Assembly: GCA_049325295.1 (NCBI GenBank) | Contig: JBMOMD010000036.1 | Location: 80,656-144,655, forward strand | Direction of reading: 5' to 3' | DNA from: Nitrospirota bacterium | Lineage (GTDB): Bacteria; Nitrospirota; Nitrospiria; 2-01-FULL-66-17 | DNA length: 64,000 nt | In this document: positions 1 through 64,000 of the stretch, one piece after another | Numbering within the stretch: position 1 is the first letter of the stretch | Layout: every line of letters starts with the position of its first letter | Translations under genes and position numbers: made by a program | The notes under the pieces: generated by a model | The model's database searches: none | What the model was told of the DNA's origin: nothing | What the model saw: the letters and a program-made list of their open reading frames with translations, nothing else

Positions 1-368
1 ACCGCAAGTATCCGATCGAAACCTTGCTCGCGGCCTGTCGCGCGTATCCCTTGCCTCCACGACGGCGGATCTACGTCGAATACGTGCTCCTTGCCGGAGT
101 CAACGACTCCGCGGAGGATGCGAGACGTTTGGTCAAACTTCTCCACGGCATCCGCTGCAAAATCAATCTGATTCCCTTCAACCCGTGGCCAGGCGCCCCA
201 TTCCAACGCCCGTCGGACGCGTCGGTCGCCGCGTTCCAGGCCGCGCTCCTCGCCGCCCACTTCACCGTATTCGTACGCAAAAGCAAGGGCCGACACATCT
301 TGGCGGCGTGCGGTCAACTGCGATCAAGCCATGAGCGGGCGGCATCGCTGGTACCGCTTTCTACCTGA
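1..368 (+). CDS. rlmN: Radical-SAM 23S rRNA/tRNA adenine-C2 methyltransferase RlmN (Cfr family), C-terminal fragment; 5' end lies outside the window
   Basis: The translation ending ...YVEYVLLAGVNDSAEDARRLVKLLHGIRCKINLIPFNPWPG matches the conserved RlmN C-terminal region. The ORF runs off the left edge. Confidence 0.75.
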   Translation, partial: RKYPIETLLAACRAYPLPPRRRIYVEYVLLAGVNDSAEDARRLVKLLHGIRCKINLIPFNPWPGAPFQRPSDASVAAFQAALLAAHFTVFVRKSKGRHILAACGQLRSSHERAASLVPLST

Positions 369-439
369 TCGCGCGGCCCGCGCGCCGTTGACAAGTCTCG
401 TAATGGGGTGATACAACCGAGCGCTCAGCGGCTGACGTG

Positions 440-515
440 GTGAGTGTAGCTCAAGGGTAGAGCACTGGACTGTGGCTCCAGGGGTTGGGGGTTCGAAACC
501 CCTCACTCACCCCAC
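440..515 (+). tRNA. tRNA-His (anticodon GTG), CCA encoded
   Basis: Cloverleaf traced by hand. Acceptor GTGAGTG/CACTCAC, anticodon stem ctgga/tccag, loop ctGTGgc, T-loop TTCGAAA. An extra G at -1 (440) pairs with discriminator C, which is the histidine-specific feature. Confidence 0.7.
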
Positions 516-586
516 GCCGCCGACACCCAGTGTCACGAGTGCCGAGTTGGTCCCACCTCATGCGTTAAGCGGTCGCTAGGGATTCC

Positions 587-663
587 GCGCCTGTAGCTCA
601 GCTGGATAGAGCGTCGGACTTCGAATCCGCAGGTCGGGGGTTCAACTCCCTCCAGGCGCGCCA
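587..663 (+). tRNA. tRNA-Arg (anticodon TCG), CCA encoded
   Basis: Acceptor GCGCCTG/CAGGCGC, D-arm GCTC/GAGC, anticodon loop ctTCGaa, T-loop TTCAACT. It is nearly identical in its arms to the tRNA-Arg(CCG) at 46222-46297. Confidence 0.65.
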
Positions 664-791
664 ATCCGGCAAACCGGACCACGAGCATGACGGAACGGCC
701 GCGATCGCACCCTTTGTCAAGACGTTTGACTTTGGTTGTTTTTCAGACCTAAGATGGCCGGGTTTGTCCGGACGGAGAGGGAGACGATTGA

Positions 792-1805
<1,014 letters not shown>

Positions 1806-1808
1806 TCC

Positions 1809-3008
1809 ATGAATATCCACAAACAGACCATCGACGACATTGATTTGCATGATCGCCGCGTGTTCATTCGCGCGGACTTCAACGTGCCGCTCGATGACGA
1901 CCACAACATCACCGACGACACCCGGATTCGCTCCACCCTGCCCACGATCAACCACGCGATCGACGAAGGCGCCAAGGTCATTCTCGCGTCGCATCTGGGG
2001 CGCCCCAAGGGCCGACCCGATCCGCGGTACAGCCTCGCGCCGGTCGCCAAACGGCTCCAGCGTTTCCTGAAAAAGGACGTGCACTTCTTACCGGATTGCG
2101 TGGGCACGGCCGTGGAGGACGCGGTCGCCAACATGCGGCCCGGGGACGTGACACTGCTGGAGAATCTGCGGTTTCACGCGGGGGAAGAGGCCAACGACGA
2201 CGGATTCGCCAAATCGCTCGCGCGGCTGGCCGACGTGTACGTCAACGACGCGTTCGGCACCGTCCACCGCAGCCACGCGTCCGTGACCGGCATCACCAAG
2301 TTCGTGAAAATTTCGGCCGCGGGGTTCTTGCTGAAGAAGGAGATCGAGTACCTGGAAGGCGCGGTGGCCAACCCCACGCGCCCCTTCGTCGCCGTGCTGG
2401 GCGGGGCCAAAGTATCCGGAAAGCTCGGCGTGATCAGCAACCTGCAAAAGAAGGTGGACAAGGTCATCATCGGTGGCGGGATGGCCTTTACCTTTTTCAA
2501 GGCGTTCGGCATCGAAGTCGGCAATTCGTTGGTGGAGCCCAACATGCTCGACGTGGCGCTGGAAATGCGGGAAACCGCTCGCACGCACGGCGTGAAGTTC
2601 TACCTGCCGGTGGACTGCGTCGTGGCCACCGGCATGGAACCCGGCGCGGAAACCAAGATCGTCCCGATCCAAGAAATCCCCAAGGGATGGACCGCGCTCG
2701 ACATCGGACCCGCCTCGGTTCGGTTGTTCACCGAAGCCCTCGCCAACGCCAAAACGATCTTATGGAACGGTCCGATGGGCGTGTTCGAGCGGGACGCCTA
2801 CTCGCGCGGGACGTTGGCCGTGGCGCACGCCGTCGCCAACGCATACGCGCTGAGCATCGTCGGGGGCGGCGACACCGCGTTGGCGGTGCACCGCGCCGGG
2901 GAATCGGATAACATGTCGTTCATTTCAACCGGCGGCGGCGCGGCCCTGCAATTACTCGAAGGCAAACAGCTCCCCGGTCTCGCCGCGCTCCCCAACCGCG
3001 AACCCTGA
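1809..3008 (+). CDS. pgk: Phosphoglycerate kinase
   Basis: RADFNVPLDD and SHLGRPKG motifs. The start lies 4 nt after the gap stop. Confidence 0.95.
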   Translation: MNIHKQTIDDIDLHDRRVFIRADFNVPLDDDHNITDDTRIRSTLPTINHAIDEGAKVILASHLGRPKGRPDPRYSLAPVAKRLQRFLKKDVHFLPDCVGTAVEDAVANMRPGDVTLLENLRFHAGEEANDDGFAKSLARLADVYVNDAFGTVHRSHASVTGITKFVKISAAGFLLKKEIEYLEGAVANPTRPFVAVLGGAKVSGKLGVISNLQKKVDKVIIGGGMAFTFFKAFGIEVGNSLVEPNMLDVALEMRETARTHGVKFYLPVDCVVATGMEPGAETKIVPIQEIPKGWTALDIGPASVRLFTEALANAKTILWNGPMGVFERDAYSRGTLAVAHAVANAYALSIVGGGDTALAVHRAGESDNMSFISTGGGAALQLLEGKQLPGLAALPNREP

Positions 3009-3841
3009 TGCCGCCCTCCGCCGCGCCACCGCTCATCATCGCCAATTGGAAAATGCACAAGACCGTGGCCGAAACCGTCGCCGCGATCACCGCGTTGCGC
3101 GGTCGGCCGGATCTGCTGGCCGCCGTGGACGTGGTGCTGGCGCCGTCGGCCACCGCGCTCGACGCGGCCCGGCAGGCGATCGCGGGCGACCGCATCGGGC
3201 TGGGCGCGCAGACGTGTCATTGGGAGCCCGACGGCGCCTATACCGGCGAACTCTCGGTTCCCCAACTGGCGGACGTGGGCTGCGGATATTGTCTGGTCGG
3301 GCACTCAGAACGTCGGCAAGGGTTCGGCGAAACCAACGACCACGCCCGACGCAAGATCGCCGCGTTGCTGGCGGCCGGGCTCACGCCGGTGTTGTGCGTG
3401 GGCGAGACCGTGGCCGAGCGCCGAGCCGGTAAAACCGAGCAGGTGGTGGCCGAACAAGTCTCGATCGCGCTCCAAGGACTCGCGGCGGACCGCGTGGCGC
3501 GCGTGGTCGTGGCGTACGAGCCGGTGTGGGCGATCGGATCGGGGAAAACCGCCACGCCCGCGGAAGTCGTGACGGTTCATCGATTCATTCGCCGGCTGAT
3601 CGTCGCCGACCACGGCGACGCGGCCGGCGCCCTGCGCATCCTATACGGCGGCAGCGTGTCGCCGGAGACCATCGGCGGGCTGCTGGAGCAATCCGACATC
3701 AATGGCGCCTTGGTGGGCGGCGCCAGTCTGAAGATGACGACGTTTTTGGCGATTCTTGAGCGGGCGGCGCAGCGCAACTCGGGGCCGTTGCCGTCCGCGT
3801 CACCTCGTTCGACCCCGACAACCGCAAGGAGTTTCGCATGA
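3008..3841 (+). CDS. tpiA: Triosephosphate isomerase (with a roughly 20-aa C-terminal extension relative to typical TpiA)
   Basis: IANWKMHKT, SERR and GGASLK motifs. Its ATG overlaps the pgk stop (TGATG) and its stop overlaps the secG ATG. Confidence 0.9.
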   Translation: MPPSAAPPLIIANWKMHKTVAETVAAITALRGRPDLLAAVDVVLAPSATALDAARQAIAGDRIGLGAQTCHWEPDGAYTGELSVPQLADVGCGYCLVGHSERRQGFGETNDHARRKIAALLAAGLTPVLCVGETVAERRAGKTEQVVAEQVSIALQGLAADRVARVVVAYEPVWAIGSGKTATPAEVVTVHRFIRRLIVADHGDAAGALRILYGGSVSPETIGGLLEQSDINGALVGGASLKMTTFLAILERAAQRNSGPLPSASPRSTPTTARSFA

Positions 3842-4206
3842 CTGTATTGATTATCATCGTTCACGTCTTGGTCTGCCTGATCATGATCGGCGTGATCTTG
3901 TTGCAAGCCGGGAAGGGAGCCGAAGTGGGCGCAGCCTTCGGCGGATCCAGCCAGACCATTTTTGGCAGCCGAGGCGCCACCACGTTTTTGAGCAAACTGA
4001 CCATCGGCGCCGCGTCATTGTTCATGCTCACCTCGCTCAGTCTGTCCATCCTCTCGAATCAACGTTCGGTGGCGTCCTCGATCATCAACGCGCTGCCGCC
4101 GGAAACCGCGGCCCCGGCGCCCGCTGTTCCGTCGCCCGGCGACGCCGCGCCCACGGCCGAAACATCCCCGACCTCGAGCGCCACGCAACCGTCCGCGACG
4201 CCATGA
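3838..4206 (+). CDS. secG: Preprotein translocase subunit SecG (with a Pro/Ala/Thr-rich C-terminal tail)
   Basis: The N-terminus LIIIVHVLVCLIMIGVILLQAGKGAEVGAAFGGSS is typical of SecG. This is the classic gap-pgk-tpi-secG synteny. Confidence 0.85.
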   Translation: MTVLIIIVHVLVCLIMIGVILLQAGKGAEVGAAFGGSSQTIFGSRGATTFLSKLTIGAASLFMLTSLSLSILSNQRSVASSIINALPPETAAPAPAVPSPGDAAPTAETSPTSSATQPSATP

Positions 4207-6950
4207 CCATGCGCGCCATCGCGACAGCGCTGCTTGCGGCGGCGGTCGCGCTGGGCCACGGAAGGCCTGCGAATGCCGCCTCGGTCGACCCGATGCTCGC
4301 GCCGGTGTTATCCGGCCAGGCAACACCGTCGGCCCTGGGGTTGACCCCGCTCGGCGGCGCGACGGGCGCCGCCGCCGAACAGGATTCGTTGTTTTCGGTG
4401 AGCGTGCGGGTAACCGGTTCGCTCGACGAACTCCGAGCGCTCGGCATTCCGTTCGGCGGCGCGCTGGGCGACGTGGCCACCGCGGAAGTCACCGCCGCGC
4501 AACTTCGAATCTTGGCCGCCCACCCAGCGGTCCTATCCATTTCAGCGTCACGACCGTTGGCCCTGAACATCAACGCGAGCGTGCCGGATACCGGAGTCAT
4601 CACCGACCCCAATACGCTCGTCACGCAGCCCACCGTCCCCAACCCCTTTCGCCGCCACGACAATGGCGCGTGGAGTGACACCAGTTATACCGGCCGCGGC
4701 GTGCTGATCGGCATCATCGACACCGGGGTGGACCTCGCGCACGACGATTTCCTGAAACGCGACGGCGCCACGCGCGTGCTGGCGGTGTGGGATCAGTCCA
4801 GTTCGGTCGGTCGCCCGCCGCGAGGTTTTTCCTACGGCGCGGAATGTACGTCGGAACAGATCGATACCAGGGACTGTCCGCAGGTGGACCGTGATGGACA
4901 CGGCACCCACGTGGCCGGCATCGCGGCCGGAGACGGCTCCGCCACCGGTCGCGACCAACCGATCTTCCAATACATCGGGATGGCGCCCGAGGCGGATCTG
5001 CTCGTGGTCAAGTTGCGCTCGCAGACCACCACGCGCGTGATCGACGCCCTGGACTATCTCCACCGCAAGGCCGTCGCCCTGGAGAAGCCGATCGCCGTGA
5101 ACTTGAGCCTCGGCTCGCCGCTGGGACCCCATGACGGCACCACGGACCTGGAGCGAGCCATCGACGAGTTTACCGCGCGGGGCATCGTGCTCAGTGATCA
5201 AGCCCGGACCCTCGGCGCGGTCGTCGTGGTATCCGGAGGCAACAACGGACAATACGTGCCGCCGTCGCCCAACCCCAGCGACCCCACGCTCACGCCCGCC
5301 CCGGTCCCCTTGCACGCGGTCGGGTGTTTCCAAGCGGCGACGGCCTGCCCGCCCGGGATTACCGCGTTGTCAGCCGGTGCTCCGACCGCGGTCAGCTTCA
5401 ACGTACCGGGCGACAGTTCGCCGAGACCGGACACGACCAGCGTCACCCTCGACGTGTGGTATCCGGGGACGTCCACGCTTGGCGTGTCGGTCCAACACGC
5501 CACCCCCGGCTGCGGCGCAGGACCGGCGTCGCTGGCCGGCTCCGGATTCGTCAGCGTCACCACGCCGTGTGGCACGATCGTCATCTCCGCGGCGGACACC
5601 CAGAACAGTAACGGGGACCGCAACACTCAGGTGGTGATCACGCACGCGACGCGGATCACCCCCGGAGTCTGGACTCTGACCATCATCCCGGACTCGATCC
5701 CCGCCACCACGCGGTTCGACGTGTGGTCGGACGCCTCCCCCAGCGAGAACCGGATCGGCTTCAATAGCCTGCCCAGCGCCGCCACGACCATCGACTTTCC
5801 CGCTTCCGCGTCAGGGGCCATTGCGGTGGTCCCGTACATCACCAAGTTGTCCTGGACCTCGTTGGTTCCGGGTTGTTGCCAACTCGATCCGGCGCTCGGC
5901 AAAATCAACGGGCTCGCGACCTATGCCAGTCGCGGCCCGCTGAGACAATGCTCGCTGTGCGCGGTTCCCCCCCCGAAACCGGAGTTGGCCGCGCCCGGCT
6001 TGGCCATCATGTCCAGTTTCTCGTCGCGCATTTCCGGCACCTCGTTGTTGGACTTTCAGACCGATCCTGACCGGAGCCATTACATCCTGTCGGGATCCAG
6101 CATGGCCGCGCCGCACGTGACGGGCGCGGCGGCGATCCTGCTGCAAATCAACCCGTTGTTGACCGCTCAGGAGGTCAAGAACTACTTGATCAACAACGCG
6201 GTGCCGCCGGCCGGCAACGTGACCCCGCCGCCCACGCTCCCCGACACGCAGTGGGGAGCCGGCCGTCTCGCGATGCCCGCGGCGATCGCGGCCCTCCGGG
6301 CGACCGGCAGTGATCGCGTGCCCTCGTCGCCGGATGGTCTGCGCGTCACGTCGGTTCACAGCCGGCGGGTCGCGCTGGCCTGGGATCGGAGCGCCGATCT
6401 GGATTTGCAGACGTTTCAAGTGTTGCGTCGGGCCGAAGGGGACGCGGTGGCGATCCCGCTCCTCCCGTTCTTGAACCCGACCGTGACCACGTTCGAAGAT
6501 CCGCCGAATGCCAATAGCGTCCCTCCCGAGAACGACACGGTGTACTACTATTCCGTCCAAGCCGTGGACATCGCGGGCCAAGCCAGCGTCCTCACGCCGT
6601 CCGCTGAAATACGCGCCGTACCCAACGCGGGCGAAGGCTCGGTCGGGTTCTGCTTTATCGCGACCGCGGCATACGGCAGCGCCTGGCACCCCCACGTGGC
6701 GTCGCTCCGTCGGTTTCGCGACGAACGGTTGCGGCCCTTTGCGGCGGGACGAGCCGCCATCGCCGTGTATGAAACCGTGAGCCCGCCGATCGCCGCCTTC
6801 ATCGCGCCGCATCCCACGCTGCGCGCCATCACCCGCGGCGCGCTCACCCCGGTGGTCTTCGCCGTGGAATACCCCAGAACGGCGCTGGCGTGGATCAGCG
6901 TCTTTCTGCTCGGAACGGCCACGATCGTCCGTCGTCGACGTTCGGCTTGA
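4203..6950 (+). CDS. Secreted or membrane-anchored S8 subtilisin-family serine protease with propeptide, FN3-like domain and an unusual roughly 100-aa C-terminal anchor module
   Basis: Signal peptide MTMRAIATALLAAAVALG. Catalytic triad in D-H-S order: IIDTGVD, DGHGTHVAG, GSSMAAPHVTGAAAIL. FN3-like segment LRVTSVHSRRVALAWD...YYYSVQAVD. The C-terminus is GFCFIATAAYGS...LRRFRDERL, then two hydrophobic stretches and RRRRSA. The ATG at 4203 overlaps the secG stop (ATGA). The 3756 start given in the ORF track is rejected. Confidence 0.85.
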   Translation: MTMRAIATALLAAAVALGHGRPANAASVDPMLAPVLSGQATPSALGLTPLGGATGAAAEQDSLFSVSVRVTGSLDELRALGIPFGGALGDVATAEVTAAQLRILAAHPAVLSISASRPLALNINASVPDTGVITDPNTLVTQPTVPNPFRRHDNGAWSDTSYTGRGVLIGIIDTGVDLAHDDFLKRDGATRVLAVWDQSSSVGRPPRGFSYGAECTSEQIDTRDCPQVDRDGHGTHVAGIAAGDGSATGRDQPIFQYIGMAPEADLLVVKLRSQTTTRVIDALDYLHRKAVALEKPIAVNLSLGSPLGPHDGTTDLERAIDEFTARGIVLSDQARTLGAVVVVSGGNNGQYVPPSPNPSDPTLTPAPVPLHAVGCFQAATACPPGITALSAGAPTAVSFNVPGDSSPRPDTTSVTLDVWYPGTSTLGVSVQHATPGCGAGPASLAGSGFVSVTTPCGTIVISAADTQNSNGDRNTQVVITHATRITPGVWTLTIIPDSIPATTRFDVWSDASPSENRIGFNSLPSAATTIDFPASASGAIAVVPYITKLSWTSLVPGCCQLDPALGKINGLATYASRGPLRQCSLCAVPPPKPELAAPGLAIMSSFSSRISGTSLLDFQTDPDRSHYILSGSSMAAPHVTGAAAILLQINPLLTAQEVKNYLINNAVPPAGNVTPPPTLPDTQWGAGRLAMPAAIAALRATGSDRVPSSPDGLRVTSVHSRRVALAWDRSADLDLQTFQVLRRAEGDAVAIPLLPFLNPTVTTFEDPPNANSVPPENDTVYYYSVQAVDIAGQASVLTPSAEIRAVPNAGEGSVGFCFIATAAYGSAWHPHVASLRRFRDERLRPFAAGRAAIAVYETVSPPIAAFIAPHPTLRAITRGALTPVVFAVEYPRTALAWISVFLLGTATIVRRRRSA

Positions 6951-7014
6951 TTTCGCGACGCGGGCCCCTTATGATCCGCGCCGTGTTCGTGCTCCCTCGC
7001 ATCGTGCCTCGCCC

Positions 7015-7731
7015 ATGACGCGTGTCGTGCCCAGCGAACGTCCGGCCATCGCCATGCGGGTGGCGGCCGTCACGCCTCAAGGGGTAGCGGACATTCGCTC
7101 GGTTCGACTGGAGGCGGCCACCGCCGAGCGCCCGGAGTTCGGGTTCATTCCCGGGCAATTTCTCCACCTCCGGACGCCATCCGGGGAGGCATCGTACTTC
7201 GCGATCGCCTCGGTCCCGGGCGATCCCTACTTCGAGGTGCTGGTCAAACGCGCGCAAGGCGCGTCCAAGGAACTGTTCGACCTCCCGGTCGGCGCCACGG
7301 TCCACGTCGTGGGTCCGCAAGGCAAGGGATTTCCGCTCGAGGCACACGGCGGGCTCGATGTCCTGCTGATCGGAGTCGGAACGGGCATCGCCCCCCTGCG
7401 GTCCGTGGTCGGGTGGACGCTCAAGCACCGGGAGCGGTTTGGACGCCTGACCCTGGTCTACGGCGTGTTGACGCCTCCGCACTGGTGTTATCGCGCCGAC
7501 TTTTCCGCGTGGCGGGCAGCCGGCGTCGGCACCTTCGTCACGGTGACTTCCACCGACGGCGCGGCGTGGGACGGCCCGGTGGGGTTTGTCCAAGAGCTGC
7601 TCACCGGATGCGACATTGATCCGCAACGAACCGTCGCGTGCCTGGTCGGCATGAAGGACATGGTTCGTGAGAACACCGAGCGTTTGAGCAAACTCGGCGT
7701 GCCGTCCCACCGGATTCTGCTGAACTTCTGA
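7015..7731 (+). CDS. FAD/NAD(P)-binding oxidoreductase of the ferredoxin-NADP reductase family, without an iron-sulfur domain
   Basis: FAD-binding region (ASYFAIAS, VLVKRAQG) and NAD-binding region (LLIGVGTGIAPLRS) of the FNR fold. Confidence 0.65.
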   Translation: MTRVVPSERPAIAMRVAAVTPQGVADIRSVRLEAATAERPEFGFIPGQFLHLRTPSGEASYFAIASVPGDPYFEVLVKRAQGASKELFDLPVGATVHVVGPQGKGFPLEAHGGLDVLLIGVGTGIAPLRSVVGWTLKHRERFGRLTLVYGVLTPPHWCYRADFSAWRAAGVGTFVTVTSTDGAAWDGPVGFVQELLTGCDIDPQRTVACLVGMKDMVRENTERLSKLGVPSHRILLNF

Positions 7732-7812
7732 CTCTCGGCCGCGTTGCGGCCCCGTCGCTCGTAGCGGCCCCCGCGGTTCTTTGCTATACTCGCCCCGTTC
7801 GGGGATACACCG

Positions 7813-8373
7813 ATGGCCGGTCCGCAAACACCACCACGACTCGACGGCACCCGTCGGAAAGGCCTCGTCATCGTCCACACCGGTGACGGAAAGGGCAAAA
7901 CCACGGCCGCACTCGGGTTGGCGCTGCGCGCCGTCGGACACGGGTGGCACGTGCTCATGGTCCAGTTCATCAAAGGCAGTTGGAGCTACGGAGAATTGGA
8001 GGCCGCGAAACGCCTCGCTCCCGAGCTCACGATTCAGCCCATGGGCGAGGGTTTTACCTGGGACACCAAGAATCCCGAACGCGACGCCGCCAAGGCGCGC
8101 GAGTGCTGGGACGCCGGAGTCGCCGCGGCGCGCTCCGGTCGGTATCAGATGGTCATTTTCGACGAAATCAACTACGCCGTGGCCTACGGATATCTTCCGC
8201 TGGACGCGGTGCTGGATTTTCTCGCCACCAAACCCGAAGCCGTCCACGTCGTGCTCACCGGCCGGGACGCGCCGAAGGAGCTGATCGCGGTCGCGGACAC
8301 GGTCACCGAGATGCGCGCGATCAAACACGCGTTCGAACAAGGCGTCAAAGCGCAGAAGGGCATCGAGTTCTAA
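7813..8373 (+). CDS. cobO: Cob(I)yrinic acid a,c-diamide adenosyltransferase (ATP:corrinoid adenosyltransferase, CobO/BtuR type)
   Basis: HTGDGKGKTTAALGLALRAVGHG P-loop, and FIKGSWSYGE, VIFDEINYA, VVLTGR motifs characteristic of CobA/CobO. Confidence 0.85.
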   Translation: MAGPQTPPRLDGTRRKGLVIVHTGDGKGKTTAALGLALRAVGHGWHVLMVQFIKGSWSYGELEAAKRLAPELTIQPMGEGFTWDTKNPERDAAKARECWDAGVAAARSGRYQMVIFDEINYAVAYGYLPLDAVLDFLATKPEAVHVVLTGRDAPKELIAVADTVTEMRAIKHAFEQGVKAQKGIEF

Positions 8374-8419
8374 AACGCACCAGGAAACGGACACTCTCAT
8401 CCACGAAAGGAGTCAGCGC

Positions 8420-9025
8420 ATGAATGGGTTGAGGAGAGCAGTCGTCGCCGGCGTCATCGCCGGAGTGTGCTCGGTCGGGTTTACGTCGAACGCGTGGTCA
8501 CAACCTCCGGGGCATCCCCCGATGGGAGGCGGCATGGGGATGGGAGCCGGAAAGGGCCCGGGAGCCGGACACCCCGGCATGATGTTCTCCCCGTCCTTCT
8601 TGAAGGACCAGCTCAAACTCTCGGACGAGCAAATCGAGAAATTCAGGAAGCTCCGCAACGAGTACGAGCGCGAGACCATTCGGCGCCGCGCCGACATCAA
8701 GATCGCGGAGATGGATCTCTGGGATCTGTTCGAGAAGAAAGATCTCACCGCGGATCAGCTCGAAAAGAAGGTCCGCGAGGTGGAGGCGAAGAAAACCGAC
8801 CTGAGGATTTTTCGGTTCAAACAGGTGTTCTCGATCAAAACCATCTTGACCCCCGAGCAATTCGAGAAGTTTCGCTCGCTCGGCATGTCCATGTTCGGCG
8901 GCGGAGGCGGCTACGGCATGGGCGGGGGCATGGGCATGATGGGGCACCCCGAGATGGGCGGATACGGCGGCAAGAACCGCGGCGGGTATAAATACGGGTA
9001 CGACCACGGGAGCGACGAGGACTAG
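8420..9025 (+). CDS. Periplasmic Spy/CpxP-family (LTXXQ-type) protein with Gly/Met-rich N- and C-terminal segments
   Basis: Signal peptide, helical core with repeated LSDEQ..FRKLR and LTPEQFEKFRSL motifs, flanked by PMGGGMGMGAGKGPGAGHPGMM and GGGGGYGMGGGMGMMGHPEMGGYG. An AAAGGAG RBS lies 7 nt upstream. Confidence 0.7.
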   Translation: MNGLRRAVVAGVIAGVCSVGFTSNAWSQPPGHPPMGGGMGMGAGKGPGAGHPGMMFSPSFLKDQLKLSDEQIEKFRKLRNEYERETIRRRADIKIAEMDLWDLFEKKDLTADQLEKKVREVEAKKTDLRIFRFKQVFSIKTILTPEQFEKFRSLGMSMFGGGGGYGMGGGMGMMGHPEMGGYGGKNRGGYKYGYDHGSDED

Positions 9026-9048
9026 CTCCCGCCGCCGGCAGACGTGAT

Positions 9049-9078
9049 CATCGGGGCGCACGCGCGTGCGCCCCGATG
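9049..9078 (+). terminator. Perfect 14-bp palindrome hairpin between convergent genes (Spy-like and tkt), followed by TATTTCT
   Basis: CATCGGGGCGCACG-CG-CGTGCGCCCCGATG, then tatttct. It lies between the stop of 8420..9025(+) and the stop of tkt(-). Confidence 0.55.
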
Positions 9079-9083
9079 TATTT

Positions 9084-10949
9084 CTAGACCAATCGTTTGA
9101 CCGTCTCGACGATCGCGCGGGCGCTGATCCCGTACCGATCGACCAACTCGTCCGGTTTACCGCTGTGCGGGATTTCGCGCACGGCGAGTTTGTGCACGCG
9201 CACGCCCTCACTGCCCACCGCGCCGAGCACCGCGTCGCCCACGCCCCCGTGCGCGTAGTGGTCTTCAACCGTGAGGAGCACTCCGCCGGTCGCGCGCGCG
9301 GACGCCAACAGCGTCTCGCGGTCCACCGGGACGATGCTGTACAAATCGATGACCCGTACCGCGATCCCGGCCGCCTTGAGTTGGTCGTGGGCTTTGAGCG
9401 CCTCGAACAGGGTGATTCCGGCCCCTACGATGGTGAGCCGATCACTCGCGCTTTGGCGCACCACTTTGGAACCGCCGATCGGGAAACGCTCCTCCGGCCC
9501 ATAGAGGATCGGGCACTTGGGTCGTCCGGTGCGAATATAGACGAGCCCCCGGTGTGCGGCCGCGGCCTCGACCAGCCGGTAGGTCGCAAACGCGTCCGCG
9601 GGATAGAGCACGACCGCGCCCGGCTGCACCGCCATCATGGCCAGGTCTTCGAGCCCCATTTGGGACGGACCGTCTTCGCCGATGCTGACCCCGGCGTGCG
9701 TGCCGACCAACTTGATGTTCGAACCGCTGATCGCGGCCATCCGGATAAAGTCGTACGCCCGGGTCAGAAAGCAGGCGAACGTGGCGGAAAACGGGATGTA
9801 CCCGCTTGCGGCCAGTCCCACCGCGGCCCCGACCATGTTTTGCTCCGCGATGTAGTTCTCCAGGAATCGATCGGGAAACCGTTTGCCGAACGCCTCGGTG
9901 AACGTCGAGTTCTTTACGTCCGCGTCCAGTCCGACGACCAGCGGATTCGCCTCGCCGAGGGCCGCCAACGCGTGACCGAAGGCTTCGCGCGTCGCGACCG
10001 AATCGGACGGCTTGTACACGGGCGCCGCCACGCTCTTGCCGGCGGTCGAGTGGGCCGCGGGCGGCGATGGCCGCGCGATCGTGACCGCCGAAGCGGACGG
10101 ATCGAGTCCCTTGGACAACTCCGCCAACGCGCGATCCAGCTCGTCTCCCTTTTTGAGCGCCTTGCCGTGCCAGTCCGCGCGATCCTCGATGAAGGAGATC
10201 CCTTTGCCCTTGAAGGTCCGCGCCAAGAGCACGGTGGGGCGTCCGCTCGTGGCCGCGGCCGTGGCGAACGCCGAGACCAACGCGTCCACATCGTGACCGT
10301 CCACGACGATCGCGTTCCACCCGAACCCGGACCAACGCGCGCGATACCCTTCCATATCGTGCTGAAGCATGGTGGGATCGCTCTGGCCCAGCCGATTGAC
10401 GTCCACGATCGCGCACAGGTTGTCGAGGCGCTCGTGGCGCGCGATTTCCGCGGCTTCCCATACCGAACCTTCGACCGATTCCCCGTCGCCCATCAACACG
10501 TACACGCGGGCCGACGATCGTTGCAGGCGTTTGGCGGCCACGGCCATGCCCACGCCCGCGGACAGCCCTTGGCCCAACGACCCGGTCGCCGTATCCGCGA
10601 ACGACAACCGCGGGGTGGGATGCCCTTCCAAATCGGACGTCAACGTCCGCAACTTGAGGAGCTCGGTCTTGTCGAACAACCCGGCCTCGGCCCACGCCGC
10701 GTACAACAACGGCGCGGCGTGGCCCTTGGACAACACGAACCGGTCGCTGCCGGGCCTGCGCGGATCCTTCGGATCGTACCGCATCACGGAAAAGAACAAC
10801 GTGGCCACGATATCCGCGGCGGAGCAACAACTCGACGGGTGGCCGCTGCCCGCTTCGCTGGTCGCGCGCACGCTCTCCATGCGCAGGACCGCGGCTTTGT
10901 GGCGCAAAGTCGCTGCCACGGTGGACGTCGAAGTAGCGGTGGGGCTCAT
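9084..10949 (-). CDS. tkt: Transketolase
   Basis: GSGHPSSCCS, GDG...EG and E...G motifs of the TPP-binding and pyrimidine-binding domains. The start at 10949 is preceded by AAGGAG 6 nt upstream. The ORF track's longer 750-aa version with an Arg-rich leader is rejected. Confidence 0.9.
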   Translation of the reverse strand: MSPTATSTSTVAATLRHKAAVLRMESVRATSEAGSGHPSSCCSAADIVATLFFSVMRYDPKDPRRPGSDRFVLSKGHAAPLLYAAWAEAGLFDKTELLKLRTLTSDLEGHPTPRLSFADTATGSLGQGLSAGVGMAVAAKRLQRSSARVYVLMGDGESVEGSVWEAAEIARHERLDNLCAIVDVNRLGQSDPTMLQHDMEGYRARWSGFGWNAIVVDGHDVDALVSAFATAAATSGRPTVLLARTFKGKGISFIEDRADWHGKALKKGDELDRALAELSKGLDPSASAVTIARPSPPAAHSTAGKSVAAPVYKPSDSVATREAFGHALAALGEANPLVVGLDADVKNSTFTEAFGKRFPDRFLENYIAEQNMVGAAVGLAASGYIPFSATFACFLTRAYDFIRMAAISGSNIKLVGTHAGVSIGEDGPSQMGLEDLAMMAVQPGAVVLYPADAFATYRLVEAAAAHRGLVYIRTGRPKCPILYGPEERFPIGGSKVVRQSASDRLTIVGAGITLFEALKAHDQLKAAGIAVRVIDLYSIVPVDRETLLASARATGGVLLTVEDHYAHGGVGDAVLGAVGSEGVRVHKLAVREIPHSGKPDELVDRYGISARAIVETVKRLV

Positions 10950-11189
10950 GAACTCTCCTTTTTGGACGGTGCGGTCGCGCGTGAACCGCTGATTGGACGC
11001 GAGGACGGCGAGAGCGTAGCAAAATCGCGTCGCGCGAGTCAATTTCCGAATGGCTGCCGGCGGATTACCTCCGGGCGAGGTGCACGCGCGTGTCGCGGTT
11101 CTGCGTGGAATCCGATCCGCACGGCGTTCACGCGGATTGTCGCCGGAACGCCCCTTGCCTCGGCGTGGCGTCTTCCGTATGCTCCTAGC

Positions 11190-11855
11190 GTGGTCCGGTT
11201 GGAGCGCGTCAGCAAGGTGTACACGCGGGGAACGCAGCGGGTGTGGGCCCTGCGCGACGTGACGCTCCACATTCCCTCCGGCGAGTTCCACGTGGTGATG
11301 GGCCCCAGCGGGTCCGGCAAAAGCACGCTCCTGCACCTCATCGCCGCGCTGGACCTGCCCACGGACGGCGCGGTGTGGCTTGAAGGGCGATCAACCGCGG
11401 CGTGTTCGGACGCGGAATTGACGCGCCTTCGACGCGACCGCATCGGTCTGGTGTTTCAATCGTTCCACCTCCTCCCGTATCTGACCGTGCGCGAAAACGT
11501 GGCGTTGCCGCGGCTGCTGCAACGCGCACCCGCGCGCCAAGTCCGCGCGGAGGCCGACGAATTGCTCGCGGCCGTCGGGTTGATCGAGCGCGCCGAGCAC
11601 TGGCCCCACGAGCTCTCCGGCGGCGAAGCGCAGCGCACCGCCATCGCGCGGGCCCTGATTACCCGTCCACACCTGTTCCTGGCCGACGAACCCACCGGAA
11701 ATCTGGATTCCGCCCGCGGCCGGGAAATTCTCGATCTGATCGCGCGGCTGACCGCGGCCGCGCGCGTGACGACCGTGCTGGTGACCCACGATCCCGACGC
11801 GGCCACGGTCGGCGACCGCGTCACGCGCATCAAGGACGGCGGACTCGACGCGTGA
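11190..11855 (+). CDS. ABC transporter ATP-binding protein (LolD/MacB/FtsE-like)
   Basis: Walker A GPSGSGKST, signature LSGGEAQR, Walker B LFLADEPTGNLD, H-loop VTHD. The start is assigned to an in-frame GTG; the exact start is uncertain. Confidence 0.85.
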   Translation: MVRLERVSKVYTRGTQRVWALRDVTLHIPSGEFHVVMGPSGSGKSTLLHLIAALDLPTDGAVWLEGRSTAACSDAELTRLRRDRIGLVFQSFHLLPYLTVRENVALPRLLQRAPARQVRAEADELLAAVGLIERAEHWPHELSGGEAQRTAIARALITRPHLFLADEPTGNLDSARGREILDLIARLTAAARVTTVLVTHDPDAATVGDRVTRIKDGGLDA

Positions 11856-14398
11856 TCCCGTTGGTTCGTTTCACCACTCTCCGGCACCTGCGGCACGCTA
11901 ACCTCCGAACCGGGCTCACCGTCGTCGGTCTCGCGTTGGGCGTCGCGCTGTACGTGGCGATCCGCCTGTGCAACGCCAGCGTGGATGCATCGTTCCAAGA
12001 CACCGTGGCCGCGGTGAGCGGCCAGGCGACCCTCGAAGTGCTGGGGGGCGAAAACGGGATCGACGAAGAGTTGTTCGCCGCGGTCGCGCAAACCCCGGGC
12101 GTGCTCGCGGCGGCGCCCATGCTGGTCCGACAGGTCGCCCTGGATGACCGCGCATCGTTGACGGTGTTGGCCGTGGACCCGCTGCGGGAAGCGCCGTTTC
12201 GCGCGTATGGGATCGATGCGCGCGTCGATCCCGACGACACCTGGCTGCTCGACCCGGCGGCCGTGTTTCTGACGGGCCCCGTGGCGACGGCGAGGGGACT
12301 CCGTCCCGGCGACGCCGTCACGGTGTTGGACCGCGACCGCGCCGTCACGCTCAACGTCGTGGGCGTCACCGCGGACGACCGGTTGGCCCGGGCTTGGGGC
12401 GGGGCCGTGGCGATCATGGACATCGCGGCCGGCCAGTGGACCTTCGACCGGGTCGGCCGACTCGACCGTATCGACGTGCTCACGACGCCCGAACAAGCCG
12501 ACGAGGTTCGGGCGCGATTGGCCGCGGCGTTGCCGTCGGACCTGGTGGTACAACGACCCGACCGGCGCGTGGCCCACGCCGAGCGGGTGGTGCGCTCGTT
12601 CCAGGTCAACCTGACCGCCTTGAGCGGGATTGCCCTGCTCGTGGGACTGTTCCTCATCTACAACACCATGACGCACGCCTTGTTGCGCCGGCGCGCTGAA
12701 ATCGGCCTGTTGCGCGCGTTGGGCGTGGGCCGGAGCGAGTTGTTGATGGTCTTGGTCGTGGAATCCCTGTTGTTCGGGCTCGCGGGCGGCGCGCTCGGCG
12801 TGCCCCTCGGATGGGTGCTGGCGCGCGCCGCGGTGGACACGGTGTCCGCCACGGTCGAAGCGTTGTACGGCGCGGGTCCCGCGCGACCGGTCCTGCTGAC
12901 CGCGTCCCTCGGACTCGAAGGCGTGGCGCTCGGATGCGCGGTGGCGGTCGCGGCGGGGCTGGTGCCGATCGCCGAAGCGCTCACCACGGCGCCGCGCGAG
13001 GTCCTGCACCCCGGATCCATGGAACGGCGTCGCCGGGTGCGCGCCGCGTGGTTCGCCCCGCTTGCGCTGGGATGGATCGCGGCCGCGTGGGCGCTGTCCG
13101 GGGCCGGGCCCGTCGCCGGAATTCCCTTTTTCGGTTACGGCGCGGCGTTCTGCCTCGTGCTCGCCGGGGCCTGCGCCATGCCGCTGTTCACCGTGGGAGT
13201 GGGTCGCGTGGTTCGCGCGCTGGCGGTGCGGGCTGGCTGGCTGGAAGCGCAACTTGCGGTGGGAACGCTCGGCGCCGCGCCGGGGCGCACCGCGGTCGCG
13301 GCCGGGGCGCTCATGACCGCGCTCGCCATGTCGGTCAGCGTGGTGGTGATGGTCGGCAGTTTCCGGCGCACCGTGGAACACTGGATCGACGCCACCATCA
13401 CGGCGGACTTTTACGTGAGCCCCGGGTCGCGCCCCGCGGTCGGACCGTCCGCCTCCTTCGCCGACGACGCCATCGTAGCGCGCCTCGCCGAAGTGCCCGG
13501 GGTCGCGGCGGTTGACCCCTACCGGCAAGTGCCCGCCGACTATCACGGCCGGTCGATCCTGCTCTCGTCGCGCGATTTAGCGATCGTGCGCGAGCGCAGC
13601 CGAATGCACTTCGTGCAGGGCGATCCGGTCGAATTGCTCGACCGACTGGCGCGGGGCGAGGGCGTCGCGGTTTCCGAGGTGCTCGCCGCTCACATCGGCG
13701 TGCGCCCGGGCGACCGCCTCGCGTTGGCCACCGCGGACGGGCAGGGGCTGTTCCCGATTCTCGGAGTGTTCTATGATTACGCGACCGACGGCGGCCGCGT
13801 GTTGATGGATCGCTCTCTGTGGCATCGGCATTGGCGCGATCAGGGCGTCACCGCGCTCGCCGTGTACGTGGACGAGCGCGCCGATATCGATCGGGTTCGC
13901 GCGGCCATCGAGACCGGACTGGCGCCGGCGCATCGACTGTCGATTCTTTCGAACCGCGCGCTGAGGACCGAGGTATTGGAGATTTTTGATCAGACGTTCG
14001 CCATCACGCGCGCGCTCGACTTGGTGGCCATGGCGGTCGCCGCGCTCGGGGTGGCGGGCGCGGTGCTGGCCATCGTGATGGAGCGGCGGCGCGAAATCGG
14101 CGTGGTGCGGGCGCTGGGCGCGACCCGTTCCCAGATCAGCGGCGTGGTGGTGTGGGAGGCCGCGCTGATCGGGATGTTGGGCACGGTGCTCGGGGTGGCG
14201 GTGGGATTCGGAGTCGCGGTGGTCCTGATCAACGTGGTGAACGTGCAATCGTTCGGATGGACGATCATCTTCTCGTGGCGGTTTCCGGAAATCGCGGTCG
14301 CGGCGTCGATCGCGCTGGCCGCGGCCGTGACGGCCGGTTGGATCCCGGCCCGTCACGCCGCGAACACCCCGTATGTGGAGGCACTGGCGGATGAGTAA
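11852..14398 (+). CDS. ABC transporter permease with two FtsX domains (YbbP/MacB-like, about 848 aa)
   Basis: Two FtsX-type 4-TM modules, each preceded by a large extracytoplasmic domain. The GTG start overlaps the ATPase stop (GTGA). The Arg-rich upstream part of the track ORF is rejected. Confidence 0.85.
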   Translation: MIPLVRFTTLRHLRHANLRTGLTVVGLALGVALYVAIRLCNASVDASFQDTVAAVSGQATLEVLGGENGIDEELFAAVAQTPGVLAAAPMLVRQVALDDRASLTVLAVDPLREAPFRAYGIDARVDPDDTWLLDPAAVFLTGPVATARGLRPGDAVTVLDRDRAVTLNVVGVTADDRLARAWGGAVAIMDIAAGQWTFDRVGRLDRIDVLTTPEQADEVRARLAAALPSDLVVQRPDRRVAHAERVVRSFQVNLTALSGIALLVGLFLIYNTMTHALLRRRAEIGLLRALGVGRSELLMVLVVESLLFGLAGGALGVPLGWVLARAAVDTVSATVEALYGAGPARPVLLTASLGLEGVALGCAVAVAAGLVPIAEALTTAPREVLHPGSMERRRRVRAAWFAPLALGWIAAAWALSGAGPVAGIPFFGYGAAFCLVLAGACAMPLFTVGVGRVVRALAVRAGWLEAQLAVGTLGAAPGRTAVAAGALMTALAMSVSVVVMVGSFRRTVEHWIDATITADFYVSPGSRPAVGPSASFADDAIVARLAEVPGVAAVDPYRQVPADYHGRSILLSSRDLAIVRERSRMHFVQGDPVELLDRLARGEGVAVSEVLAAHIGVRPGDRLALATADGQGLFPILGVFYDYATDGGRVLMDRSLWHRHWRDQGVTALAVYVDERADIDRVRAAIETGLAPAHRLSILSNRALRTEVLEIFDQTFAITRALDLVAMAVAALGVAGAVLAIVMERRREIGVVRALGATRSQISGVVVWEAALIGMLGTVLGVAVGFGVAVVLINVVNVQSFGWTIIFSWRFPEIAVAASIALAAAVTAGWIPARHAANTPYVEALADE

Positions 14399-15524
14399 GG
14401 CACTGGTGGGGACAACGTGGCGGGTGGCTCTCATCGCGTGGCTGTCGATCGCCTTCGGTCTCGGAGCGACTGCAGCCGCGGCGCCCGCCAAGGGATTCGC
14501 GGTCGCGGAGCCCGGATACCGCTATGTGTTCCCCCGCGACCACGGCCCGCACCCCGCGTACCAGACCGAGTGGTGGTATTACACCGGGCGACTCACCGCG
14601 GAGTCGGGACGGAGTTACGGCTATCAGCTCACGTTTTTCCGGCGCGGCATCGACGCGGCCGGCGTCCGCAACAATCCCTCGAAGTGGGCGCTCAAAAACG
14701 TGTTCCTGGCGCATTTTGCGATCACGGATGAAACCGAAAAGACCTTTGCATTCTCGGAAAAAACGACGCGACCGGGTGGCGGCGCCGCGGGCGCTGATTC
14801 CAAACGCCTCAAGGTCTGGAACGGTCCTTGGTTCGCGGAGGAGAAGGACGGGGTGATCGTATTGTCCGCGGTCGCGGAAGACCGGTCGATCATGCTGCGG
14901 TTAAAGCCGTCGCGCGCGCCGGTGATCCACGGAACGGGCGGCGTGAGTCGCAAAGGCCCGGGAAAGGCGCAGACCTCGCACTACTACTCCATGCCGCGGA
15001 TGGAAACCACGGGCACGCTTACCATCAACAAGCGCCTGGAAACCGTCACGGGGCTGAGCTGGATGGACCACGAATTCGGGTCCAACCAACTGTCCGAAGA
15101 GCAGGTGGGGTGGGATTGGTTCGGGATTCACCTCGATAACGGCATGGATCTGATGTTGTACCGCATGCGTCGCAGCGACGGCACGATCGAGCCGGTCTCC
15201 GGCGGCACGTTGATCGACGCGGACGGGCGCGCCGTCCACCTGCCGATCGAGGCCTTCAATTATTCAATCCGCAACACTTGGACGAGTACCAAAACCCGAA
15301 CCGTGTATCCGAGCCGGTGGGTCATCGCGGTGCCCGACCGTGGAATCGAGCTTGCCATCACTCCCACGGTCGCGGACCAAGAACTGGTCACCGCGCAAAG
15401 CACGCGGGTCACGTATTGGGAAGGCAGCGTCGCGGTCAAGGGCCGAGTCGGCGACACCGAGGTGTCGGGACACGGATACGCGGAGTTGACCGGTTATGCG
15501 GAATCGCTGGGGAAACGGTTCTAG
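14391..15524 (+). CDS. AttH-like lipocalin / CrtC (hydroxyneurosporene-synthase)-domain secreted protein that accompanies YbbA/YbbP-type ABC systems
   Basis: Signal peptide, then PRDHGPHPAYQTEWWYYTGRL...YGYQLTFFR, typical of the AttH/CrtC family. The ATG overlaps the permease stop (ATGAGTAA). Confidence 0.65.
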   Translation: MSKALVGTTWRVALIAWLSIAFGLGATAAAAPAKGFAVAEPGYRYVFPRDHGPHPAYQTEWWYYTGRLTAESGRSYGYQLTFFRRGIDAAGVRNNPSKWALKNVFLAHFAITDETEKTFAFSEKTTRPGGGAAGADSKRLKVWNGPWFAEEKDGVIVLSAVAEDRSIMLRLKPSRAPVIHGTGGVSRKGPGKAQTSHYYSMPRMETTGTLTINKRLETVTGLSWMDHEFGSNQLSEEQVGWDWFGIHLDNGMDLMLYRMRRSDGTIEPVSGGTLIDADGRAVHLPIEAFNYSIRNTWTSTKTRTVYPSRWVIAVPDRGIELAITPTVADQELVTAQSTRVTYWEGSVAVKGRVGDTEVSGHGYAELTGYAESLGKRF

Positions 15525-15650
15525 GACAATGTTGGCCGGTCGGCCGGTTTCCCGGTGCGCCGGTGAAGAGAAACCGCGACTACTCTCGAAGCCGTCGTGA
15601 ACCGGTTAACCGACCAACCGGCGCACCCCGTTTCTAACCCTGGTTGCTAT

Positions 15651-16373
15651 TTAGGCCTCGTCCCCGACGTCACCCACTGCGACCGGCTCGAGCAATGTCA
15701 TCAAATCATCCCGTTTGATCCGCAACACTTTCTCGCCCGCCAAGCGGTAGGCCGGTAATTTCCCCGATTTGATGTAACCGCGAAGCGTTTGATGATGGAC
15801 GCCGAGGAATTCCGCGGCTTGATCCACGGTAAACAACTCGCGCGACAACACGCCGGTCATTGACCGCGGCGTCTCAGCGGGCGTAGCCGGAGCCATCGGC
15901 GAGGACGCGATCGCCGCGCGCACCTGCGCGCGCAGCGCGTCCAACGTGATCCCCCGGCCCGCGAGCAGCCCCGGCAACGTCCCTTGTCCACTCACGACAA
16001 CGCCCAACAACACGTGGCCGCTGCGCGTGAGGCGTCCTCCCAATTGCCGCGCTTCCTCCGCGGCCGCCTGGATGATCGGTTGGAGCGCCGCCCCCCACCG
16101 CGACCGCGACCCGCGCCGCGGAGGCGCGCCGCCGCGCGCCACGTCAGGCTCACCGATCCCCAAGGCGTCCAACACGGTTGCGCCGGACCGGTCCGCGGCG
16201 CGCAACACTCCCAGCACGAGATGATCCGCGTTGACATCGGTTCCCGCGTCTTGGGCTGCAGCTTCCGCGCGTTCAAACACGTCTCTGACGTCACGATAGG
16301 CCGAGAGATCTCCGCCTTGGTGACGCATCCGCGGCGGCCTCGGCACTCCCACAAATCTTGGTCCAGGAAACAT
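15651..16373 (-). CDS. Clp N-terminal (Clp_N repeat) domain protein with a C-terminal excisionase/MerR-type HTH DNA-binding domain
   Basis: Two Clp_N-like repeats (HLVLGVLRA..., HVLLGVVVSGQG...) and a C-terminal helix-turn-helix TVDQAAEFLGVHHQTLRGYIKSGKLPAYRLAGEKVLRIKRDDL. Confidence 0.55.
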   Translation of the reverse strand: MFPGPRFVGVPRPPRMRHQGGDLSAYRDVRDVFERAEAAAQDAGTDVNADHLVLGVLRAADRSGATVLDALGIGEPDVARGGAPPRRGSRSRWGAALQPIIQAAAEEARQLGGRLTRSGHVLLGVVVSGQGTLPGLLAGRGITLDALRAQVRAAIASSPMAPATPAETPRSMTGVLSRELFTVDQAAEFLGVHHQTLRGYIKSGKLPAYRLAGEKVLRIKRDDLMTLLEPVAVGDVGDEA

Positions 16374-16495
16374 GGATGCCTCATATTAAGTTATTAATAC
16401 TAATTCAATATCATGAAATCGCATTGAAACGCAATAATTTTCTGTTAAGGGATTTTAGGCGCCATCTGTTTCACGATATCCGTCATTACATCCCT
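16374..16495. promoter_or_regulatory. AT-rich (about 30% GC by eye) divergent promoter region between the Clp_N-HTH gene (-) and the DASS transporter gene (+)
   Basis: It reads catattaagttattaatactaattcaatatcatgaaatcgcattgaaacgcaataattttctgttaagggatttt, in sharp contrast with the GC-rich flanks. It contains several TATAAT-like hexamers. Confidence 0.5.
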
Positions 16496-18037
16496 ATGTT
16501 ATTCTGCGGCGTGCCCGATTCGTCCCCATCAGCCGCCGGAACCGGAGCGCACGGAAGACGGGCGACGATCGGACTCTTCCTCGGGCCGCTGGCCGCGTTG
16601 ACCGTGTGGTTGCTGCCTCTCGGTGTATCACCGGCGGCGCACGGGCTCGCGGCCATCCTCGCCTGCGTGGTCATTTTCTGGATCACGGAACCCATTCCGA
16701 TTCCCGCCACCGCGCTCCTGGCACCGGTCGCCGCGGTGTTGCTCGGCGTCGCGGGTGCCAAAGAGGTCTTTGCGCCGTTTGCGCATCCGGTGATCTTTCT
16801 GTTCATCGGCAGCTTCCTCATCGCCGAAGCCATGACCGTGCACGGCCTTGACCGCCGCATCGCGTTCTGGGTGCTCACGCGCCGGATGATCGGCGAGAGT
16901 CCCGGCCGGATTTTGTTCGCGGTCGGCATCCTCTCGGCGGGGTTGTCGCTGTGGGTCAGCAACACCGCCACCGCCGCGATGATGCTGCCGATCGCCGGGG
17001 GGATGCTTGCCGCCTTGGCGCATCAGTCGAACGACCCGGCAACCGGGCGGCACTCCTTGCCCGCAGGATCGTCCTACGGTACCGGCGTGATGTTGATGGT
17101 CGCGTACGCGGCTTCGATCGGTGGCCTCGGCACCCTGATCGGCACGCCCCCCAATCTGATCGGCAAAGGACTGATCTCGGAGCGTCTTGGCGTGGATATC
17201 GGTTTTGTGCGGTGGATGCAGTTCGGCATGCCCATCGTGCTCGTCACGTTCTTCGCGCTGTTTAGCCTTCTGTATTTTCTGCACAAGCCCGCGGTCGGCA
17301 CCCTTCGGGGCGCGGCCGCCTTGCTCGCTCGCCAGCGGGCGGCGCTGGGCCCGATGGGACGCGGGGAGCGCAACGCCGCCGTCGCGTTCAGCGTGGCCGT
17401 CACCTTGTGGCTCGCGCCGGCCGCGCTGACCCTGCTCGGCGGCACGGACTCGCCCCTGACCCGGTGGTACGACGCGCACCTGCCCGAGGGCGTGATCGCG
17501 TTGCTCGCCGCGGGGTTGTTGTTCGTTCTGCCGGTGGACTGGCCGACTCGCCGCTTCACGCTTTCCTGGGAGGAAGCCGAACGCATCGACTGGGGGACGA
17601 TTCTGCTCTTTGGAAGCGGGTTGGCGCTCGGGGAGTTGATGTTCAAGACCGGGCTGTCGGAAGCGATCGGACACGGGGCCGTGACGTGGTTGGGCGTTGA
17701 CGGGCTGTGGGCCATCACGGGGTTCGCCATTGCGACGGGCATTGTGTTGAGCGAGCTCACCTCGAACACGGCCTCCGCCACCATGGTCATCCCGGTGGTG
17801 ATCGCGATCGCGGAAAGCGCGGGGGTCAGCGCGTTGCCGCCCGCGCTCGGCGCGTGCCTGGGAGCCAGCTTCGGCTTTATGTTGCCGGTGTCCACGCCGC
17901 CCAACGCGATCGTGTACGGATCGGGCCTGGTTCCGATCGGACGGATGATCCGCGCGGGCGTGCTGCTCGACGTGATCGGGTTGGTCGTGATCTGGAGCGC
18001 GCTGCGGATGCTGTGCCCGTTGTTGGGTTTCATCTAA
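16496..18037 (+). CDS. DASS/SLC13-family (CitT/ArsB superfamily) anion:Na+ symporter
   Basis: About 12 TM segments with duplicated hairpin motifs (SNTATAAMMLPI ... SNTASATMVIPV) characteristic of DASS transporters. The start is set at the ATG at 16496, immediately after the AT-rich spacer. Confidence 0.8.
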   Translation: MLFCGVPDSSPSAAGTGAHGRRATIGLFLGPLAALTVWLLPLGVSPAAHGLAAILACVVIFWITEPIPIPATALLAPVAAVLLGVAGAKEVFAPFAHPVIFLFIGSFLIAEAMTVHGLDRRIAFWVLTRRMIGESPGRILFAVGILSAGLSLWVSNTATAAMMLPIAGGMLAALAHQSNDPATGRHSLPAGSSYGTGVMLMVAYAASIGGLGTLIGTPPNLIGKGLISERLGVDIGFVRWMQFGMPIVLVTFFALFSLLYFLHKPAVGTLRGAAALLARQRAALGPMGRGERNAAVAFSVAVTLWLAPAALTLLGGTDSPLTRWYDAHLPEGVIALLAAGLLFVLPVDWPTRRFTLSWEEAERIDWGTILLFGSGLALGELMFKTGLSEAIGHGAVTWLGVDGLWAITGFAIATGIVLSELTSNTASATMVIPVVIAIAESAGVSALPPALGACLGASFGFMLPVSTPPNAIVYGSGLVPIGRMIRAGVLLDVIGLVVIWSALRMLCPLLGFI

Positions 18038-18053
18038 GCGCGCGGCCGCCCCG

Positions 18054-18509
18054 CTAGGGGGTGAACCGCAGGACGCTGCCGACCACCAGCCCCTCGCGTT
18101 TGGCGGCGCCGCTCGGGATCTCCAACACGTACCGGGTCGGTACGTCGAATTGGTAAATCGGACACGGATCGGCTTTGCACGGAGGCGTTTCGGGCAAGAT
18201 GGCCACCACACGTTTGGCCTCGTCGATCCACACCAGATCCAGCGCAATCAGACAATTCTTCATCCAAAAGCCGTACCGGCCGGTCGTCTCGAACACAAAC
18301 AGCATGCCGGTGCGACGCGGGAGGTCGGCGCGAAACATGAGTCCGCGCATGCGCGTCTCCTCGGTCCTGGGGATCTCGACCGCGTAGACCGCGCCATTCG
18401 GCAGGGTGACCGTGCCGCGGTCGATCGCAGCGGGGTCCGCGCGGACCGCCGGAGGAATGAGCAGCAGGCACCACGCGAGCAAACCCCATACGAGCCGGCG
18501 CCAGGTCAT
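18054..18509 (-). CDS. DUF192-family periplasmic protein (COG1430)
   Basis: Signal peptide MTWRRLVWGLLAWCLLLIPPAVRA, then LEIPRTEETRMRGLMFR...MLFVFE...GFWMKNCLIALDLVWID, typical of DUF192. Confidence 0.6.
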   Translation of the reverse strand: MTWRRLVWGLLAWCLLLIPPAVRADPAAIDRGTVTLPNGAVYAVEIPRTEETRMRGLMFRADLPRRTGMLFVFETTGRYGFWMKNCLIALDLVWIDEAKRVVAILPETPPCKADPCPIYQFDVPTRYVLEIPSGAAKREGLVVGSVLRFTP

Positions 18510-18556
18510 AGCGGCTACGCTACCAAAAGGCCCGTCCGCCCGCAATACGCCCCCCC

Positions 18557-18585
18557 TGACAGAGGCGGTGACACTGTGATATGAT
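18557..18585 (+). promoter_or_regulatory. Sigma70-like promoter for nfuA (TGACAG-17 nt-TATGAT)
   Basis: -35 TGACAG at 18557-18562, a 17-nt spacer, -10 TATGAT at 18580-18585, about 34 nt upstream of the nfuA ATG. Confidence 0.5.
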
Positions 18586-18618
18586 GCAGGCCATACGAAC
18601 ACCTGACCGGAGGCAGCT

Positions 18619-19233
18619 ATGCAGACTCTATCTCCAACCATCACCATGACCCAGACGGCTCGCGAGCAGATTCTGGCGGCCATGAATATGGAAGGCCGCA
18701 CCGCGCACGGCCTACGTTTGATCGTCAAACACGCCGGCACTCGGAACCAGACCTACGGCCTCAGCCTGGTCGAAAAATCGACGCCCGACGTCAACGACTT
18801 GGTCATTGATGTCGACGGCATCCGGGTGTTCTTGGAAAAACACAACACCACGTTCGTGGACGGAGCCACCATCGATTTCTTGAACGGTCCCAGCGGCAGT
18901 GGCTTTAAGATCGACAGCCCCTACAAACCGACCACGGTCGAGATCCCGGCCAATCCGCCCACCGGACCGATGGCCGATGCCGTGCAAAAGGTCATCCGTG
19001 AGCAAGTCAATCCGGCGGTGGCCGGCCACGGCGGGTACGTGTCCTTGGTGGATATCCGGGACGACGTCGTGTTTGTTCGTTTTGGCGGCGGGTGCCACGG
19101 CTGCGGCATGGCCGACGTCACGCTCAAACAGGGCGTGGCCGCCATGATCAAGAAGGCCGTGCCCGAGGTCAAAGACGTGCTCGATATTACCGATCACGCC
19201 AACGGCGCGAATCCGTACTACCAAGCGCACTAA
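18619..19233 (+). CDS. nfuA: Fe-S biogenesis protein NfuA (degenerate A-type carrier N-domain plus Nfu C-domain)
   Basis: N-terminal HesB/IscA-like domain lacking the Cys ligands. C-terminal Nfu domain with the CXXC motif GGGCHGCGMADVTLKQG. Confidence 0.8.
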   Translation: MQTLSPTITMTQTAREQILAAMNMEGRTAHGLRLIVKHAGTRNQTYGLSLVEKSTPDVNDLVIDVDGIRVFLEKHNTTFVDGATIDFLNGPSGSGFKIDSPYKPTTVEIPANPPTGPMADAVQKVIREQVNPAVAGHGGYVSLVDIRDDVVFVRFGGGCHGCGMADVTLKQGVAAMIKKAVPEVKDVLDITDHANGANPYYQAH

Positions 19234-19267
19234 CGCGGCCGCATCGCGAAAATTCGGATCAACCGTC

Positions 19268-19306
19268 GGTGGGGCGTTGCGATGCAACGCCCCACCGTTT
19301 TGTTTT
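19268..19306 (+). terminator. Rho-independent terminator of nfuA
   Basis: GGTGGGGCGTTGC-GAT-GCAACGCCCCACC, a 13-bp perfect stem, followed by GTTTTGTTTT. Confidence 0.75.
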
Positions 19307-19351
19307 CGATGATCCTGGTCGAGAACCGCGACGAAAAGGGGCGTGTTCGGC

Positions 19352-19621
19352 TTACGCCTGGCGGTAAATGTACACGCCCATCAGCACGCCGATGATGCTC
19401 AAGAGATTGATCTTCACGGCGGCGCCGAACGTAAACGAAATAAGGACTAGATCAATCGTGATGGGATCGGTCACGCCGATATCGAGATTCTTGAGAAAGA
19501 GCCCGCTGATGGGGCCGCTGGGAGCCACCGCGCGCAGAATCTCGGCGACCACGCCTCCGAATAGTCCGCCCACGATCACAAAAAAAATCAGCAACCACGG
19601 TGTCTTGCGAAGCACTGCCAT
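19352..19621 (-). CDS. DUF4321-family small membrane protein
   Basis: MAVLRKTPWLLIFFVIVGGLFGGVVAEIL...GVTDPITIDLVLISFTFGAAVKINLLSIIGVLMGVYIYR resembles DUF4321 proteins. The longer upstream start in the ORF track is not used. Confidence 0.5.
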   Translation of the reverse strand: MAVLRKTPWLLIFFVIVGGLFGGVVAEILRAVAPSGPISGLFLKNLDIGVTDPITIDLVLISFTFGAAVKINLLSIIGVLMGVYIYRQA

Positions 19622-19759
19622 TCCGGTTATCCTTCCTCGCGCGCGAAAATTTTCGAAGGACAGTAAAGCGGTTGCTCCCTCGTTGTCAAGACAATCGCGC
19701 ACGTTGATTTGCCGCAAAGCGGAGTGCTACGATGCCGCTTCACTTCAAGGAGTCGAGCA

Positions 19760-20680
19760 ATGCGTTCCGTGATCATCTTGGGCTCGGGGCCGGCCGGATT
19801 AACCGCCGCCCTGTATGCCGCCCGAGCCAACCTCAAACCCCTTGTGGTCGAAGGCGTGCAGGCGGGCGGCCAGCTCACCATCACCACTGAGGTGGAGAAT
19901 TATCCGGGGTTTCCCAAGGGAATTCTCGGTCCGCAGTTGGTCCAAGACATGCGCGAGCAGGCCGAGCGGTTCGGCGCGGAGTTTTTACGCGGCGACGTCA
20001 CCAAGGTCGACCTGTCCAAACCGCTGTTTCGGCTGTGGGTGGAAGGTGAGACCGAACAGCAGTGCGAAACGTTGATCATCGCCACCGGCGCCTCGGCGAA
20101 ATTGCTCGGCCTGGAGTCCGAACGGCGTTTGATGGGCCGCGGGGTGTCCGCGTGCGCGACGTGTGACGGCTTCTTCTTCCGCGATCGACGCGTGATCGTG
20201 GTCGGGGGCGGCGACACCGCGATCGAAGAGGCCACGTTCCTGACCAAGTTCGCGTCGCAGGTGACGGTCGTGCATCGTCGCGACCGGCTGCGCGCCTCGA
20301 AGGTGATGCAGGATCGCGCGCGGAAGAACCCAAAAATCGACTTTGCGTGGAACAGCGCGATCGAGGAGATTCTCGGCGCTGAACACGTCGAGCGGGTGCG
20401 CTTGCGCGACGTGAATACGCGTGCCGTGACGGAACGCGCCGTCGACGGCGTGTTCGTCGCGATCGGGCACCAACCCAACACCGCGCTGTTTGCGGGACAA
20501 TTGGCCATGAACGACGTGGGGTATATTCTGACCTCGAACGGGACCAAGACCACCGTGCCGGGCGTGTTCGCGGCCGGCGACGTGCAGGACCCGGTGTACC
20601 GTCAAGCCGTGACCGCGGCGGGGTCGGGGTGCATGGCCGCGATCGACGCGGAACGGTACCTGGAAGCGCGTCACGGCTAA
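19760..20680 (+). CDS. trxB: Thioredoxin-disulfide reductase
   Basis: FAD motif [17 protein letters not shown], redox-active CATCDG, NADPH motif [12 protein letters not shown]. An AAGGAG RBS precedes the ATG at 19760. Confidence 0.9.
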
Positions 20681-20692
20681 GACGAGGAGACC

Positions 20693-21076
20693 ATGGGAGA
20701 GATCAAAAAGCTCGCGGCGCTTCAGCGCTTTTCAGCGGAGAAAATGCAGAAGGTCGGGCTGTTCGAGACGCCGCGGTTGTTTTGCGATCTGTACTGTCTT
20801 GAGGCCGGTCAAGCCCAGAAGGCGCACAGCCACGGCGACGCGGACAAGGTGTATCTGGTGCTTGAAGGCCGCGCCCAGGTGCAAGTCGGCGCGGACCGGA
20901 TCGAGCTCGGACCGCACGAGGCCGTAATCGCGCCGGCCGGCGCGGACCACGGGGTGAGCAATCCCGGGCCCGGTCGACTGGTGCTGTATGTATTTGTGGC
21001 GCAGAGCCCTGCAACGGGCGGCGGTTCGCACGGACATGGCCACGGGCATGACCACGGGCACGGCCATCGACATTAA
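20693..21076 (+). CDS. Cupin-domain protein with a C-terminal His-rich tail
   Basis: Cupin_2 core (HSHGDADKVYLVLEG...HEAVIAPAGADHGVSN). The tail is GGGSHGHGHGHDHGHGHRH. Confidence 0.65.
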   Translation: MGEIKKLAALQRFSAEKMQKVGLFETPRLFCDLYCLEAGQAQKAHSHGDADKVYLVLEGRAQVQVGADRIELGPHEAVIAPAGADHGVSNPGPGRLVLYVFVAQSPATGGGSHGHGHGHDHGHGHRH

Positions 21077-21142
21077 GGACGAGTGACTCGACCGACGCGG
21101 GATACGTCGGTCGGACGAGAAGATTTCAGCCAGGAGGGCGTT

Positions 21143-22414
21143 ATGGAACACCGCACGACACACTGCCACCGCTTCACACAGATCATTAGCGCGTTGATCT
21201 TGGTCCTTGTCGTGGTTCTGGGATCAACCGTGCAATCGGTTGTTCACGCCGCGTCTTCCGCGTTGGAAGCGGGGAAGGCGGCCGAGTCGCGCAAGGACTA
21301 TGAGGCGGCCGCCGCCGCGTACCAGCGAGCCGTCGCCGAAGCGCCCACATCTTCTGAGCCTCTCTACCGGCTGGCCATCGCGCTTCGCGCGCTGGATCGC
21401 CGTGACGAGGCCGCCGAGTCGCTGACCAAGGCGTTGGAGATCACGCCCGGCTACGGCGACGCGCTGGTGTTGTTGGCGCAAGTCCAAGAAGAGCGTGAAC
21501 TGTGGACCGACGCGATCGCGGCGTACCTCAAGGCCGTGGAGTCCGGCGTCAAAACCGTGGATCTCTATGGCCGCCTCGCCGGGGCATATCGCCACACCCG
21601 CGACTACGAGAACGCGCTGAAGATTTACCAACAGGCGCTCGCGCAAGAACCCGCCAATATCGCCACGCGTTATCAACTCGCCAACACGCTCGCGGAAATG
21701 GACCGCGGCGACGAGGCGTTGGCGGAGTACGACAAGATCCTGGCAAAAGACCCGAGTTTTTACATGGTGCATTTCCAGAAGGGTTTGGTGTACAAACGGC
21801 AAGACAACCTCGATCCGGCTGAAGCCGAGTTTACGGCCGTCTTGACCGCCAATCCCGAGATGGCCAGCGCCTTTTTCGAGTTGGGACAGGTCTACGCGCG
21901 GATGAACAAACCGGGGGCCGCGGCCGCCGCGTACCGCGAGGTGGCCGCGATCAACCCTTACGTGGGCAACGTCAACACCCGTCTCGGAGAGATGGCCCTG
22001 GCCGACAACAAACTCGACTCCGCGATCGCATACCTCAAGAAGGCGCTTGAGCGCGACACGGAGCCATTCATGATCTATTTCCACCTTGCCAACGCCTACC
22101 AGAAACGCGGCAATCTCCTTGAGGCGGCCGATGCATATCAACAGGTCATCAAGCTCTTCCCCGTGTTGTTCGACGCCCGCTACAATTTGGGAATGGTCTA
22201 CAGCAAGCAGAAGCGCTGGACTGAAGCGGCCAGCGAGTTCGAAGAAACCCTGAAGCTCAACGCGCGATTCAGCCCGGCTCATTATCAGTTGGCGGCGGTG
22301 CAGTCGAAACTCGGCAAGCGACAGGAAGCCAAGCAGCACCTTGAAATGTACTTAAAGAACGCGCCGGACGGCGAGTATGTCGCCGATGCCAGGAAACTCC
22401 TCGCGTCCCTGTAG
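21143..22414 (+). CDS. Tetratricopeptide-repeat protein with an N-terminal signal/anchor
   Basis: At least 10 TPR-like repeats (A..Y...L...P....A...LA.....G). Hydrophobic N-terminus ISALILVLVVVLGSTVQSVVHA. A GGAGG RBS precedes the ATG at 21143. Confidence 0.7.
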   Translation: MEHRTTHCHRFTQIISALILVLVVVLGSTVQSVVHAASSALEAGKAAESRKDYEAAAAAYQRAVAEAPTSSEPLYRLAIALRALDRRDEAAESLTKALEITPGYGDALVLLAQVQEERELWTDAIAAYLKAVESGVKTVDLYGRLAGAYRHTRDYENALKIYQQALAQEPANIATRYQLANTLAEMDRGDEALAEYDKILAKDPSFYMVHFQKGLVYKRQDNLDPAEAEFTAVLTANPEMASAFFELGQVYARMNKPGAAAAAYREVAAINPYVGNVNTRLGEMALADNKLDSAIAYLKKALERDTEPFMIYFHLANAYQKRGNLLEAADAYQQVIKLFPVLFDARYNLGMVYSKQKRWTEAASEFEETLKLNARFSPAHYQLAAVQSKLGKRQEAKQHLEMYLKNAPDGEYVADARKLLASL

Positions 22415-22417
22415 CGA

Positions 22418-23137
22418 ATGGCGCGTCCGAAGCCGATCCGCCTGAATACCGCCTCGGCGCGTGCGTTTCAGCGGCGGCTATTGGCCTGGTATCGCCGCCA
22501 TGGACGGGACCTGCCCTGGCGCAAGACCTCCGACCCCTACGAAATTTTGGTTTCGGAGATCATGCTGCAGCAGACCCAGGTCGAACGCGTGATTCCGAAG
22601 TATCACGAGTTCTTGGGGAAGTACCCCACGCTCGAAGAGTTGGCCGCCGCGCCGGTGGATCACGTCAAACAAACCTGGTATCCGCTCGGATACAACATTC
22701 GGCCGGTCCGCCTCCACGGGATCGCGTGTGAGGCCGTGGCTCGGTACGGTGGCGAGATCCCGTCGTCCGAGGAAGACCTGTTGTCGATGAAAGGGATCGG
22801 CCGGTACACCGCGGGCGCGGTGCGCAGTTTCGCGTTCGGCGTTGACGCGCCGATTCTGGATACGAACGTGGCGCGCGTGCTCTCCCGCGTGTTTCTTCCC
22901 AAAGCCGACCCCAAACGCGGGGCGGACAAGACCAAGCTGTGGCAACTCTCCGAAGCCCTGATCCCGTCCGGCAAGGGATACGACTTCAACCAGGCGCTGA
23001 TGGATTTCGGCGCCACGGTGTGCACGGCGCGCAAACCCGCGTGCCCGACCTGCACCATGCGGCCGATTTGCAAGAGCTATCAACGCCCGGCGCGCCCGCG
23101 TGTCGCCCGCAAACCCCGAACCCCGTCCCGCGGTTGA
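22418..23137 (+). CDS. mutY: A/G-specific adenine DNA glycosylase MutY, catalytic (HhH-GPD plus 4Fe-4S) domain only
   Basis: LLAWYRRHGRDLPWRKTSDPYEILVSEIMLQQTQVERV, HhH-GPD loop LLSMKGIGRYTAGAV, and cluster motif C-x6-C-x2-C-x5-C at the C-terminus. There is no C-terminal 8-oxoG-recognition domain in this frame. Confidence 0.8.
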   Translation: MARPKPIRLNTASARAFQRRLLAWYRRHGRDLPWRKTSDPYEILVSEIMLQQTQVERVIPKYHEFLGKYPTLEELAAAPVDHVKQTWYPLGYNIRPVRLHGIACEAVARYGGEIPSSEEDLLSMKGIGRYTAGAVRSFAFGVDAPILDTNVARVLSRVFLPKADPKRGADKTKLWQLSEALIPSGKGYDFNQALMDFGATVCTARKPACPTCTMRPICKSYQRPARPRVARKPRTPSRG

Positions 23138-23510
23138 AGTCGCCGCGGCCGTGATCGTGGACCGCGGCCGCTACCTGATCGCGCGTCGGCGCGACGACGC
23201 CGTGTTAGGCGGGTACTGGGAGTTTCCCGGCGGCAAACGTCGCCCGCATGAAACGATCGCGGCCTGCCTGCGTCGCGAAGTGCGGGAGGAGGTGGGCGTC
23301 GACATCGCGGTCGGCGAGGTCATCGAACACGTCGTTCACCAGTATCCTCACGGCACGGTGGACATCACGTTTGTGCGCGGCACACTGGCGCAGGGTGAAC
23401 CCGCTGCGCGCGGCTGCGCGGAGGTCCGGTGGGTCACCCCGTCCGAGCTTCCCGCGCATCGATTCCCCTCGGCGAACGACGCGCTGATCCGTCGATTGTC
23501 CGGATCCTGA
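23100..23510 (+). CDS. Nudix hydrolase (MutT-like), overlapping the mutY 3' end in the +1 frame
   Basis: Complete Nudix box GGKRRPHETIAACLRREVREEVGV (Gx5Ex7REUxEExGU). GTG start at 23100. Confidence 0.75.
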   Translation: MSPANPEPRPAVEVAAAVIVDRGRYLIARRRDDAVLGGYWEFPGGKRRPHETIAACLRREVREEVGVDIAVGEVIEHVVHQYPHGTVDITFVRGTLAQGEPAARGCAEVRWVTPSELPAHRFPSANDALIRRLSGS

Positions 23511-23558
23511 CTCCTCGTCCGGCTTGCAACCCGCCACACGCTCCGGTATCGTACCGGC

Positions 23559-24722
23559 GTGCGGTACGCGCTGGTCCATTACCATGAACTCACCCTGAAA
23601 AAGGGCAATCGCGCCTATTTTGTCAGGCGGTTGATCAGGAATTTACAGAAGGGGCTCAAGGGCACCGGCGTCAGCGAGATCACCCAGGAAGGCGCGCGAC
23701 TGTTGGTCGCGCTCCACGATCACGCAAATGAGGTCGAGATTCGCGCGCGGCTGGCCCGTACGTTCGGCGTGGCCAACTTCGCCATTGCCCGCTGGCTTCC
23801 GCTCGACATGGCCGCGCTCACCCAGGCCGTGACGGACGCGGTGAAGTCCCGCACGTTCGCGTCCTTTCGCATATCAGCCAAACGCGGCAACAAGGCGTTT
23901 GCGCTCACGTCCAATCAGATCAACGTCCAACTCGGCGACGCAGTCCGTCGGCTCACCGGGGCGCGGGTGGATCTGGAGGGCCCCGAGCTGACCATCCACG
24001 CGGAAATCATCGACCGCGGCATTCTGCTCTCGCTTGATCGTTGTGCCGGACCCGGCGGCCTGCCGGCCGGAGTGTCGGGACGGGTCGCGTGCCTGATGTC
24101 GGGCGGGCTCGATTCGCCGGTGGCCGCGTATCGCATGATGAAACGCGGGGCGTACGTGGTCTTCGTGCATTTTCACAGCCACCCGTTCGTGTCGCGCGCG
24201 TCGCAGGAAAAAGCCAAGGAGTTGGCCGAGCTGTTGACTCGGTACCAGTATGCCTCGCGTTTGTTCCTGGTTCCCTTCGGCGAGGTGCAGCGCGACGTGG
24301 TGCTCGCGGTTCCCGCGCCGTTGCGCGTGATCGTGTATCGTCGGTTGATGGTCCGCATCGCCGAGGCCGTCGCCCGCTCGGTTCGCGCGCAGGCGTTGGT
24401 CACCGGCGAGGCGTTGGGACAGGTGGCGTCGCAAACGTTGTCGAACATGACGAGCGTGGACGCCGCGGCAACCATGCCGATCTTGCGCCCCTTGGTCGGA
24501 ATGGACAAGGAAGAGATCGTACACCAGGCGCAAGCGATCGGGACGTACGACATCTCGATCCAACCCGACGAAGACTGCTGCACCCTGTTTACGCCCAAAC
24601 ACCCGGCCACGGCGTCGACCGTCGAAGCGGTCGAAGCGGCCGAAGCCAACCTCAACGTTGCGGCATTGGTCCAATCGGCGGTGGACAAGGTCGAGGAAAC
24701 ACGGTTCGCGTTCCCCGCGTAG
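23559..24722 (+). CDS. thiI: tRNA 4-thiouridine(8) synthase ThiI (THUMP plus PP-loop)
   Basis: N-terminal THUMP region and PP-loop CLMSGGLDSPVAAYRMMKRG. Confidence 0.9.
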   Translation: MRYALVHYHELTLKKGNRAYFVRRLIRNLQKGLKGTGVSEITQEGARLLVALHDHANEVEIRARLARTFGVANFAIARWLPLDMAALTQAVTDAVKSRTFASFRISAKRGNKAFALTSNQINVQLGDAVRRLTGARVDLEGPELTIHAEIIDRGILLSLDRCAGPGGLPAGVSGRVACLMSGGLDSPVAAYRMMKRGAYVVFVHFHSHPFVSRASQEKAKELAELLTRYQYASRLFLVPFGEVQRDVVLAVPAPLRVIVYRRLMVRIAEAVARSVRAQALVTGEALGQVASQTLSNMTSVDAAATMPILRPLVGMDKEEIVHQAQAIGTYDISIQPDEDCCTLFTPKHPATASTVEAVEAAEANLNVAALVQSAVDKVEETRFAFPA

Positions 24723-24726
24723 CAGA

Positions 24727-25449
24727 TCAAAGCAGACGACGGAGTTCCGCGAGGTCGGCGATGATCGGATGGTGGATCTCCCGATCGATCGGACGCCCGC
24801 GCGTGTACCACGCCGCGGCAAGGCCGGCTTGAGCGGCGGCCTGCACGTCCAATTCGAAGTTGTCCCCCACAAACAGCGCCTCATGAGCGGAGGCCTCCAA
24901 TCGCTGTAATGCGGTTTCGAACATCACGCGGTGAGGTTTGCGCCAGCCGACTTCGTCCGAAACGATCACCACATCGAAGAACTCCGCCAGACGATCGCGC
25001 CTGAGCACCTCGTGCACGGTGGGCGCGTGGTCAAAGTTTGACACGATGCCGAGGCGAACCCGTTGCGACAAATCCGACACCCCTTCGCGATGGTGCGAGG
25101 GCGTGACCAGCGCGTCCGCCAACCGGCTCATGTGAGTCTTGACCAATCGAAGCGCCTCTACGGGCCCTGCCGGCAGGGCGAGTCGTTCCAGGACGCGGCG
25201 AAATCGCTCCTGCGAGGTCACTTCGCGGTGGTCAGCGTCGCGTTGGGCCGCAATCTCGGCGGTAACCGCTTTGAGGCAGGCAAAAAACGCGTCGAACGCC
25301 ACCGGAGGCGGCGCGCCGATCGCGTCGTAGATGGCGCGCGCGGTTGATCGGGTGGGTTGAGAATCGATCTCAACGAGCGGCAGGCGCTCGGCGTCAAAAT
25401 GCACGAGCGTGTCGCAGAGATCAAAGAGAACGGCGCGGATTCGGGGCAT
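24727..25449 (-). CDS. HAD-superfamily hydrolase (subfamily IA-like)
   Basis: Motif I AVLFDLCDTLV, motif II and a C-terminal VGDNFELD-type motif IV. Confidence 0.75.
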   Translation of the reverse strand: MPRIRAVLFDLCDTLVHFDAERLPLVEIDSQPTRSTARAIYDAIGAPPPVAFDAFFACLKAVTAEIAAQRDADHREVTSQERFRRVLERLALPAGPVEALRLVKTHMSRLADALVTPSHHREGVSDLSQRVRLGIVSNFDHAPTVHEVLRRDRLAEFFDVVIVSDEVGWRKPHRVMFETALQRLEASAHEALFVGDNFELDVQAAAQAGLAAAWYTRGRPIDREIHHPIIADLAELRRLL

Positions 25450-25472
25450 GGGGCAGGGCCCGGCCCCGGACG

Positions 25473-25964
25473 TTAATTGAGTTGCTCGATCGCCTCTTTG
25501 ACCAACCGCTTGGAATCCGCGTCGGTCAGGTTCCGGCGGATCACGCGCTCGGTCGCGGCGAGCACCAGATCCACCGCCTGCTCGCGCAGCTCCTTGCTCA
25601 GGCGCAGGCGCTCACGCGCGATTTCGTCGCGCGAAGCCGCGAGCGTGCGATCGGTTTCCTCTTTGACCCGGCGTTGCGTTTCGTCCGCGAGTTGTTGGCC
25701 CTGCTTACGCGCCTGATCCAACATGGCCGTGGCTTCCTGCTGCGCGGCTTTGAGCTTGGCCTGGTATTCCGCCAACAACTGCTCGGCCTCTTTGCGCGCC
25801 TGTTCGGCCTTGGCCAGGTTCTGGGCAATGGTGCGCTCGCGCGCGTCCAGCATCTCCGTGATCGCGGGAAACGCGTACCGCTTCAGCAGAAACAGCAGTA
25901 TCGCGAACGAAACCGCCGACCAGAACAGCAACGGGGTCAGAAAATGGGTGTCAAACTGAGGCAT
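25473..25964 (-). CDS. atpF: F0F1 ATP synthase subunit b
   Basis: Single N-terminal TM then a long charged coiled coil (AQNLAKAEQARKEAEQLLAEYQAKL...). Confidence 0.85.
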   Translation of the reverse strand: MPQFDTHFLTPLLFWSAVSFAILLFLLKRYAFPAITEMLDARERTIAQNLAKAEQARKEAEQLLAEYQAKLKAAQQEATAMLDQARKQGQQLADETQRRVKEETDRTLAASRDEIARERLRLSKELREQAVDLVLAATERVIRRNLTDADSKRLVKEAIEQLN

Positions 25965-25983
25965 GACGTTATTACTCCAGGAC

Positions 25984-26077
25984 GGAGAGCCTGTTCAGGA
26001 GCGCGCCAGATGCCAGGCGCCGCGAGCACCGGATGCGCAGCGGCAACGCCGCAGATGGCCGCTCATGGACGGGCTCC
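25984..26077 (-). repeat. Copy A (short variant) of a dispersed structured intergenic repeat; fills the atpE-atpF spacer
   Basis: It shares 5' CCAGATGC(C/A)AGGCGCCGC and 3' GCGGCAACGCCGCAGATGGCC...TCATGGAC(G/A)GGCT with the copies at 28578-28664 and 48283-48410. A closing stem is formed by GGAGAGCCTGTTCAGGA and TCATGGACGGGCTCC. It abuts the atpE stop codon. The strand is given as that of the flanking transcripts. Confidence 0.6.
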
Positions 26078-26307
26078 TATCCGCGCAGACCCATGATGAT
26101 GAACGCAATGACCAAACCATACAACGCGATGGCTTCCACCAGCGCGAACCCGATCCACATGTACTTGCCGACCTTGGCCTCGGCCGCGGGTTGCCGGGCC
26201 GTGGATTCGATCATTTTCCCGAAAATGTAGCCGATACCGATGCCCGCGCCGCCGAATCCCGCCGCCGCGATGCCCATGCCCAACAACGCCGCTGCCGATG
26301 CATCCAT
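26077..26307 (-). CDS. atpE: F0F1 ATP synthase subunit c
   Basis: Two TM hairpins with GIGIGYIFG and the conserved carboxylate helix. AAGGAG RBS precedes the ATG at 26307. The upstream extension in the ORF track is rejected. Confidence 0.85.
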   Translation of the reverse strand: MDASAAALLGMGIAAAGFGGAGIGIGYIFGKMIESTARQPAAEAKVGKYMWIGFALVEAIALYGLVIAFIIMGLRG

Positions 26308-26338
26308 TCGTGTTCTCCTTCTCGTCGTTAGCGACCGG

Positions 26339-27064
26339 TCAATGCAACTTGACCGCATCTCCGATATATACGCACGCCAAAATCGTAAAAATATACGCCT
26401 GAATAAACGCTACGAACACTTCGAGTCCGTAGATGGCCACGGTAAACCCAAACGGCAGTGGCTTAAGAAAGATCGGCGCGGTCATCATTAGCGAGAACAA
26501 GACTATCAAGATGATGTGCCCCGCTGTCATATTGGCAAAGAGTCGGACCGCCAAGGTCACGGGGCGCAATAAATGGCTAAAGAGTTCCAAGGGCACCATG
26601 AATGGCATCAGCCAAGCCGGCGTTCCTGGAGGCGTGAGGACCGACAAAAAATGGGTACCGTGAAGGGTGAAACCAACGACCAAACTGATGGTGTACACGA
26701 CCAGCGCAAAAAATCCGGTGACGATCAACTGGCTGGTAACCGTGTACGATCCGGGGATCAGACCCAACAGATTCGCAAAGAGGACAAAGAAAAACAGCGT
26801 GGCGATAAAGGGGAAAAACCGATTCCCCATTGGCCCCATATTATCCACCGCCAATCCTCGCAGAAATTCCACGGCAACTTCCGCGATGTTCTGCATTCGG
26901 CGGGGTACGAGGGTTTGGCCTCGCGTGGCCACATAGAAAAATAGAAACACCAACCCGCACGCGATCCACATCATCACGATCGCTTTATTGATCGAGACGT
27001 CGATCCCGAACAGCGAGAGCGGGATCCAGGGATGCAATTCAAAATGGTGAAGCGGGTTTTCCAT
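26339..27064 (-). CDS. atpB: F0F1 ATP synthase subunit a
   Basis: Five TM segments with the conserved Arg-containing helix LAVRLFANMTAGH. Confidence 0.9.
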   Translation of the reverse strand: MENPLHHFELHPWIPLSLFGIDVSINKAIVMMWIACGLVFLFFYVATRGQTLVPRRMQNIAEVAVEFLRGLAVDNMGPMGNRFFPFIATLFFFVLFANLLGLIPGSYTVTSQLIVTGFFALVVYTISLVVGFTLHGTHFLSVLTPPGTPAWLMPFMVPLELFSHLLRPVTLAVRLFANMTAGHIILIVLFSLMMTAPIFLKPLPFGFTVAIYGLEVFVAFIQAYIFTILACVYIGDAVKLH

Positions 27065-27067
27065 CGT

Positions 27068-27274
27068 CTACAGGTTTCGTACCAGCCGGAGGATGCCGAG
27101 TACTCCGGCGGCCGCTCCCAAGAACACGCCCACGATCATCAACCACGGCCCGGTGCCCAACCACTGATCCAGACCGTATCCCAAGCCGATGCCCACCACC
27201 GTGGCGGCCACCAGTTCAACGCCGACTCGGCCCGCGAGCGCGAGCCCCTTGCGGAACGCGTCGTCCTCGGCCAT
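27068..27274 (-). CDS. Small hydrophobic ATP synthase protein I-like (AtpI/AtpZ-like) ORF at the head of the F0 operon
   Basis: 68-aa, two-TM protein immediately upstream of atpB on the same strand. The call rests on position and hydrophobicity only. Confidence 0.4.
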   Translation of the reverse strand: MAEDDAFRKGLALAGRVGVELVAATVVGIGLGYGLDQWLGTGPWLMIVGVFLGAAAGVLGILRLVRNL

Positions 27275-27361
27275 CGGGCGCCTCTCAAAGGTCGGTACTG
27301 TACCGGAAACGCGCGCGGCGAGTCAAGCGAGAGAGATAAAAATGTTTGTAAGTTCAGCGGG

Positions 27362-28447
27362 TCAGCGAGGTGAAGCGATCACGCCGCCGCCCACCACCAC
27401 GTCGCCGTCGTAGAACACGATCGACTGGCCGGGTGTGATCGCGCGCTGGGGTTCGTCGAAGATGACCCGCAGCTGGCCATCCTGCCCCGGACTGACCGCG
27501 GCGGGAGCTTCAGGCGTCTTGTAGCGAAACTTGGCGGTCACCCGTACCGGCGTACGGATGCAGGCGACGGCGCCGAAATGGACGTCTTCGACCAGACACG
27601 ACTCGGAATACAGATCCGCCTCCGCGCCCAACACAACCAGGTTGCGTTCCGCGTCCACGGCCGTGACGTAGCGTCGCGCGCCGGCGGCCACGCCCAGCCC
27701 GCGGCGTTGGCCCACGGTGTAAAAGGCGACGCCGCGGTGGGATCCCACCGGTTCGCCGCCCACCCCGACCATGACGCCGGGGCGCTCGGTCTCCGGAGCG
27801 TAGGTCGCCACGAACTCGCGGTAATCCTTCTGGGTGACGAAACAGATTTCTTGGCTCTCCGCGATGTCGTCCACGGGCAACCCCATGGCCTGGGCCTTGG
27901 TCCACACCTCGGCCTTGGTGAATCCGCCCAGCGGAAACAACGTGCTTCGGAGCTGTTCCTGTGAGAGCCGATACAGAAAGTAGCTCTGGTCCTTGGTGGT
28001 ATCGACGCCCTTGCGTAAGCGATATCGGCCGGTGGCCGCGTCGTGTTCCACGCGCGCGTAATGACCCGTGGCCAGCACGTCCGCGCCCGCCGCTTGCGCG
28101 GCCTCGGCCAACAGCGCGAACTTCACCCGTTCGTTGCACAACACGCAGGGATTGGGCGTGCGCCCGGCCGCGTACGTGGCGCAAAAATCGTGGATCACCG
28201 CGCGGCGAAACCGCTCCTGCGCGTCGATGACCCGGTGCGGAATGCCCAGCTCTTGCGCCACGTACTGCGCGATCCCGATCTTGCAGCACGAACGATCCTG
28301 CCACCGCTTCTCGCGCTCACCGGGCTCGGACCACGTGCGCAACGTAATCCCCTCGACGCGATATCCCTCGGCCACGAGCATGGACGCCACCACCGCGCTA
28401 TCCACCCCGCCGCTGAGCCCGACAACGACTTTTTTCTCGCGATTCAT
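27362..28447 (-). CDS. mnmA: tRNA-specific 2-thiouridylase MnmA
   Basis: PP-loop VVVGLSGGVDSAVVA, catalytic Cys motifs and a C-terminal beta-barrel. The ATG at 28447 is used in place of the ORF track's 50-aa upstream extension. Confidence 0.9.
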   Translation of the reverse strand: MNREKKVVVGLSGGVDSAVVASMLVAEGYRVEGITLRTWSEPGEREKRWQDRSCCKIGIAQYVAQELGIPHRVIDAQERFRRAVIHDFCATYAAGRTPNPCVLCNERVKFALLAEAAQAAGADVLATGHYARVEHDAATGRYRLRKGVDTTKDQSYFLYRLSQEQLRSTLFPLGGFTKAEVWTKAQAMGLPVDDIAESQEICFVTQKDYREFVATYAPETERPGVMVGVGGEPVGSHRGVAFYTVGQRRGLGVAAGARRYVTAVDAERNLVVLGAEADLYSESCLVEDVHFGAVACIRTPVRVTAKFRYKTPEAPAAVSPGQDGQLRVIFDEPQRAITPGQSIVFYDGDVVVGGGVIASPR

Positions 28448-28577
28448 GATTTTGTTCTTTAGCGGCAGGCCTATAAACCTGCCGCAGAATTCATCCTGTC
28501 TTGTTCCGACTCCAAAATGCAGGGGCGGCCACGAAGGCCGCCCTAAGAGATTCGGTTCCTCGGGCGTCGAGAATGGG

Positions 28578-28664
28578 CCAGATGCAAGGCGCCGCAAGGA
28601 GGCCCGCCGGAGCGTACTGGGTCGTACGTGAGGACGGGCCGACGCAGCGGCAACGCCGCAGATG
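28578..28664 (-). repeat. Copy B (full core) of the dispersed structured intergenic repeat, in the bactofilin-mnmA spacer
   Basis: CCAGATGCAAGGCGCCGC ... GGCCCGCC-GGAGCGTAC-tgggtc-GTACGTGAG-GACGGGCC ... GCGGCAACGCCGCAGATG. The core hairpin is identical to copy C, but the outer stem differs and still pairs (GGCCCG/CGGGCC here, GCCTTGCG/CGCAAGGC in C). Confidence 0.65.
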
Positions 28665-28694
28665 ACCCGTTATCGGCGCCCGGCAGCGAACGAC

Positions 28695-29117
28695 CTACCG
28701 GTCGTTCGCTGCAATGGCGAGCGGCTCATGATCCACAATCATCTCCGGCCGCCCATCACTCTTCATCTCACACTGCCCGTTAAACCGCACGCCCGCCTCG
28801 ATCATCAGCACCGGCGTCTTGATGGAACCGCTGACCACCGCGGGATTGAGCAACTGCACCTTCTCGGTGGCGGTCACGTTCCCCGTGATCTTCCCGCCGC
28901 AGACCAATGTTGCGACCGACACCTCGGCGTCGATCACCGCGGTGTCTCCGACGATCAAGGTGCCGGTGGAGATGACTTCGCCTTCAATGTGTCCATCGAT
29001 GCGCACCGTGCCGTCGTACGTGACCACGCCTTTAAAACGCGTGCCTTTGCCCAAAAAGGCGATGATCTCGTCAGCAGCGCCGTTACGCTTGTCGCGGTCG
29101 TCTTTCTTCGTCAGCAT
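28695..29117 (-). CDS. Bactofilin (CcmA-like polymer-forming cytoskeletal protein)
   Basis: DUF583 beta-helical repeats (GTVRIDGHIEGEVISTGTLIVGDTAVIDAEVSVATLVCGGKITGNVTA). Its stop codon sits inside a perfect 12-bp hairpin (28684-28711). Confidence 0.8.
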   Translation of the reverse strand: MLTKKDDRDKRNGAADEIIAFLGKGTRFKGVVTYDGTVRIDGHIEGEVISTGTLIVGDTAVIDAEVSVATLVCGGKITGNVTATEKVQLLNPAVVSGSIKTPVLMIEAGVRFNGQCEMKSDGRPEMIVDHEPLAIAANDR

Positions 29118-29150
29118 TGCGTGATCTCCTTGGTGTACGTCCGCGGGTCG

Positions 29151-29981
29151 TCATGACCCAGCCACTGTGCGGGCCGTTGTGGGGCCAGCCTCCAGCCATT
29201 CTAGCAGACGATCCAATTCCTGGCTCGACGCGTAGTGGATGCGGATCTGTCCCGAGCGAGCCGTGCCTCGGATCACCACGCGGGTGCCGATGGCGCGCGC
29301 CAACCGCGTTTCCAGATCCACCGTTTCCACGGGCACGGTGCGCGGCCGTCGCGTGCGCGCGGCGGCGTTGACCAGATCTTCGGTACGCCGCACCGAGAGG
29401 CCTTCGGCGATCACGCGGCGACCCAACGCGAGTTGCGAACCGGGATCCAGCCCCAACAACACTTTGGCGTGCCCGTGGCTCAAACGATCGTCCAACACCG
29501 CTTGCTGCAACTCTTCGGGCAACTGCAACAACCGCAGCGTGTTCGCCACGCTCGAGCGATCTTTATGCACGCGGCGGGCCACGTCGTCCTGCGTCAGACC
29601 GAATTGCGTCATCAGCCGTCGGAAGGCCAGCGCTGCCTCCATCGGGTTGAGATCCTCGCGTTGCAGGTTCTCGATGAGCGCCAGCACCGCCGCGTCCGGG
29701 GGCGCGGCTTCTTTGACCACCGCCGGAATTTCGGTCAGCCCCGCCCGTTGCGCGGCGCGCCACCGGCGTTCGCCCGCGATCAACTCATACCCGTTCGGGA
29801 TCTTCCGGACCACCACCGGTTGCAGCACGCCCTGCTCCCGCAACGACTCCGCCAGTTCTTCCAGCGCGGTTTCCGCGAAGCGCTTGCGCGGCTGATGCGG
29901 GCTTCGCGAGATCAAATGGACCGGGATCGTCATGCCGCGTTCGGTCTCGCGCTCAGCCGGACGGCCCGCGTCGCCCAGCAA
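29151..29981 (-). CDS. parB: Chromosome partitioning protein ParB/Spo0J (start uncertain; probably extends upstream to about 30050)
   Basis: ParB box HQPRKRF, and HTH plus dimerisation regions. The conserved N-terminal GRGLEALLGDA motif is encoded in-frame upstream of the first canonical start. The track ORF begins at a TTG inside that motif. Confidence 0.85.
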   Translation of the reverse strand: MLGDAGRPAERETERGMTIPVHLISRSPHQPRKRFAETALEELAESLREQGVLQPVVVRKIPNGYELIAGERRWRAAQRAGLTEIPAVVKEAAPPDAAVLALIENLQREDLNPMEAALAFRRLMTQFGLTQDDVARRVHKDRSSVANTLRLLQLPEELQQAVLDDRLSHGHAKVLLGLDPGSQLALGRRVIAEGLSVRRTEDLVNAAARTRRPRTVPVETVDLETRLARAIGTRVVIRGTARSGQIRIHYASSQELDRLLEWLEAGPTTARTVAGS

Positions 29982-30052
29982 GGCTTCCAGACCGCGACCA
30001 AGGGCCTTGCGTTCACCGCCCGGGCGAGTTTTTGCCGAGCCCGCGGTGGATT

Positions 30053-30829
30053 CTATGCTGTCCGTTTGAGCACCTCCTTCGCAAGCTGCATATACAATTG
30101 GGCGCCCCGCGAGGCGATCTGATACAGCAACACGGGTTTGCCGTGACTCGGGGCCTCGGCCAAGGTCACGTTGCGCGGAATAATCGCGTCAAAGACCTGT
30201 TCGCCCAAGTGACTGCGGACTTCCGACGCAACCTGGACCGACAGGTTGTTGCGCGGGTCGTACATGGTCAACACGATGCCTTCGATCCGCAACCCGGTGT
30301 TCGCCGACTGTTGCAGGTGTTTGATCGTATCCAGCAACCGGCTCAATCCTTCCATCGCGTAATACTCGCATTGCACCGGAATAATGACCGAACGCGCCGC
30401 GATCAGCGCGTTGACCGTCAACAACCCCAACGACGGCGGGCAGTCGATGAATACAAAGTCATAGTCGCTCGCTACGGAATCGAGCGCCCGCCGCAGGCAC
30501 AGTTCGCGCTCCGGAAGCCCGACCAACTCCACCTCCGCGCCCGCTAGGTGCACGTCCGCAGGAATCACGTCGAGGTACTGCAGTTCAGTCTTCCGGATGG
30601 CATCCGAGGCCTTGCAGGCGCCGATCAAGACCGCGTAACTCCCCGGGCCCCGCTCGCCCAGCAACCCCACGCCGCTCGTCGCATTGCCTTGTGGGTCAAG
30701 ATCAACCAGCAGCACGCGGTGCTCCGCTACGGCAATAGATGCGGCAAGGTTCACCGCGGTCGTGGTCTTGCCCACGCCGCCCTTCTGGTTGGCAATCGCA
30801 ATCACGCGCGGAGAACCGTCCATGGTCAT
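30053..30829 (-). CDS. parA: Chromosome partitioning ATPase ParA/Soj
   Basis: Deviant Walker A KGGVGKTT, and [13 protein letters not shown]. Confidence 0.9.
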
Positions 30830-30917
30830 CTCAACGGCCGTGATCGTAGCACAACCAGCTCACCGAATGATAGATATGAAATGTTCCACGTGGAACATTT
30901 GCCGATAAGGGGGCTGG

Positions 30918-31559
30918 TTAGGTGGGCACGCGCCAGATCAACAATGCGTGGGTGAGGTCGGTCTCAGGAATCCGGTACGTGTGCACTAAAAACCCTGTGT
31001 CCGCATGTCCGGCCTGCTGCGTTGAGACCCAAATCACGACCATTCCACCCGGCTTAACTAAAGGAAGGGCTAAGTCTTTCGCTGATCGTGGTTCAGCAAC
31101 CGCACGCATCAGAACGGCGTCAAACCGACCAACCAGATCAGGCACCTGGCGCCTGAGATCCATCGTTTCCTCTACGATGGCGATGTCTTGGAGCTTGAGC
31201 AAGGCACAAACCGTGGTTAAGAACGCCGCGCGCTTTTGTCGCGGCTCAATCAGCGTCATGTGTAGATCGGGCCTGGCGATTTTAATGGGCAGCCCTGGAA
31301 ATCCGGCGCCGGACCCCAAGTCCGCAATCTGAGCCCCAGCCGGTAATTCATTCAACACCAGCATGCCCGCCAAGGAATCCAACACATGGCGCGTGACGAG
31401 GTCATTTATTGTTTCAGCGGCCGTGAGATTGATCCGTTGGTTCCATTTCCGAAGCTCGGCAAGGAAGCGGTCGATCTGCGCCAATTGGTCGCGGGAGATA
31501 GCCACGCCTAACGCAGCAGCCCCGCGCTCAAGGATTCGAAGCGGGGAGGAGTCCGACAC
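30918..31559 (-). CDS. rsmG: 16S rRNA (guanine527-N7)-methyltransferase RsmG (GidB)
   Basis: SAM motif DLGSGAGFPGLP, and the conserved RsmG N-terminal region. Confidence 0.9.
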   Translation of the reverse strand: MSDSSPLRILERGAAALGVAISRDQLAQIDRFLAELRKWNQRINLTAAETINDLVTRHVLDSLAGMLVLNELPAGAQIADLGSGAGFPGLPIKIARPDLHMTLIEPRQKRAAFLTTVCALLKLQDIAIVEETMDLRRQVPDLVGRFDAVLMRAVAEPRSAKDLALPLVKPGGMVVIWVSTQQAGHADTGFLVHTYRIPETDLTHALLIWRVPT

Positions 31560-31568
31560 GTGCTGGAT

Positions 31569-33449
31569 TTAGACGCCGGCGAGCGCCGACGCTGATCCGC
31601 CGCGCCGGTCGCGCTCGAGCGCGACCAGCAACAAGGACACAGCCGCCGGCGTGACGCCGGAAATGCGGGAGGCCTGGCCTAGTGACCGCGGGGACACGGC
31701 CGAGAGCTTTTCCACCACTTCGCGCGACAGGCCGTTGACGCGATCAAAAGCAAAGCCGATGGGAATTTTTCGGTCTTCGAGCTGTTTGAACCGCTCGACC
31801 TGTTGCTCCTGGCGTTTCAGATACCCCTCGTACTTGATCTCCAGTTCCACCTGCTCGGTCAATTCGGGGTCAACCGTTTTCAGCTCAGGCCATATCGCGG
31901 CCAAGTCCATGAACGCGACGTCCGGACGCCTGATCAACTGCGCGGCCGATGTTTCAGACGTGAGCCACGACCAAGCCTCAGGGAGCGGCGTGCTACGAAC
32001 TCGCAATCGCGACAGTCGTTCGATCTGTTCTTGAATCGCGTCACGCCGTGCACGGAATCGTTGATGCGTTTGGCCGTCGACCAAGCTGATCCGTGCGCCC
32101 AGATCCATCAACCGCACGTCCGCGTTGTCGTGTCGCAGCAGCAGCCGATACTCGGCACGCGACGTAAACATGCGATAGGGCTCGTTCGTGCCCTTGGTAA
32201 CCAGATCATCGATCAGCACCCCGATATAGGCCTGTGACCGCTCCAGGACCATGGGTTCTCGCTGTTGGATGGCCAACGCGGCGTTGATTCCGGCCATAAT
32301 GCCCTGTGCCGCGGCCTCTTCATATCCAGAGGTGCCGTTGATCTGACCCGCATGATACAAGCCAGGAACCACCTTGGTTTCCAGGGTGGGCCACAGTTGC
32401 GTGGGCGGGACATAGTCGTATTCGATCGCGTACCCAGGCTTGATGAACTCCACGCGCTCCAGCCCCGGAATCGTCCTTACAAACCGGTGCTGGACGTCAA
32501 CCGGCAAGCTGGTGGAGATGCCGTTGGGATAATAAATCGGCGTGTCCAAACCGTCAGGTTCCAGAAAGACCTGGTGACGCTCTTTATCGCTGAACCGGTG
32601 GATCTTGTCCTCGATTGACGGGCAATAGCGCGGGCCAGTGCCTTGGATCACGCCGGTAAACAAGGGCGAGCGGTCCAAATTGTCCGCGATGACCGCGTGC
32701 GTCTCCGCGCTGGTGTACGTCAAAAAGCACGGAACCTGTGACTGAGCAATCCGCTCAGTCCGATACGAAAACGGCCGAGGCGGATTGTCGCCATGTTGCG
32801 GCGTGGTGGCGGAGAAGTCGATCGTGCGACCATCCAACCGCGGCGGGGTCCCGGTCTTGAGACGTCCCAAGGTGAATCCCAACGCTTCCAGACTGGCGGA
32901 CAGGCCTTCAGCCGCTGGTTCGCCAGCACGGCCCGCTGAAAAGTTTGTCAAACCGACGTGAATCAGTCCGCGCAAGAACGTGCCCGTGGTCACGATCACG
33001 GCCTTGGCGCGATACAGGGTCCCGTCAGCGGTCACAACCCCTTCAACACCCGCGTCACCTGTTGCAAGCCGCACCACTTGCTCAGGCACAATGTTGAGGT
33101 TTGGTTGAGCCTCGAGCGTGGCCTGCATGGACAACCGATACCGCACCCGGTCCGCTTGAGCCCGCAACGCCCGCACCGCCGGGCCCTTGGACGTGTTGAG
33201 CATGCGGAACTGAATACCGGTCTCATCAATGGTGCGCGCCATCTGCCCACCCAGGGCATCGATCTCCCGCACCAAATGCCCCTTCGCAATCCCACCAATG
33301 GCCGGATTGCACGACATCTGGGCAATGTTCTCATAATTCATGGAAAACAAGAGCGTGCGGCATCCCATCCGAGCCGTCGCCAACGCCGCCTCACAGCCCG
33401 CGTGGCCAGCCCCGATGACGATGATATCTGGGAAACCGGTGGTTTTCAT
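31569..33449 (-). CDS. mnmG: tRNA uridine 5-carboxymethylaminomethyl modification enzyme MnmG (GidA)
   Basis: FAD motif [17 protein letters not shown], and a full-length GidA architecture of about 626 aa. Confidence 0.95.
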
Positions 33450-33573
33450 CGTGTCTTGTCTGTTAAAACTTTACCCGATGTTCCACGTGGAACATGGTGA
33501 TTGAATCCTAATTAACATTAGAATCGCTCCGGCCTAGCAGTGCTGGCCTTGACGTGATGTCCAGTTTTTAGCG

Positions 33574-34968
33574 TCACTTTCCGATGCAAAACTTCGAAAA
33601 GATCTCGTTCAGGACATCGTCCGTTGTCACGGTCCCCAAAATTTCGCCCAACGCCTCCACCGCGCCGCGCAGGTCCATGGCGATGCACTCGTGCGGACCG
33701 CGCTCAGCCACTGTTGCGTGGAGGTGAGCGAGCGCGGACTCGGCTCGGTTCAGCGCCTCAACGTGGCGAAGTTTGGTGACGAACGCACCTTCTGTGGTCG
33801 CGACGCCTCCGTTGAGACGAGTCGCGATCTCCTTGGTCAACGTCTCGATGCCTTGGTGCGTATGGGTTGAAAGGGCATGAACCGGCTGCCCACCGAGCGC
33901 TTGGCTGATTGCACTGATATCCGCGCGTTGCGCAAGATCCGCCTTGTTTGCCACCGCGATGACCGAGCGGTCCTTTAATTGGGCCAGCACCGCGTGATCG
34001 TCATCCGCCAGCGGCTCCGAGCCGTCAAACATCGCGAGAATCAGGTCCGCGCCCGCGACCGCGTCGTTGGTACGGCGGATGCCTTCGACCTCCACGGGGT
34101 CTGCCGTGCGTCTCACGCCAGCCGTATCCGAGAGCCGAACAGTAATCCCGCCAAGGTCTGCCGCTTCCTCGATCGTATCGCGCGTGGTCCCCGGAATCGG
34201 CGTGACGATCGCGCGGTTCTCGCGCAGCAACACGTTGAGCAAGCTGGACTTGCCCACATTGGGCCGGCCCGCGATCACCACCGACGCGCCTTCGCGCGCG
34301 ATGCGGCCGCGATCCGCGGTGGCGAGCAAGCGCCGAATCTCGCGTCGGGCTTCGTCCACCGACACGGTCAGCGCTTCGCGCGGCAAGAACTCCAGGCCTT
34401 CCTCGGAAAAGTCGATACTCGCCTCGATCTCCACCAGCAGCCCCACGAGGCGCTCTTGGAGAGGGCGGATCGCGGCGGATAATCCGCCCCGCAGTTGCGC
34501 CACGGCCGCGCGCGCGCCCGCGTCGCTCTGCGCGCGGATCAGATCCATCACGGCTTCGGCTTGCGCGAGGTCGATCCGGCCGTTCATGAACGCGCGTCGC
34601 GTAAACTCCCCGGGCTGGGCGAGCCGAACGCCGGGCGCGAGCAACAGGCTCATGATCCGCTTTAACACGTGGGGGCCGCCGTGGCACGAAATCTCCACCA
34701 CGTCTTCGCGCGTGTAACTCTTGGGCGCGCGCATGAGCGTCACCAGCACTTCGTCGACGATCCCATTATGGGATTCATCGATCGCGTGACCGAACGCCAC
34801 GTAGCGGTCTTCGAGCGATTTGAGCGATTGGTTCGATTGCAACCGCAGCACGCGATCCGCGGCGGCGACGGCGCCCGGGCCCGAGAGGCGGATCACGCCG
34901 ATCGCGGCTTCGCCCGGCGCGGTCGCGATCGCGCAGATGGTGTCAGACGGGAGTGTGCGCTCCGGCAT
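33574..34968 (-). CDS. mnmE: tRNA modification GTPase MnmE (TrmE)
   Basis: G-domain GRPNVGKSSLLN, DTAG, NKAD, and the C-terminal CIGK motif. Confidence 0.95.
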   Translation of the reverse strand: MPERTLPSDTICAIATAPGEAAIGVIRLSGPGAVAAADRVLRLQSNQSLKSLEDRYVAFGHAIDESHNGIVDEVLVTLMRAPKSYTREDVVEISCHGGPHVLKRIMSLLLAPGVRLAQPGEFTRRAFMNGRIDLAQAEAVMDLIRAQSDAGARAAVAQLRGGLSAAIRPLQERLVGLLVEIEASIDFSEEGLEFLPREALTVSVDEARREIRRLLATADRGRIAREGASVVIAGRPNVGKSSLLNVLLRENRAIVTPIPGTTRDTIEEAADLGGITVRLSDTAGVRRTADPVEVEGIRRTNDAVAGADLILAMFDGSEPLADDDHAVLAQLKDRSVIAVANKADLAQRADISAISQALGGQPVHALSTHTHQGIETLTKEIATRLNGGVATTEGAFVTKLRHVEALNRAESALAHLHATVAERGPHECIAMDLRGAVEALGEILGTVTTDDVLNEIFSKFCIGK

Positions 34969-34980
34969 CGGAACCCTCGG

Positions 34981-36627
34981 TCACGCGGACAGGCCTTTCG
35001 GAATCACGAGGGGCTGCGGCTTATAGTACTTCAACGTCACGTACTGCTGCACGATGGTCAAGGTGTTGTTGGCGATCCAGTACAGCACCAGTCCGGCCGG
35101 AAACGCGAGGAAGAAAAACGTGAAAATGACCGGCAAGAACAACATGATCTTGGCTTGGGTCGGATCCATGGTGGTGGGCTGGATCTTCTGTTGAATGAAC
35201 ATCGTGATGCCCATCACGATCGGCAACACGTAGTACGGGTCCTTGTCCGACAGGTCGGTGATCCACCCGAAAAAGGGCGCCTGCCGCAACTCGATCGTGG
35301 TGTATAAGATGTTGAACAACGCGATGAAAAACGGAATCTGCACCAGCATGGGCAGGCACCCGCCGAGCGGATTGACCTTGTTGCCTTTGTAGAGCGCCAT
35401 CAACTCCTGGTTGAGTCGCATCTTGTCGTGTTTATATTTTTTCTGAAGCGCCTGGGTCTGCGGGTGCAGCGCGGCCATGGCTTTCATCGATACGAAACTC
35501 TTGTGCGAGAGCGGCGCGAACACCAGTTTGATCAACGCGGTCAACAAGAGGATCGCGATCCCGAAGTTTCCGGTGAACCCGTGCAGAAATTGGAGCAACA
35601 AGAACAAGGGTTCCGCGATCAATCGCACCAGCGCCCAACTGCCATAGATAAACCAGCCAAAGTCGATCGTTTCTTGCAGCCCGATCTGCAGGGCGGCCAA
35701 ACGGTCGTACTCTTTGGGCCCGGCGTACAGGCGAGCGGTGACCACTTTACCGTCGGACGGCTCGGGCTCTCGTAACCCGATGGTCACGCGGTTCTCGCCC
35801 AAGCGCTCCGCCACCACCGTGCTGTTCGGCGCGCTCGGGATCAACGTGGTCACGAAGTACTTGTCCTGGAGGGCGGTCCAGGTCACGCGCCCGGCGTGCA
35901 CCGCCGGCTGATCGAGGTTGGAGGGTTTGTCTTGCACCACTTTCCCGTCGATCAAGCTGGTGGGGCCGATGTAGCCGACAAACGACACGTCGCCCCAGTG
36001 CCGAATCCCAAAGTTTTCTCCCAACACCACGCGATAGGAGCCGGACATCCCCCAGGTGGTGACTTCGACGTCCACTAGGTAGTTATCGTGGTGAAACGTT
36101 AGGCGCTTGACGAGCATTTCGCCGCTCGGCCCCCGCGTTTGAAATCTCAGCGTGCCGCTCGGCCGGTCCGGACCGAGACGCAGGTCGCCTCCGTCCACGG
36201 CGTACAATCCGCTTTGGATCGCGGCGCGCGAGGCCTCGTCTCCGGCTTCCAGCACGACGGCCAACGGAGACGCGCCGCCCGCGGCCGGAGGCGTGTAGAG
36301 GTCGATCGGCGTGTCTTTGGTCGGCCCGTCTTTGTACCGCGATAATCGCCACGAGGTGATCACCGCCCCCCGCGTGGACAACGTGGCGCGATACAGGTCC
36401 GTCTCGACCACGACGGTCCGCTCGTCCGCAGACGGCGCGACCGAAGCAGCGCCAGGCGCCGTTTCAGGAACGCCCGAAGGCGACGCGGCCGTGCCGGTCG
36501 TCTCGGTCGGGGACGTTGCCGGAGCTTGAAGGTCGGACTTCGGTGGCGGCGCGGGCGGAAACAGCACCGAGTACCCGATGATGATCGAAATGGAAAGAAC
36601 TAAAAATAAGATCGCGTTACGTTCCAT
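34981..36627 (-). CDS. yidC: Membrane protein insertase YidC
   Basis: N-terminal TM, large periplasmic domain, and the conserved C-terminal 5-TM core (PLGGCLPMLVQIPFFIALF...). Confidence 0.9.
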   Translation of the reverse strand: MERNAILFLVLSISIIIGYSVLFPPAPPPKSDLQAPATSPTETTGTAASPSGVPETAPGAASVAPSADERTVVVETDLYRATLSTRGAVITSWRLSRYKDGPTKDTPIDLYTPPAAGGASPLAVVLEAGDEASRAAIQSGLYAVDGGDLRLGPDRPSGTLRFQTRGPSGEMLVKRLTFHHDNYLVDVEVTTWGMSGSYRVVLGENFGIRHWGDVSFVGYIGPTSLIDGKVVQDKPSNLDQPAVHAGRVTWTALQDKYFVTTLIPSAPNSTVVAERLGENRVTIGLREPEPSDGKVVTARLYAGPKEYDRLAALQIGLQETIDFGWFIYGSWALVRLIAEPLFLLLQFLHGFTGNFGIAILLLTALIKLVFAPLSHKSFVSMKAMAALHPQTQALQKKYKHDKMRLNQELMALYKGNKVNPLGGCLPMLVQIPFFIALFNILYTTIELRQAPFFGWITDLSDKDPYYVLPIVMGITMFIQQKIQPTTMDPTQAKIMLFLPVIFTFFFLAFPAGLVLYWIANNTLTIVQQYVTLKYYKPQPLVIPKGLSA

Positions 36628-36683
36628 CGCGTAGGCACACGTCTCGTGTTAGAGGGATTGGGACACCGCGCGTTTCGGGGCGG

Positions 36684-36956
36684 TCACGGAACGGGGTCGT
36701 ATCCGCCGGCGCACAGCGGGTGACATCGCAGCAGACGCCGAATCGTCAGCCATGCGCCCTTGGCCGCGCCATATCGCTCCAGCGCGTCCACCGCGTAGGC
36801 CGAACACGTCGGAAGAAACCGGCACCGGGGCGCCAACCACGGGGAAATCAAGCGGCGGTACCCGTGCACGAGCCCCACGCACGCCCGGCACAGGAACCCG
36901 CGACCGTGCGCGGCGCTGGGTGCCGGCGAGGCGGTTACGAACACGTCTTGATCCAT
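36684..36956 (-). CDS. yidD: Membrane protein insertion efficiency factor YidD
   Basis: [58 protein letters not shown]. The ATG at 36956 overlaps the rnpA 3' end by about 22 nt. The longer track ORF is trimmed. Confidence 0.7.
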
Positions 36957-37270
36957 TCCACAAACAGCGCGGCGATCCGTTCGTTTAACGTGGCGAACGA
37001 CCATGACTGAACGGGAGAACGGGGCAGCACCAACCAATCCCATCCGGCCGGAACAACGTCGGGATGAGTCCGCAGAACCTCGCGCAACCGGCGTTTGACC
37101 CGGTTTCGCTCCACCGCGCCGCCGAACTTACGCCCGACAATGACGCCCGCGCGGCGACTCTCCGGGGCATCCGCCCGGCGCAGACCCACCACCGTCAGCG
37201 GGCCGCGTGATAACCGTTTCCCGCGCTCGAAGATCCTTCGGATCTCCGGCGAGCGGGAAATTCGAGCCAC
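36935..37270 (-). CDS. rnpA: Ribonuclease P protein component
   Basis: Basic N-terminus and the RNR motif ([10 protein letters not shown]). Positioned between rpmH and yidD. Confidence 0.85.
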
Positions 37271-37284
37271 CCTGACGTCGCCGG

Positions 37285-37425
37285 TCAGACCGTGGTCAGG
37301 CGTTTTCTCCCCTTGGCGCGACGGCGTTTCAGCACACGACGGCCGTCGGTGGTGGACATCCGCTTGCGGAATCCATGCGTGCGTTTGCGACGCAAATTAC
37401 TCGGTTGCCGGGTTGTAACGGACAT
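37285..37425 (-). CDS. rpmH: 50S ribosomal protein L34 (46 aa; absent from the ORF track because it is shorter than 60 aa)
   Basis: Manual translation of the minus strand gives [55 protein letters not shown] lies 7 nt upstream of the ATG at 37425. Confidence 0.9.
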
Positions 37426-37467
37426 GAGACGACACTCCTTCGCTTGTTATTTCCGAAAAAACGCCCT

Positions 37468-37496
37468 ATTATAGGGAACCCCTCACGGGGTGTCAA
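37468..37496 (-). promoter_or_regulatory. Consensus sigma70 promoter for rpmH-rnpA (TTGACA-17 nt-TATAAT)
   Basis: On the minus strand: TTGACA (37496-37491), the 17-nt spacer ccccgtgaggggttccc (itself a cccc-N4-gggg hairpin), TATAAT (37473-37468), about 45 nt upstream of the rpmH ATG. Confidence 0.7.
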
Positions 37497-37587
37497 ACCT
37501 GACGCCTCGGGAATTCCGGGATCACTCCGTCAGGGGAGACTATCGGCGCCACGGCCGGCCGCCGGTTGAAGGCGCAAGGATTCGCGC

Positions 37588-38193
37588 ATGACCACCGTGA
37601 CTTTGGCGACACAGAGCGATCGCGACACTCTCCAACGCCTGCTGTTCGAGCGGGCGTTTCGATACAGCGAGGAACCCGCTTTCCGTTTGGCCTCGGGCGC
37701 TCTCAGCCGATATTACCTGAACAGCAAACTCGTCACCCTCGATCCCAAGGGCGCCACCTTGATCGGCCGTCTCGTGTTTGAACGTCTCCGCGGGCTGGGG
37801 GTGCAGGCGGTGGGGGGGCTCACGTTGGGCGCCGATCCCATCGCGCTGGCCACCGCGATCGCCAGCGAGGCCGCCGGAGAGCCGATCGCCGCGTTCGTGG
37901 TCCGCAAAGAACCCAAAGGCCACGGCACGGCGCAGTGGATTGAGGGGCCTCTTCCGCCTCAAGCACCGGTGGCCGTGGTCGATGACGTGGTCACGACCGG
38001 GGGTTCCACGGAAAAGGCGCTCAATGTGCTGAAGCAGCTTGGACACCCCGTGGTCAAAGTGGTTGCCTTGGTGGACCGCGACGAAGGCGGCCGCGAGGCC
38101 ATTACGCGTCGGGGCGTGTCCTTTGAAAGCCTTTTTCACATCAACGATTTTTTGACCTTGTGGAATGCCGACCCGTCACGAGCCGTCTTATAA
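37588..38193 (+). CDS. pyrE: Orotate phosphoribosyltransferase
   Basis: PRPP-binding motif VAVVDDVVTTGGST and the type-I PRTase fold. It is divergent from rpmH. Confidence 0.85.
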   Translation: MTTVTLATQSDRDTLQRLLFERAFRYSEEPAFRLASGALSRYYLNSKLVTLDPKGATLIGRLVFERLRGLGVQAVGGLTLGADPIALATAIASEAAGEPIAAFVVRKEPKGHGTAQWIEGPLPPQAPVAVVDDVVTTGGSTEKALNVLKQLGHPVVKVVALVDRDEGGREAITRRGVSFESLFHINDFLTLWNADPSRAVL

Positions 38194-38244
38194 GGGGTTG
38201 GGGCCTTCAGCAGGCCCACAGGACGGCTTGGGGCGGGCACACCG

Positions 38245-39132
38245 GTGTACCGACGTGACGCCACTCCCAAGCCTTTACCGAACAGCACCGACGGATGGGA
38301 AAGGGAGGGTGGCGTGAGGCATCGTGGGTTGGGTCTGGTAATCGGATTACTGGTGGTCTGGGGCATCACGGCGTCGGGGCCGGCGCACGCGGGGGTCTTG
38401 GCGACGGAAATCGCGCAAAAATCCGAAGACGTGTACCCGGGGCAGGATCAGACCGCCAAATTGACGTTCACGATCAAAGACTCCAGTGGCGGAGAGCGCA
38501 AGTCCGTGCTGCGGCGGTACTGGAAGAACTATCGCGGCAAGAACGGATTGGACTTCAAAGTCCTTGTGTTCAACGAGTACCCTCCGGACGCCAAGGGCAG
38601 TTCCTTCATGCTCTGGGCCTATGACCCGAAAAGCGGGAAACCGGCTGATCGCTGGTTGTATATCCCGATTCTGAGCAAGGTGAACAAGCTGGCGAACAAC
38701 GCCGAAACCGGAGGCATCGCCAGTTCCGATTTGAACCCGAACGACATGGTTTCTCGTCCCGTGGACCGCGACACCCACAAGCTGCTCGGAGAGGAAACCG
38801 TCGGGAACCGGTCGTATTACATGATTGAAAGCACGCCGATCAAACCCGATCCGGCCTATAACTACGGCAAGGTGGTGAAGTGGATTACCAAGGACACCTC
38901 GCTGAAAGAGCGCGTGGATTACTACGATCTCGAGGGCAAGTTGCTCAAAACCCAATACATTACCTGGAAACCGGTCAAAGACGCCTGGGTATGGGAGAAG
39001 GTGGTCATCAACAATGCGCAGACCGGCTCGGAAACCTACCTGAGCATCAATGACATCAAAACCGACACCGGCATTCAAGACTCGTTCTTCAGTGACCGCA
39101 CGATGAAGAAAGGGATCGACAGCCTCCCATGA
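38245..39132 (+). CDS. LolA-like outer-membrane-lipoprotein-sorting-type periplasmic protein (LolA_like/DUF1329 fold)
   Basis: Signal peptide RGLGLVIGLLVVWGITASGPAHA followed by an all-beta domain of about 250 aa with a conserved ...RWLYIP... segment. Its stop overlaps the ATG of the downstream sensor (ATGA). Confidence 0.55.
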   Translation: MYRRDATPKPLPNSTDGWEREGGVRHRGLGLVIGLLVVWGITASGPAHAGVLATEIAQKSEDVYPGQDQTAKLTFTIKDSSGGERKSVLRRYWKNYRGKNGLDFKVLVFNEYPPDAKGSSFMLWAYDPKSGKPADRWLYIPILSKVNKLANNAETGGIASSDLNPNDMVSRPVDRDTHKLLGEETVGNRSYYMIESTPIKPDPAYNYGKVVKWITKDTSLKERVDYYDLEGKLLKTQYITWKPVKDAWVWEKVVINNAQTGSETYLSINDIKTDTGIQDSFFSDRTMKKGIDSLP

Positions 39133-40955
39133 CCGCATCGGGCCCCCAGCGGTCTGCTCGCCTCGGGCTGTTTCGGTGGCGACCGCGTCTCAAGGCCCGA
39201 CTCGGCCTCTTTATTCTCACCGCCGGCGTGCTGTCCGGCGTGGTGACGCTGGGCGTCATCTATTTTCTCGGCACCGCGACACTGAAAGCCACGATCGGGC
39301 GCAGCTTCGAAGAGTTGGCGTCGTCGACCGCCTCGAACATCGACACGTTGTTCACTCATCATATTGAGGAGGCCCGTCTCCTGGCGTCGGTCCAATCGGT
39401 GTTGACCGTGGTGGAGGAGTCCAACGCGTTTTTCAGCAGCGACCCGATCGAAGACGTCAGGTCGCGAATTCGTGAAATCGACGAGCGATGGCGGACCGCC
39501 CAAGGCGTTGATGCCTTCTTGCTCGAAATTCAGGGGAACCGAGCCACCGCGGCGCTGAAAGAATTTGTCGCACAGACTCCCGATGCAACGCTCTATCAAG
39601 CCGTTGTCGTCACCAATATCCATGGGGCCCTCGTCGCAGCCACCGGACAGCCGGCCCGCTACGATTTTAGCGCGATCCCCTGGTGGATCCATGCGTTCCA
39701 GAACACGGACGGCCGTCCCTTTATCAGCGGCGTGGAGGCGTTGGCCGGCACCGCCGATCCGGTTGTCGTGATCGCCACGCCGATTGTCAAGAATCGACAA
39801 ACCATCGGGGTCTTGGCCTTGGTGGAGCGCGCCGATACCCTGCTGCGGGGAGTGGCGTCCGCCAAGATCGGGAAAACCGATCACACCATGATTCTCACCG
39901 CCGAGGGCGTGGTCGTGTACTGTCCGGTTGCTCCTCTTCAGAGTCATGCTCTCTCGCCGACCTACGTGGCCGCCGTCACCGAGAACCGCAAGGGGTGGAT
40001 GGCGACGCGCGAGGACGTGCACTTTGCGGGGCGTGAGGCCCTCAGCGGGCACGCGCCGGTTGAGCTGACGCAGCGACTCGGCCCCGACAACTTCGGCGGC
40101 CGGCCGTGGTTCGTGGTCACCAGCCAAAATCCCGCGGAAAGTTACGCGCCCATTTATACCCTCTTGCGCTGGATCGGCGTGGCCGGGGTGGCCGGCACGC
40201 TGATCTTCGTGCTGATGGGATCGCTGATCGCCCGTCGCATCGTGCGGCCGATCCAAACCTTACAGGAAGGCGCCGACCTGATCGGGCAAGGGAACCTCAA
40301 CCACCGAATCGAGGTCGCCACAGGTGATGAGATCGAGGATCTGGCGAACCAGTTCAACAAGATGGCTCACAAGCTCAAACTGTTTTACATAGGGTTGGAG
40401 GAAAACGTAAAAGAGAAGACGTGGAAGATCGAACATCAAAATAAGGAGCTCTCGATCTTGTACGCCATCGCCGCCACGTTGAATCAATCGCTCCCCATCC
40501 GAGATCTCCTTGACCAGACGTTGCAGAAAATGCTGGACGTGATGGAGGCCGATGGTGGACTCATTTGGATGGCGCAACCGCCGTCCGGGTCTTCACCGAT
40601 TACCGCCACCAAATTGCCGACCCTGTCGCCCGCGCAAATGAGCAGTTTGATCGAACTGATCCACCACATCAGCCTTCAGATTCGACGGACCGGCGACCTG
40701 TGGGCCACCGAGAACTTGGCCGTGGATGATCGTATCGACTCGGTCCGGTCTGGAGATCCCGGTTTTATCTCCCTGGTCGGTATCCCGTTACGATCCCGCG
40801 ATCACGTGCTCGGAATACTCTTTTTATTGTATCGGGATATCCGGGCGCTCACGTCGCGGGAGGAGAAGCTCCTGGGATCGGTCGGCAGCCAGATCGGCGT
40901 GACCATCGAGCACAGCACCACGGCGCACGGCCTGGGGGCCACCTCCCAGCCCTGA
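39129..40955 (+). CDS. Membrane sensor with periplasmic Cache-like domain, HAMP and C-terminal GAF domain; no recognisable kinase, cyclase or DNA-binding output
   Basis: TM1 LFILTAGVLSGVVTLGVIYFL. A periplasmic region of about 270 aa. TM2 LLRWIGVAGVAGTLIFVLMGSLIA. HAMP (IVRPIQTLQEGADLIGQGNLNHRIEVATGDEIEDLANQFNKMAHKL). GAF (LDVMEADGGLIWMA...LVGIPLRSRDHVLGILFLLYRD...LGSVGSQIGVTIEH). Confidence 0.7.
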   Translation: MTASGPQRSARLGLFRWRPRLKARLGLFILTAGVLSGVVTLGVIYFLGTATLKATIGRSFEELASSTASNIDTLFTHHIEEARLLASVQSVLTVVEESNAFFSSDPIEDVRSRIREIDERWRTAQGVDAFLLEIQGNRATAALKEFVAQTPDATLYQAVVVTNIHGALVAATGQPARYDFSAIPWWIHAFQNTDGRPFISGVEALAGTADPVVVIATPIVKNRQTIGVLALVERADTLLRGVASAKIGKTDHTMILTAEGVVVYCPVAPLQSHALSPTYVAAVTENRKGWMATREDVHFAGREALSGHAPVELTQRLGPDNFGGRPWFVVTSQNPAESYAPIYTLLRWIGVAGVAGTLIFVLMGSLIARRIVRPIQTLQEGADLIGQGNLNHRIEVATGDEIEDLANQFNKMAHKLKLFYIGLEENVKEKTWKIEHQNKELSILYAIAATLNQSLPIRDLLDQTLQKMLDVMEADGGLIWMAQPPSGSSPITATKLPTLSPAQMSSLIELIHHISLQIRRTGDLWATENLAVDDRIDSVRSGDPGFISLVGIPLRSRDHVLGILFLLYRDIRALTSREEKLLGSVGSQIGVTIEHSTTAHGLGATSQP

Positions 40956-41020
40956 CCGGCACTTGATTTACAAGTAATTTCACGGAACATTTTGGCGGTT
41001 TGAGAGGTCATTTCTGTACA

Positions 41021-41623
41021 ATGGCGCTCTTTCGATTCGGCGGGCACGATCGATCGCGACAGGCGGAGTTCGAGGAACACACGCTCCCGTATCTGCCGTC
41101 ATTATACGGGTTTGCGGTGGTTCTGACCGGCAACCGTGACGACGCGAATGACCTGGTGCAGGACGCCTACATCCGGGCGTTTCGCTTCTATCCCCGGTAT
41201 GAACACATCGCCAACTATAAAGCGTGGCTCTTTACATTGACCAAAAATCTCTTTATTAATCGCTACCATCAACGGGCGCGGGAGATTTCGCTGGATGATC
41301 TCGACATTGTTGATGATGAACCTCACCAATCATCGGCCGCGCTGCTGCTTTGCGCGCACGACCGCCATGCGCGGGGCATCTTCCGCCGCGATTTCGAAGC
41401 CGCGCTGGCGGCCATGCCGGACAAACTGAGGTTGGCGGTGCTCCTTCGTGATGTCGAAGGCTTTGATTATAAAGAAATGTCTGAAATTATGGGGTGTCCG
41501 TTGGGAACCGTGATGTCACGCTTGTCGCGCGGACGGAACCTACTCAAGAAGTCGTTGGGCGACTATTGGACGTCGTTGAAGGAGGGACCCGAGTCACGAT
41601 TGTCCCTTCGGGACGCGAACTGA
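41021..41623 (+). CDS. ECF (group IV) RNA polymerase sigma factor
   Basis: Region 2 (LVQDAYIRAFRFYPRY...YKAWLFTLTKNLFINRY) and region 4 (YKEMSEIMGCPLGTVMSRLSRGRNLLKK). Confidence 0.8.
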   Translation: MALFRFGGHDRSRQAEFEEHTLPYLPSLYGFAVVLTGNRDDANDLVQDAYIRAFRFYPRYEHIANYKAWLFTLTKNLFINRYHQRAREISLDDLDIVDDEPHQSSAALLLCAHDRHARGIFRRDFEAALAAMPDKLRLAVLLRDVEGFDYKEMSEIMGCPLGTVMSRLSRGRNLLKKSLGDYWTSLKEGPESRLSLRDAN

Positions 41624-41625
41624 CG

Positions 41626-42447
41626 ATGTACGACTGTTCGACGATCATGAAACTGATGCATCCGTACCTTGACGGTGCTTTGGACGTCAAGGAATCGGTG
41701 CTGGTCGACGAGCACCTCAAGGATTGCGAAAGGTGCCGAGAGGACTATTTGGCGGAAAAGGCATTCCTCTCGCTCCTCCATGAAGCCGCCGCCGTGCCGC
41801 AGACCCCTGCATACACGGCTGCTTGTTTACGCGCAGCACTGGACCGAGAAATCCGGCAGAACGTTCACCAACGCGGCAGATCACGCCTTCCGTGGATTGC
41901 GGCGGCCGCAGGACTCGCCATCGCGATCGTCGGATTGATCGTGCTCGGAACCGCGCGGCATCAGACGCCCGATCTGGTTCAACTGGCGGTCCAGCACCAC
42001 AAACTCTCCTTACGACAACCCCACGCCCTTGATGTGATCGACGACGACCCGGCTGTTGTCTCCACCTGGTTGGAACATCGTCTCAATTTTGACGTTGATG
42101 TTCCCCGCATCAGCCCAGAGGAGTTTCGGATGGTGGGAGGGCGCATCGCGCAAACGGCGGACATCAGGGCGGCCTATTTGTCGTACCGGGTCGGCCAGGA
42201 GACGGTCTCGCTGTTGATCACCCCGCCGCAGGAAATCCGTATCGCGGGACGGGACGTGATCAGTTTCCGCAACATCCTCTTTCACCCCGCTGACGTTGAC
42301 GGACACCACACGCTGGAGTGGTCGGACAGCCGCCACACATACGTCCTGGTGGCGTCAAGTCCCCGCCTGGTCTCAGACGCCTGCCTCATCTGCCACGGTT
42401 CGGACCAAGAGCGTCAGTTTATCTCCGGGTTCGCGAACGGCATTTAA
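41626..42447 (+). CDS. Anti-sigma factor with N-terminal zf-HC2 motif, one TM helix and a periplasmic domain
   Basis: The ATG lies 2 nt after the sigma stop. H-x3-C-x2-C motif (HLKDCERC). TM LPWIAAAAGLAIAIVGLIVLG. Confidence 0.65.
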   Translation: MYDCSTIMKLMHPYLDGALDVKESVLVDEHLKDCERCREDYLAEKAFLSLLHEAAAVPQTPAYTAACLRAALDREIRQNVHQRGRSRLPWIAAAAGLAIAIVGLIVLGTARHQTPDLVQLAVQHHKLSLRQPHALDVIDDDPAVVSTWLEHRLNFDVDVPRISPEEFRMVGGRIAQTADIRAAYLSYRVGQETVSLLITPPQEIRIAGRDVISFRNILFHPADVDGHHTLEWSDSRHTYVLVASSPRLVSDACLICHGSDQERQFISGFANGI

Positions 42448-42601
42448 CGGAGCCTCGCCTACGCCACCTGCTGTCCGTGCGGTCGCGCGGGGCAGGAGCG
42501 CACCCGTCTTTTTTCGGCGCTGCCTGGCCGTGGCCGGACAACGCCGTGAAGTGCATCGCGGTAAAAACTACCTCTCCGAGAGTCGCTGCGTGGAGGACGT
42601 G

Positions 42602-43864
42602 TTACGCGGACTTCATACCCATGTCCTGGTCATACACCAGGATGGGTTGGGCGGTGTTCTGAATCGATTCTTCGGTGATGATGCATTCCTTCACGTTCTT
42701 CGCCGAAGGGATCTCGTACATGAGTTCGAGCATGACGCGTTCGAGAATCGCACGCAGACCGCGGGCCCCGGTTCGTTGCCCGTACGCGCGCCGGGCCACC
42801 TCCGCCAGCGCCCCTGCCGTGAACTTCAACCGGACCTTCTCGAACGCGAAGAGGCGTTCGTATTGTTTGACCAACGCGTTCTTGGGCTCGCTCAAGATCT
42901 TGATCAAGGCTTGTTCGTCCAAATCATCCAGCGTCGCGTGCACGGGGAGACGCCCCACGAATTCGGGAATGAGACCGAACTTGAGGAGATCCTCGGGTTC
43001 GACCTGCGACAACAGCTCGCCCAACCGGCGATCCTCACGACTCTTGATATCCGCGCCGAATCCCATCACGCGCGTCTGCAGTCGTTGGCCGATGAGGGAT
43101 TCGATCCCCACGAACGCGCCCCCGCAAATAAAGAGGATCTGGCTCGTGTCGACCTGAATGAACTCTTGATGCGGGTGTTTGCGCCCGCCCTGGGGGGGCA
43201 CGTTCGCCACCGTGCCCTCGATCAACTTGAGCAGCGCCTGCTGAACGCCCTCGCCTGAGACATCCCTGGTGATCGACGGGGAGTCGCTCTTGCGACTGAT
43301 TTTGTCGATTTCGTCGATGTACACGATGCCACGCTCGGCCTTTTCCACGTCGTAGTCCGCGGCCTGAAGCAATTTCAGAATGATGTTCTCCACGTCCTCG
43401 CCCACATAACCGGCCTCCGTCAGCGTGGTGGCGTCGGCGATGGTGAAGGGGACGTCCAGGATGCGGGCCAGGGTCTGGGCCAGCAAGGTCTTTCCGGTGC
43501 CGGTCGGTCCGATCAACAAAATGTTGCCTTTTTGGAGTTCAACGTCGTTGACGTTGGAGCCGGCATTCACCCGCTTGTAGTGGTTGTGGACCGCGACCGC
43601 CAGCACCTTCTTGGCCCGCTCTTGTCCGACCACGTATTGATCGAGGATACGTTTGATTTCAGTCGGTTTGGGAAGTGTCGACGAGGTAACCAGCTGCTTC
43701 TGGTTCTCGGCCTCTTCGGCAATGATGTCGTTGCAGAGCTCGATGCACTCGTCGCAGATGTAGACGGTAGGACCGGCGATGAGCTTGCGGACTTCGTCAC
43801 GATTTTTCCCGCAGAACGAACACCGCAGCGCTTCCATTCGGTCCGATTTACGTTTGTCGTCCAC
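42602..43864 (-). CDS. clpX: ATP-dependent Clp protease ATP-binding subunit ClpX
   Basis: N-terminal zinc finger CSFCGK...CDEC, Walker A GPTGTGKT, and the GYVG pore loop. Confidence 0.95.
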
Positions 43865-43911
43865 CCGTCTCCCCTCTCGTGCGACGCTCGGGGTCTTTCC
43901 GAGTCCGTCGG

Positions 43912-44508
43912 TTACGTTTTCGGTACGCCGGGACCTCGCTCAAGGACGCTGTCGATCAGGCCGTAGTCCTTGGACTCTTCTCCGGAGAGGAAATAGTCCC
44001 GCTCCGTATCCGCCTGAATGCGTTCAAGCGTCTGTCCCGTGTGTTTCGCCAGAATTTGGTTCAAGCGCTCGCGCGTCCGCAGAATCTCCTTGGCGTGAAT
44101 TCCGATGTCGGTCGCCTGGCCTTGGAAACCGCCCAAGGGCTGATGAATCATGATCCTGGCGTTCGGCAACGCGTGCCGCTTGCCGCGCGCGCCCGCCGCC
44201 AACAACACGGCGCCCATGCTGGACGCTTGGCCGATGCAAATCGTCGAGACGTCCGGCTTGATGTATTGCATCGTATCGTAGATCGCGAGCCCGGCGGTGA
44301 CGAGGCCCCCGGGGCTGTTCACGTACATGCTGATGTCCTTCGCCGGATCTTCCGCCTCCAGAAACAATAATTGGGCGATGATCAGGTTCGCAGACGTGTC
44401 CTCGATCGGGGTACCCACCAAAATGATCCGGTCCTTCAGGAGACGCGAATAAATGTCGTACGCTCGCTCCCCGCGATTCGTTTGTTCAATGACCATCGGT
44501 ACCAACAT
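43912..44508 (-). CDS. clpP: ATP-dependent Clp protease proteolytic subunit ClpP
   Basis: Catalytic triad context [14 protein letters not shown]. Confidence 0.95.
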
Positions 44509-44551
44509 GCTCGCTCCTTACGAAAACGAAAGGGGTTCCATCCCCCCGTGT

Positions 44552-45865
44552 TTATCTAGGCTCCTGACCGGTGGTGGAGCCGTCTTCTTCCCTAATGTCC
44601 GCGTGATCGATCAACCAATCCAACGTTTTTTCGCGACGGATCGTGGCCCGCAGTCCGACGAACTCGCCGCTCTCACCCGCCAGGAGCTTGCGGACCTCTC
44701 GGATATCCGATCGGGTTTGCGCGGCGATCCGCTGGACCTCTCGCTCAATTTCGTCCATTCCGACGGTTACTCCTTCGCGGTCCGCGATCGCTTCCAACAG
44801 AAGGTCGCCTTTGACGCGGCCTTCCGCGGCACTCAGGATTTCTTTCTGCACGGCGTCGCCCGGTGCCTCCGTCGCCTCGGGTCCATGCCCGGCATGTCCC
44901 AAGTGGCGCTCCATGCGATCGCGCAGCGCAGCGGTTTCTCGTTGCACGAGGCTGGGCGGCAAGTCGATCTGATGCCGTTCGTTGAGCAATTTCACCATCG
45001 CGCCCCGTTCCTCCGCCCGTTGCTCGGCTTGTTTACGAGCGGTAATTTCCTGCCGCACCCGTTCGCGCAGTTCGTCCAGCGATGCCAAACCCACGTCTTT
45101 GGCCAGTTCGTCGTCCAACGCGGGGAGCACGCGTTGCTTCACGTCGCCCACCGTGACGCGGAACAACACGCGCCGGCCGGCGACCTGCGGGCTCTGGTAC
45201 TCCGCCGGAAACGTCACTTCGGTTTCAACGTGATCGCCCTTGCGATGGCCTCGCAACGCCGCGTCGATCTCCGGGATCACGGATTGCTCCCCGACATGAA
45301 CCAGATATCCGGTGGCGCTGGCACCCGGCAATGGTTGGCCTTCTGACGATCCTTCGAAATCAACCACCGCGAAGTCTCCCTCCGCGATCTGATGCCCGTC
45401 GTCATAACTGACCAACTCAGCCTGGCGCAGTCGAATGTTCTCCAGCGTTTCCGACACATCCGCGTCCGCCACCGACACGCGGCGACGCCTCAGCGGCAAC
45501 GCCGTGTATGGTTGCAGCGCGACCTCGGGTCGAACCTCCACCACCGCGCGAAACGACAACGGCGCGTCCTTCGCGATCGACAACCCTTCGATCGTCGGCA
45601 GTTGGACCGGCACCAACCCCGCGTCCTTCAGCGCCTGTTCGTAGAATCGGGGGACCAATCGCTGCACCACGTCGTCGGTCACTTCGCGCTGGAACCGTTT
45701 TTCCAACACCGGCAGCGGAACCTTCCCGGGGCGAAAACCCGGTATCTTGGCGCGTCGCCCGAGCTCCGAATACGCCACGTCGAATTCCCGACCGACCACG
45801 GACGGTTCCACCTCGATCACCAATGCACGTTTTACCGGCGATAACGTTTCAATGGACAGTTTCAT
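44552..45865 (-). CDS. tig: Trigger factor
   Basis: Ribosome-binding N-domain signature GFRPGKVP, PPIase and C-terminal domains. The ATG at 45865 is used; the upstream extension in the track is rejected. Confidence 0.9.
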   Translation of the reverse strand: MKLSIETLSPVKRALVIEVEPSVVGREFDVAYSELGRRAKIPGFRPGKVPLPVLEKRFQREVTDDVVQRLVPRFYEQALKDAGLVPVQLPTIEGLSIAKDAPLSFRAVVEVRPEVALQPYTALPLRRRRVSVADADVSETLENIRLRQAELVSYDDGHQIAEGDFAVVDFEGSSEGQPLPGASATGYLVHVGEQSVIPEIDAALRGHRKGDHVETEVTFPAEYQSPQVAGRRVLFRVTVGDVKQRVLPALDDELAKDVGLASLDELRERVRQEITARKQAEQRAEERGAMVKLLNERHQIDLPPSLVQRETAALRDRMERHLGHAGHGPEATEAPGDAVQKEILSAAEGRVKGDLLLEAIADREGVTVGMDEIEREVQRIAAQTRSDIREVRKLLAGESGEFVGLRATIRREKTLDWLIDHADIREEDGSTTGQEPR

Positions 45866-45921
45866 ATACGCTCTGGATTGATGGACGATGGTGTGCCCTG
45901 ACCGAACCACGACGGCCGCGT

Positions 45922-46007
45922 TGGTGCGAGAGGGGGGACTTGAACCCCCACGGGGGTGACCCACCAGATCCTAAGTCTGGCGCGTCTGCCAATTCCGCCA
46001 CTCTCGC
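45922..46007 (-). tRNA. tRNA-Leu (anticodon TAG), type II with long variable arm, CCA encoded
   Basis: The reverse complement folds with acceptor GCGAGAG/CTCTCGC, anticodon loop ctTAGga, long variable arm and T-loop TTCAAGT. Confidence 0.75.
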
Positions 46008-46131
46008 ACGTGTTGCCGCCAACAAACCTTCGCCTTCCGATGGCGCGCCCGCCGGTCCCTTGGCGCGCCCCGTTCGCAAACAAGTGTGTTGTTCCCTGAT
46101 CTGCCGTGCCCGGCGGCCCTGCGGAAAGGGG

Positions 46132-46207
<76 letters not shown>

Positions 46208-46221
46208 ACATGTATCGACAA

Positions 46222-46297
46222 TGGCGCGCCTGGAGGGAATTGAACCCCCGACACATGGCTCCGGAGGCCATTGCTCTATCCGCTGAGCTACAGGCGC
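46222..46297 (-). tRNA. tRNA-Arg (anticodon CCG), CCA encoded
   Basis: Acceptor GCGCCTG/CAGGCGC, anticodon stem ATGGC/GCCAT, loop ctCCGga. Confidence 0.75.
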
Positions 46298-46494
46298 ACG
46301 TCTCTGCCCCACGTGGACGAGCGCTCGGGTGATGAACCCCGCCAAACCCTGCGCCAAGCGCCCCCGAAAAGCCCGCGTATTCTACCGGAGCCCGAAACGG
46401 TTTGTCAAAACCAAGCAGTGCTCGGCCGCGAAAAACGCGTGGCGTCCATCGCCGGGTTGACCCGCTCCGATCCACGGCTATCCTTAGGGCACCC

Positions 46495-47973
46495 ATGATT
46501 CCACAACCCGCCTCACCGCAAACGCTCCGCGAGCCGGTCGAACACGATCTGCGGCAAATTGAACGACGCGAGTGGCAGTTGTGGGCGCTCACGCTCACCT
46601 TGCTCGTGGCATCGGGCGGAGTCACCGTGCTCCTGGCGTACCTCCTCGCGCAGACCGAGTCCGATCAACCGAATCTGTCTCGGCTCATGGCCACGCGTGG
46701 ACTGCCGGGTTTGGTCGTCCTCATCGGCATCTTTTGCGCCTACGTGCTTCACACCCGCGCCACCTTCGGGCGGATGCGGATGCTTTTCCAGAAACAGGCC
46801 ATGCGCGACTCCCTCACCGGCCTGTTCAATCGCCGGTATTTCAACGAACGCATGGGCGACACCTTGCTCCGCGCCGATCACACCGAAGGAATATTCGCCA
46901 TCTTGTTGTGTGATCTCGATCACTTCAAAGCCTTGAACGATACCCAGGGACATCAGACTGGGGACGAGGTGCTTCAGGAAGTCGGTAAAGCCGTTCTGGA
47001 AGCCACGCGTGGAGCGGACTTGGTGGTCCGATGGGGCGGAGACGAGATTCTCGTCGTGCTCACCAGGACGACGCGCGACGGGGTGATCACCGCGGGCGAT
47101 CGCATCCGCAAAGGCGTCGCCCTGGTCGGGGAACGGCGCCGGATTCCGCTCGACGTGAGCATCGGCGCCGCGTTGCACCCCGAGCATGGTCGCACCATCG
47201 AGGACCTCGTCCGCCTCGCGGACCGCGCGCTTTATATCGCCAAACGCGGTGGGGACAAAATCCATATCGGGGAGGAAGAATACCAATTGGACGACCACAC
47301 GGTGCAAACCGTGTTTCAACCGGTGGTTGACCGAACGTCCGGCGAAGTGTTGGGTTATGAAGCGTTAAGCCGCGACCCCCTTGGCAAGCTCAGCGTCGGC
47401 GAGCTGTTCCGCCGGTATCAGGCGGTGGGACAACTCCACGAACTGAAGTGTTTGTGTTTCCACGTCCAGCTTCGGGCCGCCGCCAGCGCGGGGCTCCGGC
47501 GCGTCTTCATCAACGTAGATTTTGCCGTCCTCGATCACCTGCACGTCGTCCCCAAACCCCCCGATATCGAGGTGGTCCTGGAAATTTCGGAAGCCGAAGC
47601 CTTGCACGACGTGGAGCGCCATCTCGATACCACCAGCGCCTGGCGCGCCGCCGGCTACAAATTCGCGATCGACGATTTCGGCGCCGGGTTCATTTCGCTC
47701 CCCTTCGTGGCGCGTCTGATTCCGGATTACATCAAACTGGACCGCGCCACGATTGTTCAGGCCGGAGCGTCCCGCCAATTCTTGACGTTTCTCCGCGACC
47801 TCGTCCTCGCGCTGCGCAACTACTCCAAGGAAGGCATCATCGCAGAAGGGATCGAAACCGCGGACGAACTCCAGGTCGTTCGCGACCTCGGGATCAGCCC
47901 GGTCCAAGGCTACTTGGTGGGCAAACCCGAAGCGTTGAAGGCACCCGCGACTCGCGACCGCCGCGCGGCGTAG
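46495..47973 (+). CDS. Membrane-anchored GGDEF-EAL protein (c-di-GMP cyclase/phosphodiesterase)
   Basis: Two N-terminal TM helices, GGDEF domain (RYFNE...RWGGDEILVV) and EAL domain (EALSR...AIDDFGAGF...EGIET). The start is assigned to the ATG at 46495; the 46402 alternative is not excluded. Confidence 0.8.
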   Translation: MIPQPASPQTLREPVEHDLRQIERREWQLWALTLTLLVASGGVTVLLAYLLAQTESDQPNLSRLMATRGLPGLVVLIGIFCAYVLHTRATFGRMRMLFQKQAMRDSLTGLFNRRYFNERMGDTLLRADHTEGIFAILLCDLDHFKALNDTQGHQTGDEVLQEVGKAVLEATRGADLVVRWGGDEILVVLTRTTRDGVITAGDRIRKGVALVGERRRIPLDVSIGAALHPEHGRTIEDLVRLADRALYIAKRGGDKIHIGEEEYQLDDHTVQTVFQPVVDRTSGEVLGYEALSRDPLGKLSVGELFRRYQAVGQLHELKCLCFHVQLRAAASAGLRRVFINVDFAVLDHLHVVPKPPDIEVVLEISEAEALHDVERHLDTTSAWRAAGYKFAIDDFGAGFISLPFVARLIPDYIKLDRATIVQAGASRQFLTFLRDLVLALRNYSKEGIIAEGIETADELQVVRDLGISPVQGYLVGKPEALKAPATRDRRAA

Positions 47974-47996
47974 CGCGACTCGCGGAGAAGCCGCGG

Positions 47997-48073
47997 TGGT
48001 GCGCCTGGCTGGAATCGAACCAGCGACCCACAGCTTAGAAGGCTGTTGCTCTATCCGACTGAGCTACAGGCGC
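47997..48073 (-). tRNA. tRNA-Arg (anticodon TCT), CCA encoded
   Basis: Acceptor GCGCCTG/CAGGCGC, anticodon stem ACAGC/GCTGT, loop ctTCTaa. Confidence 0.75.
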
Positions 48074-48171
48074 GTGTGTCCAGGCAAAGACGAGGGGAGA
48101 GCGGGTGAGGGGGTGAAAAGAACGTTCGCCCATTCTCCCCGTCGCCCACTCACCCCGTCGTCTTTAAAAAA

Positions 48172-48248
<77 letters not shown>

Positions 48249-48282
48249 TCGTATCAGCCGACTAGTTTGTTCACGGCTCCCG

Positions 48283-48410
48283 GAAGCCTGTCCAGGGAAG
48301 GCCGGATGCAAGGCGGAGGGAGAGCCTTGCGCGCGGAGCGTACTGGGTCGTACGTGAGCACGCAAGGCCGACCGACAACGCCGCAGATGGCCTTTCATGG
48401 ACAGGCTTCC
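48283..48410 (-). repeat. Copy C (longest) of the dispersed structured intergenic repeat, in the rdgB 3' UTR
   Basis: A 13-bp closing stem (GGAAGCCTGTCCA ... TGGACAGGCTTCC) encloses CCGGATGCAAGGCGG...GCCTTGCG-cgc-GGAGCGTAC-tgggtc-GTACGTGAG-cac-GCAAGGC...CAACGCCGCAGATGGCC. The 3' half of the closing stem overlaps the rdgB stop codon. Confidence 0.65.
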
Positions 48411-49039
48411 AACCACGCCGCATCCGTGGTCAGCATATCACGAACCGCCGCCAACGCGCGCGCCCGATGGCTGACGAGATTTTTCTCGGCCTCGGACAGC
48501 TCCGCGAACGTGGCGTTGCGCTCGGGCAGTTCGAACACCGGGTCATAGCCGAATCCGCGGACGCCGGCCTCCGCGTCGCGAATCCGGCCTTCGACTGATC
48601 CCTCGAACAGGCGGGACGCGCCGGACGGGGAGGCCACCGCGATCACGCACCGAAACCGTGCGGTTCGCCGATCACACGGCACGTCCCTGAGGCGCTGCAA
48701 GAGCAGTCGGCGGTTGTCTCCATCAGTTGCCCCAGCGCCCGCGTACCGCGCGGACACCACACCGGGCGCGCCGCCGAGCGCATCGACTTCGAGCCCCGAA
48801 TCATCCGCCAACACCGGGAGCTGAACGCGCTGGGCCAGCGGCATGGCTTTCTTCAGCGCATTGGCCTCATAGGTCCGGCCATCCTCCTCGACGCCAACCG
48901 CCACGCCGAGGTCTCGCTGGGAAATGAACGTCCAGTCGAGGCCGCTCAGGAGCGTGGTGATCTCACGGATCTTTCCCGCATTGGTCGTGGCCACAACGAG
49001 CACGCGCCCGGCGTGTCGCGCGGTATTCAGCGCCATCAA
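48395..49039 (-). CDS. rdgB: Non-canonical purine NTP pyrophosphatase (dITP/XTP; RdgB/HAM1 family)
   Basis: TTNAGKIREI, ADDSGLEVDALGGAPGV, GFGYDP motifs. Paired with rph as in many bacteria. Confidence 0.85.
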   Translation of the reverse strand: MMALNTARHAGRVLVVATTNAGKIREITTLLSGLDWTFISQRDLGVAVGVEEDGRTYEANALKKAMPLAQRVQLPVLADDSGLEVDALGGAPGVVSARYAGAGATDGDNRRLLLQRLRDVPCDRRTARFRCVIAVASPSGASRLFEGSVEGRIRDAEAGVRGFGYDPVFELPERNATFAELSEAEKNLVSHRARALAAVRDMLTTDAAWLEACP

Positions 49040-49048
49040 CGGATCGCC

Positions 49049-49786
49049 CTACAGCGCGAGCTTCGGCCCCAGCGCGGTGCGCTGAAACGCGGTGAGCTTG
49101 CGTATCCCCCCGGCCGCCAAACGCGTCAGCTCCGAGAGATCTTTCGCGGAAAACGGCGTGCGCTCGGCCGTGCCCTGGACCTCCACGAATCCGCCGGAGC
49201 CCGTCATCACCACGTTCATGTCCACCTCGGCGGTGGAGTCTTCCGCATAACTCAGGTCCAGCAACCGCTTGCCGTTGACGGTCCCCACGCTCACGGCCGC
49301 CACGTATTCCTTGACCGGCATCGCGGTGAACAGGCCATCGGCCATCCCTTTTCGACAGGCCGCCACCAGCGCGACGAACGCGCCGGTAATGGATGCGGTC
49401 CGCGTCCCCCCGTCCGCTTGGATCACGTCGCAGTCGATCCAGATGGTGCGCTCGCCCATGGCCGAAAAGTCCATCACCGCGCGCAACGAGCGCCCCACCA
49501 ATCGCTGGATCTCCTGGGTCCGTCCGCCGATCTTGGTCCGTTCCCGCTGGGTACGCTCGGTGGTGGCGCGCGGCAACATGGCGTATTCGGCCGAGACCCA
49601 CCCCACCCCCTTGCCCTTGAGAAACGGGGGGACTCGGTTCTCCAGGGTGGCCGTACACACCACCTTGGTCTCGCCCATTTCAATCAACGCGGATCCTTCC
49701 GCGGGCTTGATAAAGCCCGTCGTGATCTTCACCGGGCGCAATTGCTTCGCGGTTCGTCCATCGGGTCGCACGCGGTTCTCCCCCAA
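49049..49786 (-). CDS. rph: Ribonuclease PH
   Basis: RPDGR...GSALIEMG...TERTQREKI-type PNPase-like core. Confidence 0.9.
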
Positions 49787-49905
49787 AAAGTGGGGGCATT
49801 ATAGGAGAGGGGGTGGTAAAGATCAAACGGAGGGCGCGCCGTCCCATCGCGCCGAAGGCCGCCTCGCGCGTGACAAAGCAACCGGCCGAAGGCCGGCTCC
49901 ACGGA

Positions 49906-50664
49906 TCAAGCGGCGGCGGGCAACGACGACTCGTCGTCCCCACGACCACGGGACCGGCGGTCGCCGTTTCGGCGATCCTGGGTGCGCGGATTCAGGGGAA
50001 GCGACACCACGAACGTGGTTCCTCGACCGATCACCGACTCCACGGAGATCGTTCCGCGATGTTCTTCGACGACTTGGTGGCACGTCAACAGTCCCAGACC
50101 ACTGCCTTCGTGGCCTTTGGTCGTGAAAAACGGGGTAAACAGTCGTTCGAGATTTTCTTCCGAGATCCCCACTCCCGTGTCGGTGACACGCAGTTCCACG
50201 TGCGGCGTTGATCGAACCGTTGTGGCGCGGCTTGAAACCGTCAGCGTCCCCCCGGACGGCATGGCTTGAATCGCGTTGAGCATCAGGTTCAGGAACACTT
50301 GCTTCATGCGCTCCTGGTCCAGGTGAACCGGCCCCAGCGACGTATCCGGTTTCACTTCGATCGACACGCCCTTGGTGCGGGCCTGCGAGGTCAGCAGCAC
50401 CGCCATCTGCCCAAGCACGGCGTTGAAATCCACGGCCTCAAATACCGACGCGGACTCGCCCGTAAACTTAGAATACGTCAAGAGCTGACGAATCAGCCCC
50501 CGGATCCGCTCGACTTCCTTCACCGTCACCTGATACAACGTGCCCCAGTATTCGGAATCCTCGGACGTCTCCCGGCGTTTGGCCGGGAGCATTTGCAAAA
50601 AGGTTGAAATCGGCACCAAGGGATTGTTGATCTCGTGCGCGAGGCCGGCGGCCAGGGTCCCCAC
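49906..50664 (-). CDS. Histidine kinase core (HisKA plus HATPase_c) lacking its own sensor or N-terminus; in frame with the upstream receiver ORF across a single TAG
   Basis: H-box GLAHEINNPL, N-box LNLMLNAIQAM, G-boxes DTGVGI and GSGLGL. The ORF begins with GTG two codons after the receiver's TAG, in the same frame. Confidence 0.7.
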   Translation of the reverse strand: MGTLAAGLAHEINNPLVPISTFLQMLPAKRRETSEDSEYWGTLYQVTVKEVERIRGLIRQLLTYSKFTGESASVFEAVDFNAVLGQMAVLLTSQARTKGVSIEVKPDTSLGPVHLDQERMKQVFLNLMLNAIQAMPSGGTLTVSSRATTVRSTPHVELRVTDTGVGISEENLERLFTPFFTTKGHEGSGLGLLTCHQVVEEHRGTISVESVIGRGTTFVVSLPLNPRTQDRRNGDRRSRGRGDDESSLPAAA

Positions 50665-50670
50665 CGCGCT

Positions 50671-51144
50671 CTACCGATTGGCCCGCGCCACCCGTTTCAG
50701 GGTTTCGATTTTTTCTCCGTGAAGTCGTTCTCGTTCTTTGACGAGCACGTACCGCTCAATGCCGTCTCGAAACGCCATCTGCACCTCGCGCTCGTCGTAC
50801 GGCTTGGCCAGATAGCGGGAGACATTCCCCACATTGATCGCGTCCACCACGCTTTCCAGATCGGAATAGGCGGTCAACAGCATGCGCACCGTGTCCGGGT
50901 AGTTGGCCCGAACTTGCGCCAGAAATTGCGTGCCCGTCATATCGGGCATGCGTTGGTCCGAGAGCACCACCGCCACGTCCCGTTGCGCCAAGATCTCCAG
51001 TCCCGCTGCGCCGCTGGGCGCGGTCAGAATCGTGAAGTCACGCCGAAACTGCCGCTGCAAGGTCTCGATCGCGTAGGGTTCGTCATCCACGTACAGGATC
51101 GGATAGGCCCGGTAGTCCAAGTTCTCGAACAACGGTTCACTCAT
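50671..51144 (-). CDS. Single-domain response-regulator receiver (REC) protein; possibly the N-terminal part of a REC-HK hybrid interrupted by an in-frame stop
   Basis: Phospho-acceptor context ILYVDDEP...VVLSDQRMPDMTG...KP. The C-terminal helix ...LKRVARANR runs into TAG, then SAVGTLAAGLAHE of the next ORF. Confidence 0.8.
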   Translation of the reverse strand: MSEPLFENLDYRAYPILYVDDEPYAIETLQRQFRRDFTILTAPSGAAGLEILAQRDVAVVLSDQRMPDMTGTQFLAQVRANYPDTVRMLLTAYSDLESVVDAINVGNVSRYLAKPYDEREVQMAFRDGIERYVLVKERERLHGEKIETLKRVARANR

Positions 51145-51153
51145 CGTATTTCC

Positions 51154-54100
51154 TCACGCGGCCTTTGATAAACCACTTGCTACCGGAAGGACCACCGTGA
51201 ACTCCGCGCCCTGACCCGGCTCGCTGCGCACATCGATCCGGCCTCCGACATCCTGAATAATCTGATAACTGACCGAGAGCCCCAACCCGGTCCCTTTGCC
51301 CACGGGTTTGGTGGTGAAAAACGGCTCAAACAGCCGTGCCATGTGCTCGGGTTTGATGCCCGGTCCCGAATCCCGCACCGAGACGGTCACCGTGTGCTCA
51401 TGATCCCGCGATTCGACCCAAATCTCTCCGGTCGCGCCGATCGCCTGAACCGCATTTTGAAGCAGATTCATCCACACCTGGTTGAGTTTACCAGGTACCG
51501 CGAAAACCGCCCGCGTCGACTGCAGATCGGCGTGGACCACCAAACCCCGTCCCGCCATCGGGTGGATCAGGCTTAACGTAGATTCCAATCCGTCTTGCAC
51601 CGAGCACTCGATCTTCTGATTCTGATCCTTTCGGACAAACGCCTTCAGTTGACCGACAATTTCTTCCGTGCGCGTCACGCCGTTCTTCACGATTCCCAAT
51701 GACGCGTCCACGTCTTCTACGGAATCAACCGGCGTCCGGTCCTGGGGTAACAACGGCTTCAATTCCGCCCAGGCCCGCTGCAATACGATAAGACTATTCT
51801 TGGCAAAGCTGATCGGGTTGTTGATTTCGTGCGCCATGCCCGCGACCAACAGGCCGAGGCCGGCCATCTTCTCAGATTGAACCAACTGCGCCTGCGTATT
51901 TTTCAGTTCAGTCAGCGTCGCCTCCAACGCCTCATTGCGCTGTTGAATCTCCCGCTCCAATCGACGCAGCTCCAACAGCGATTTGATCTTGGCTCGCAGC
52001 TCTTGGGCGTTGAACGGTTTGGTCAAATAGTCGTCGGCCCCGTGCTCCAATCCCTCGATCTTCATCGCCATGTCGGCGCGAGCCGTGAGCAAGATAATCG
52101 GGATGTGCTTGGTCCGCTCGTCCCCGCGAATCGCTCGACACAACTGATACCCATCCATCTCCGGCATCATGACATCGGAAATAATGAGGTCCGGGAGTGC
52201 CTGGACCGCGACACCAACGCCCTCTCGACCGTTGGACGCCTTGAGCACCCGATAGTCGCCCTGTAATTCAAACGCGATGAACTCACGCATGTCCGGGTTG
52301 TCTTCGACGATCAAGACCTGTCGACCATTAGCGGGAGAGAAGCTCGGCTCGGGCGCGACCGTCGGTTCCGTTGACACCCCGCTTAGATGCCGCTCCGCGG
52401 CAACGTGCAGTTCGCGGGTCCAATCGTTCGTCGGTGCGGCTCCATCCGACTCCTGAGGAGCTTGCTCCTCAGTGGACTCATCGTGAGGCGCTTCAAGGAG
52501 CAACGGCAGCGTCACCGTAAACGTCGATCCACGCCCGGGTTCACTGTTCACGTTGATCCGCCCACCGTGAAGCTCCACGATTTCCTTCGCAAGGGCCAAG
52601 CCGATACCCGTTCCCTCATACCGGCGACTCGTCGTAGCGTCCACCTGTGAAAATCGCTTGAACAGTTTCGGTAAGTCGCTTTCTGAGATGCCGATACCCG
52701 TATCCATGACCTGCACCTGAAGCTGTCCCTCCGCCGACCGTCCCCATCGAAGGGTGACCCGGCCACCAGAGTTGCTGAACTTGATTGCGTTAAACAGCAA
52801 GTTCAAGACGACTTTTTCCAAACGATCGGGGTCGAAATACGATCGCTCCGGCAACTGCGACGCTTCTTCGCCAATTAGCTCGATGTGCTTTTTCTCGGCC
52901 ATCGGTGCAACCGAGGCGATGAGTCCACGAAAAAATGCCCCGATGTCTCCTGGCCGAAACTGTAGTTTCATGCGGCCCGCATCGAGTTTCGTGAGGTCGA
53001 GCAAGTTGTTGATTTGTTTGAGTAGGCGTAAACCATTCTGGTGCATTACGGACACATGCCGTCTCACCGACTCCGGAAGCGGTGTACCCTCTTCTTTGAT
53101 CAGGGACTCAAGCGGTGCAAGGATCAACGTGAGCGGCGTTCGCAACTCATGGCTCACCGCAGCGAAGAACTTAGTCTTCAACTCGTCCAACTCTTGGAGC
53201 TTTCGATTCGAGTCCTCAAGCTCCTGCGTCCTAAACTGAACCTTCTGTTCGAGAGAGTCATATAGCAACGAATTCTGGACGGCGATGGTAGTTTCAGCTC
53301 TTAACGCCAACAGAAAGTCGAGATCCAAACGGGTGTATCGGCTCAGATTCTCCTTCTCTCCGAGCACAATGACCCCAATCAGAGTCTCTTCATTCGTCAG
53401 TGGCATCGCGACTTGCGCATGGTGACGGATAAAGAACGGTTGATAGGCCGCCGGATCATCACTTTGAACGACACGCTGATTGGCCGCTATACGCTCCAAA
53501 AAGGCCTGCTCCTCTCCGGTAAATCCTCCCTCCCTTGTACGTAGGAATCGCGTGTCTTTGACATAAAGAGTCTCTCCTATGGTCCGGAGGGTCCGTGTAA
53601 TCAGTTCTCCAAAGCTCTTAATTGCCGAGATTTCCTGGACGAAACGCTGCAATTCATCCAGCATATCGAACTTCCGTCGCTGAAAATAGTGATCGACATA
53701 CGGCTGTACAACGCGGGCATACACGAGCATCAGTAGCAAGAGGGTGGCGAGAATGATATAGCTCGCTACTGGATGACTAAGGAGCCACGACCGGAGCCCC
53801 GCGAATAGCGCGACGATGGGAACGACTACAATCGCCGACGTCGCAAGCCAGAGCGCCGTCTTATGAACGACGGTTTTCACATCAAATGCGCCGTGCTGAA
53901 CAATTGCAAATCCCAGGATAGCGGTATATCCAATTTCAAAAATATAATAAAAAGGAGGCCCAGCCGATCCAATAAGGAAGACAAAGAGCGCATATAAAAT
54001 CACCGCCGTGAACCCGAGCCCGAAAGCAAAAAGCATGTATTGTAATTGAACGCGTTTTGTTCCAGTGCTTGATCGATATAGTGTGATTAGGCGATACGTT

Positions 54101-54555
54101 CCATAAGCGACTCCAAAGAGAAGATACAACGCAAAGAGTGGAAATGCCGGCCCAGGAATTTCGAGCATTGATGTTTCTGCGAACTGCAGATCCGACACAA
54201 CAAAGGGAGTCAGGACAAGAATTGCCATGAAAGGCGTGGCAACACTTAGAATTCTTCGAATATTCTTTGGAGGGGTCTTCTCCTCGCCGAGGGCACAATA
54301 AAAGCAAACATTGAAATAAACGAAAAAGACGCCGCCTAAAAACGATATTCGGTCTAAAGTGAGGGCCAGAAGATCGGGTCGACCGTAGAGTATGAGGAGA
54401 TCGCTCGCGTTCCAGAACGCGACAGACAAGTTAAACAAGCCAAAGTTTCGATTAATAGAATTCCTGTGGTCCTTCGACCAAACAAAGAGACCTGACGTCG
54501 CACATGAGACGAGACCTGCGATCGCAAAGGCGATTCGAACGTCAACTGGGGACAT
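51154..54555 (-). CDS. Large hybrid sensor: N-terminal multi-TM (about 7-8 helices) domain, GAF, HisKA/HATPase, REC, then a second HisKA/HATPase
   Basis: TM region 1-290. GAF. H-box AAVSHELRTPL with G-boxes. REC (LIISDVMMPEMDG). Second H-box GMAHEINNPI with second G-boxes (DSGPGI, GTGLGL). The 5' third of the gene is visibly lower in GC. Confidence 0.85.
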   Translation of the reverse strand: MSPVDVRIAFAIAGLVSCATSGLFVWSKDHRNSINRNFGLFNLSVAFWNASDLLILYGRPDLLALTLDRISFLGGVFFVYFNVCFYCALGEEKTPPKNIRRILSVATPFMAILVLTPFVVSDLQFAETSMLEIPGPAFPLFALYLLFGVAYGTYRLITLYRSSTGTKRVQLQYMLFAFGLGFTAVILYALFVFLIGSAGPPFYYIFEIGYTAILGFAIVQHGAFDVKTVVHKTALWLATSAIVVVPIVALFAGLRSWLLSHPVASYIILATLLLLMLVYARVVQPYVDHYFQRRKFDMLDELQRFVQEISAIKSFGELITRTLRTIGETLYVKDTRFLRTREGGFTGEEQAFLERIAANQRVVQSDDPAAYQPFFIRHHAQVAMPLTNEETLIGVIVLGEKENLSRYTRLDLDFLLALRAETTIAVQNSLLYDSLEQKVQFRTQELEDSNRKLQELDELKTKFFAAVSHELRTPLTLILAPLESLIKEEGTPLPESVRRHVSVMHQNGLRLLKQINNLLDLTKLDAGRMKLQFRPGDIGAFFRGLIASVAPMAEKKHIELIGEEASQLPERSYFDPDRLEKVVLNLLFNAIKFSNSGGRVTLRWGRSAEGQLQVQVMDTGIGISESDLPKLFKRFSQVDATTSRRYEGTGIGLALAKEIVELHGGRINVNSEPGRGSTFTVTLPLLLEAPHDESTEEQAPQESDGAAPTNDWTRELHVAAERHLSGVSTEPTVAPEPSFSPANGRQVLIVEDNPDMREFIAFELQGDYRVLKASNGREGVGVAVQALPDLIISDVMMPEMDGYQLCRAIRGDERTKHIPIILLTARADMAMKIEGLEHGADDYLTKPFNAQELRAKIKSLLELRRLEREIQQRNEALEATLTELKNTQAQLVQSEKMAGLGLLVAGMAHEINNPISFAKNSLIVLQRAWAELKPLLPQDRTPVDSVEDVDASLGIVKNGVTRTEEIVGQLKAFVRKDQNQKIECSVQDGLESTLSLIHPMAGRGLVVHADLQSTRAVFAVPGKLNQVWMNLLQNAVQAIGATGEIWVESRDHEHTVTVSVRDSGPGIKPEHMARLFEPFFTTKPVGKGTGLGLSVSYQIIQDVGGRIDVRSEPGQGAEFTVVLPVASGLSKAA

Positions 54556-54653
54556 ATTGACTGGTTACCGCATACACCGCACTGCACCCTTGCCTCACCG
54601 GGACCAACCGAGCTCCCCTTTCCCGCATTATCAATTATTAACTGCCGCATGAA

Positions 54654-56294
54654 TTATAGCAGGCCGTTCAAAGACTCAACTGTTTCAAAAAGAGGAGTGC
54701 CTCTCATTTCATCGAACGCCTGTAGCGCTCTCTCAATGTCGTCCGACGAATGCGCCGCTGACATCGTCAGCCGTATGAGGGCTTCGCCTCGTTTCACGGC
54801 AGGGCGAATAAACGTATTGACGTGAATGCCGCTTTTTTCAAGTCGTTTAGTCATTTCGTACGCGACATGTTCATGCCCCACTCGTATCGCAATAATGGGA
54901 GACTGCCCACCGACTGGGTGGTACCCCAGCGCCTCAAGGCCGGATTTCATAGTTGTGACATTTAACCAAAGCCGCTCCCTTAGATAGCGTTCCGTACGAA
55001 TAATCCGCAGCGCGGTGAGGGCACCAGCCGCCATCGCTGGGGGTAATGCAGTCGTAAAGATAATACCTCGGGACATGTGCCGCAGGTAATCCGACAGATG
55101 CTGTTCACAGGCTATAAATCCGCCGGGGCTCGCGAGTGCCTTGCTGAACAGCCCCAGGTATATATCTATCTGGCCCTCGAGGCCAAAGTGTTCCGCTGTC
55201 CCCGCGCCAGTCGGGCCAAGGAGTCCGAACCCATGTCCGTCATCTAGCATAATCGGGGTTCCGTTTGCCGTCGCTATGGCCTTTATTTCAGGGAGTGAAC
55301 CGAGATCTCCATGCGTGCTGTAGACGCCCTCCACCAAAATCAATGTTCGGGGGGTATCGACCTTGAGAAGCTTCCTCTCAAGATCTTCCGCCGAATTATG
55401 GCGAAACCGTAAGAGCGTGGCTCCGCTTGCCACGCAGCCGTCTATCATACTTGCATGAACCTTTTCGTCAGCCACCGCGGCGTCTCCTTTTCTCAGGAGA
55501 CACGAGAGAACAGCGAAGTTTGCGAGGTATCCGCTCGGGAAGACAAACGCTGCCTTGGCACCTACAAACTCTGCCAGTTCCGCTTCCAGTTGTTCGTGGA
55601 TAGGGTTCGTGCCGTTGACCGCGCGCGAGCCTGTCGCATGGGTTCCATACTTGCGTACAGCCTGAATGACGGCTTCTTTGACGCGGCCGTCATGCGATAA
55701 ACCAAGGTAATCTTTTGACCCAAATGACACCAGCTCGCGACCATCCATGATGACGCGCACCGCAGAGATCCCCTCGCTGCGCCGGCAGACCGTCGAAATC
55801 TGGTCCCACGCATGCGCCCGGGCCGCAAATGCAATCGACTCGGCAAAGATGTCCGCCTTTCTCCGTCTCTCTCGCAACCTCTTATTCTCGATGCCAGTGG
55901 CATCCAGCAGCCGTCTCTCCGCTTTACGACGGCAACGCATCAGTCCTGGGGATAAGCCGCTTATAAATGTATGGACCTTTCGCCGACCATCCTCTTCAGG
56001 AAATGCAATTTCCCCACCATATGCCATCGTATTCGGGTCGACACCTTGCCTATGAAGAATTTTGATCCTCACATGAGCCGAACGGCTATCAGGCAAAATA
56101 AGGTCCGCTTCTTCTTCAGTCTGGTCAAAGCCAGGTCCCATTCTGAAGGTAAGACCATATCGGCCGATGTTCCAGACTTGTCCGGTAATCTTCGTACCCG
56201 CAACGCCGGTCATTCGCACCATCACAGGAACAGGCATGTGCTCGACTCCATATCGAGGATGCCTGCGTCTCTGAAACGTGAGCTGAGATTCCAA
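54654..56294 (-). CDS. PilZ-like N-terminal domain fused to a class-II PLP-dependent alpha-oxoamine synthase (BioF/Kbl/SPT/CqsA family)
   Basis: The N-terminal roughly 140 aa have RRRHPRY (RxxxR) and a degenerate DxSxxG (NIGRYG). The AOS domain has FGSKDYLGLS, the PLP-lysine context STHGDLGSL...GLFSKAL, and glycine-rich loops. It lies 98 nt upstream of the hybrid HK on the same strand. Confidence 0.8.
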   Translation of the reverse strand: MESQLTFQRRRHPRYGVEHMPVPVMVRMTGVAGTKITGQVWNIGRYGLTFRMGPGFDQTEEEADLILPDSRSAHVRIKILHRQGVDPNTMAYGGEIAFPEEDGRRKVHTFISGLSPGLMRCRRKAERRLLDATGIENKRLRERRRKADIFAESIAFAARAHAWDQISTVCRRSEGISAVRVIMDGRELVSFGSKDYLGLSHDGRVKEAVIQAVRKYGTHATGSRAVNGTNPIHEQLEAELAEFVGAKAAFVFPSGYLANFAVLSCLLRKGDAAVADEKVHASMIDGCVASGATLLRFRHNSAEDLERKLLKVDTPRTLILVEGVYSTHGDLGSLPEIKAIATANGTPIMLDDGHGFGLLGPTGAGTAEHFGLEGQIDIYLGLFSKALASPGGFIACEQHLSDYLRHMSRGIIFTTALPPAMAAGALTALRIIRTERYLRERLWLNVTTMKSGLEALGYHPVGGQSPIIAIRVGHEHVAYEMTKRLEKSGIHVNTFIRPAVKRGEALIRLTMSAAHSSDDIERALQAFDEMRGTPLFETVESLNGLL

Positions 56295-56441
56295 AGGTCC
56301 TCCTTATTCTCGACTTCTCTAGAAACGCACCACCCGTGTTACGGCTCTCGTCGCTCTTTTTTGTATCGCAACTGATCTTCTGGGCGCTTTACTTGCTGGA
56401 AGCCTGTGATATGTTGATTGCGTTCTCTTCGGGAGGATTCC

Positions 56442-57692
56442 ATGAGTCGGTTATCTTGCCTACGACTATTCATCGGATTCGCGTTAGCGCCCGTAATCGT
56501 CATGAGTGTAACTTCCGTCACGGCCTATGCTGGCGCATTTGCTATCGATGAACAGGGGACAGCGGCGATGGGGCAGGCTAATGCGTTCGCTGCGCAGTCC
56601 GATGATCCGAGCGCGCTCTTCTACAATCCGGCGGGAATTGGGCAACTTCAGGGGACGCAAGTTAGTTTAGCGACAACTCTAATCGCCCCCTCCACCACCT
56701 TCGAGAACGCCGGTTCAGGACAATCTACCAGTACCAATTCAGTGTTATTTTATCCCACGACCTTTTACGCTGTCCACGAAATTAGTAACGCTCTACACGT
56801 CGGTCTCGGCGTATTTACACCATTTGGACTGTCCACGGAGTGGCCCTCGGATTGGGAGGGCCGTTATGTAACGACGTTTTCCGAAATCAACACGTATTAC
56901 TTCAATCCCAATATAGAATGGAGCCCCGGCCCACGGCTTCATCTGGCCGTTGGAATTAGTTATGTTCCGTCGTCTGTGACGTTCAGGAACAAGCTTGACC
57001 TCAGTAGCATCCCATTGCCGGATGGCGAATCCGAGGTCACGGCAGACGGAGACGGGTGGGGCTACAATTTAGCCGCACTCGCGACCCTTCCCGGGGAAAA
57101 TACCATCGGCGTCTCGTTCCGCAGCGCGGTGAAAATCGATTATTCTGGAGACGCAACGTCTGAACCCTCTGCGGTTCTTGGACCTCCGCAAGCCGTCCGT
57201 TCATCGCTAACTTTACCCCCTATGCTGACGGTCGGCGTCGCCAATCATACGATTGAGGCCCTCACTCTAGAGGCAGACCTCCAATGGGTGGGGTGGTCTA
57301 AAATCCAGTCGATTGATATCGACTTTGTGAATCCCGCAGCTCCAGATGTCACCACGGTGTATAACTGGCAGGACAGCTATTCGCTCCGGTTCGGAGCCGC
57401 GCATTCGATCGGTCCGGTGACGTTGCGAGCCGGCTATGCCTATGACATCAGTCCAGTTCCACCTGATACGATCGATCCCTCCATACCGGACTCCGATAAA
57501 CACGCCTTCACGCTTGGGGGAGGGTACCGCCTTGGAAGGACGACGATCGATATGGCGTATATGTTCATTCGCTCGAACGATCGGAGCGTCGACAATACGA
57601 TTACACCTGTGGCGGGACCACCGTTCAGCCAGCAAGGCAAGTATTCGGCGCGAACTCACGAACTGGGCATCGGCGTCACGTACCGCTTTTAG
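56442..57692 (+). CDS. FadL/TodX/OmpP1-family outer-membrane hydrophobic-compound channel
   Basis: Signal peptide, the N-terminal hatch motif GAFAIDEQGTAAMGQANAFAAQSDDPSALFYNPAG, and the beta-barrel C-terminus ...GIGVTYRF. GGAGG RBS. Confidence 0.75.
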   Translation: MSRLSCLRLFIGFALAPVIVMSVTSVTAYAGAFAIDEQGTAAMGQANAFAAQSDDPSALFYNPAGIGQLQGTQVSLATTLIAPSTTFENAGSGQSTSTNSVLFYPTTFYAVHEISNALHVGLGVFTPFGLSTEWPSDWEGRYVTTFSEINTYYFNPNIEWSPGPRLHLAVGISYVPSSVTFRNKLDLSSIPLPDGESEVTADGDGWGYNLAALATLPGENTIGVSFRSAVKIDYSGDATSEPSAVLGPPQAVRSSLTLPPMLTVGVANHTIEALTLEADLQWVGWSKIQSIDIDFVNPAAPDVTTVYNWQDSYSLRFGAAHSIGPVTLRAGYAYDISPVPPDTIDPSIPDSDKHAFTLGGGYRLGRTTIDMAYMFIRSNDRSVDNTITPVAGPPFSQQGKYSARTHELGIGVTYRF

Positions 57693-58665
57693 TTGAATCC
57701 GCCTCGATCGCCTCGATTCTTCGCTGTATACGGTTCATCCCTTCGTCAAATCCGACCGTCGGCTCCCACCGTAACTCCATTCTAGCCCGTTGATTCGAGA
57801 AGTTCTGAGAGGTGCCCAACAACTCTACTGACATCCGGGTCAGCAGAGGGCGGGAGGATTGTTTCCGGACCGCGCCCCAAGCTTCCAACGCCCATCCTGC
57901 GGTATATGCCACCCGGTAAGGGATCTTCGCGCGAACAGGTTTGAGCCCCAACATCATGGCTAATCGATCTGCAAACTCTTTCCACGTTACGCCGAGTCCG
58001 TCTTCGATGTTGTAGGCACGTCCCACTCCGTAAGCCGGTCGGCCAGCCAAGAGCAGCGCAGCAACCAAATTGTCTACGTGGCACAATCCAGCATCGGTGT
58101 TTCCCTTTCCGATGAGGACCATCTCTTTTCGTTTAAGCAGGTTTACGATCTCCGTGACGACTGGCGCTCGATGTCCGTACACGGTCGCCGGGCGAATTAC
58201 CGTCGTGGGCAACCCGCGGCCCGCGAATTCCCATACCAGCTTCTCGGCATCGATCTTCGTGTCTCCGTAGGGCCAACCGCGATACCGAAAGGGAGCGTCT
58301 TCAGTCACGCGCTGTCCCGGATAGCCGTAGATATCAGTGGTGCTGACATGAACGAATTTCGCGACTCCGAGCGCAGCTTCCAGGATGTTTTTAGTGCCAG
58401 TCACGTTGACGCTCCGGAAGATCGCTGGATCACCCCAGTCGGAAACCACCGCAGCACAGTGGAAGACCCTGTCGACGCCTCGGACAGCATCACGAACACT
58501 CGCTGGGTCCGTGATATCACCGATGCATCGTTCTGCTTGTGGCGACACCCAGTGCAGGTTACTCGTGGGGCGAACCAACACTCGCACCTGGTCTCCTACA
58601 TCAATCAACGCATCGACCAGGTGTGAGCCGATGAATCCAGAGGCCCCTGTCACCAGGCTCCTCAC
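57676..58665 (-). CDS. NAD-dependent epimerase/dehydratase-family SDR (extended SDR; 3-beta-HSD-like)
   Basis: Rossmann motif VTGASGFIGSHLV, catalytic Y...K (YGDTK). Its 3' end overlaps the convergent FadL gene by 17 nt. Confidence 0.8.
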   Translation of the reverse strand: MRSLVTGASGFIGSHLVDALIDVGDQVRVLVRPTSNLHWVSPQAERCIGDITDPASVRDAVRGVDRVFHCAAVVSDWGDPAIFRSVNVTGTKNILEAALGVAKFVHVSTTDIYGYPGQRVTEDAPFRYRGWPYGDTKIDAEKLVWEFAGRGLPTTVIRPATVYGHRAPVVTEIVNLLKRKEMVLIGKGNTDAGLCHVDNLVAALLLAGRPAYGVGRAYNIEDGLGVTWKEFADRLAMMLGLKPVRAKIPYRVAYTAGWALEAWGAVRKQSSRPLLTRMSVELLGTSQNFSNQRARMELRWEPTVGFDEGMNRIQRRIEAIEADSTKSGT

Positions 58666-58713
58666 GATTGTCGTCCGCAGAACGAGTGGATGTCCCGTTT
58701 CATACGTTGTCAG

Positions 58714-60003
58714 TCAAAATGTGTGTCCCGCGCTCACGCCAAGCACGTGCGCGGTGGAGCGATAGCTTCCGTTGGCGCGGGCGTCGATGGGGGGTACCGT
58801 TGAATTGGAACTGCTCCCGACGCTGTTCTCCTTGACCCGCTCGAACCACAGGAATTGGTAGCCCACGTCGAGAGTCCACCGGGCCGCAGTGACGCCCACG
58901 CCAACCGACACACCTTGCCGATCCGCATCAGGAATCAGCGGCGTGGCGTACTGGTCGGGAATCGGGGACAGGTCGTAGAGATAGCCTCCGCGCAGGCGCA
59001 TAATCGACGAGAAACGGTACTCGGTACCGATGCTGTATGCCATGACGTCGCGCCAGCCGAACGTCGTCGTCTCTGGAGACAGTCCTCCGGTAAATTGGAC
59101 CTCCATGCGATCTATCGTTGACCATCCGGTCCACGCGGCATCCACTTCAATAGTCCAGTCCGGAGCAGGCCGCATCATCAATCCCGCGCGAAGCGACGGG
59201 GGTAACGTGAGCGCGGTCCGAATTTCACTGTCGGGAAAACTCGTTGCGAACAACGCCGGAACCGTAAAATCCGCCCACCCATCGTTGATCTCGACGTTGA
59301 CGCGGCTTCGATAACTCAGTCCGAGTTGCCACCGATCGGATGGCACCACCAGCACGGCGGCATTATAGCCGAACGAGCGCGCGTCGCCCGACAAGGTGAC
59401 CGCGCCTTCCCCGGCGCCGGGAAGCCCGACGGCCATATTGAGGGCTCGGTGTTCCGACAATTTGACTTGGAAATACTGGACACCCACGGCCGCGGTTAAC
59501 CCCTGGGTCGCGCGCCACGCGATCACGGGGTTGACGGTCGTGGCTTTAATCGTCGCGTCAATGACCTGAAAGCGGCCATCCCAGTCACCCGGCCACTTTG
59601 TGGACAGCCCGAACGGCGTGAAGACACCCAGCCCCACGCTGAAATTGTTGCCAAGCGGGGTGGTTACGTACAGTTGCGGCAATACGTAGTACCGCTCTCG
59701 TTCGGTTGTCGCATTGCCGGTTGCGCTCGGATCGTATTCCGCGTGGGGACGAAGCACCGTCACGCCGATAAGCGCGGTGGTTGAGGCGAGTTGCGAGATA
59801 CCAGCAGGATTGTAATACAGGGCCGAGGGATCATCCGCCTGCGCGGTAAATGCCGAGCTGCGGGCCATCCCGCCGGCGCCCTGCGCCGTGATCGCGAACC
59901 CTGATGCGTACGCCGGAGTCCATCCGCCGGATAACGTCGTCATACCGAAGACCATCAACGGTGGAGCCATCGACTTCCACCACGCGGGTTCCCGACACGT
60001 CAT
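58714..60003 (-). CDS. Second FadL-family outer-membrane channel (paralogue)
   Basis: The motif GFAITAQGAGGMARSSAFTAQADDPSALYYNPAG parallels the first FadL, and the C-terminus is ...SAGHTF. The true start may be the downstream ATG (MAPPLMVFG...). Confidence 0.7.
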   Translation of the reverse strand: MTCREPAWWKSMAPPLMVFGMTTLSGGWTPAYASGFAITAQGAGGMARSSAFTAQADDPSALYYNPAGISQLASTTALIGVTVLRPHAEYDPSATGNATTERERYYVLPQLYVTTPLGNNFSVGLGVFTPFGLSTKWPGDWDGRFQVIDATIKATTVNPVIAWRATQGLTAAVGVQYFQVKLSEHRALNMAVGLPGAGEGAVTLSGDARSFGYNAAVLVVPSDRWQLGLSYRSRVNVEINDGWADFTVPALFATSFPDSEIRTALTLPPSLRAGLMMRPAPDWTIEVDAAWTGWSTIDRMEVQFTGGLSPETTTFGWRDVMAYSIGTEYRFSSIMRLRGGYLYDLSPIPDQYATPLIPDADRQGVSVGVGVTAARWTLDVGYQFLWFERVKENSVGSSSNSTVPPIDARANGSYRSTAHVLGVSAGHTF

Positions 60004-60161
60004 GATCCGTCTCCAATGACGTTTGACGTCGCGTATCCGAGGTCGTAGCGCGAGGCGCGATTATACCCACCGCGCAGAGATCCTCGCAACCGTGCGCCCG
60101 ATGACCCACCTCGCCTCGGTGCCTTGTACGGTATAATCGACCCGCGTAAGATCGGCGCATC

Positions 60162-62894
60162 ATGACCTCCCTCGTCTCCCTCACGCTCCAGGAAATCGGA
60201 GCCCTGGCGACACCCGCGGTGTTCTCCCGAGGCCGCGAGTATCATCAGCGCGGCGCGGTGATTGAACTCACCCTGACCGACACCGGCACGCTCTGGGCAC
60301 GGGTTCAGGGGACGGAGGTCAGGCCGTACATCGTCACGGTGGAGCCGGTTGGTCCGACCGGGCTGCTCTGGGAATGCACGTGTCCGTATTTTCGCGATCG
60401 AACCGGAGAGGCGTGTAAACACGTGATCGCCGTGCTCCTGGCGTGGTTGTCTCGTCGGGACCGGTCCGCCGCGCGCGGAGCGGTCCGGGGCTCGCGCCCA
60501 CCGCGGCCCGCGGCCACATGGACTCCGACCTGGACACCGTCGACGTTCTCTGCGCCGCGAGCAGGGCAACCGGGGCCAGCGCTACTCGACAGCTCAACGT
60601 GGTCCGACCTTCGGCTCGACGTGATAGAGACCGCGGACGCCCCGCCGCAGGTCGAACTGAGATTCAAGCCGGGCGAATCCGACCACGATGCCGTCCTGAC
60701 CCTTCCGCCGAGCGCCACCCCGGACGCACTGACCGTGTTTCGGGGGCGCGCAGTCTATTCACCGGCCGCGCTGCGTATCCGATTGCTGCGAACGCCGCTT
60801 CGCGCCGAACTTCACGCCTCGTACGACGCGGACGGCCGCTTGGTCCTCGCCGCCGCGTTCCGTCACCCTTCGCGCGCGGGCCGGAGCCCTGGGCTGCGTC
60901 TCGTCGTTGTCAATCCCTCCTGGGTCTGGTCCGACGGGATGTTTTTCCGAACCGAGGTGGTTCCCGACGCGTTTCGGCCGTACTTTGCCCACGCGGGACC
61001 CACGGTTCTGGAGGGCGACGCGATTCACCGATTCCTCGAGCACGAGGCGCCGCGGTTGTCGGAATATCCCCGCTATCGCCCGTCCAACGATGTCCGTCAT
61101 AGCCGCCTGCTGCCGGCCCCGAGATTCAACGCGGTGTCCGTATTCGGCAAGGACCGCGATTGGTTCTGGCTGGATCCCATCTATCAAGCGGGCGACCACC
61201 GATTCACCTTGAGCGAGCTCCTGGACGCGGCTGAGCAGAACAAGCCGGTTCGACGCGGAAACGATTGGATCGCGCCTCCTCGGGCCGTGTCAGAAATTTG
61301 GGAAACCGCGGGCGGGCGCCTCGAAGCCGGGCGCGTGGTAATACCGCGTCTCGGCTATCTCTGGCGGCGTGCGGAGTGGAGCGATCTGGACGTTGAACGC
61401 GACGCGAACGTGCGACGATTCGAGGCCGACCTCGATCGCCTGACGCCGGCACGTCAGGCCCCGGAGCCTCCGGACTATAGAGGCTCGCTGCGCCCGTATC
61501 AGCGAACCGGGTACGACTGGCTCTGGTTCCTGCACGTCAATGGCTTTCACGGCGTGTTGGCCGACGAAATGGGGTTGGGTAAAACGCACATGACCATGGC
61601 GTTGCTGCTCGCCGCGGCGCGCGAGGACTCTGTGCGGCCTTCGCTGATCGCATGCCCAACCTCCGTGATCGATCACTGGGAGGACAAGATCCACGAGTAC
61701 GCGCCGTCCTTGGCCCCGTTGCGCTATCACGGCATGTCGCGGGCGGGCATCGCGCCGGGCGCGCTGCCGCCCGTGGTGCTCACCAGCTATACCATCTTGG
61801 CGCGTGAGAGCGAGCGGTTCCGCGCGATCGAGTGGAACTACGTGGTGCTGGACGAGGCGCAGAAGATCAAAAACCCCACGACCCAGTCGGCCAAGGCCGC
61901 CAAGTCATTGTCTGCGCAACACCGTTTAGCGCTGACCGGGACCCCGATTGAAAACCGTCTGGCCGAGCTCTGGTCGATCTTCGACTTTCTCCTGCCCGGG
62001 TACCTAGGTACGGCCAGATCATTCCGCCAGGAGTTCGACCTGCCGATCACTAAACACGGAGACCGCGCGCGGGAAGCCGTCCTCAAACGCGTGATCCACC
62101 CGTTCAAACTCCGGAGACTCAAGGCCGAGGTCTTGAAGGAACTGCCCCCCAAGGTCGAAGACCTCCGCCATTGCCGCCTCGCGCCGGCTCAGGCCGCCAT
62201 CTACCGCGACCTGGTGGCGCACGAGGGGCAGCCGCTCGCGGACGAGATCAGACAAGGTTCGGAGCCCATTCCGTATATCCACGTCTTCGCCTTGCTCTCG
62301 CGCCTCAAACAACTCTGCGACCACCCCGCCTTGGTGATCAAAGGCGCCAAAGGAAGGAAGATGGCGTCCGGCAAGTTCGATCTGTTCACCGAGCTGATGG
62401 ACGAAGCCCTGGACGCGGGCGAAAAGGTCGTGGTCTTCACCCAGTACCTGGGCATGATCGACCTGATCGGCGCGTGGCTCGATCAACAGCACGTGGACTG
62501 GGTGGAGCTGCGCGGCGCCACGCGCGACCGCCGCGCCGTGATCAACCGGTTTCAGACCGATCCCAAGTGCCGCGTGTTCGTCTCCAGTCTCCTGGCCGGC
62601 GGCCTGGGCATCGACCTCACCGCGGCCTCGATCGTGATCCATTACGATCGCTGGTGGAACGCGGCCCGCGAAAACCAAGCCACCGACCGCGTCCACCGCA
62701 TCGGTCAATCCCGGGGTGTCCAAGTGTTCAAGTTGATCACGCGCGGCACCCTAGAAGACAAGATCGACAAAATGATCCGTGAGAAAGCCTCGCTCTTGGA
62801 CTCGATCGTGGAGGAAGACGCGGCCACGCTCAAGGCGTTGACGCGCGAGGAATTGGTCGAGCTCTTAACCAGCGTGCCGACGGAGAGCGAGTAA
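60162..62894 (+). CDS. SNF2-family DNA-dependent ATPase/helicase with N-terminal SWIM zinc finger
   Basis: SWIM motif CTCPYFRDRTGEACKHV. SNF2_N region (LADEMGLGKT, DEAQKIKN). Helicase_C region (GGLGIDLTAASIVIHYDRWWNAARENQATDRVHRIGQ). Confidence 0.85.
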   Translation: MTSLVSLTLQEIGALATPAVFSRGREYHQRGAVIELTLTDTGTLWARVQGTEVRPYIVTVEPVGPTGLLWECTCPYFRDRTGEACKHVIAVLLAWLSRRDRSAARGAVRGSRPPRPAATWTPTWTPSTFSAPRAGQPGPALLDSSTWSDLRLDVIETADAPPQVELRFKPGESDHDAVLTLPPSATPDALTVFRGRAVYSPAALRIRLLRTPLRAELHASYDADGRLVLAAAFRHPSRAGRSPGLRLVVVNPSWVWSDGMFFRTEVVPDAFRPYFAHAGPTVLEGDAIHRFLEHEAPRLSEYPRYRPSNDVRHSRLLPAPRFNAVSVFGKDRDWFWLDPIYQAGDHRFTLSELLDAAEQNKPVRRGNDWIAPPRAVSEIWETAGGRLEAGRVVIPRLGYLWRRAEWSDLDVERDANVRRFEADLDRLTPARQAPEPPDYRGSLRPYQRTGYDWLWFLHVNGFHGVLADEMGLGKTHMTMALLLAAAREDSVRPSLIACPTSVIDHWEDKIHEYAPSLAPLRYHGMSRAGIAPGALPPVVLTSYTILARESERFRAIEWNYVVLDEAQKIKNPTTQSAKAAKSLSAQHRLALTGTPIENRLAELWSIFDFLLPGYLGTARSFRQEFDLPITKHGDRAREAVLKRVIHPFKLRRLKAEVLKELPPKVEDLRHCRLAPAQAAIYRDLVAHEGQPLADEIRQGSEPIPYIHVFALLSRLKQLCDHPALVIKGAKGRKMASGKFDLFTELMDEALDAGEKVVVFTQYLGMIDLIGAWLDQQHVDWVELRGATRDRRAVINRFQTDPKCRVFVSSLLAGGLGIDLTAASIVIHYDRWWNAARENQATDRVHRIGQSRGVQVFKLITRGTLEDKIDKMIREKASLLDSIVEEDAATLKALTREELVELLTSVPTESE

Positions 62895-62950
62895 CCAGAG
62901 GACGGCAGGCCTCGGACCCGAGCGGCGAAAAGCCGTAGGGCCATGACGGC

Positions 62951-63121
62951 GTGCCCACATTCCGGTTTAACGAGGCCGTCAAGCGCAACCGTCAGCGCTT
63001 CCCCGCGGACTTCATGTTCCAATTGACCGCCGACGAGTACGCAACTTTGACATCGAAAATTGCGCTGTCAAAACCCAGGCGCGGCGGCAGGCGCGAACCG
63101 AATGGGGACGGTCCCAAGTAA
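62951..63121 (+). pseudogene. Remnant of an ORF6N-domain (phage antirepressor-associated) gene, truncated at both ends
   Basis: Manual translation gives VPTFRFNEAVKRNRQRFPADFMFQLTADEYATLTSKIALSKPRRGGRREPNGDGPK*. It matches the core of ORF6N domains but stops where intact members continue past the GGRR motif. It lies in a lower-GC patch (62895-63308). Confidence 0.45.
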
Positions 63122-63308
63122 GTAAATAACTCCGTGTCGATGATCCACCGGTCTGCAACACTTTCACTAAGAAGTGACCAGTGTTTCAGCCCACTTTCTT
63201 GGTTACTCGGGATCGTCCCACCAGTTCGGCGACGCGCCGCTTCCGGCGCTCTAGGCAAGACCAGATTGAACCAGGCATAATGTCCGGTCACATTTCGACG
63301 GAGCGCGT

Positions 63309-63941
63309 ATGGATCCCAGTTTTTGGCACCAGCGGTGGGCGAAGAATGAGATCGGCTTTCACGAACCCAAGGCCAATCCGCTACTGGTCACCCATTTCAA
63401 AGAACTGTCTCTTCCAAAGGGCTGTCGCGTCTTCGTGCCCTTGTGCGGGAAAACGCTGGACATCGCGTGGCTCTTGTCCCAGGGCTATCGTGTGGCAGGC
63501 GCGGAACTGAGCGAGGTGGCGATCGCACAATTATTTGCGGAACTCAGGGTGGCGCCGCAGATCTCAACCATTGGCACGCTCAAGCGCTATAACGAAGCCG
63601 ATCTCGACATTTTTGTCGGCAATATCTTTGATCTGTCCGGCAGCGTGCTCGGCGCCGTCGATGCTGTTTATGACCGAGCGGCGTTGGTGGCTCTCCCCGA
63701 CCACGTGCGCGCTCGCTATACGGCGCACCTCATGGAGATCACAAATCGCGCGCCGCAGTTGCTCATTTCTTACGTGTACGACCAACGCGTGATGGACGGC
63801 CCGCCGTTTTCGGTTCCGAATGAAGAGGTCGCACAACACTATGGACGCCGTTATGACGTCCGTCTCATCACCAGCACCGATGTGCCCGGCGGATTGAAGG
63901 GCAAGTGCGCGGCCACAGAGAACGTGTGGCTGCTCCGGTAA
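63309..63941 (+). CDS. tpm: Thiopurine S-methyltransferase (Tpm/TmtA family)
   Basis: The N-terminus MDPSFWHQRWAKNEIGFHEPKANPLL...VFVPLCGKTLDIAWLL is the hallmark of bacterial TPMT. Confidence 0.85.
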   Translation: MDPSFWHQRWAKNEIGFHEPKANPLLVTHFKELSLPKGCRVFVPLCGKTLDIAWLLSQGYRVAGAELSEVAIAQLFAELRVAPQISTIGTLKRYNEADLDIFVGNIFDLSGSVLGAVDAVYDRAALVALPDHVRARYTAHLMEITNRAPQLLISYVYDQRVMDGPPFSVPNEEVAQHYGRRYDVRLITSTDVPGGLKGKCAATENVWLLR

Positions 63942-64000
63942 GCTGACATCTTCCTGGTTTTATCAAACAAGACAAGGCCATGCGACCGTGGTCGCATGGC

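Follow-up and report, generated by a model that had tools for sequence, protein, structure and literature searches.

A PilZ domain fused to an alpha-oxoamine synthase (AOS) fold and a sensor kinase encoded directly downstream form a rare, undescribed gene pair, which was analysed here in a 64,000-nt stretch of Nitrospirota DNA (the window). A sensor gene of one type accompanies the fused form of the synthase in several phyla, the synthase and the sensor half of the kinase diverge jointly, and FadL channel, reductase and c-di-GMP enzyme genes are repeatedly found beside them. Our tentative preference is for a c-di-GMP-gated synthase of a lipid-amine signal together with its cognate receptor kinase, sharing the logic of CqsA/CqsS and not being a member of that family. 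A literature search retrieved no paper on a PilZ-AOS fusion.

Organization of the locus

All open reading frames of the five-gene arrangement described in an earlier note on this DNA lie exactly where they had been placed, and the same-strand gap between synthase and kinase has exactly the claimed length (Table 1). The GGDEF-EAL gene mentioned there is present as well, with somewhat different coordinates (46495-47973 had been given). The arrangement is not due to chance, because it recurs in every relative examined. The synthase gene starts with TTG, 4-5 nt behind the Shine-Dalgarno sequence AAGGAGGA in the divergent intergenic region, where no promoter-like match above chance was detected. 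Since the synthase-kinase spacer contains no terminator-like site, both genes are probably co-transcribed. Judged by its sequence, the hairpin behind the REC-kinase gene is probably the operon end.

Table 1. Features of the PilZ-AOS locus (window positions)
Feature	Position	Strand	Size or evidence
Hybrid kinase gene	51154-54555	-	1133 aa
PilZ-AOS synthase gene	54654-56294	-	546 aa
FadL1 (FadL/TodX-family outer-membrane channel), divergent from synthase gene	56418-57692	+	Pfam Toluene_X E 2e-58
Extended SDR (3-beta-HSD/OleD-like), TGxxGxxG and YxxxK	57676-58665	-	Pfam Epimerase E 5e-38, 3Beta_HSD E 2e-28
FadL2 (FadL/TodX-family outer-membrane channel)	58714-60003	-	Pfam Toluene_X E 6e-66
FadL1/synthase divergent intergenic region	56295-56417		sequence read
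Synthase-kinase spacer, 98 nt	54556-54653		sequence read
PilZ domain, aa 1-115	55950-56294	-	Pfam, motifs, AlphaFold model
Arg-rich linker and N-terminal helix of AOS fold, aa 116-172	55779-55949	-	alignment, model
SPT-like AOS domain, aa 173-546	54654-55778	-	Pfam, NCBIfam, PDB matches
Kinase sensor half, aa 1-440	53236-54555	-	HisKA_7TM and weak GAF, hydropathy
Kinase core, aa 441-1133	51154-53235	-	HisKA-HATPase, REC, second DHp-like (AHEINNP) HATPase module
REC-HisKA-HATPase gene, third in operon	49906-51144	-	in-frame TAG inside
Terminator-like hairpin just past REC-kinase stop codon	49885-49897	-	consensus match only
GGDEF-EAL gene, loosely associated with locus	46402-47973	+	ORF, orthologue in L090

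The two FadL-family channels claimed across the divergent spacer both match Toluene_X, and FadL recurs in related loci. FadL2 has a signal peptide ending at AYA/SGF and an NPA hatch motif, and homologues occupy the same position in L004, L088, L099 and L100. Divergently oriented FadL1 homologues precede the fusion in L003-L006, L086-L089 and L099 (53-84% identity) and, more distantly related, in L093 (28%). In total, most Nitrospirota loci have a FadL gene, as does L093. The SDR matches OleD (150 bits) and HpnA (145 bits) best among NCBIfam models, both under cut-off, and is a candidate ketoreductase for a 3-keto-2-amino lipid. Orthologues occur in L087 and L099 (70% identity), a similar extended SDR lies near the fusion in L084, and adh_short SDRs were found in the L003 and L091 loci, the latter of which also contains a methyltransferase. 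The SDR neighbour of the earlier note was thus confirmed in so far as reductases recur in these loci; the extended SDR is kept only in the closest relatives. The suggested link to c-di-GMP is supported by c-di-GMP enzymes that recur in PilZ-AOS loci: in L090, the gene for an orthologue of the GGDEF-EAL protein (72% identity) immediately precedes that for the PilZ-synthase, and a REC-HD-GYP gene lies within the L093 operon.

The fused synthase

Profile, motif and model comparisons identify the N-terminal domain of the synthase as a PilZ domain. All 13 family N-termini match Pfam PilZ (best E 1.5e-11), and the top 32 PDB matches of an AlphaFold model of residues 1-189 are PilZ domains, with those of BcsA and Alg44 ranking highest. 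The proposed fusion is real, the fold matching only PilZ structures. Although the family is recognized by the PilZ model, the window copy alone scores below the Pfam cut-off (16.5 versus 22.5 bits, E 0.011). The PilZ motifs RRxxxR and [DN]xSxxG are conserved in the family; the window copy carries RRRHPR (R10...R14) and NIGRYG, where Gly replaces the motif Ser. At the sequence level, this replacement and the sub-threshold score count against a c-di-GMP-gated synthase. The linker that follows (RRKAERR...RERRRK) has seven arginines that are invariant in the alignment (R122, R123, R127, R128, R139, R143 and R144), and model confidence (pLDDT) is <50 at residues 123-170. The same PilZ and linker module was also found fused to KAS and to a LuxD-type acyltransferase. 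In cellulose (BcsA) and alginate (Alg44) synthesis, product formation depends on c-di-GMP through a PilZ domain that belongs to the polypeptide or complex of the biosynthetic enzyme. Unlike these membrane glycosyltransferases, the locus enzyme would be a soluble, PLP-dependent, C-C bond-forming one, with its PilZ domain at the N-terminus, a conserved Arg-rich linker and putative c-di-GMP binding.

The synthase domain (Aminotran_1_2, E 2e-47, residues 187-527) is by sequence closest to bacterial serine palmitoyltransferase (SPT), and neither CqsA-like nor BioF. Of the proteins with solved structures, bacterial SPTs match best (Sphingobacterium multivorum 3A2B/8GUH and Sphingomonas 2JG2; 284 and 248 bits); the alignment runs over the full length and keeps the catalytic Lys and the residues of the His/Asp/His/Arg site in register, whereas CqsA reaches 113 bits. 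Among NCBIfam models bioF TIGR00858 scores highest (352 bits, cut-off 426), followed by SPT (350), with the CqsA-type PRK07179 lowest of the AOS families (215, cut-off 428). The SPT equivalog models likewise stay below their cut-offs (350 vs 640, 341 vs 500, 262 vs 670). In a tree, the S. multivorum SPT lies within the broad clade that also holds PilZ-AOS, and the whole group excludes E. coli BioF and Kbl. A housekeeping BioF or Kbl enzyme standing beside a kinase by coincidence is therefore extremely improbable, even though TIGR00858 gives the top score and JGI labels many relatives 8-amino-7-oxononanoate synthase: the score is below cut-off, the 64-kb window holds no bio (biotin) or tdh genes, and a PilZ fusion, a conserved sensor partner and lysine-less members are incompatible with housekeeping. 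Identity with BioF (biotin) or Kbl (threonine catabolism) is contradicted by cut-off, tree and gene context. The clustering with BioF near biotin genes that the earlier note had considered was not observed.

The window protein retains the Schiff-base lysine K385 (codon at 55140-55142) as well as H280, S326, D351, H354 and R508. Its clade has Leu382 at a position occupied by Thr in 48/48 standalone and 28/28 other fused enzymes, a residue that is a PLP-phosphate ligand in BioF, and Gly instead of Ala in the DDAH motif. Both changes may impair the activity of the window enzyme. In 11 of 18 Nitrospirota-type members the Schiff-base lysine itself is replaced by Ala or Gly, a loss not foreseen in the earlier note. 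These members are diverse (54-67% mutual identity); all their other PLP-site residues are unchanged, and they retain the kinase partner, FadL and, in some cases, the SDR; the lysine is kept in 28/29 fusions from other phyla and in the entire window clade. Because so many Nitrospirota members are without it, catalysis is not the sole conserved role, and a conserved non-catalytic role could even be the main one.

An SPT-like lipid locus, offered as an alternative in the earlier note, fits the closest relatives of the enzyme better than the CqsA reading. A c-di-GMP-regulated SPT would then catalyse the first step towards a bulk envelope component, either sphingolipid-like or an amino-lipid, with the SDR as 3-keto reductase, FadL as lipid conduit and a kinase that monitors or regulates the envelope lipid state rather than receiving a diffusible signal. 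As in the SPT pathway, where 3-ketosphinganine is reduced, a lipid-type ketoreductase candidate (3-beta-HSD/OleD type) lies beside the synthase. FadL proteins carry long-chain hydrophobic molecules, and the fusions to KAS and acyltransferase point to a general c-di-GMP control of acyl-lipid enzymes. We nevertheless consider this unlikely. Neither the window nor the related loci contain genes for a ceramide synthase-like protein, an ACP, an acyl-ACP synthetase or head-group addition. In contrast to SPT, the locus enzyme is PilZ-fused and obligatorily paired with a sensor kinase, and within its family a conserved PLP-site Thr has become Leu (window clade) or the Lys is lost. Lysine loss in most Nitrospirota members, which are yet conserved, is unexpected for a bulk-lipid enzyme. 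Strict pairing with one sensor family and cassette-like co-divergence (see below) are unusual for housekeeping lipid synthesis, and the family is very rare (~18 Nitrospirota-type sequences in all collections searched).

Pairing and co-divergence with the sensor kinase

A polytopic-membrane/GAF sensor gene lies directly 3' of each of the 16 distinct PilZ-AOS genes whose downstream DNA is available (19 contigs, window included), and synthase and sensor genes frequently overlap. The hosts are Nitrospirota, a delta proteobacterium, Endomicrobiales and unclassified metagenome contigs. Within the stored flanks of standalone AOS genes no such sensor was found (0 of ~153 loci). The same-strand pairing pointed out in the earlier note is strongly conserved across phyla and specific to the fused synthase form; the lack of synteny that would have spoken against it was not seen. 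The sensor output is a kinase in 15/16 cases and HD-GYP in one, the 7TM-GAF-HD-GYP protein of L092.

The window kinase comprises HisKA_7TM (12-226), a weak GAF, HisKA, HATPase, REC and a second HATPase. By hydropathy, residues 8-285 contain 8-9 membrane helices joined by loops of <~15 aa, and no periplasmic domain; of the 7-8-helix sensor without periplasmic domain claimed earlier, the latter part stood and the helix count rose. The kinase-REC-kinase layout with a further REC-kinase gene behind it had not been foreseen. In this assembly the latter gene, whose product ends in DRRNGDRR, is broken by an in-frame TAG (50671-50673) at a position that is Leu in its homologues; intact orthologues of 399-410 aa follow the kinase in L001, L003, L004, L006 and L086. 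Taken from the assembled sequence, the premature stop counts against a signalling module.

In CqsA/CqsS of Vibrio and LqsA/LqsS of Legionella, which serve alpha-hydroxyketone quorum sensing (PMC3376566), a PLP-dependent AOS-family enzyme likewise adjoins a polytopic hybrid kinase with a receiver and no periplasmic domain, which senses a hydrophobic product, as proposed for this locus. Despite this shared logic, the pair are very unlikely to be true orthologues producing and detecting an alpha-hydroxyketone autoinducer. The family membership claimed earlier is contradicted at sequence level by model and PDB scores of the enzyme, and the sensor region matches only HisKA_7TM and the LIC10906 family; with its GAF it belongs to a different Pfam family from anything matching as CqsS. 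No PilZ fusion, GAF domain or kinase-REC-kinase layout is known from CqsA/CqsS. The locus further differs in its FadL channels, its Arg-rich linker and the loss of the catalytic lysine in most Nitrospirota members.

Synthase and kinase sensor half vary jointly as a low-GC cassette between conserved flanks. Between the window and L004/L006, identity is 71% in the kinase core, 74% in the REC-kinase and 80% in RNase PH, compared to 52% in the AOS domain, 25-33% in PilZ and 36-39% in the sensor half. Against L099, the FadL-SDR-FadL flank shows 55-77% identity, AOS 46% and the sensor 40%. Over 21 pairs, AOS identity correlated with that of the sensor (r = 0.85) more closely than with that of the core (r = 0.42). 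Within the kinase gene, GC3 falls from 0.69 in the core to 0.52 in the sensor half, and the dip recurs in L004, L088, L001, L099 and L100. Part of the co-divergence could be trivial, given the generally higher evolutionary rate of sensor domains compared with kinase cores. In the specificity cassettes of peptide quorum sensing (Bacillus comQXP and Staphylococcus agrBDC), the signal gene and the membrane sensor half covary while the kinase catalytic half and the flanks are conserved, a pattern like that seen here. The chemistry is unrelated (a proposed lipid-amine versus a peptide), and allelic exchange would here be deduced from discordant identities and the GC3 dip in ~10 loci rather than from population data.

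Possible roles: adaptor or signal synthase

PilZ-AOS might mainly be a ligand-binding regulator docked on the adjacent 7TM-GAF kinase, reporting c-di-GMP via PilZ and perhaps an amine/PLP adduct or acyl-thioester via the AOS fold, with catalysis dispensable or vestigial. The lysine-less members, diverse and otherwise invariant in PLP site and partner genes, agree with such a role. The overlapping or tightly spaced genes suggest stoichiometric co-production, and the Arg-rich linker resembles the RRxxxR-like tail of the REC-kinase. A precedent is HapZ of Pseudomonas aeruginosa, a PilZ adaptor that binds the REC domain of the multi-domain hybrid kinase SagS (preprint 10.1101/2020.02.11.943704). 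HapZ, however, is a single-domain PilZ protein, whereas the locus PilZ shares its polypeptide with an enzyme fold of 370 aa, and co-divergence here involves the membrane/GAF half and not the REC or catalytic domains, where a HapZ-like adaptor would bind. SDR and methyltransferase genes between or beside the pair would be pointless unless a small molecule were produced, a purely cytoplasmic adaptor leaves no function for FadL channels, and the lysine persists in nearly all fusions outside Nitrospirota and in the window clade. We therefore regard a mainly regulatory protein as possible, if doubtful.

According to the signal-synthase reading that we tentatively favour, the cytoplasmic SPT-like enzyme would join an amino acid and a fatty-acyl thioester by condensation into a long-chain alpha-aminoketone, under c-di-GMP control by its PilZ domain as in cellulose and alginate synthases, in whichever direction. 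The lack of any ACP or acyl-ligase gene near the window locus counts against this reading. Reduction of the ketone by the adjoining SDR probably yields an amino-alcohol, and the FadL channels would allow passage of the product across the outer membrane. The hydrophobic product would enter the membrane and be sensed by the HisKA_7TM/GAF half of the downstream kinase, which would signal through a phosphorelay of kinase-REC-kinase and REC-kinase.

Organization of the locus

The five genes that an earlier note on this DNA had assigned to the locus were all recovered, at unchanged coordinates, and a gene for a REC-HisKA-HATPase protein (REC-kinase) continues the operon. The synthase and kinase genes are encoded on the same strand with a spacer of 98 nt. 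Both outer membrane channels, FadL1 and FadL2, belong to the FadL/TodX family as claimed (Toluene_X, E = 2e-58 and 6e-66, full profile length covered); their PDB matches are FadL, TodX and TbuX, and the NPAG hatch motif and signal-peptide cleavage sites after AYA can be read in their sequences. The synthase is identical to protein MFZ5876867.1 of a Nitrospirota MAG (277,690-bp contig).

Features of the locus and of its surroundings in the window
Feature	Position	Strand	Basis or remark
FadL/TodX channel (FadL2)	58714-60003	-	Pfam, NCBIfam
Extended SDR, 3-beta-HSD/OleD type	57676-58665	-	Pfam, NCBIfam
Second FadL channel (FadL1)	56418-57692	+	Pfam, NCBIfam
Sigma-54-like match	56382-56397	+	2 mismatches
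Alpha-oxoamine synthase (AOS), 546 aa	54654-56294	-	Pfam, NCBIfam
Synthase segment with RxxxR motif	56235-56294	-	dropped in deposited annotation
Kinase, 1133 aa	51154-54555	-	Pfam, NCBIfam
REC-kinase gene	49906-51144	-	operon continuation
In-frame TAG in REC-kinase gene	50671-50673	-	just upstream of H-box
Arg-rich tail of REC-kinase	49906-49980	-	DRRNGDRR
GGDEF-EAL gene	46402-47973		
ORFs next after dCache-HAMP-GAF gene	41000-42447		
dCache-HAMP-GAF protein, 608 aa	39129-40955	+	C-terminal end without recognised output domain
yidC-mnmE-mnmG-parA-parB cluster	29151-36627		
MacB/FtsX-type permease (998 aa), then CrtC/lipocalin-like protein	11402-15524	+	

Promoter and terminator scans gave matches that were in general no commoner than chance. 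A terminator-like hairpin lies downstream of the REC-kinase gene. A sigma-54 promoter in the divergent region between FadL1 and the synthase was rejected (13 matches, 25 expected by chance). The weak sigma-54-like match GGGCGCTTTACTTGCT, 21 nt upstream of the FadL1 ORF start, is no evidence for one, because such matches are rarer in the window than expected by chance. The remaining window carries housekeeping genes, e.g. gap-pgk-tpi and the yidC-mnmE-mnmG-parAB cluster; the latter suggests a position near the chromosomal replication origin. The MacB/FtsX permease and the CrtC/lipocalin-like protein possibly also handle lipids as a pair, but nothing evident connects them to the synthase locus.

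The description of the neighbouring gene product as a polytopic hybrid kinase lacking a periplasmic domain held. Hydropathy analysis places 8-9 helices with short loops within residues 8-285. Domain matches are HisKA_7TM (12-226), a weak GAF (about 349-426), HisKA (460-527), HATPase (575-685) and REC (747-858), followed by a second DHp/HATPase module of the AHEINNP type (881-1128). The HisKA H-box, HATPase_c and receiver domain of a hybrid histidine kinase are thus all present. Among family models, only Pfam HisKA_7TM and NCBIfam LIC10906_fam match the sensor region.

The REC-kinase reading frame is interrupted by a TAG codon (RVARANR*SAVGTLAAGLAHEINNP) at a position where the homologous locus L004 has Leu. 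The stop reflects a nonsense mutation or else an error of the assembly, and the two halves could still be produced separately. At its C-terminus the REC-kinase has a conserved Arg-rich tail, which reads ERRKVERR, NRRRDGRR or DRRRNARR in the homologous loci L003, L004, L006 and L001. This tail is similar both to the RRxxxR c-di-GMP motif and to the linker of the synthase; by this likeness, tail and linker may share a docking or c-di-GMP-bridging motif.

The PilZ domain and the enzyme domain

The N-terminus of the synthase had been described as PilZ-like, and family matches, motifs and predicted fold agree on PilZ, although the window copy itself (residues 1-173) scores below the Pfam cut-off (PF07238, 16.5 bits, gathering score 22.5). 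A PilZ match was obtained for 13/13 aligned family N-termini at E ≤ 1 (best E = 1.5e-11), and precomputed PF07238 matches are present on many homologues. The motifs QRR[KR]HPR and [DN]xSRYG are kept in the family. The window protein carries RRRHPR as its RxxxR-type motif, and its second motif reads NIGRYG, with Gly in place of the Ser seen in 12 of 14 relatives. AlphaFold predicts a six-stranded beta-barrel with a C-terminal helix (pLDDT 79-90 over residues 21-110). The top 32 matches of this model in a Foldseek search of the PDB were all PilZ domains (probability 1.00), namely those of BcsA, a P. aeruginosa PilZ protein, MrkH, Alg44, VCA0042 and YcgR. Judged by sequence and model, the domain is a PilZ domain, and c-di-GMP binding is predicted. 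A strong Shine-Dalgarno sequence (AAGGAGGA) lies before the TTG start at 56294, and this start agrees with the N-termini of homologues; the deposited annotation (527 aa) starts at Met20 and thereby loses the RxxxR motif.

PilZ and enzyme are joined by a conserved arginine-rich linker (RRKxERR...ERRxxDRRRxFGIF). In protein P0224 the same PilZ-linker module is fused to a beta-ketoacyl synthase; in P0137 its fusion partners are a LuxD-type acyl transferase and a methyltransferase. These fusions suggest a wider class of putatively c-di-GMP-gated acyl-lipid enzymes.

The synthase belongs to the AOS subfamily of PLP fold type I, judged by the Aminotran_1_2 fold, the Schiff-base Lys, the stacking His, Asp-x-x-His and the carboxylate-binding Arg; K385, H280, D351, H354 and R508 of the window synthase align with their counterparts in BioF, Kbl and SPT (serine palmitoyltransferase). 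None of the NCBIfam equivalog cut-offs was reached: bioF (TIGR00858) gave 352 bits (cut-off 426), SPT (CFB) 350 (640), SPT (beta) 341 (500), SPT (alpha) 262 (670) and Kbl 313 (460). The CqsA-type model (PRK07179) scored lowest among the AOS-family models with 215 bits (428). The closest PDB relatives were the SPTs of S. multivorum (284 bits) and Sphingomonas (248 bits), followed by Thermus BioF/Kbl (228), cysteate acyltransferase (207), Kbl (about 204) and E. coli BioF (199); CqsA reached 113 bits. In a neighbour-joining tree of the AOS domain with SPT, BioF and Kbl references, the Nitrospirota fusions form one clade (100/100). The broad group around this clade also takes in uncharacterised standalone enzymes and S. 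multivorum SPT; the SPT of Sphingomonas branches outside the group, as do BioF and Kbl of E. coli.

Because of the HMM scores, PDB scores and tree, the AOS domain is classed as SPT-like, neither CqsA-like nor BioF. Membership of the CqsA family is rejected on the HMM and PDB scores. The BioF/Kbl housekeeping reading fails on cut-offs, tree and gene context; no biotin gene lies within the 64-kb window. ACP and acyl-ligase genes are likewise absent from it. CqsA orthology and BioF are effectively excluded as explanations. Sequence comparison did not discriminate the amino-acid substrate. Another use of an SPT-like enzyme behind a PilZ domain would be bulk lipid synthesis under c-di-GMP control, a reading that we consider unlikely.

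Pairing and co-divergence of synthase and sensor

The Nitrospirota-type family is very rare, with about 15 clusters in a set of 5.8 billion proteins, two representatives in one of 1.84 billion, one locus in 185,579 species genomes and three loci in JGI metagenomes. A search with the N-terminal profile also retrieved PilZ-linker-AOS fusions of 520-575 aa, labelled in their sources as Ca. Desantisbacteria, Endomicrobiales and Elusimicrobiota. A further fusion is carried by a delta proteobacterium (L084). The N-terminal profile links the fusion groups (E = 7e-15 to 4e-4); a single origin of all fusions was recovered in 0/100 replicates of the AOS tree. The delta-proteobacterial fusion (L084 9518-11764, 748 aa) has about 220 extra C-terminal residues beyond the AOS domain.

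The expectation that synthase and sensor stay together in relatives was borne out. For 16 distinct fusions the DNA extends downstream, and in every one the gene that follows codes for a polytopic membrane sensor, usually with a GAF domain. Gene order differs between loci: the Nitrospirota loci have the kinase-REC-kinase gene followed by the REC-kinase gene, L093 a HisKA_7TM-GAF kinase, a sigma-54 regulator and a REC-HD-GYP protein, L094 and L095 HisKA_7TM kinases, L092 a TM-GAF-HD-GYP protein and L084 a TM-GAF-HisKA protein and a REC-kinase. In L091, a methyltransferase and an SDR precede the TM-GAF kinase. Synthase and sensor genes overlap in several loci. When eight sensors were used as tblastn queries, matches occurred in fusion loci only, with none in about 153 loci of standalone AOS enzymes lacking PilZ; L084, at one point taken for a standalone AOS with a nearby sensor, is in fact a PilZ fusion. 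The pairing is specific and ancient.

Tailoring, transport and c-di-GMP genes also recur. Nine Nitrospirota loci and L093 have FadL divergently upstream of the fusion. SDRs of the extended type occur in the window, L087, L099 and L084, those of the adh_short type in L003 and L091. The GGDEF-EAL protein of the window is 72% identical to the product of the gene directly upstream of the L090 fusion. Some loci have an HD-GYP c-di-GMP phosphodiesterase as partner, so that the system would link back to c-di-GMP turnover.

Synthase and sensor diverge together. Between the window and the homologous loci L004 and L006, identity is 74% for the REC-kinase and 71% for the kinase core, falling to 52% for the AOS domain, 36-39% for the sensor half of the kinase and 25-33% for PilZ (RNase PH, L004 only, 80%). 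L004 and L006 carry a window-type kinase core together with the other synthase type. In L099 the FadL-SDR-FadL flank is 55-77% identical to that of the window, the synthase 46% and the sensor 40%. Over 21 locus pairs, synthase identity correlated with sensor identity (r = 0.85) and much less with kinase-core identity (r = 0.42). Within the kinase gene, GC3 is 0.69 in the core and 0.52 in the sensor half; it is also low in the synthase (0.54-0.57) and FadL1 (0.59). Recent horizontal import into the window alone is ruled out as the cause, because synthase and sensor half show the same low-GC dip in L004, L088, L001, L099 and L100. This is the pattern that a specificity cassette would leave, read with the caveats that sensor domains generally evolve fast and that the sample is small.

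Loss of the Schiff-base lysine and the proposed role of the module

The Schiff-base lysine is replaced by Ala or Gly in 11/18 Nitrospirota-type proteins, and is kept in 28/29 fusions from other phyla and 48/48 standalone relatives. The lysine-less proteins are diverse (54-67% identity among themselves) and retain the His, Ser, Asp, His and Arg of the PLP site; their loci retain the kinase, FadL and sometimes the SDR. Together these features argue for a non-catalytic function under selection in part of the family. A search for a replacement lysine turned up none. Only two Lys columns are specific to this clade (window positions 244 and 293), and they look like ordinary variation because other aligned AOS enzymes have Lys at matching spots. 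The window clade keeps Lys385 and differs in Leu382 (Thr in all other groups) and Gly353 (Ala). The window enzyme may have full activity or fall short of it.

Locus L003 (1-17887 of a metagenome contig) encodes a lysine-less double-PilZ synthase of 744 aa. It is flanked upstream by a MASE8 kinase and a HisKA_7TM kinase, and downstream by a HisKA_7TM kinase followed by an SDR, a REC-kinase and FadL.

The lysine-less clade favours a reading in which the PilZ-AOS protein acts on the kinase directly, as an adaptor or regulatory pseudoenzyme. Against it speak the co-divergence with the membrane half of the kinase, the tailoring genes and FadL, and we hold it to be rather unlikely. The most likely reading, which we put forward tentatively, is a signalling module. 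Under c-di-GMP control, the PilZ-gated synthase would make a long-chain aminoketone or amino-alcohol. This product would have its cognate receptor in the adjacent 7TM-GAF kinase and would pass the outer membrane through the FadL channels. Domain identities, the pairing, the co-divergence and the recurring tailoring, transport and c-di-GMP genes are shown by the analysis; catalysis, product, c-di-GMP binding and the ligand-receptor relation are what we infer. A bolder version, which we consider improbable, treats the PilZ-synthase gene and the membrane/GAF half of the kinase as an exchangeable specificity cassette for a lipid-amine signal, comparable to peptide pherotypes, with two allelic states inside Nitrospirota loci that are otherwise conserved. 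Lys+ alleles would make the signal under c-di-GMP control, whereas the lysine-less PLP pocket would catch an amine ligand as external aldimine and act as a receptor or regulator on the partner kinase. If true, this would add a PLP enzyme as a new c-di-GMP effector class, and also a new kind of signal receptor based on a pseudoenzyme.

The proposed signalling module resembles comQXP and agr, which behave as cassettes in the same manner. It shares a PilZ-gated synthase with BcsA and Alg44, c-di-GMP gating being proposed here. Its proposed working is similar in outline to CqsA/CqsS (PMC3376566), and it shares with that type of system a synthase gene next to that of a polytopic hybrid kinase without a periplasmic domain, but the window synthase fails the sequence test for the CqsA family. 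The literature searched held no mention of a PilZ-AOS, PilZ-BioF or PilZ-SPT fusion, and aminotransferases go unmentioned in a large survey of PilZ architectures. In the literature searched, HisKA_7TM appeared only in domain censuses of archaeal two-component systems, with no ligand assigned.

The lineages that host the module are uncultured or hard to grow: Endomicrobiales/Elusimicrobiota, Ca. Desantisbacteria, a delta proteobacterium, and Nitrospirota, among them Ca. Manganitrophus. We know of no characterised cell-cell signalling in any of them. The lysine-less, otherwise intact enzymes are a natural experiment in the conversion of a PLP enzyme into a regulatory pseudoenzyme. HisKA_7TM sensor domains are widespread and, to our knowledge, none has a known ligand; with a dedicated enzyme partner there is now a concrete ligand hypothesis that can be tested. 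Known c-di-GMP effectors gate polysaccharide synthases, motors and transcription factors. With PilZ on a PLP-dependent lipid-amine synthase, c-di-GMP control would also cover the production of small-molecule or lipid signals.
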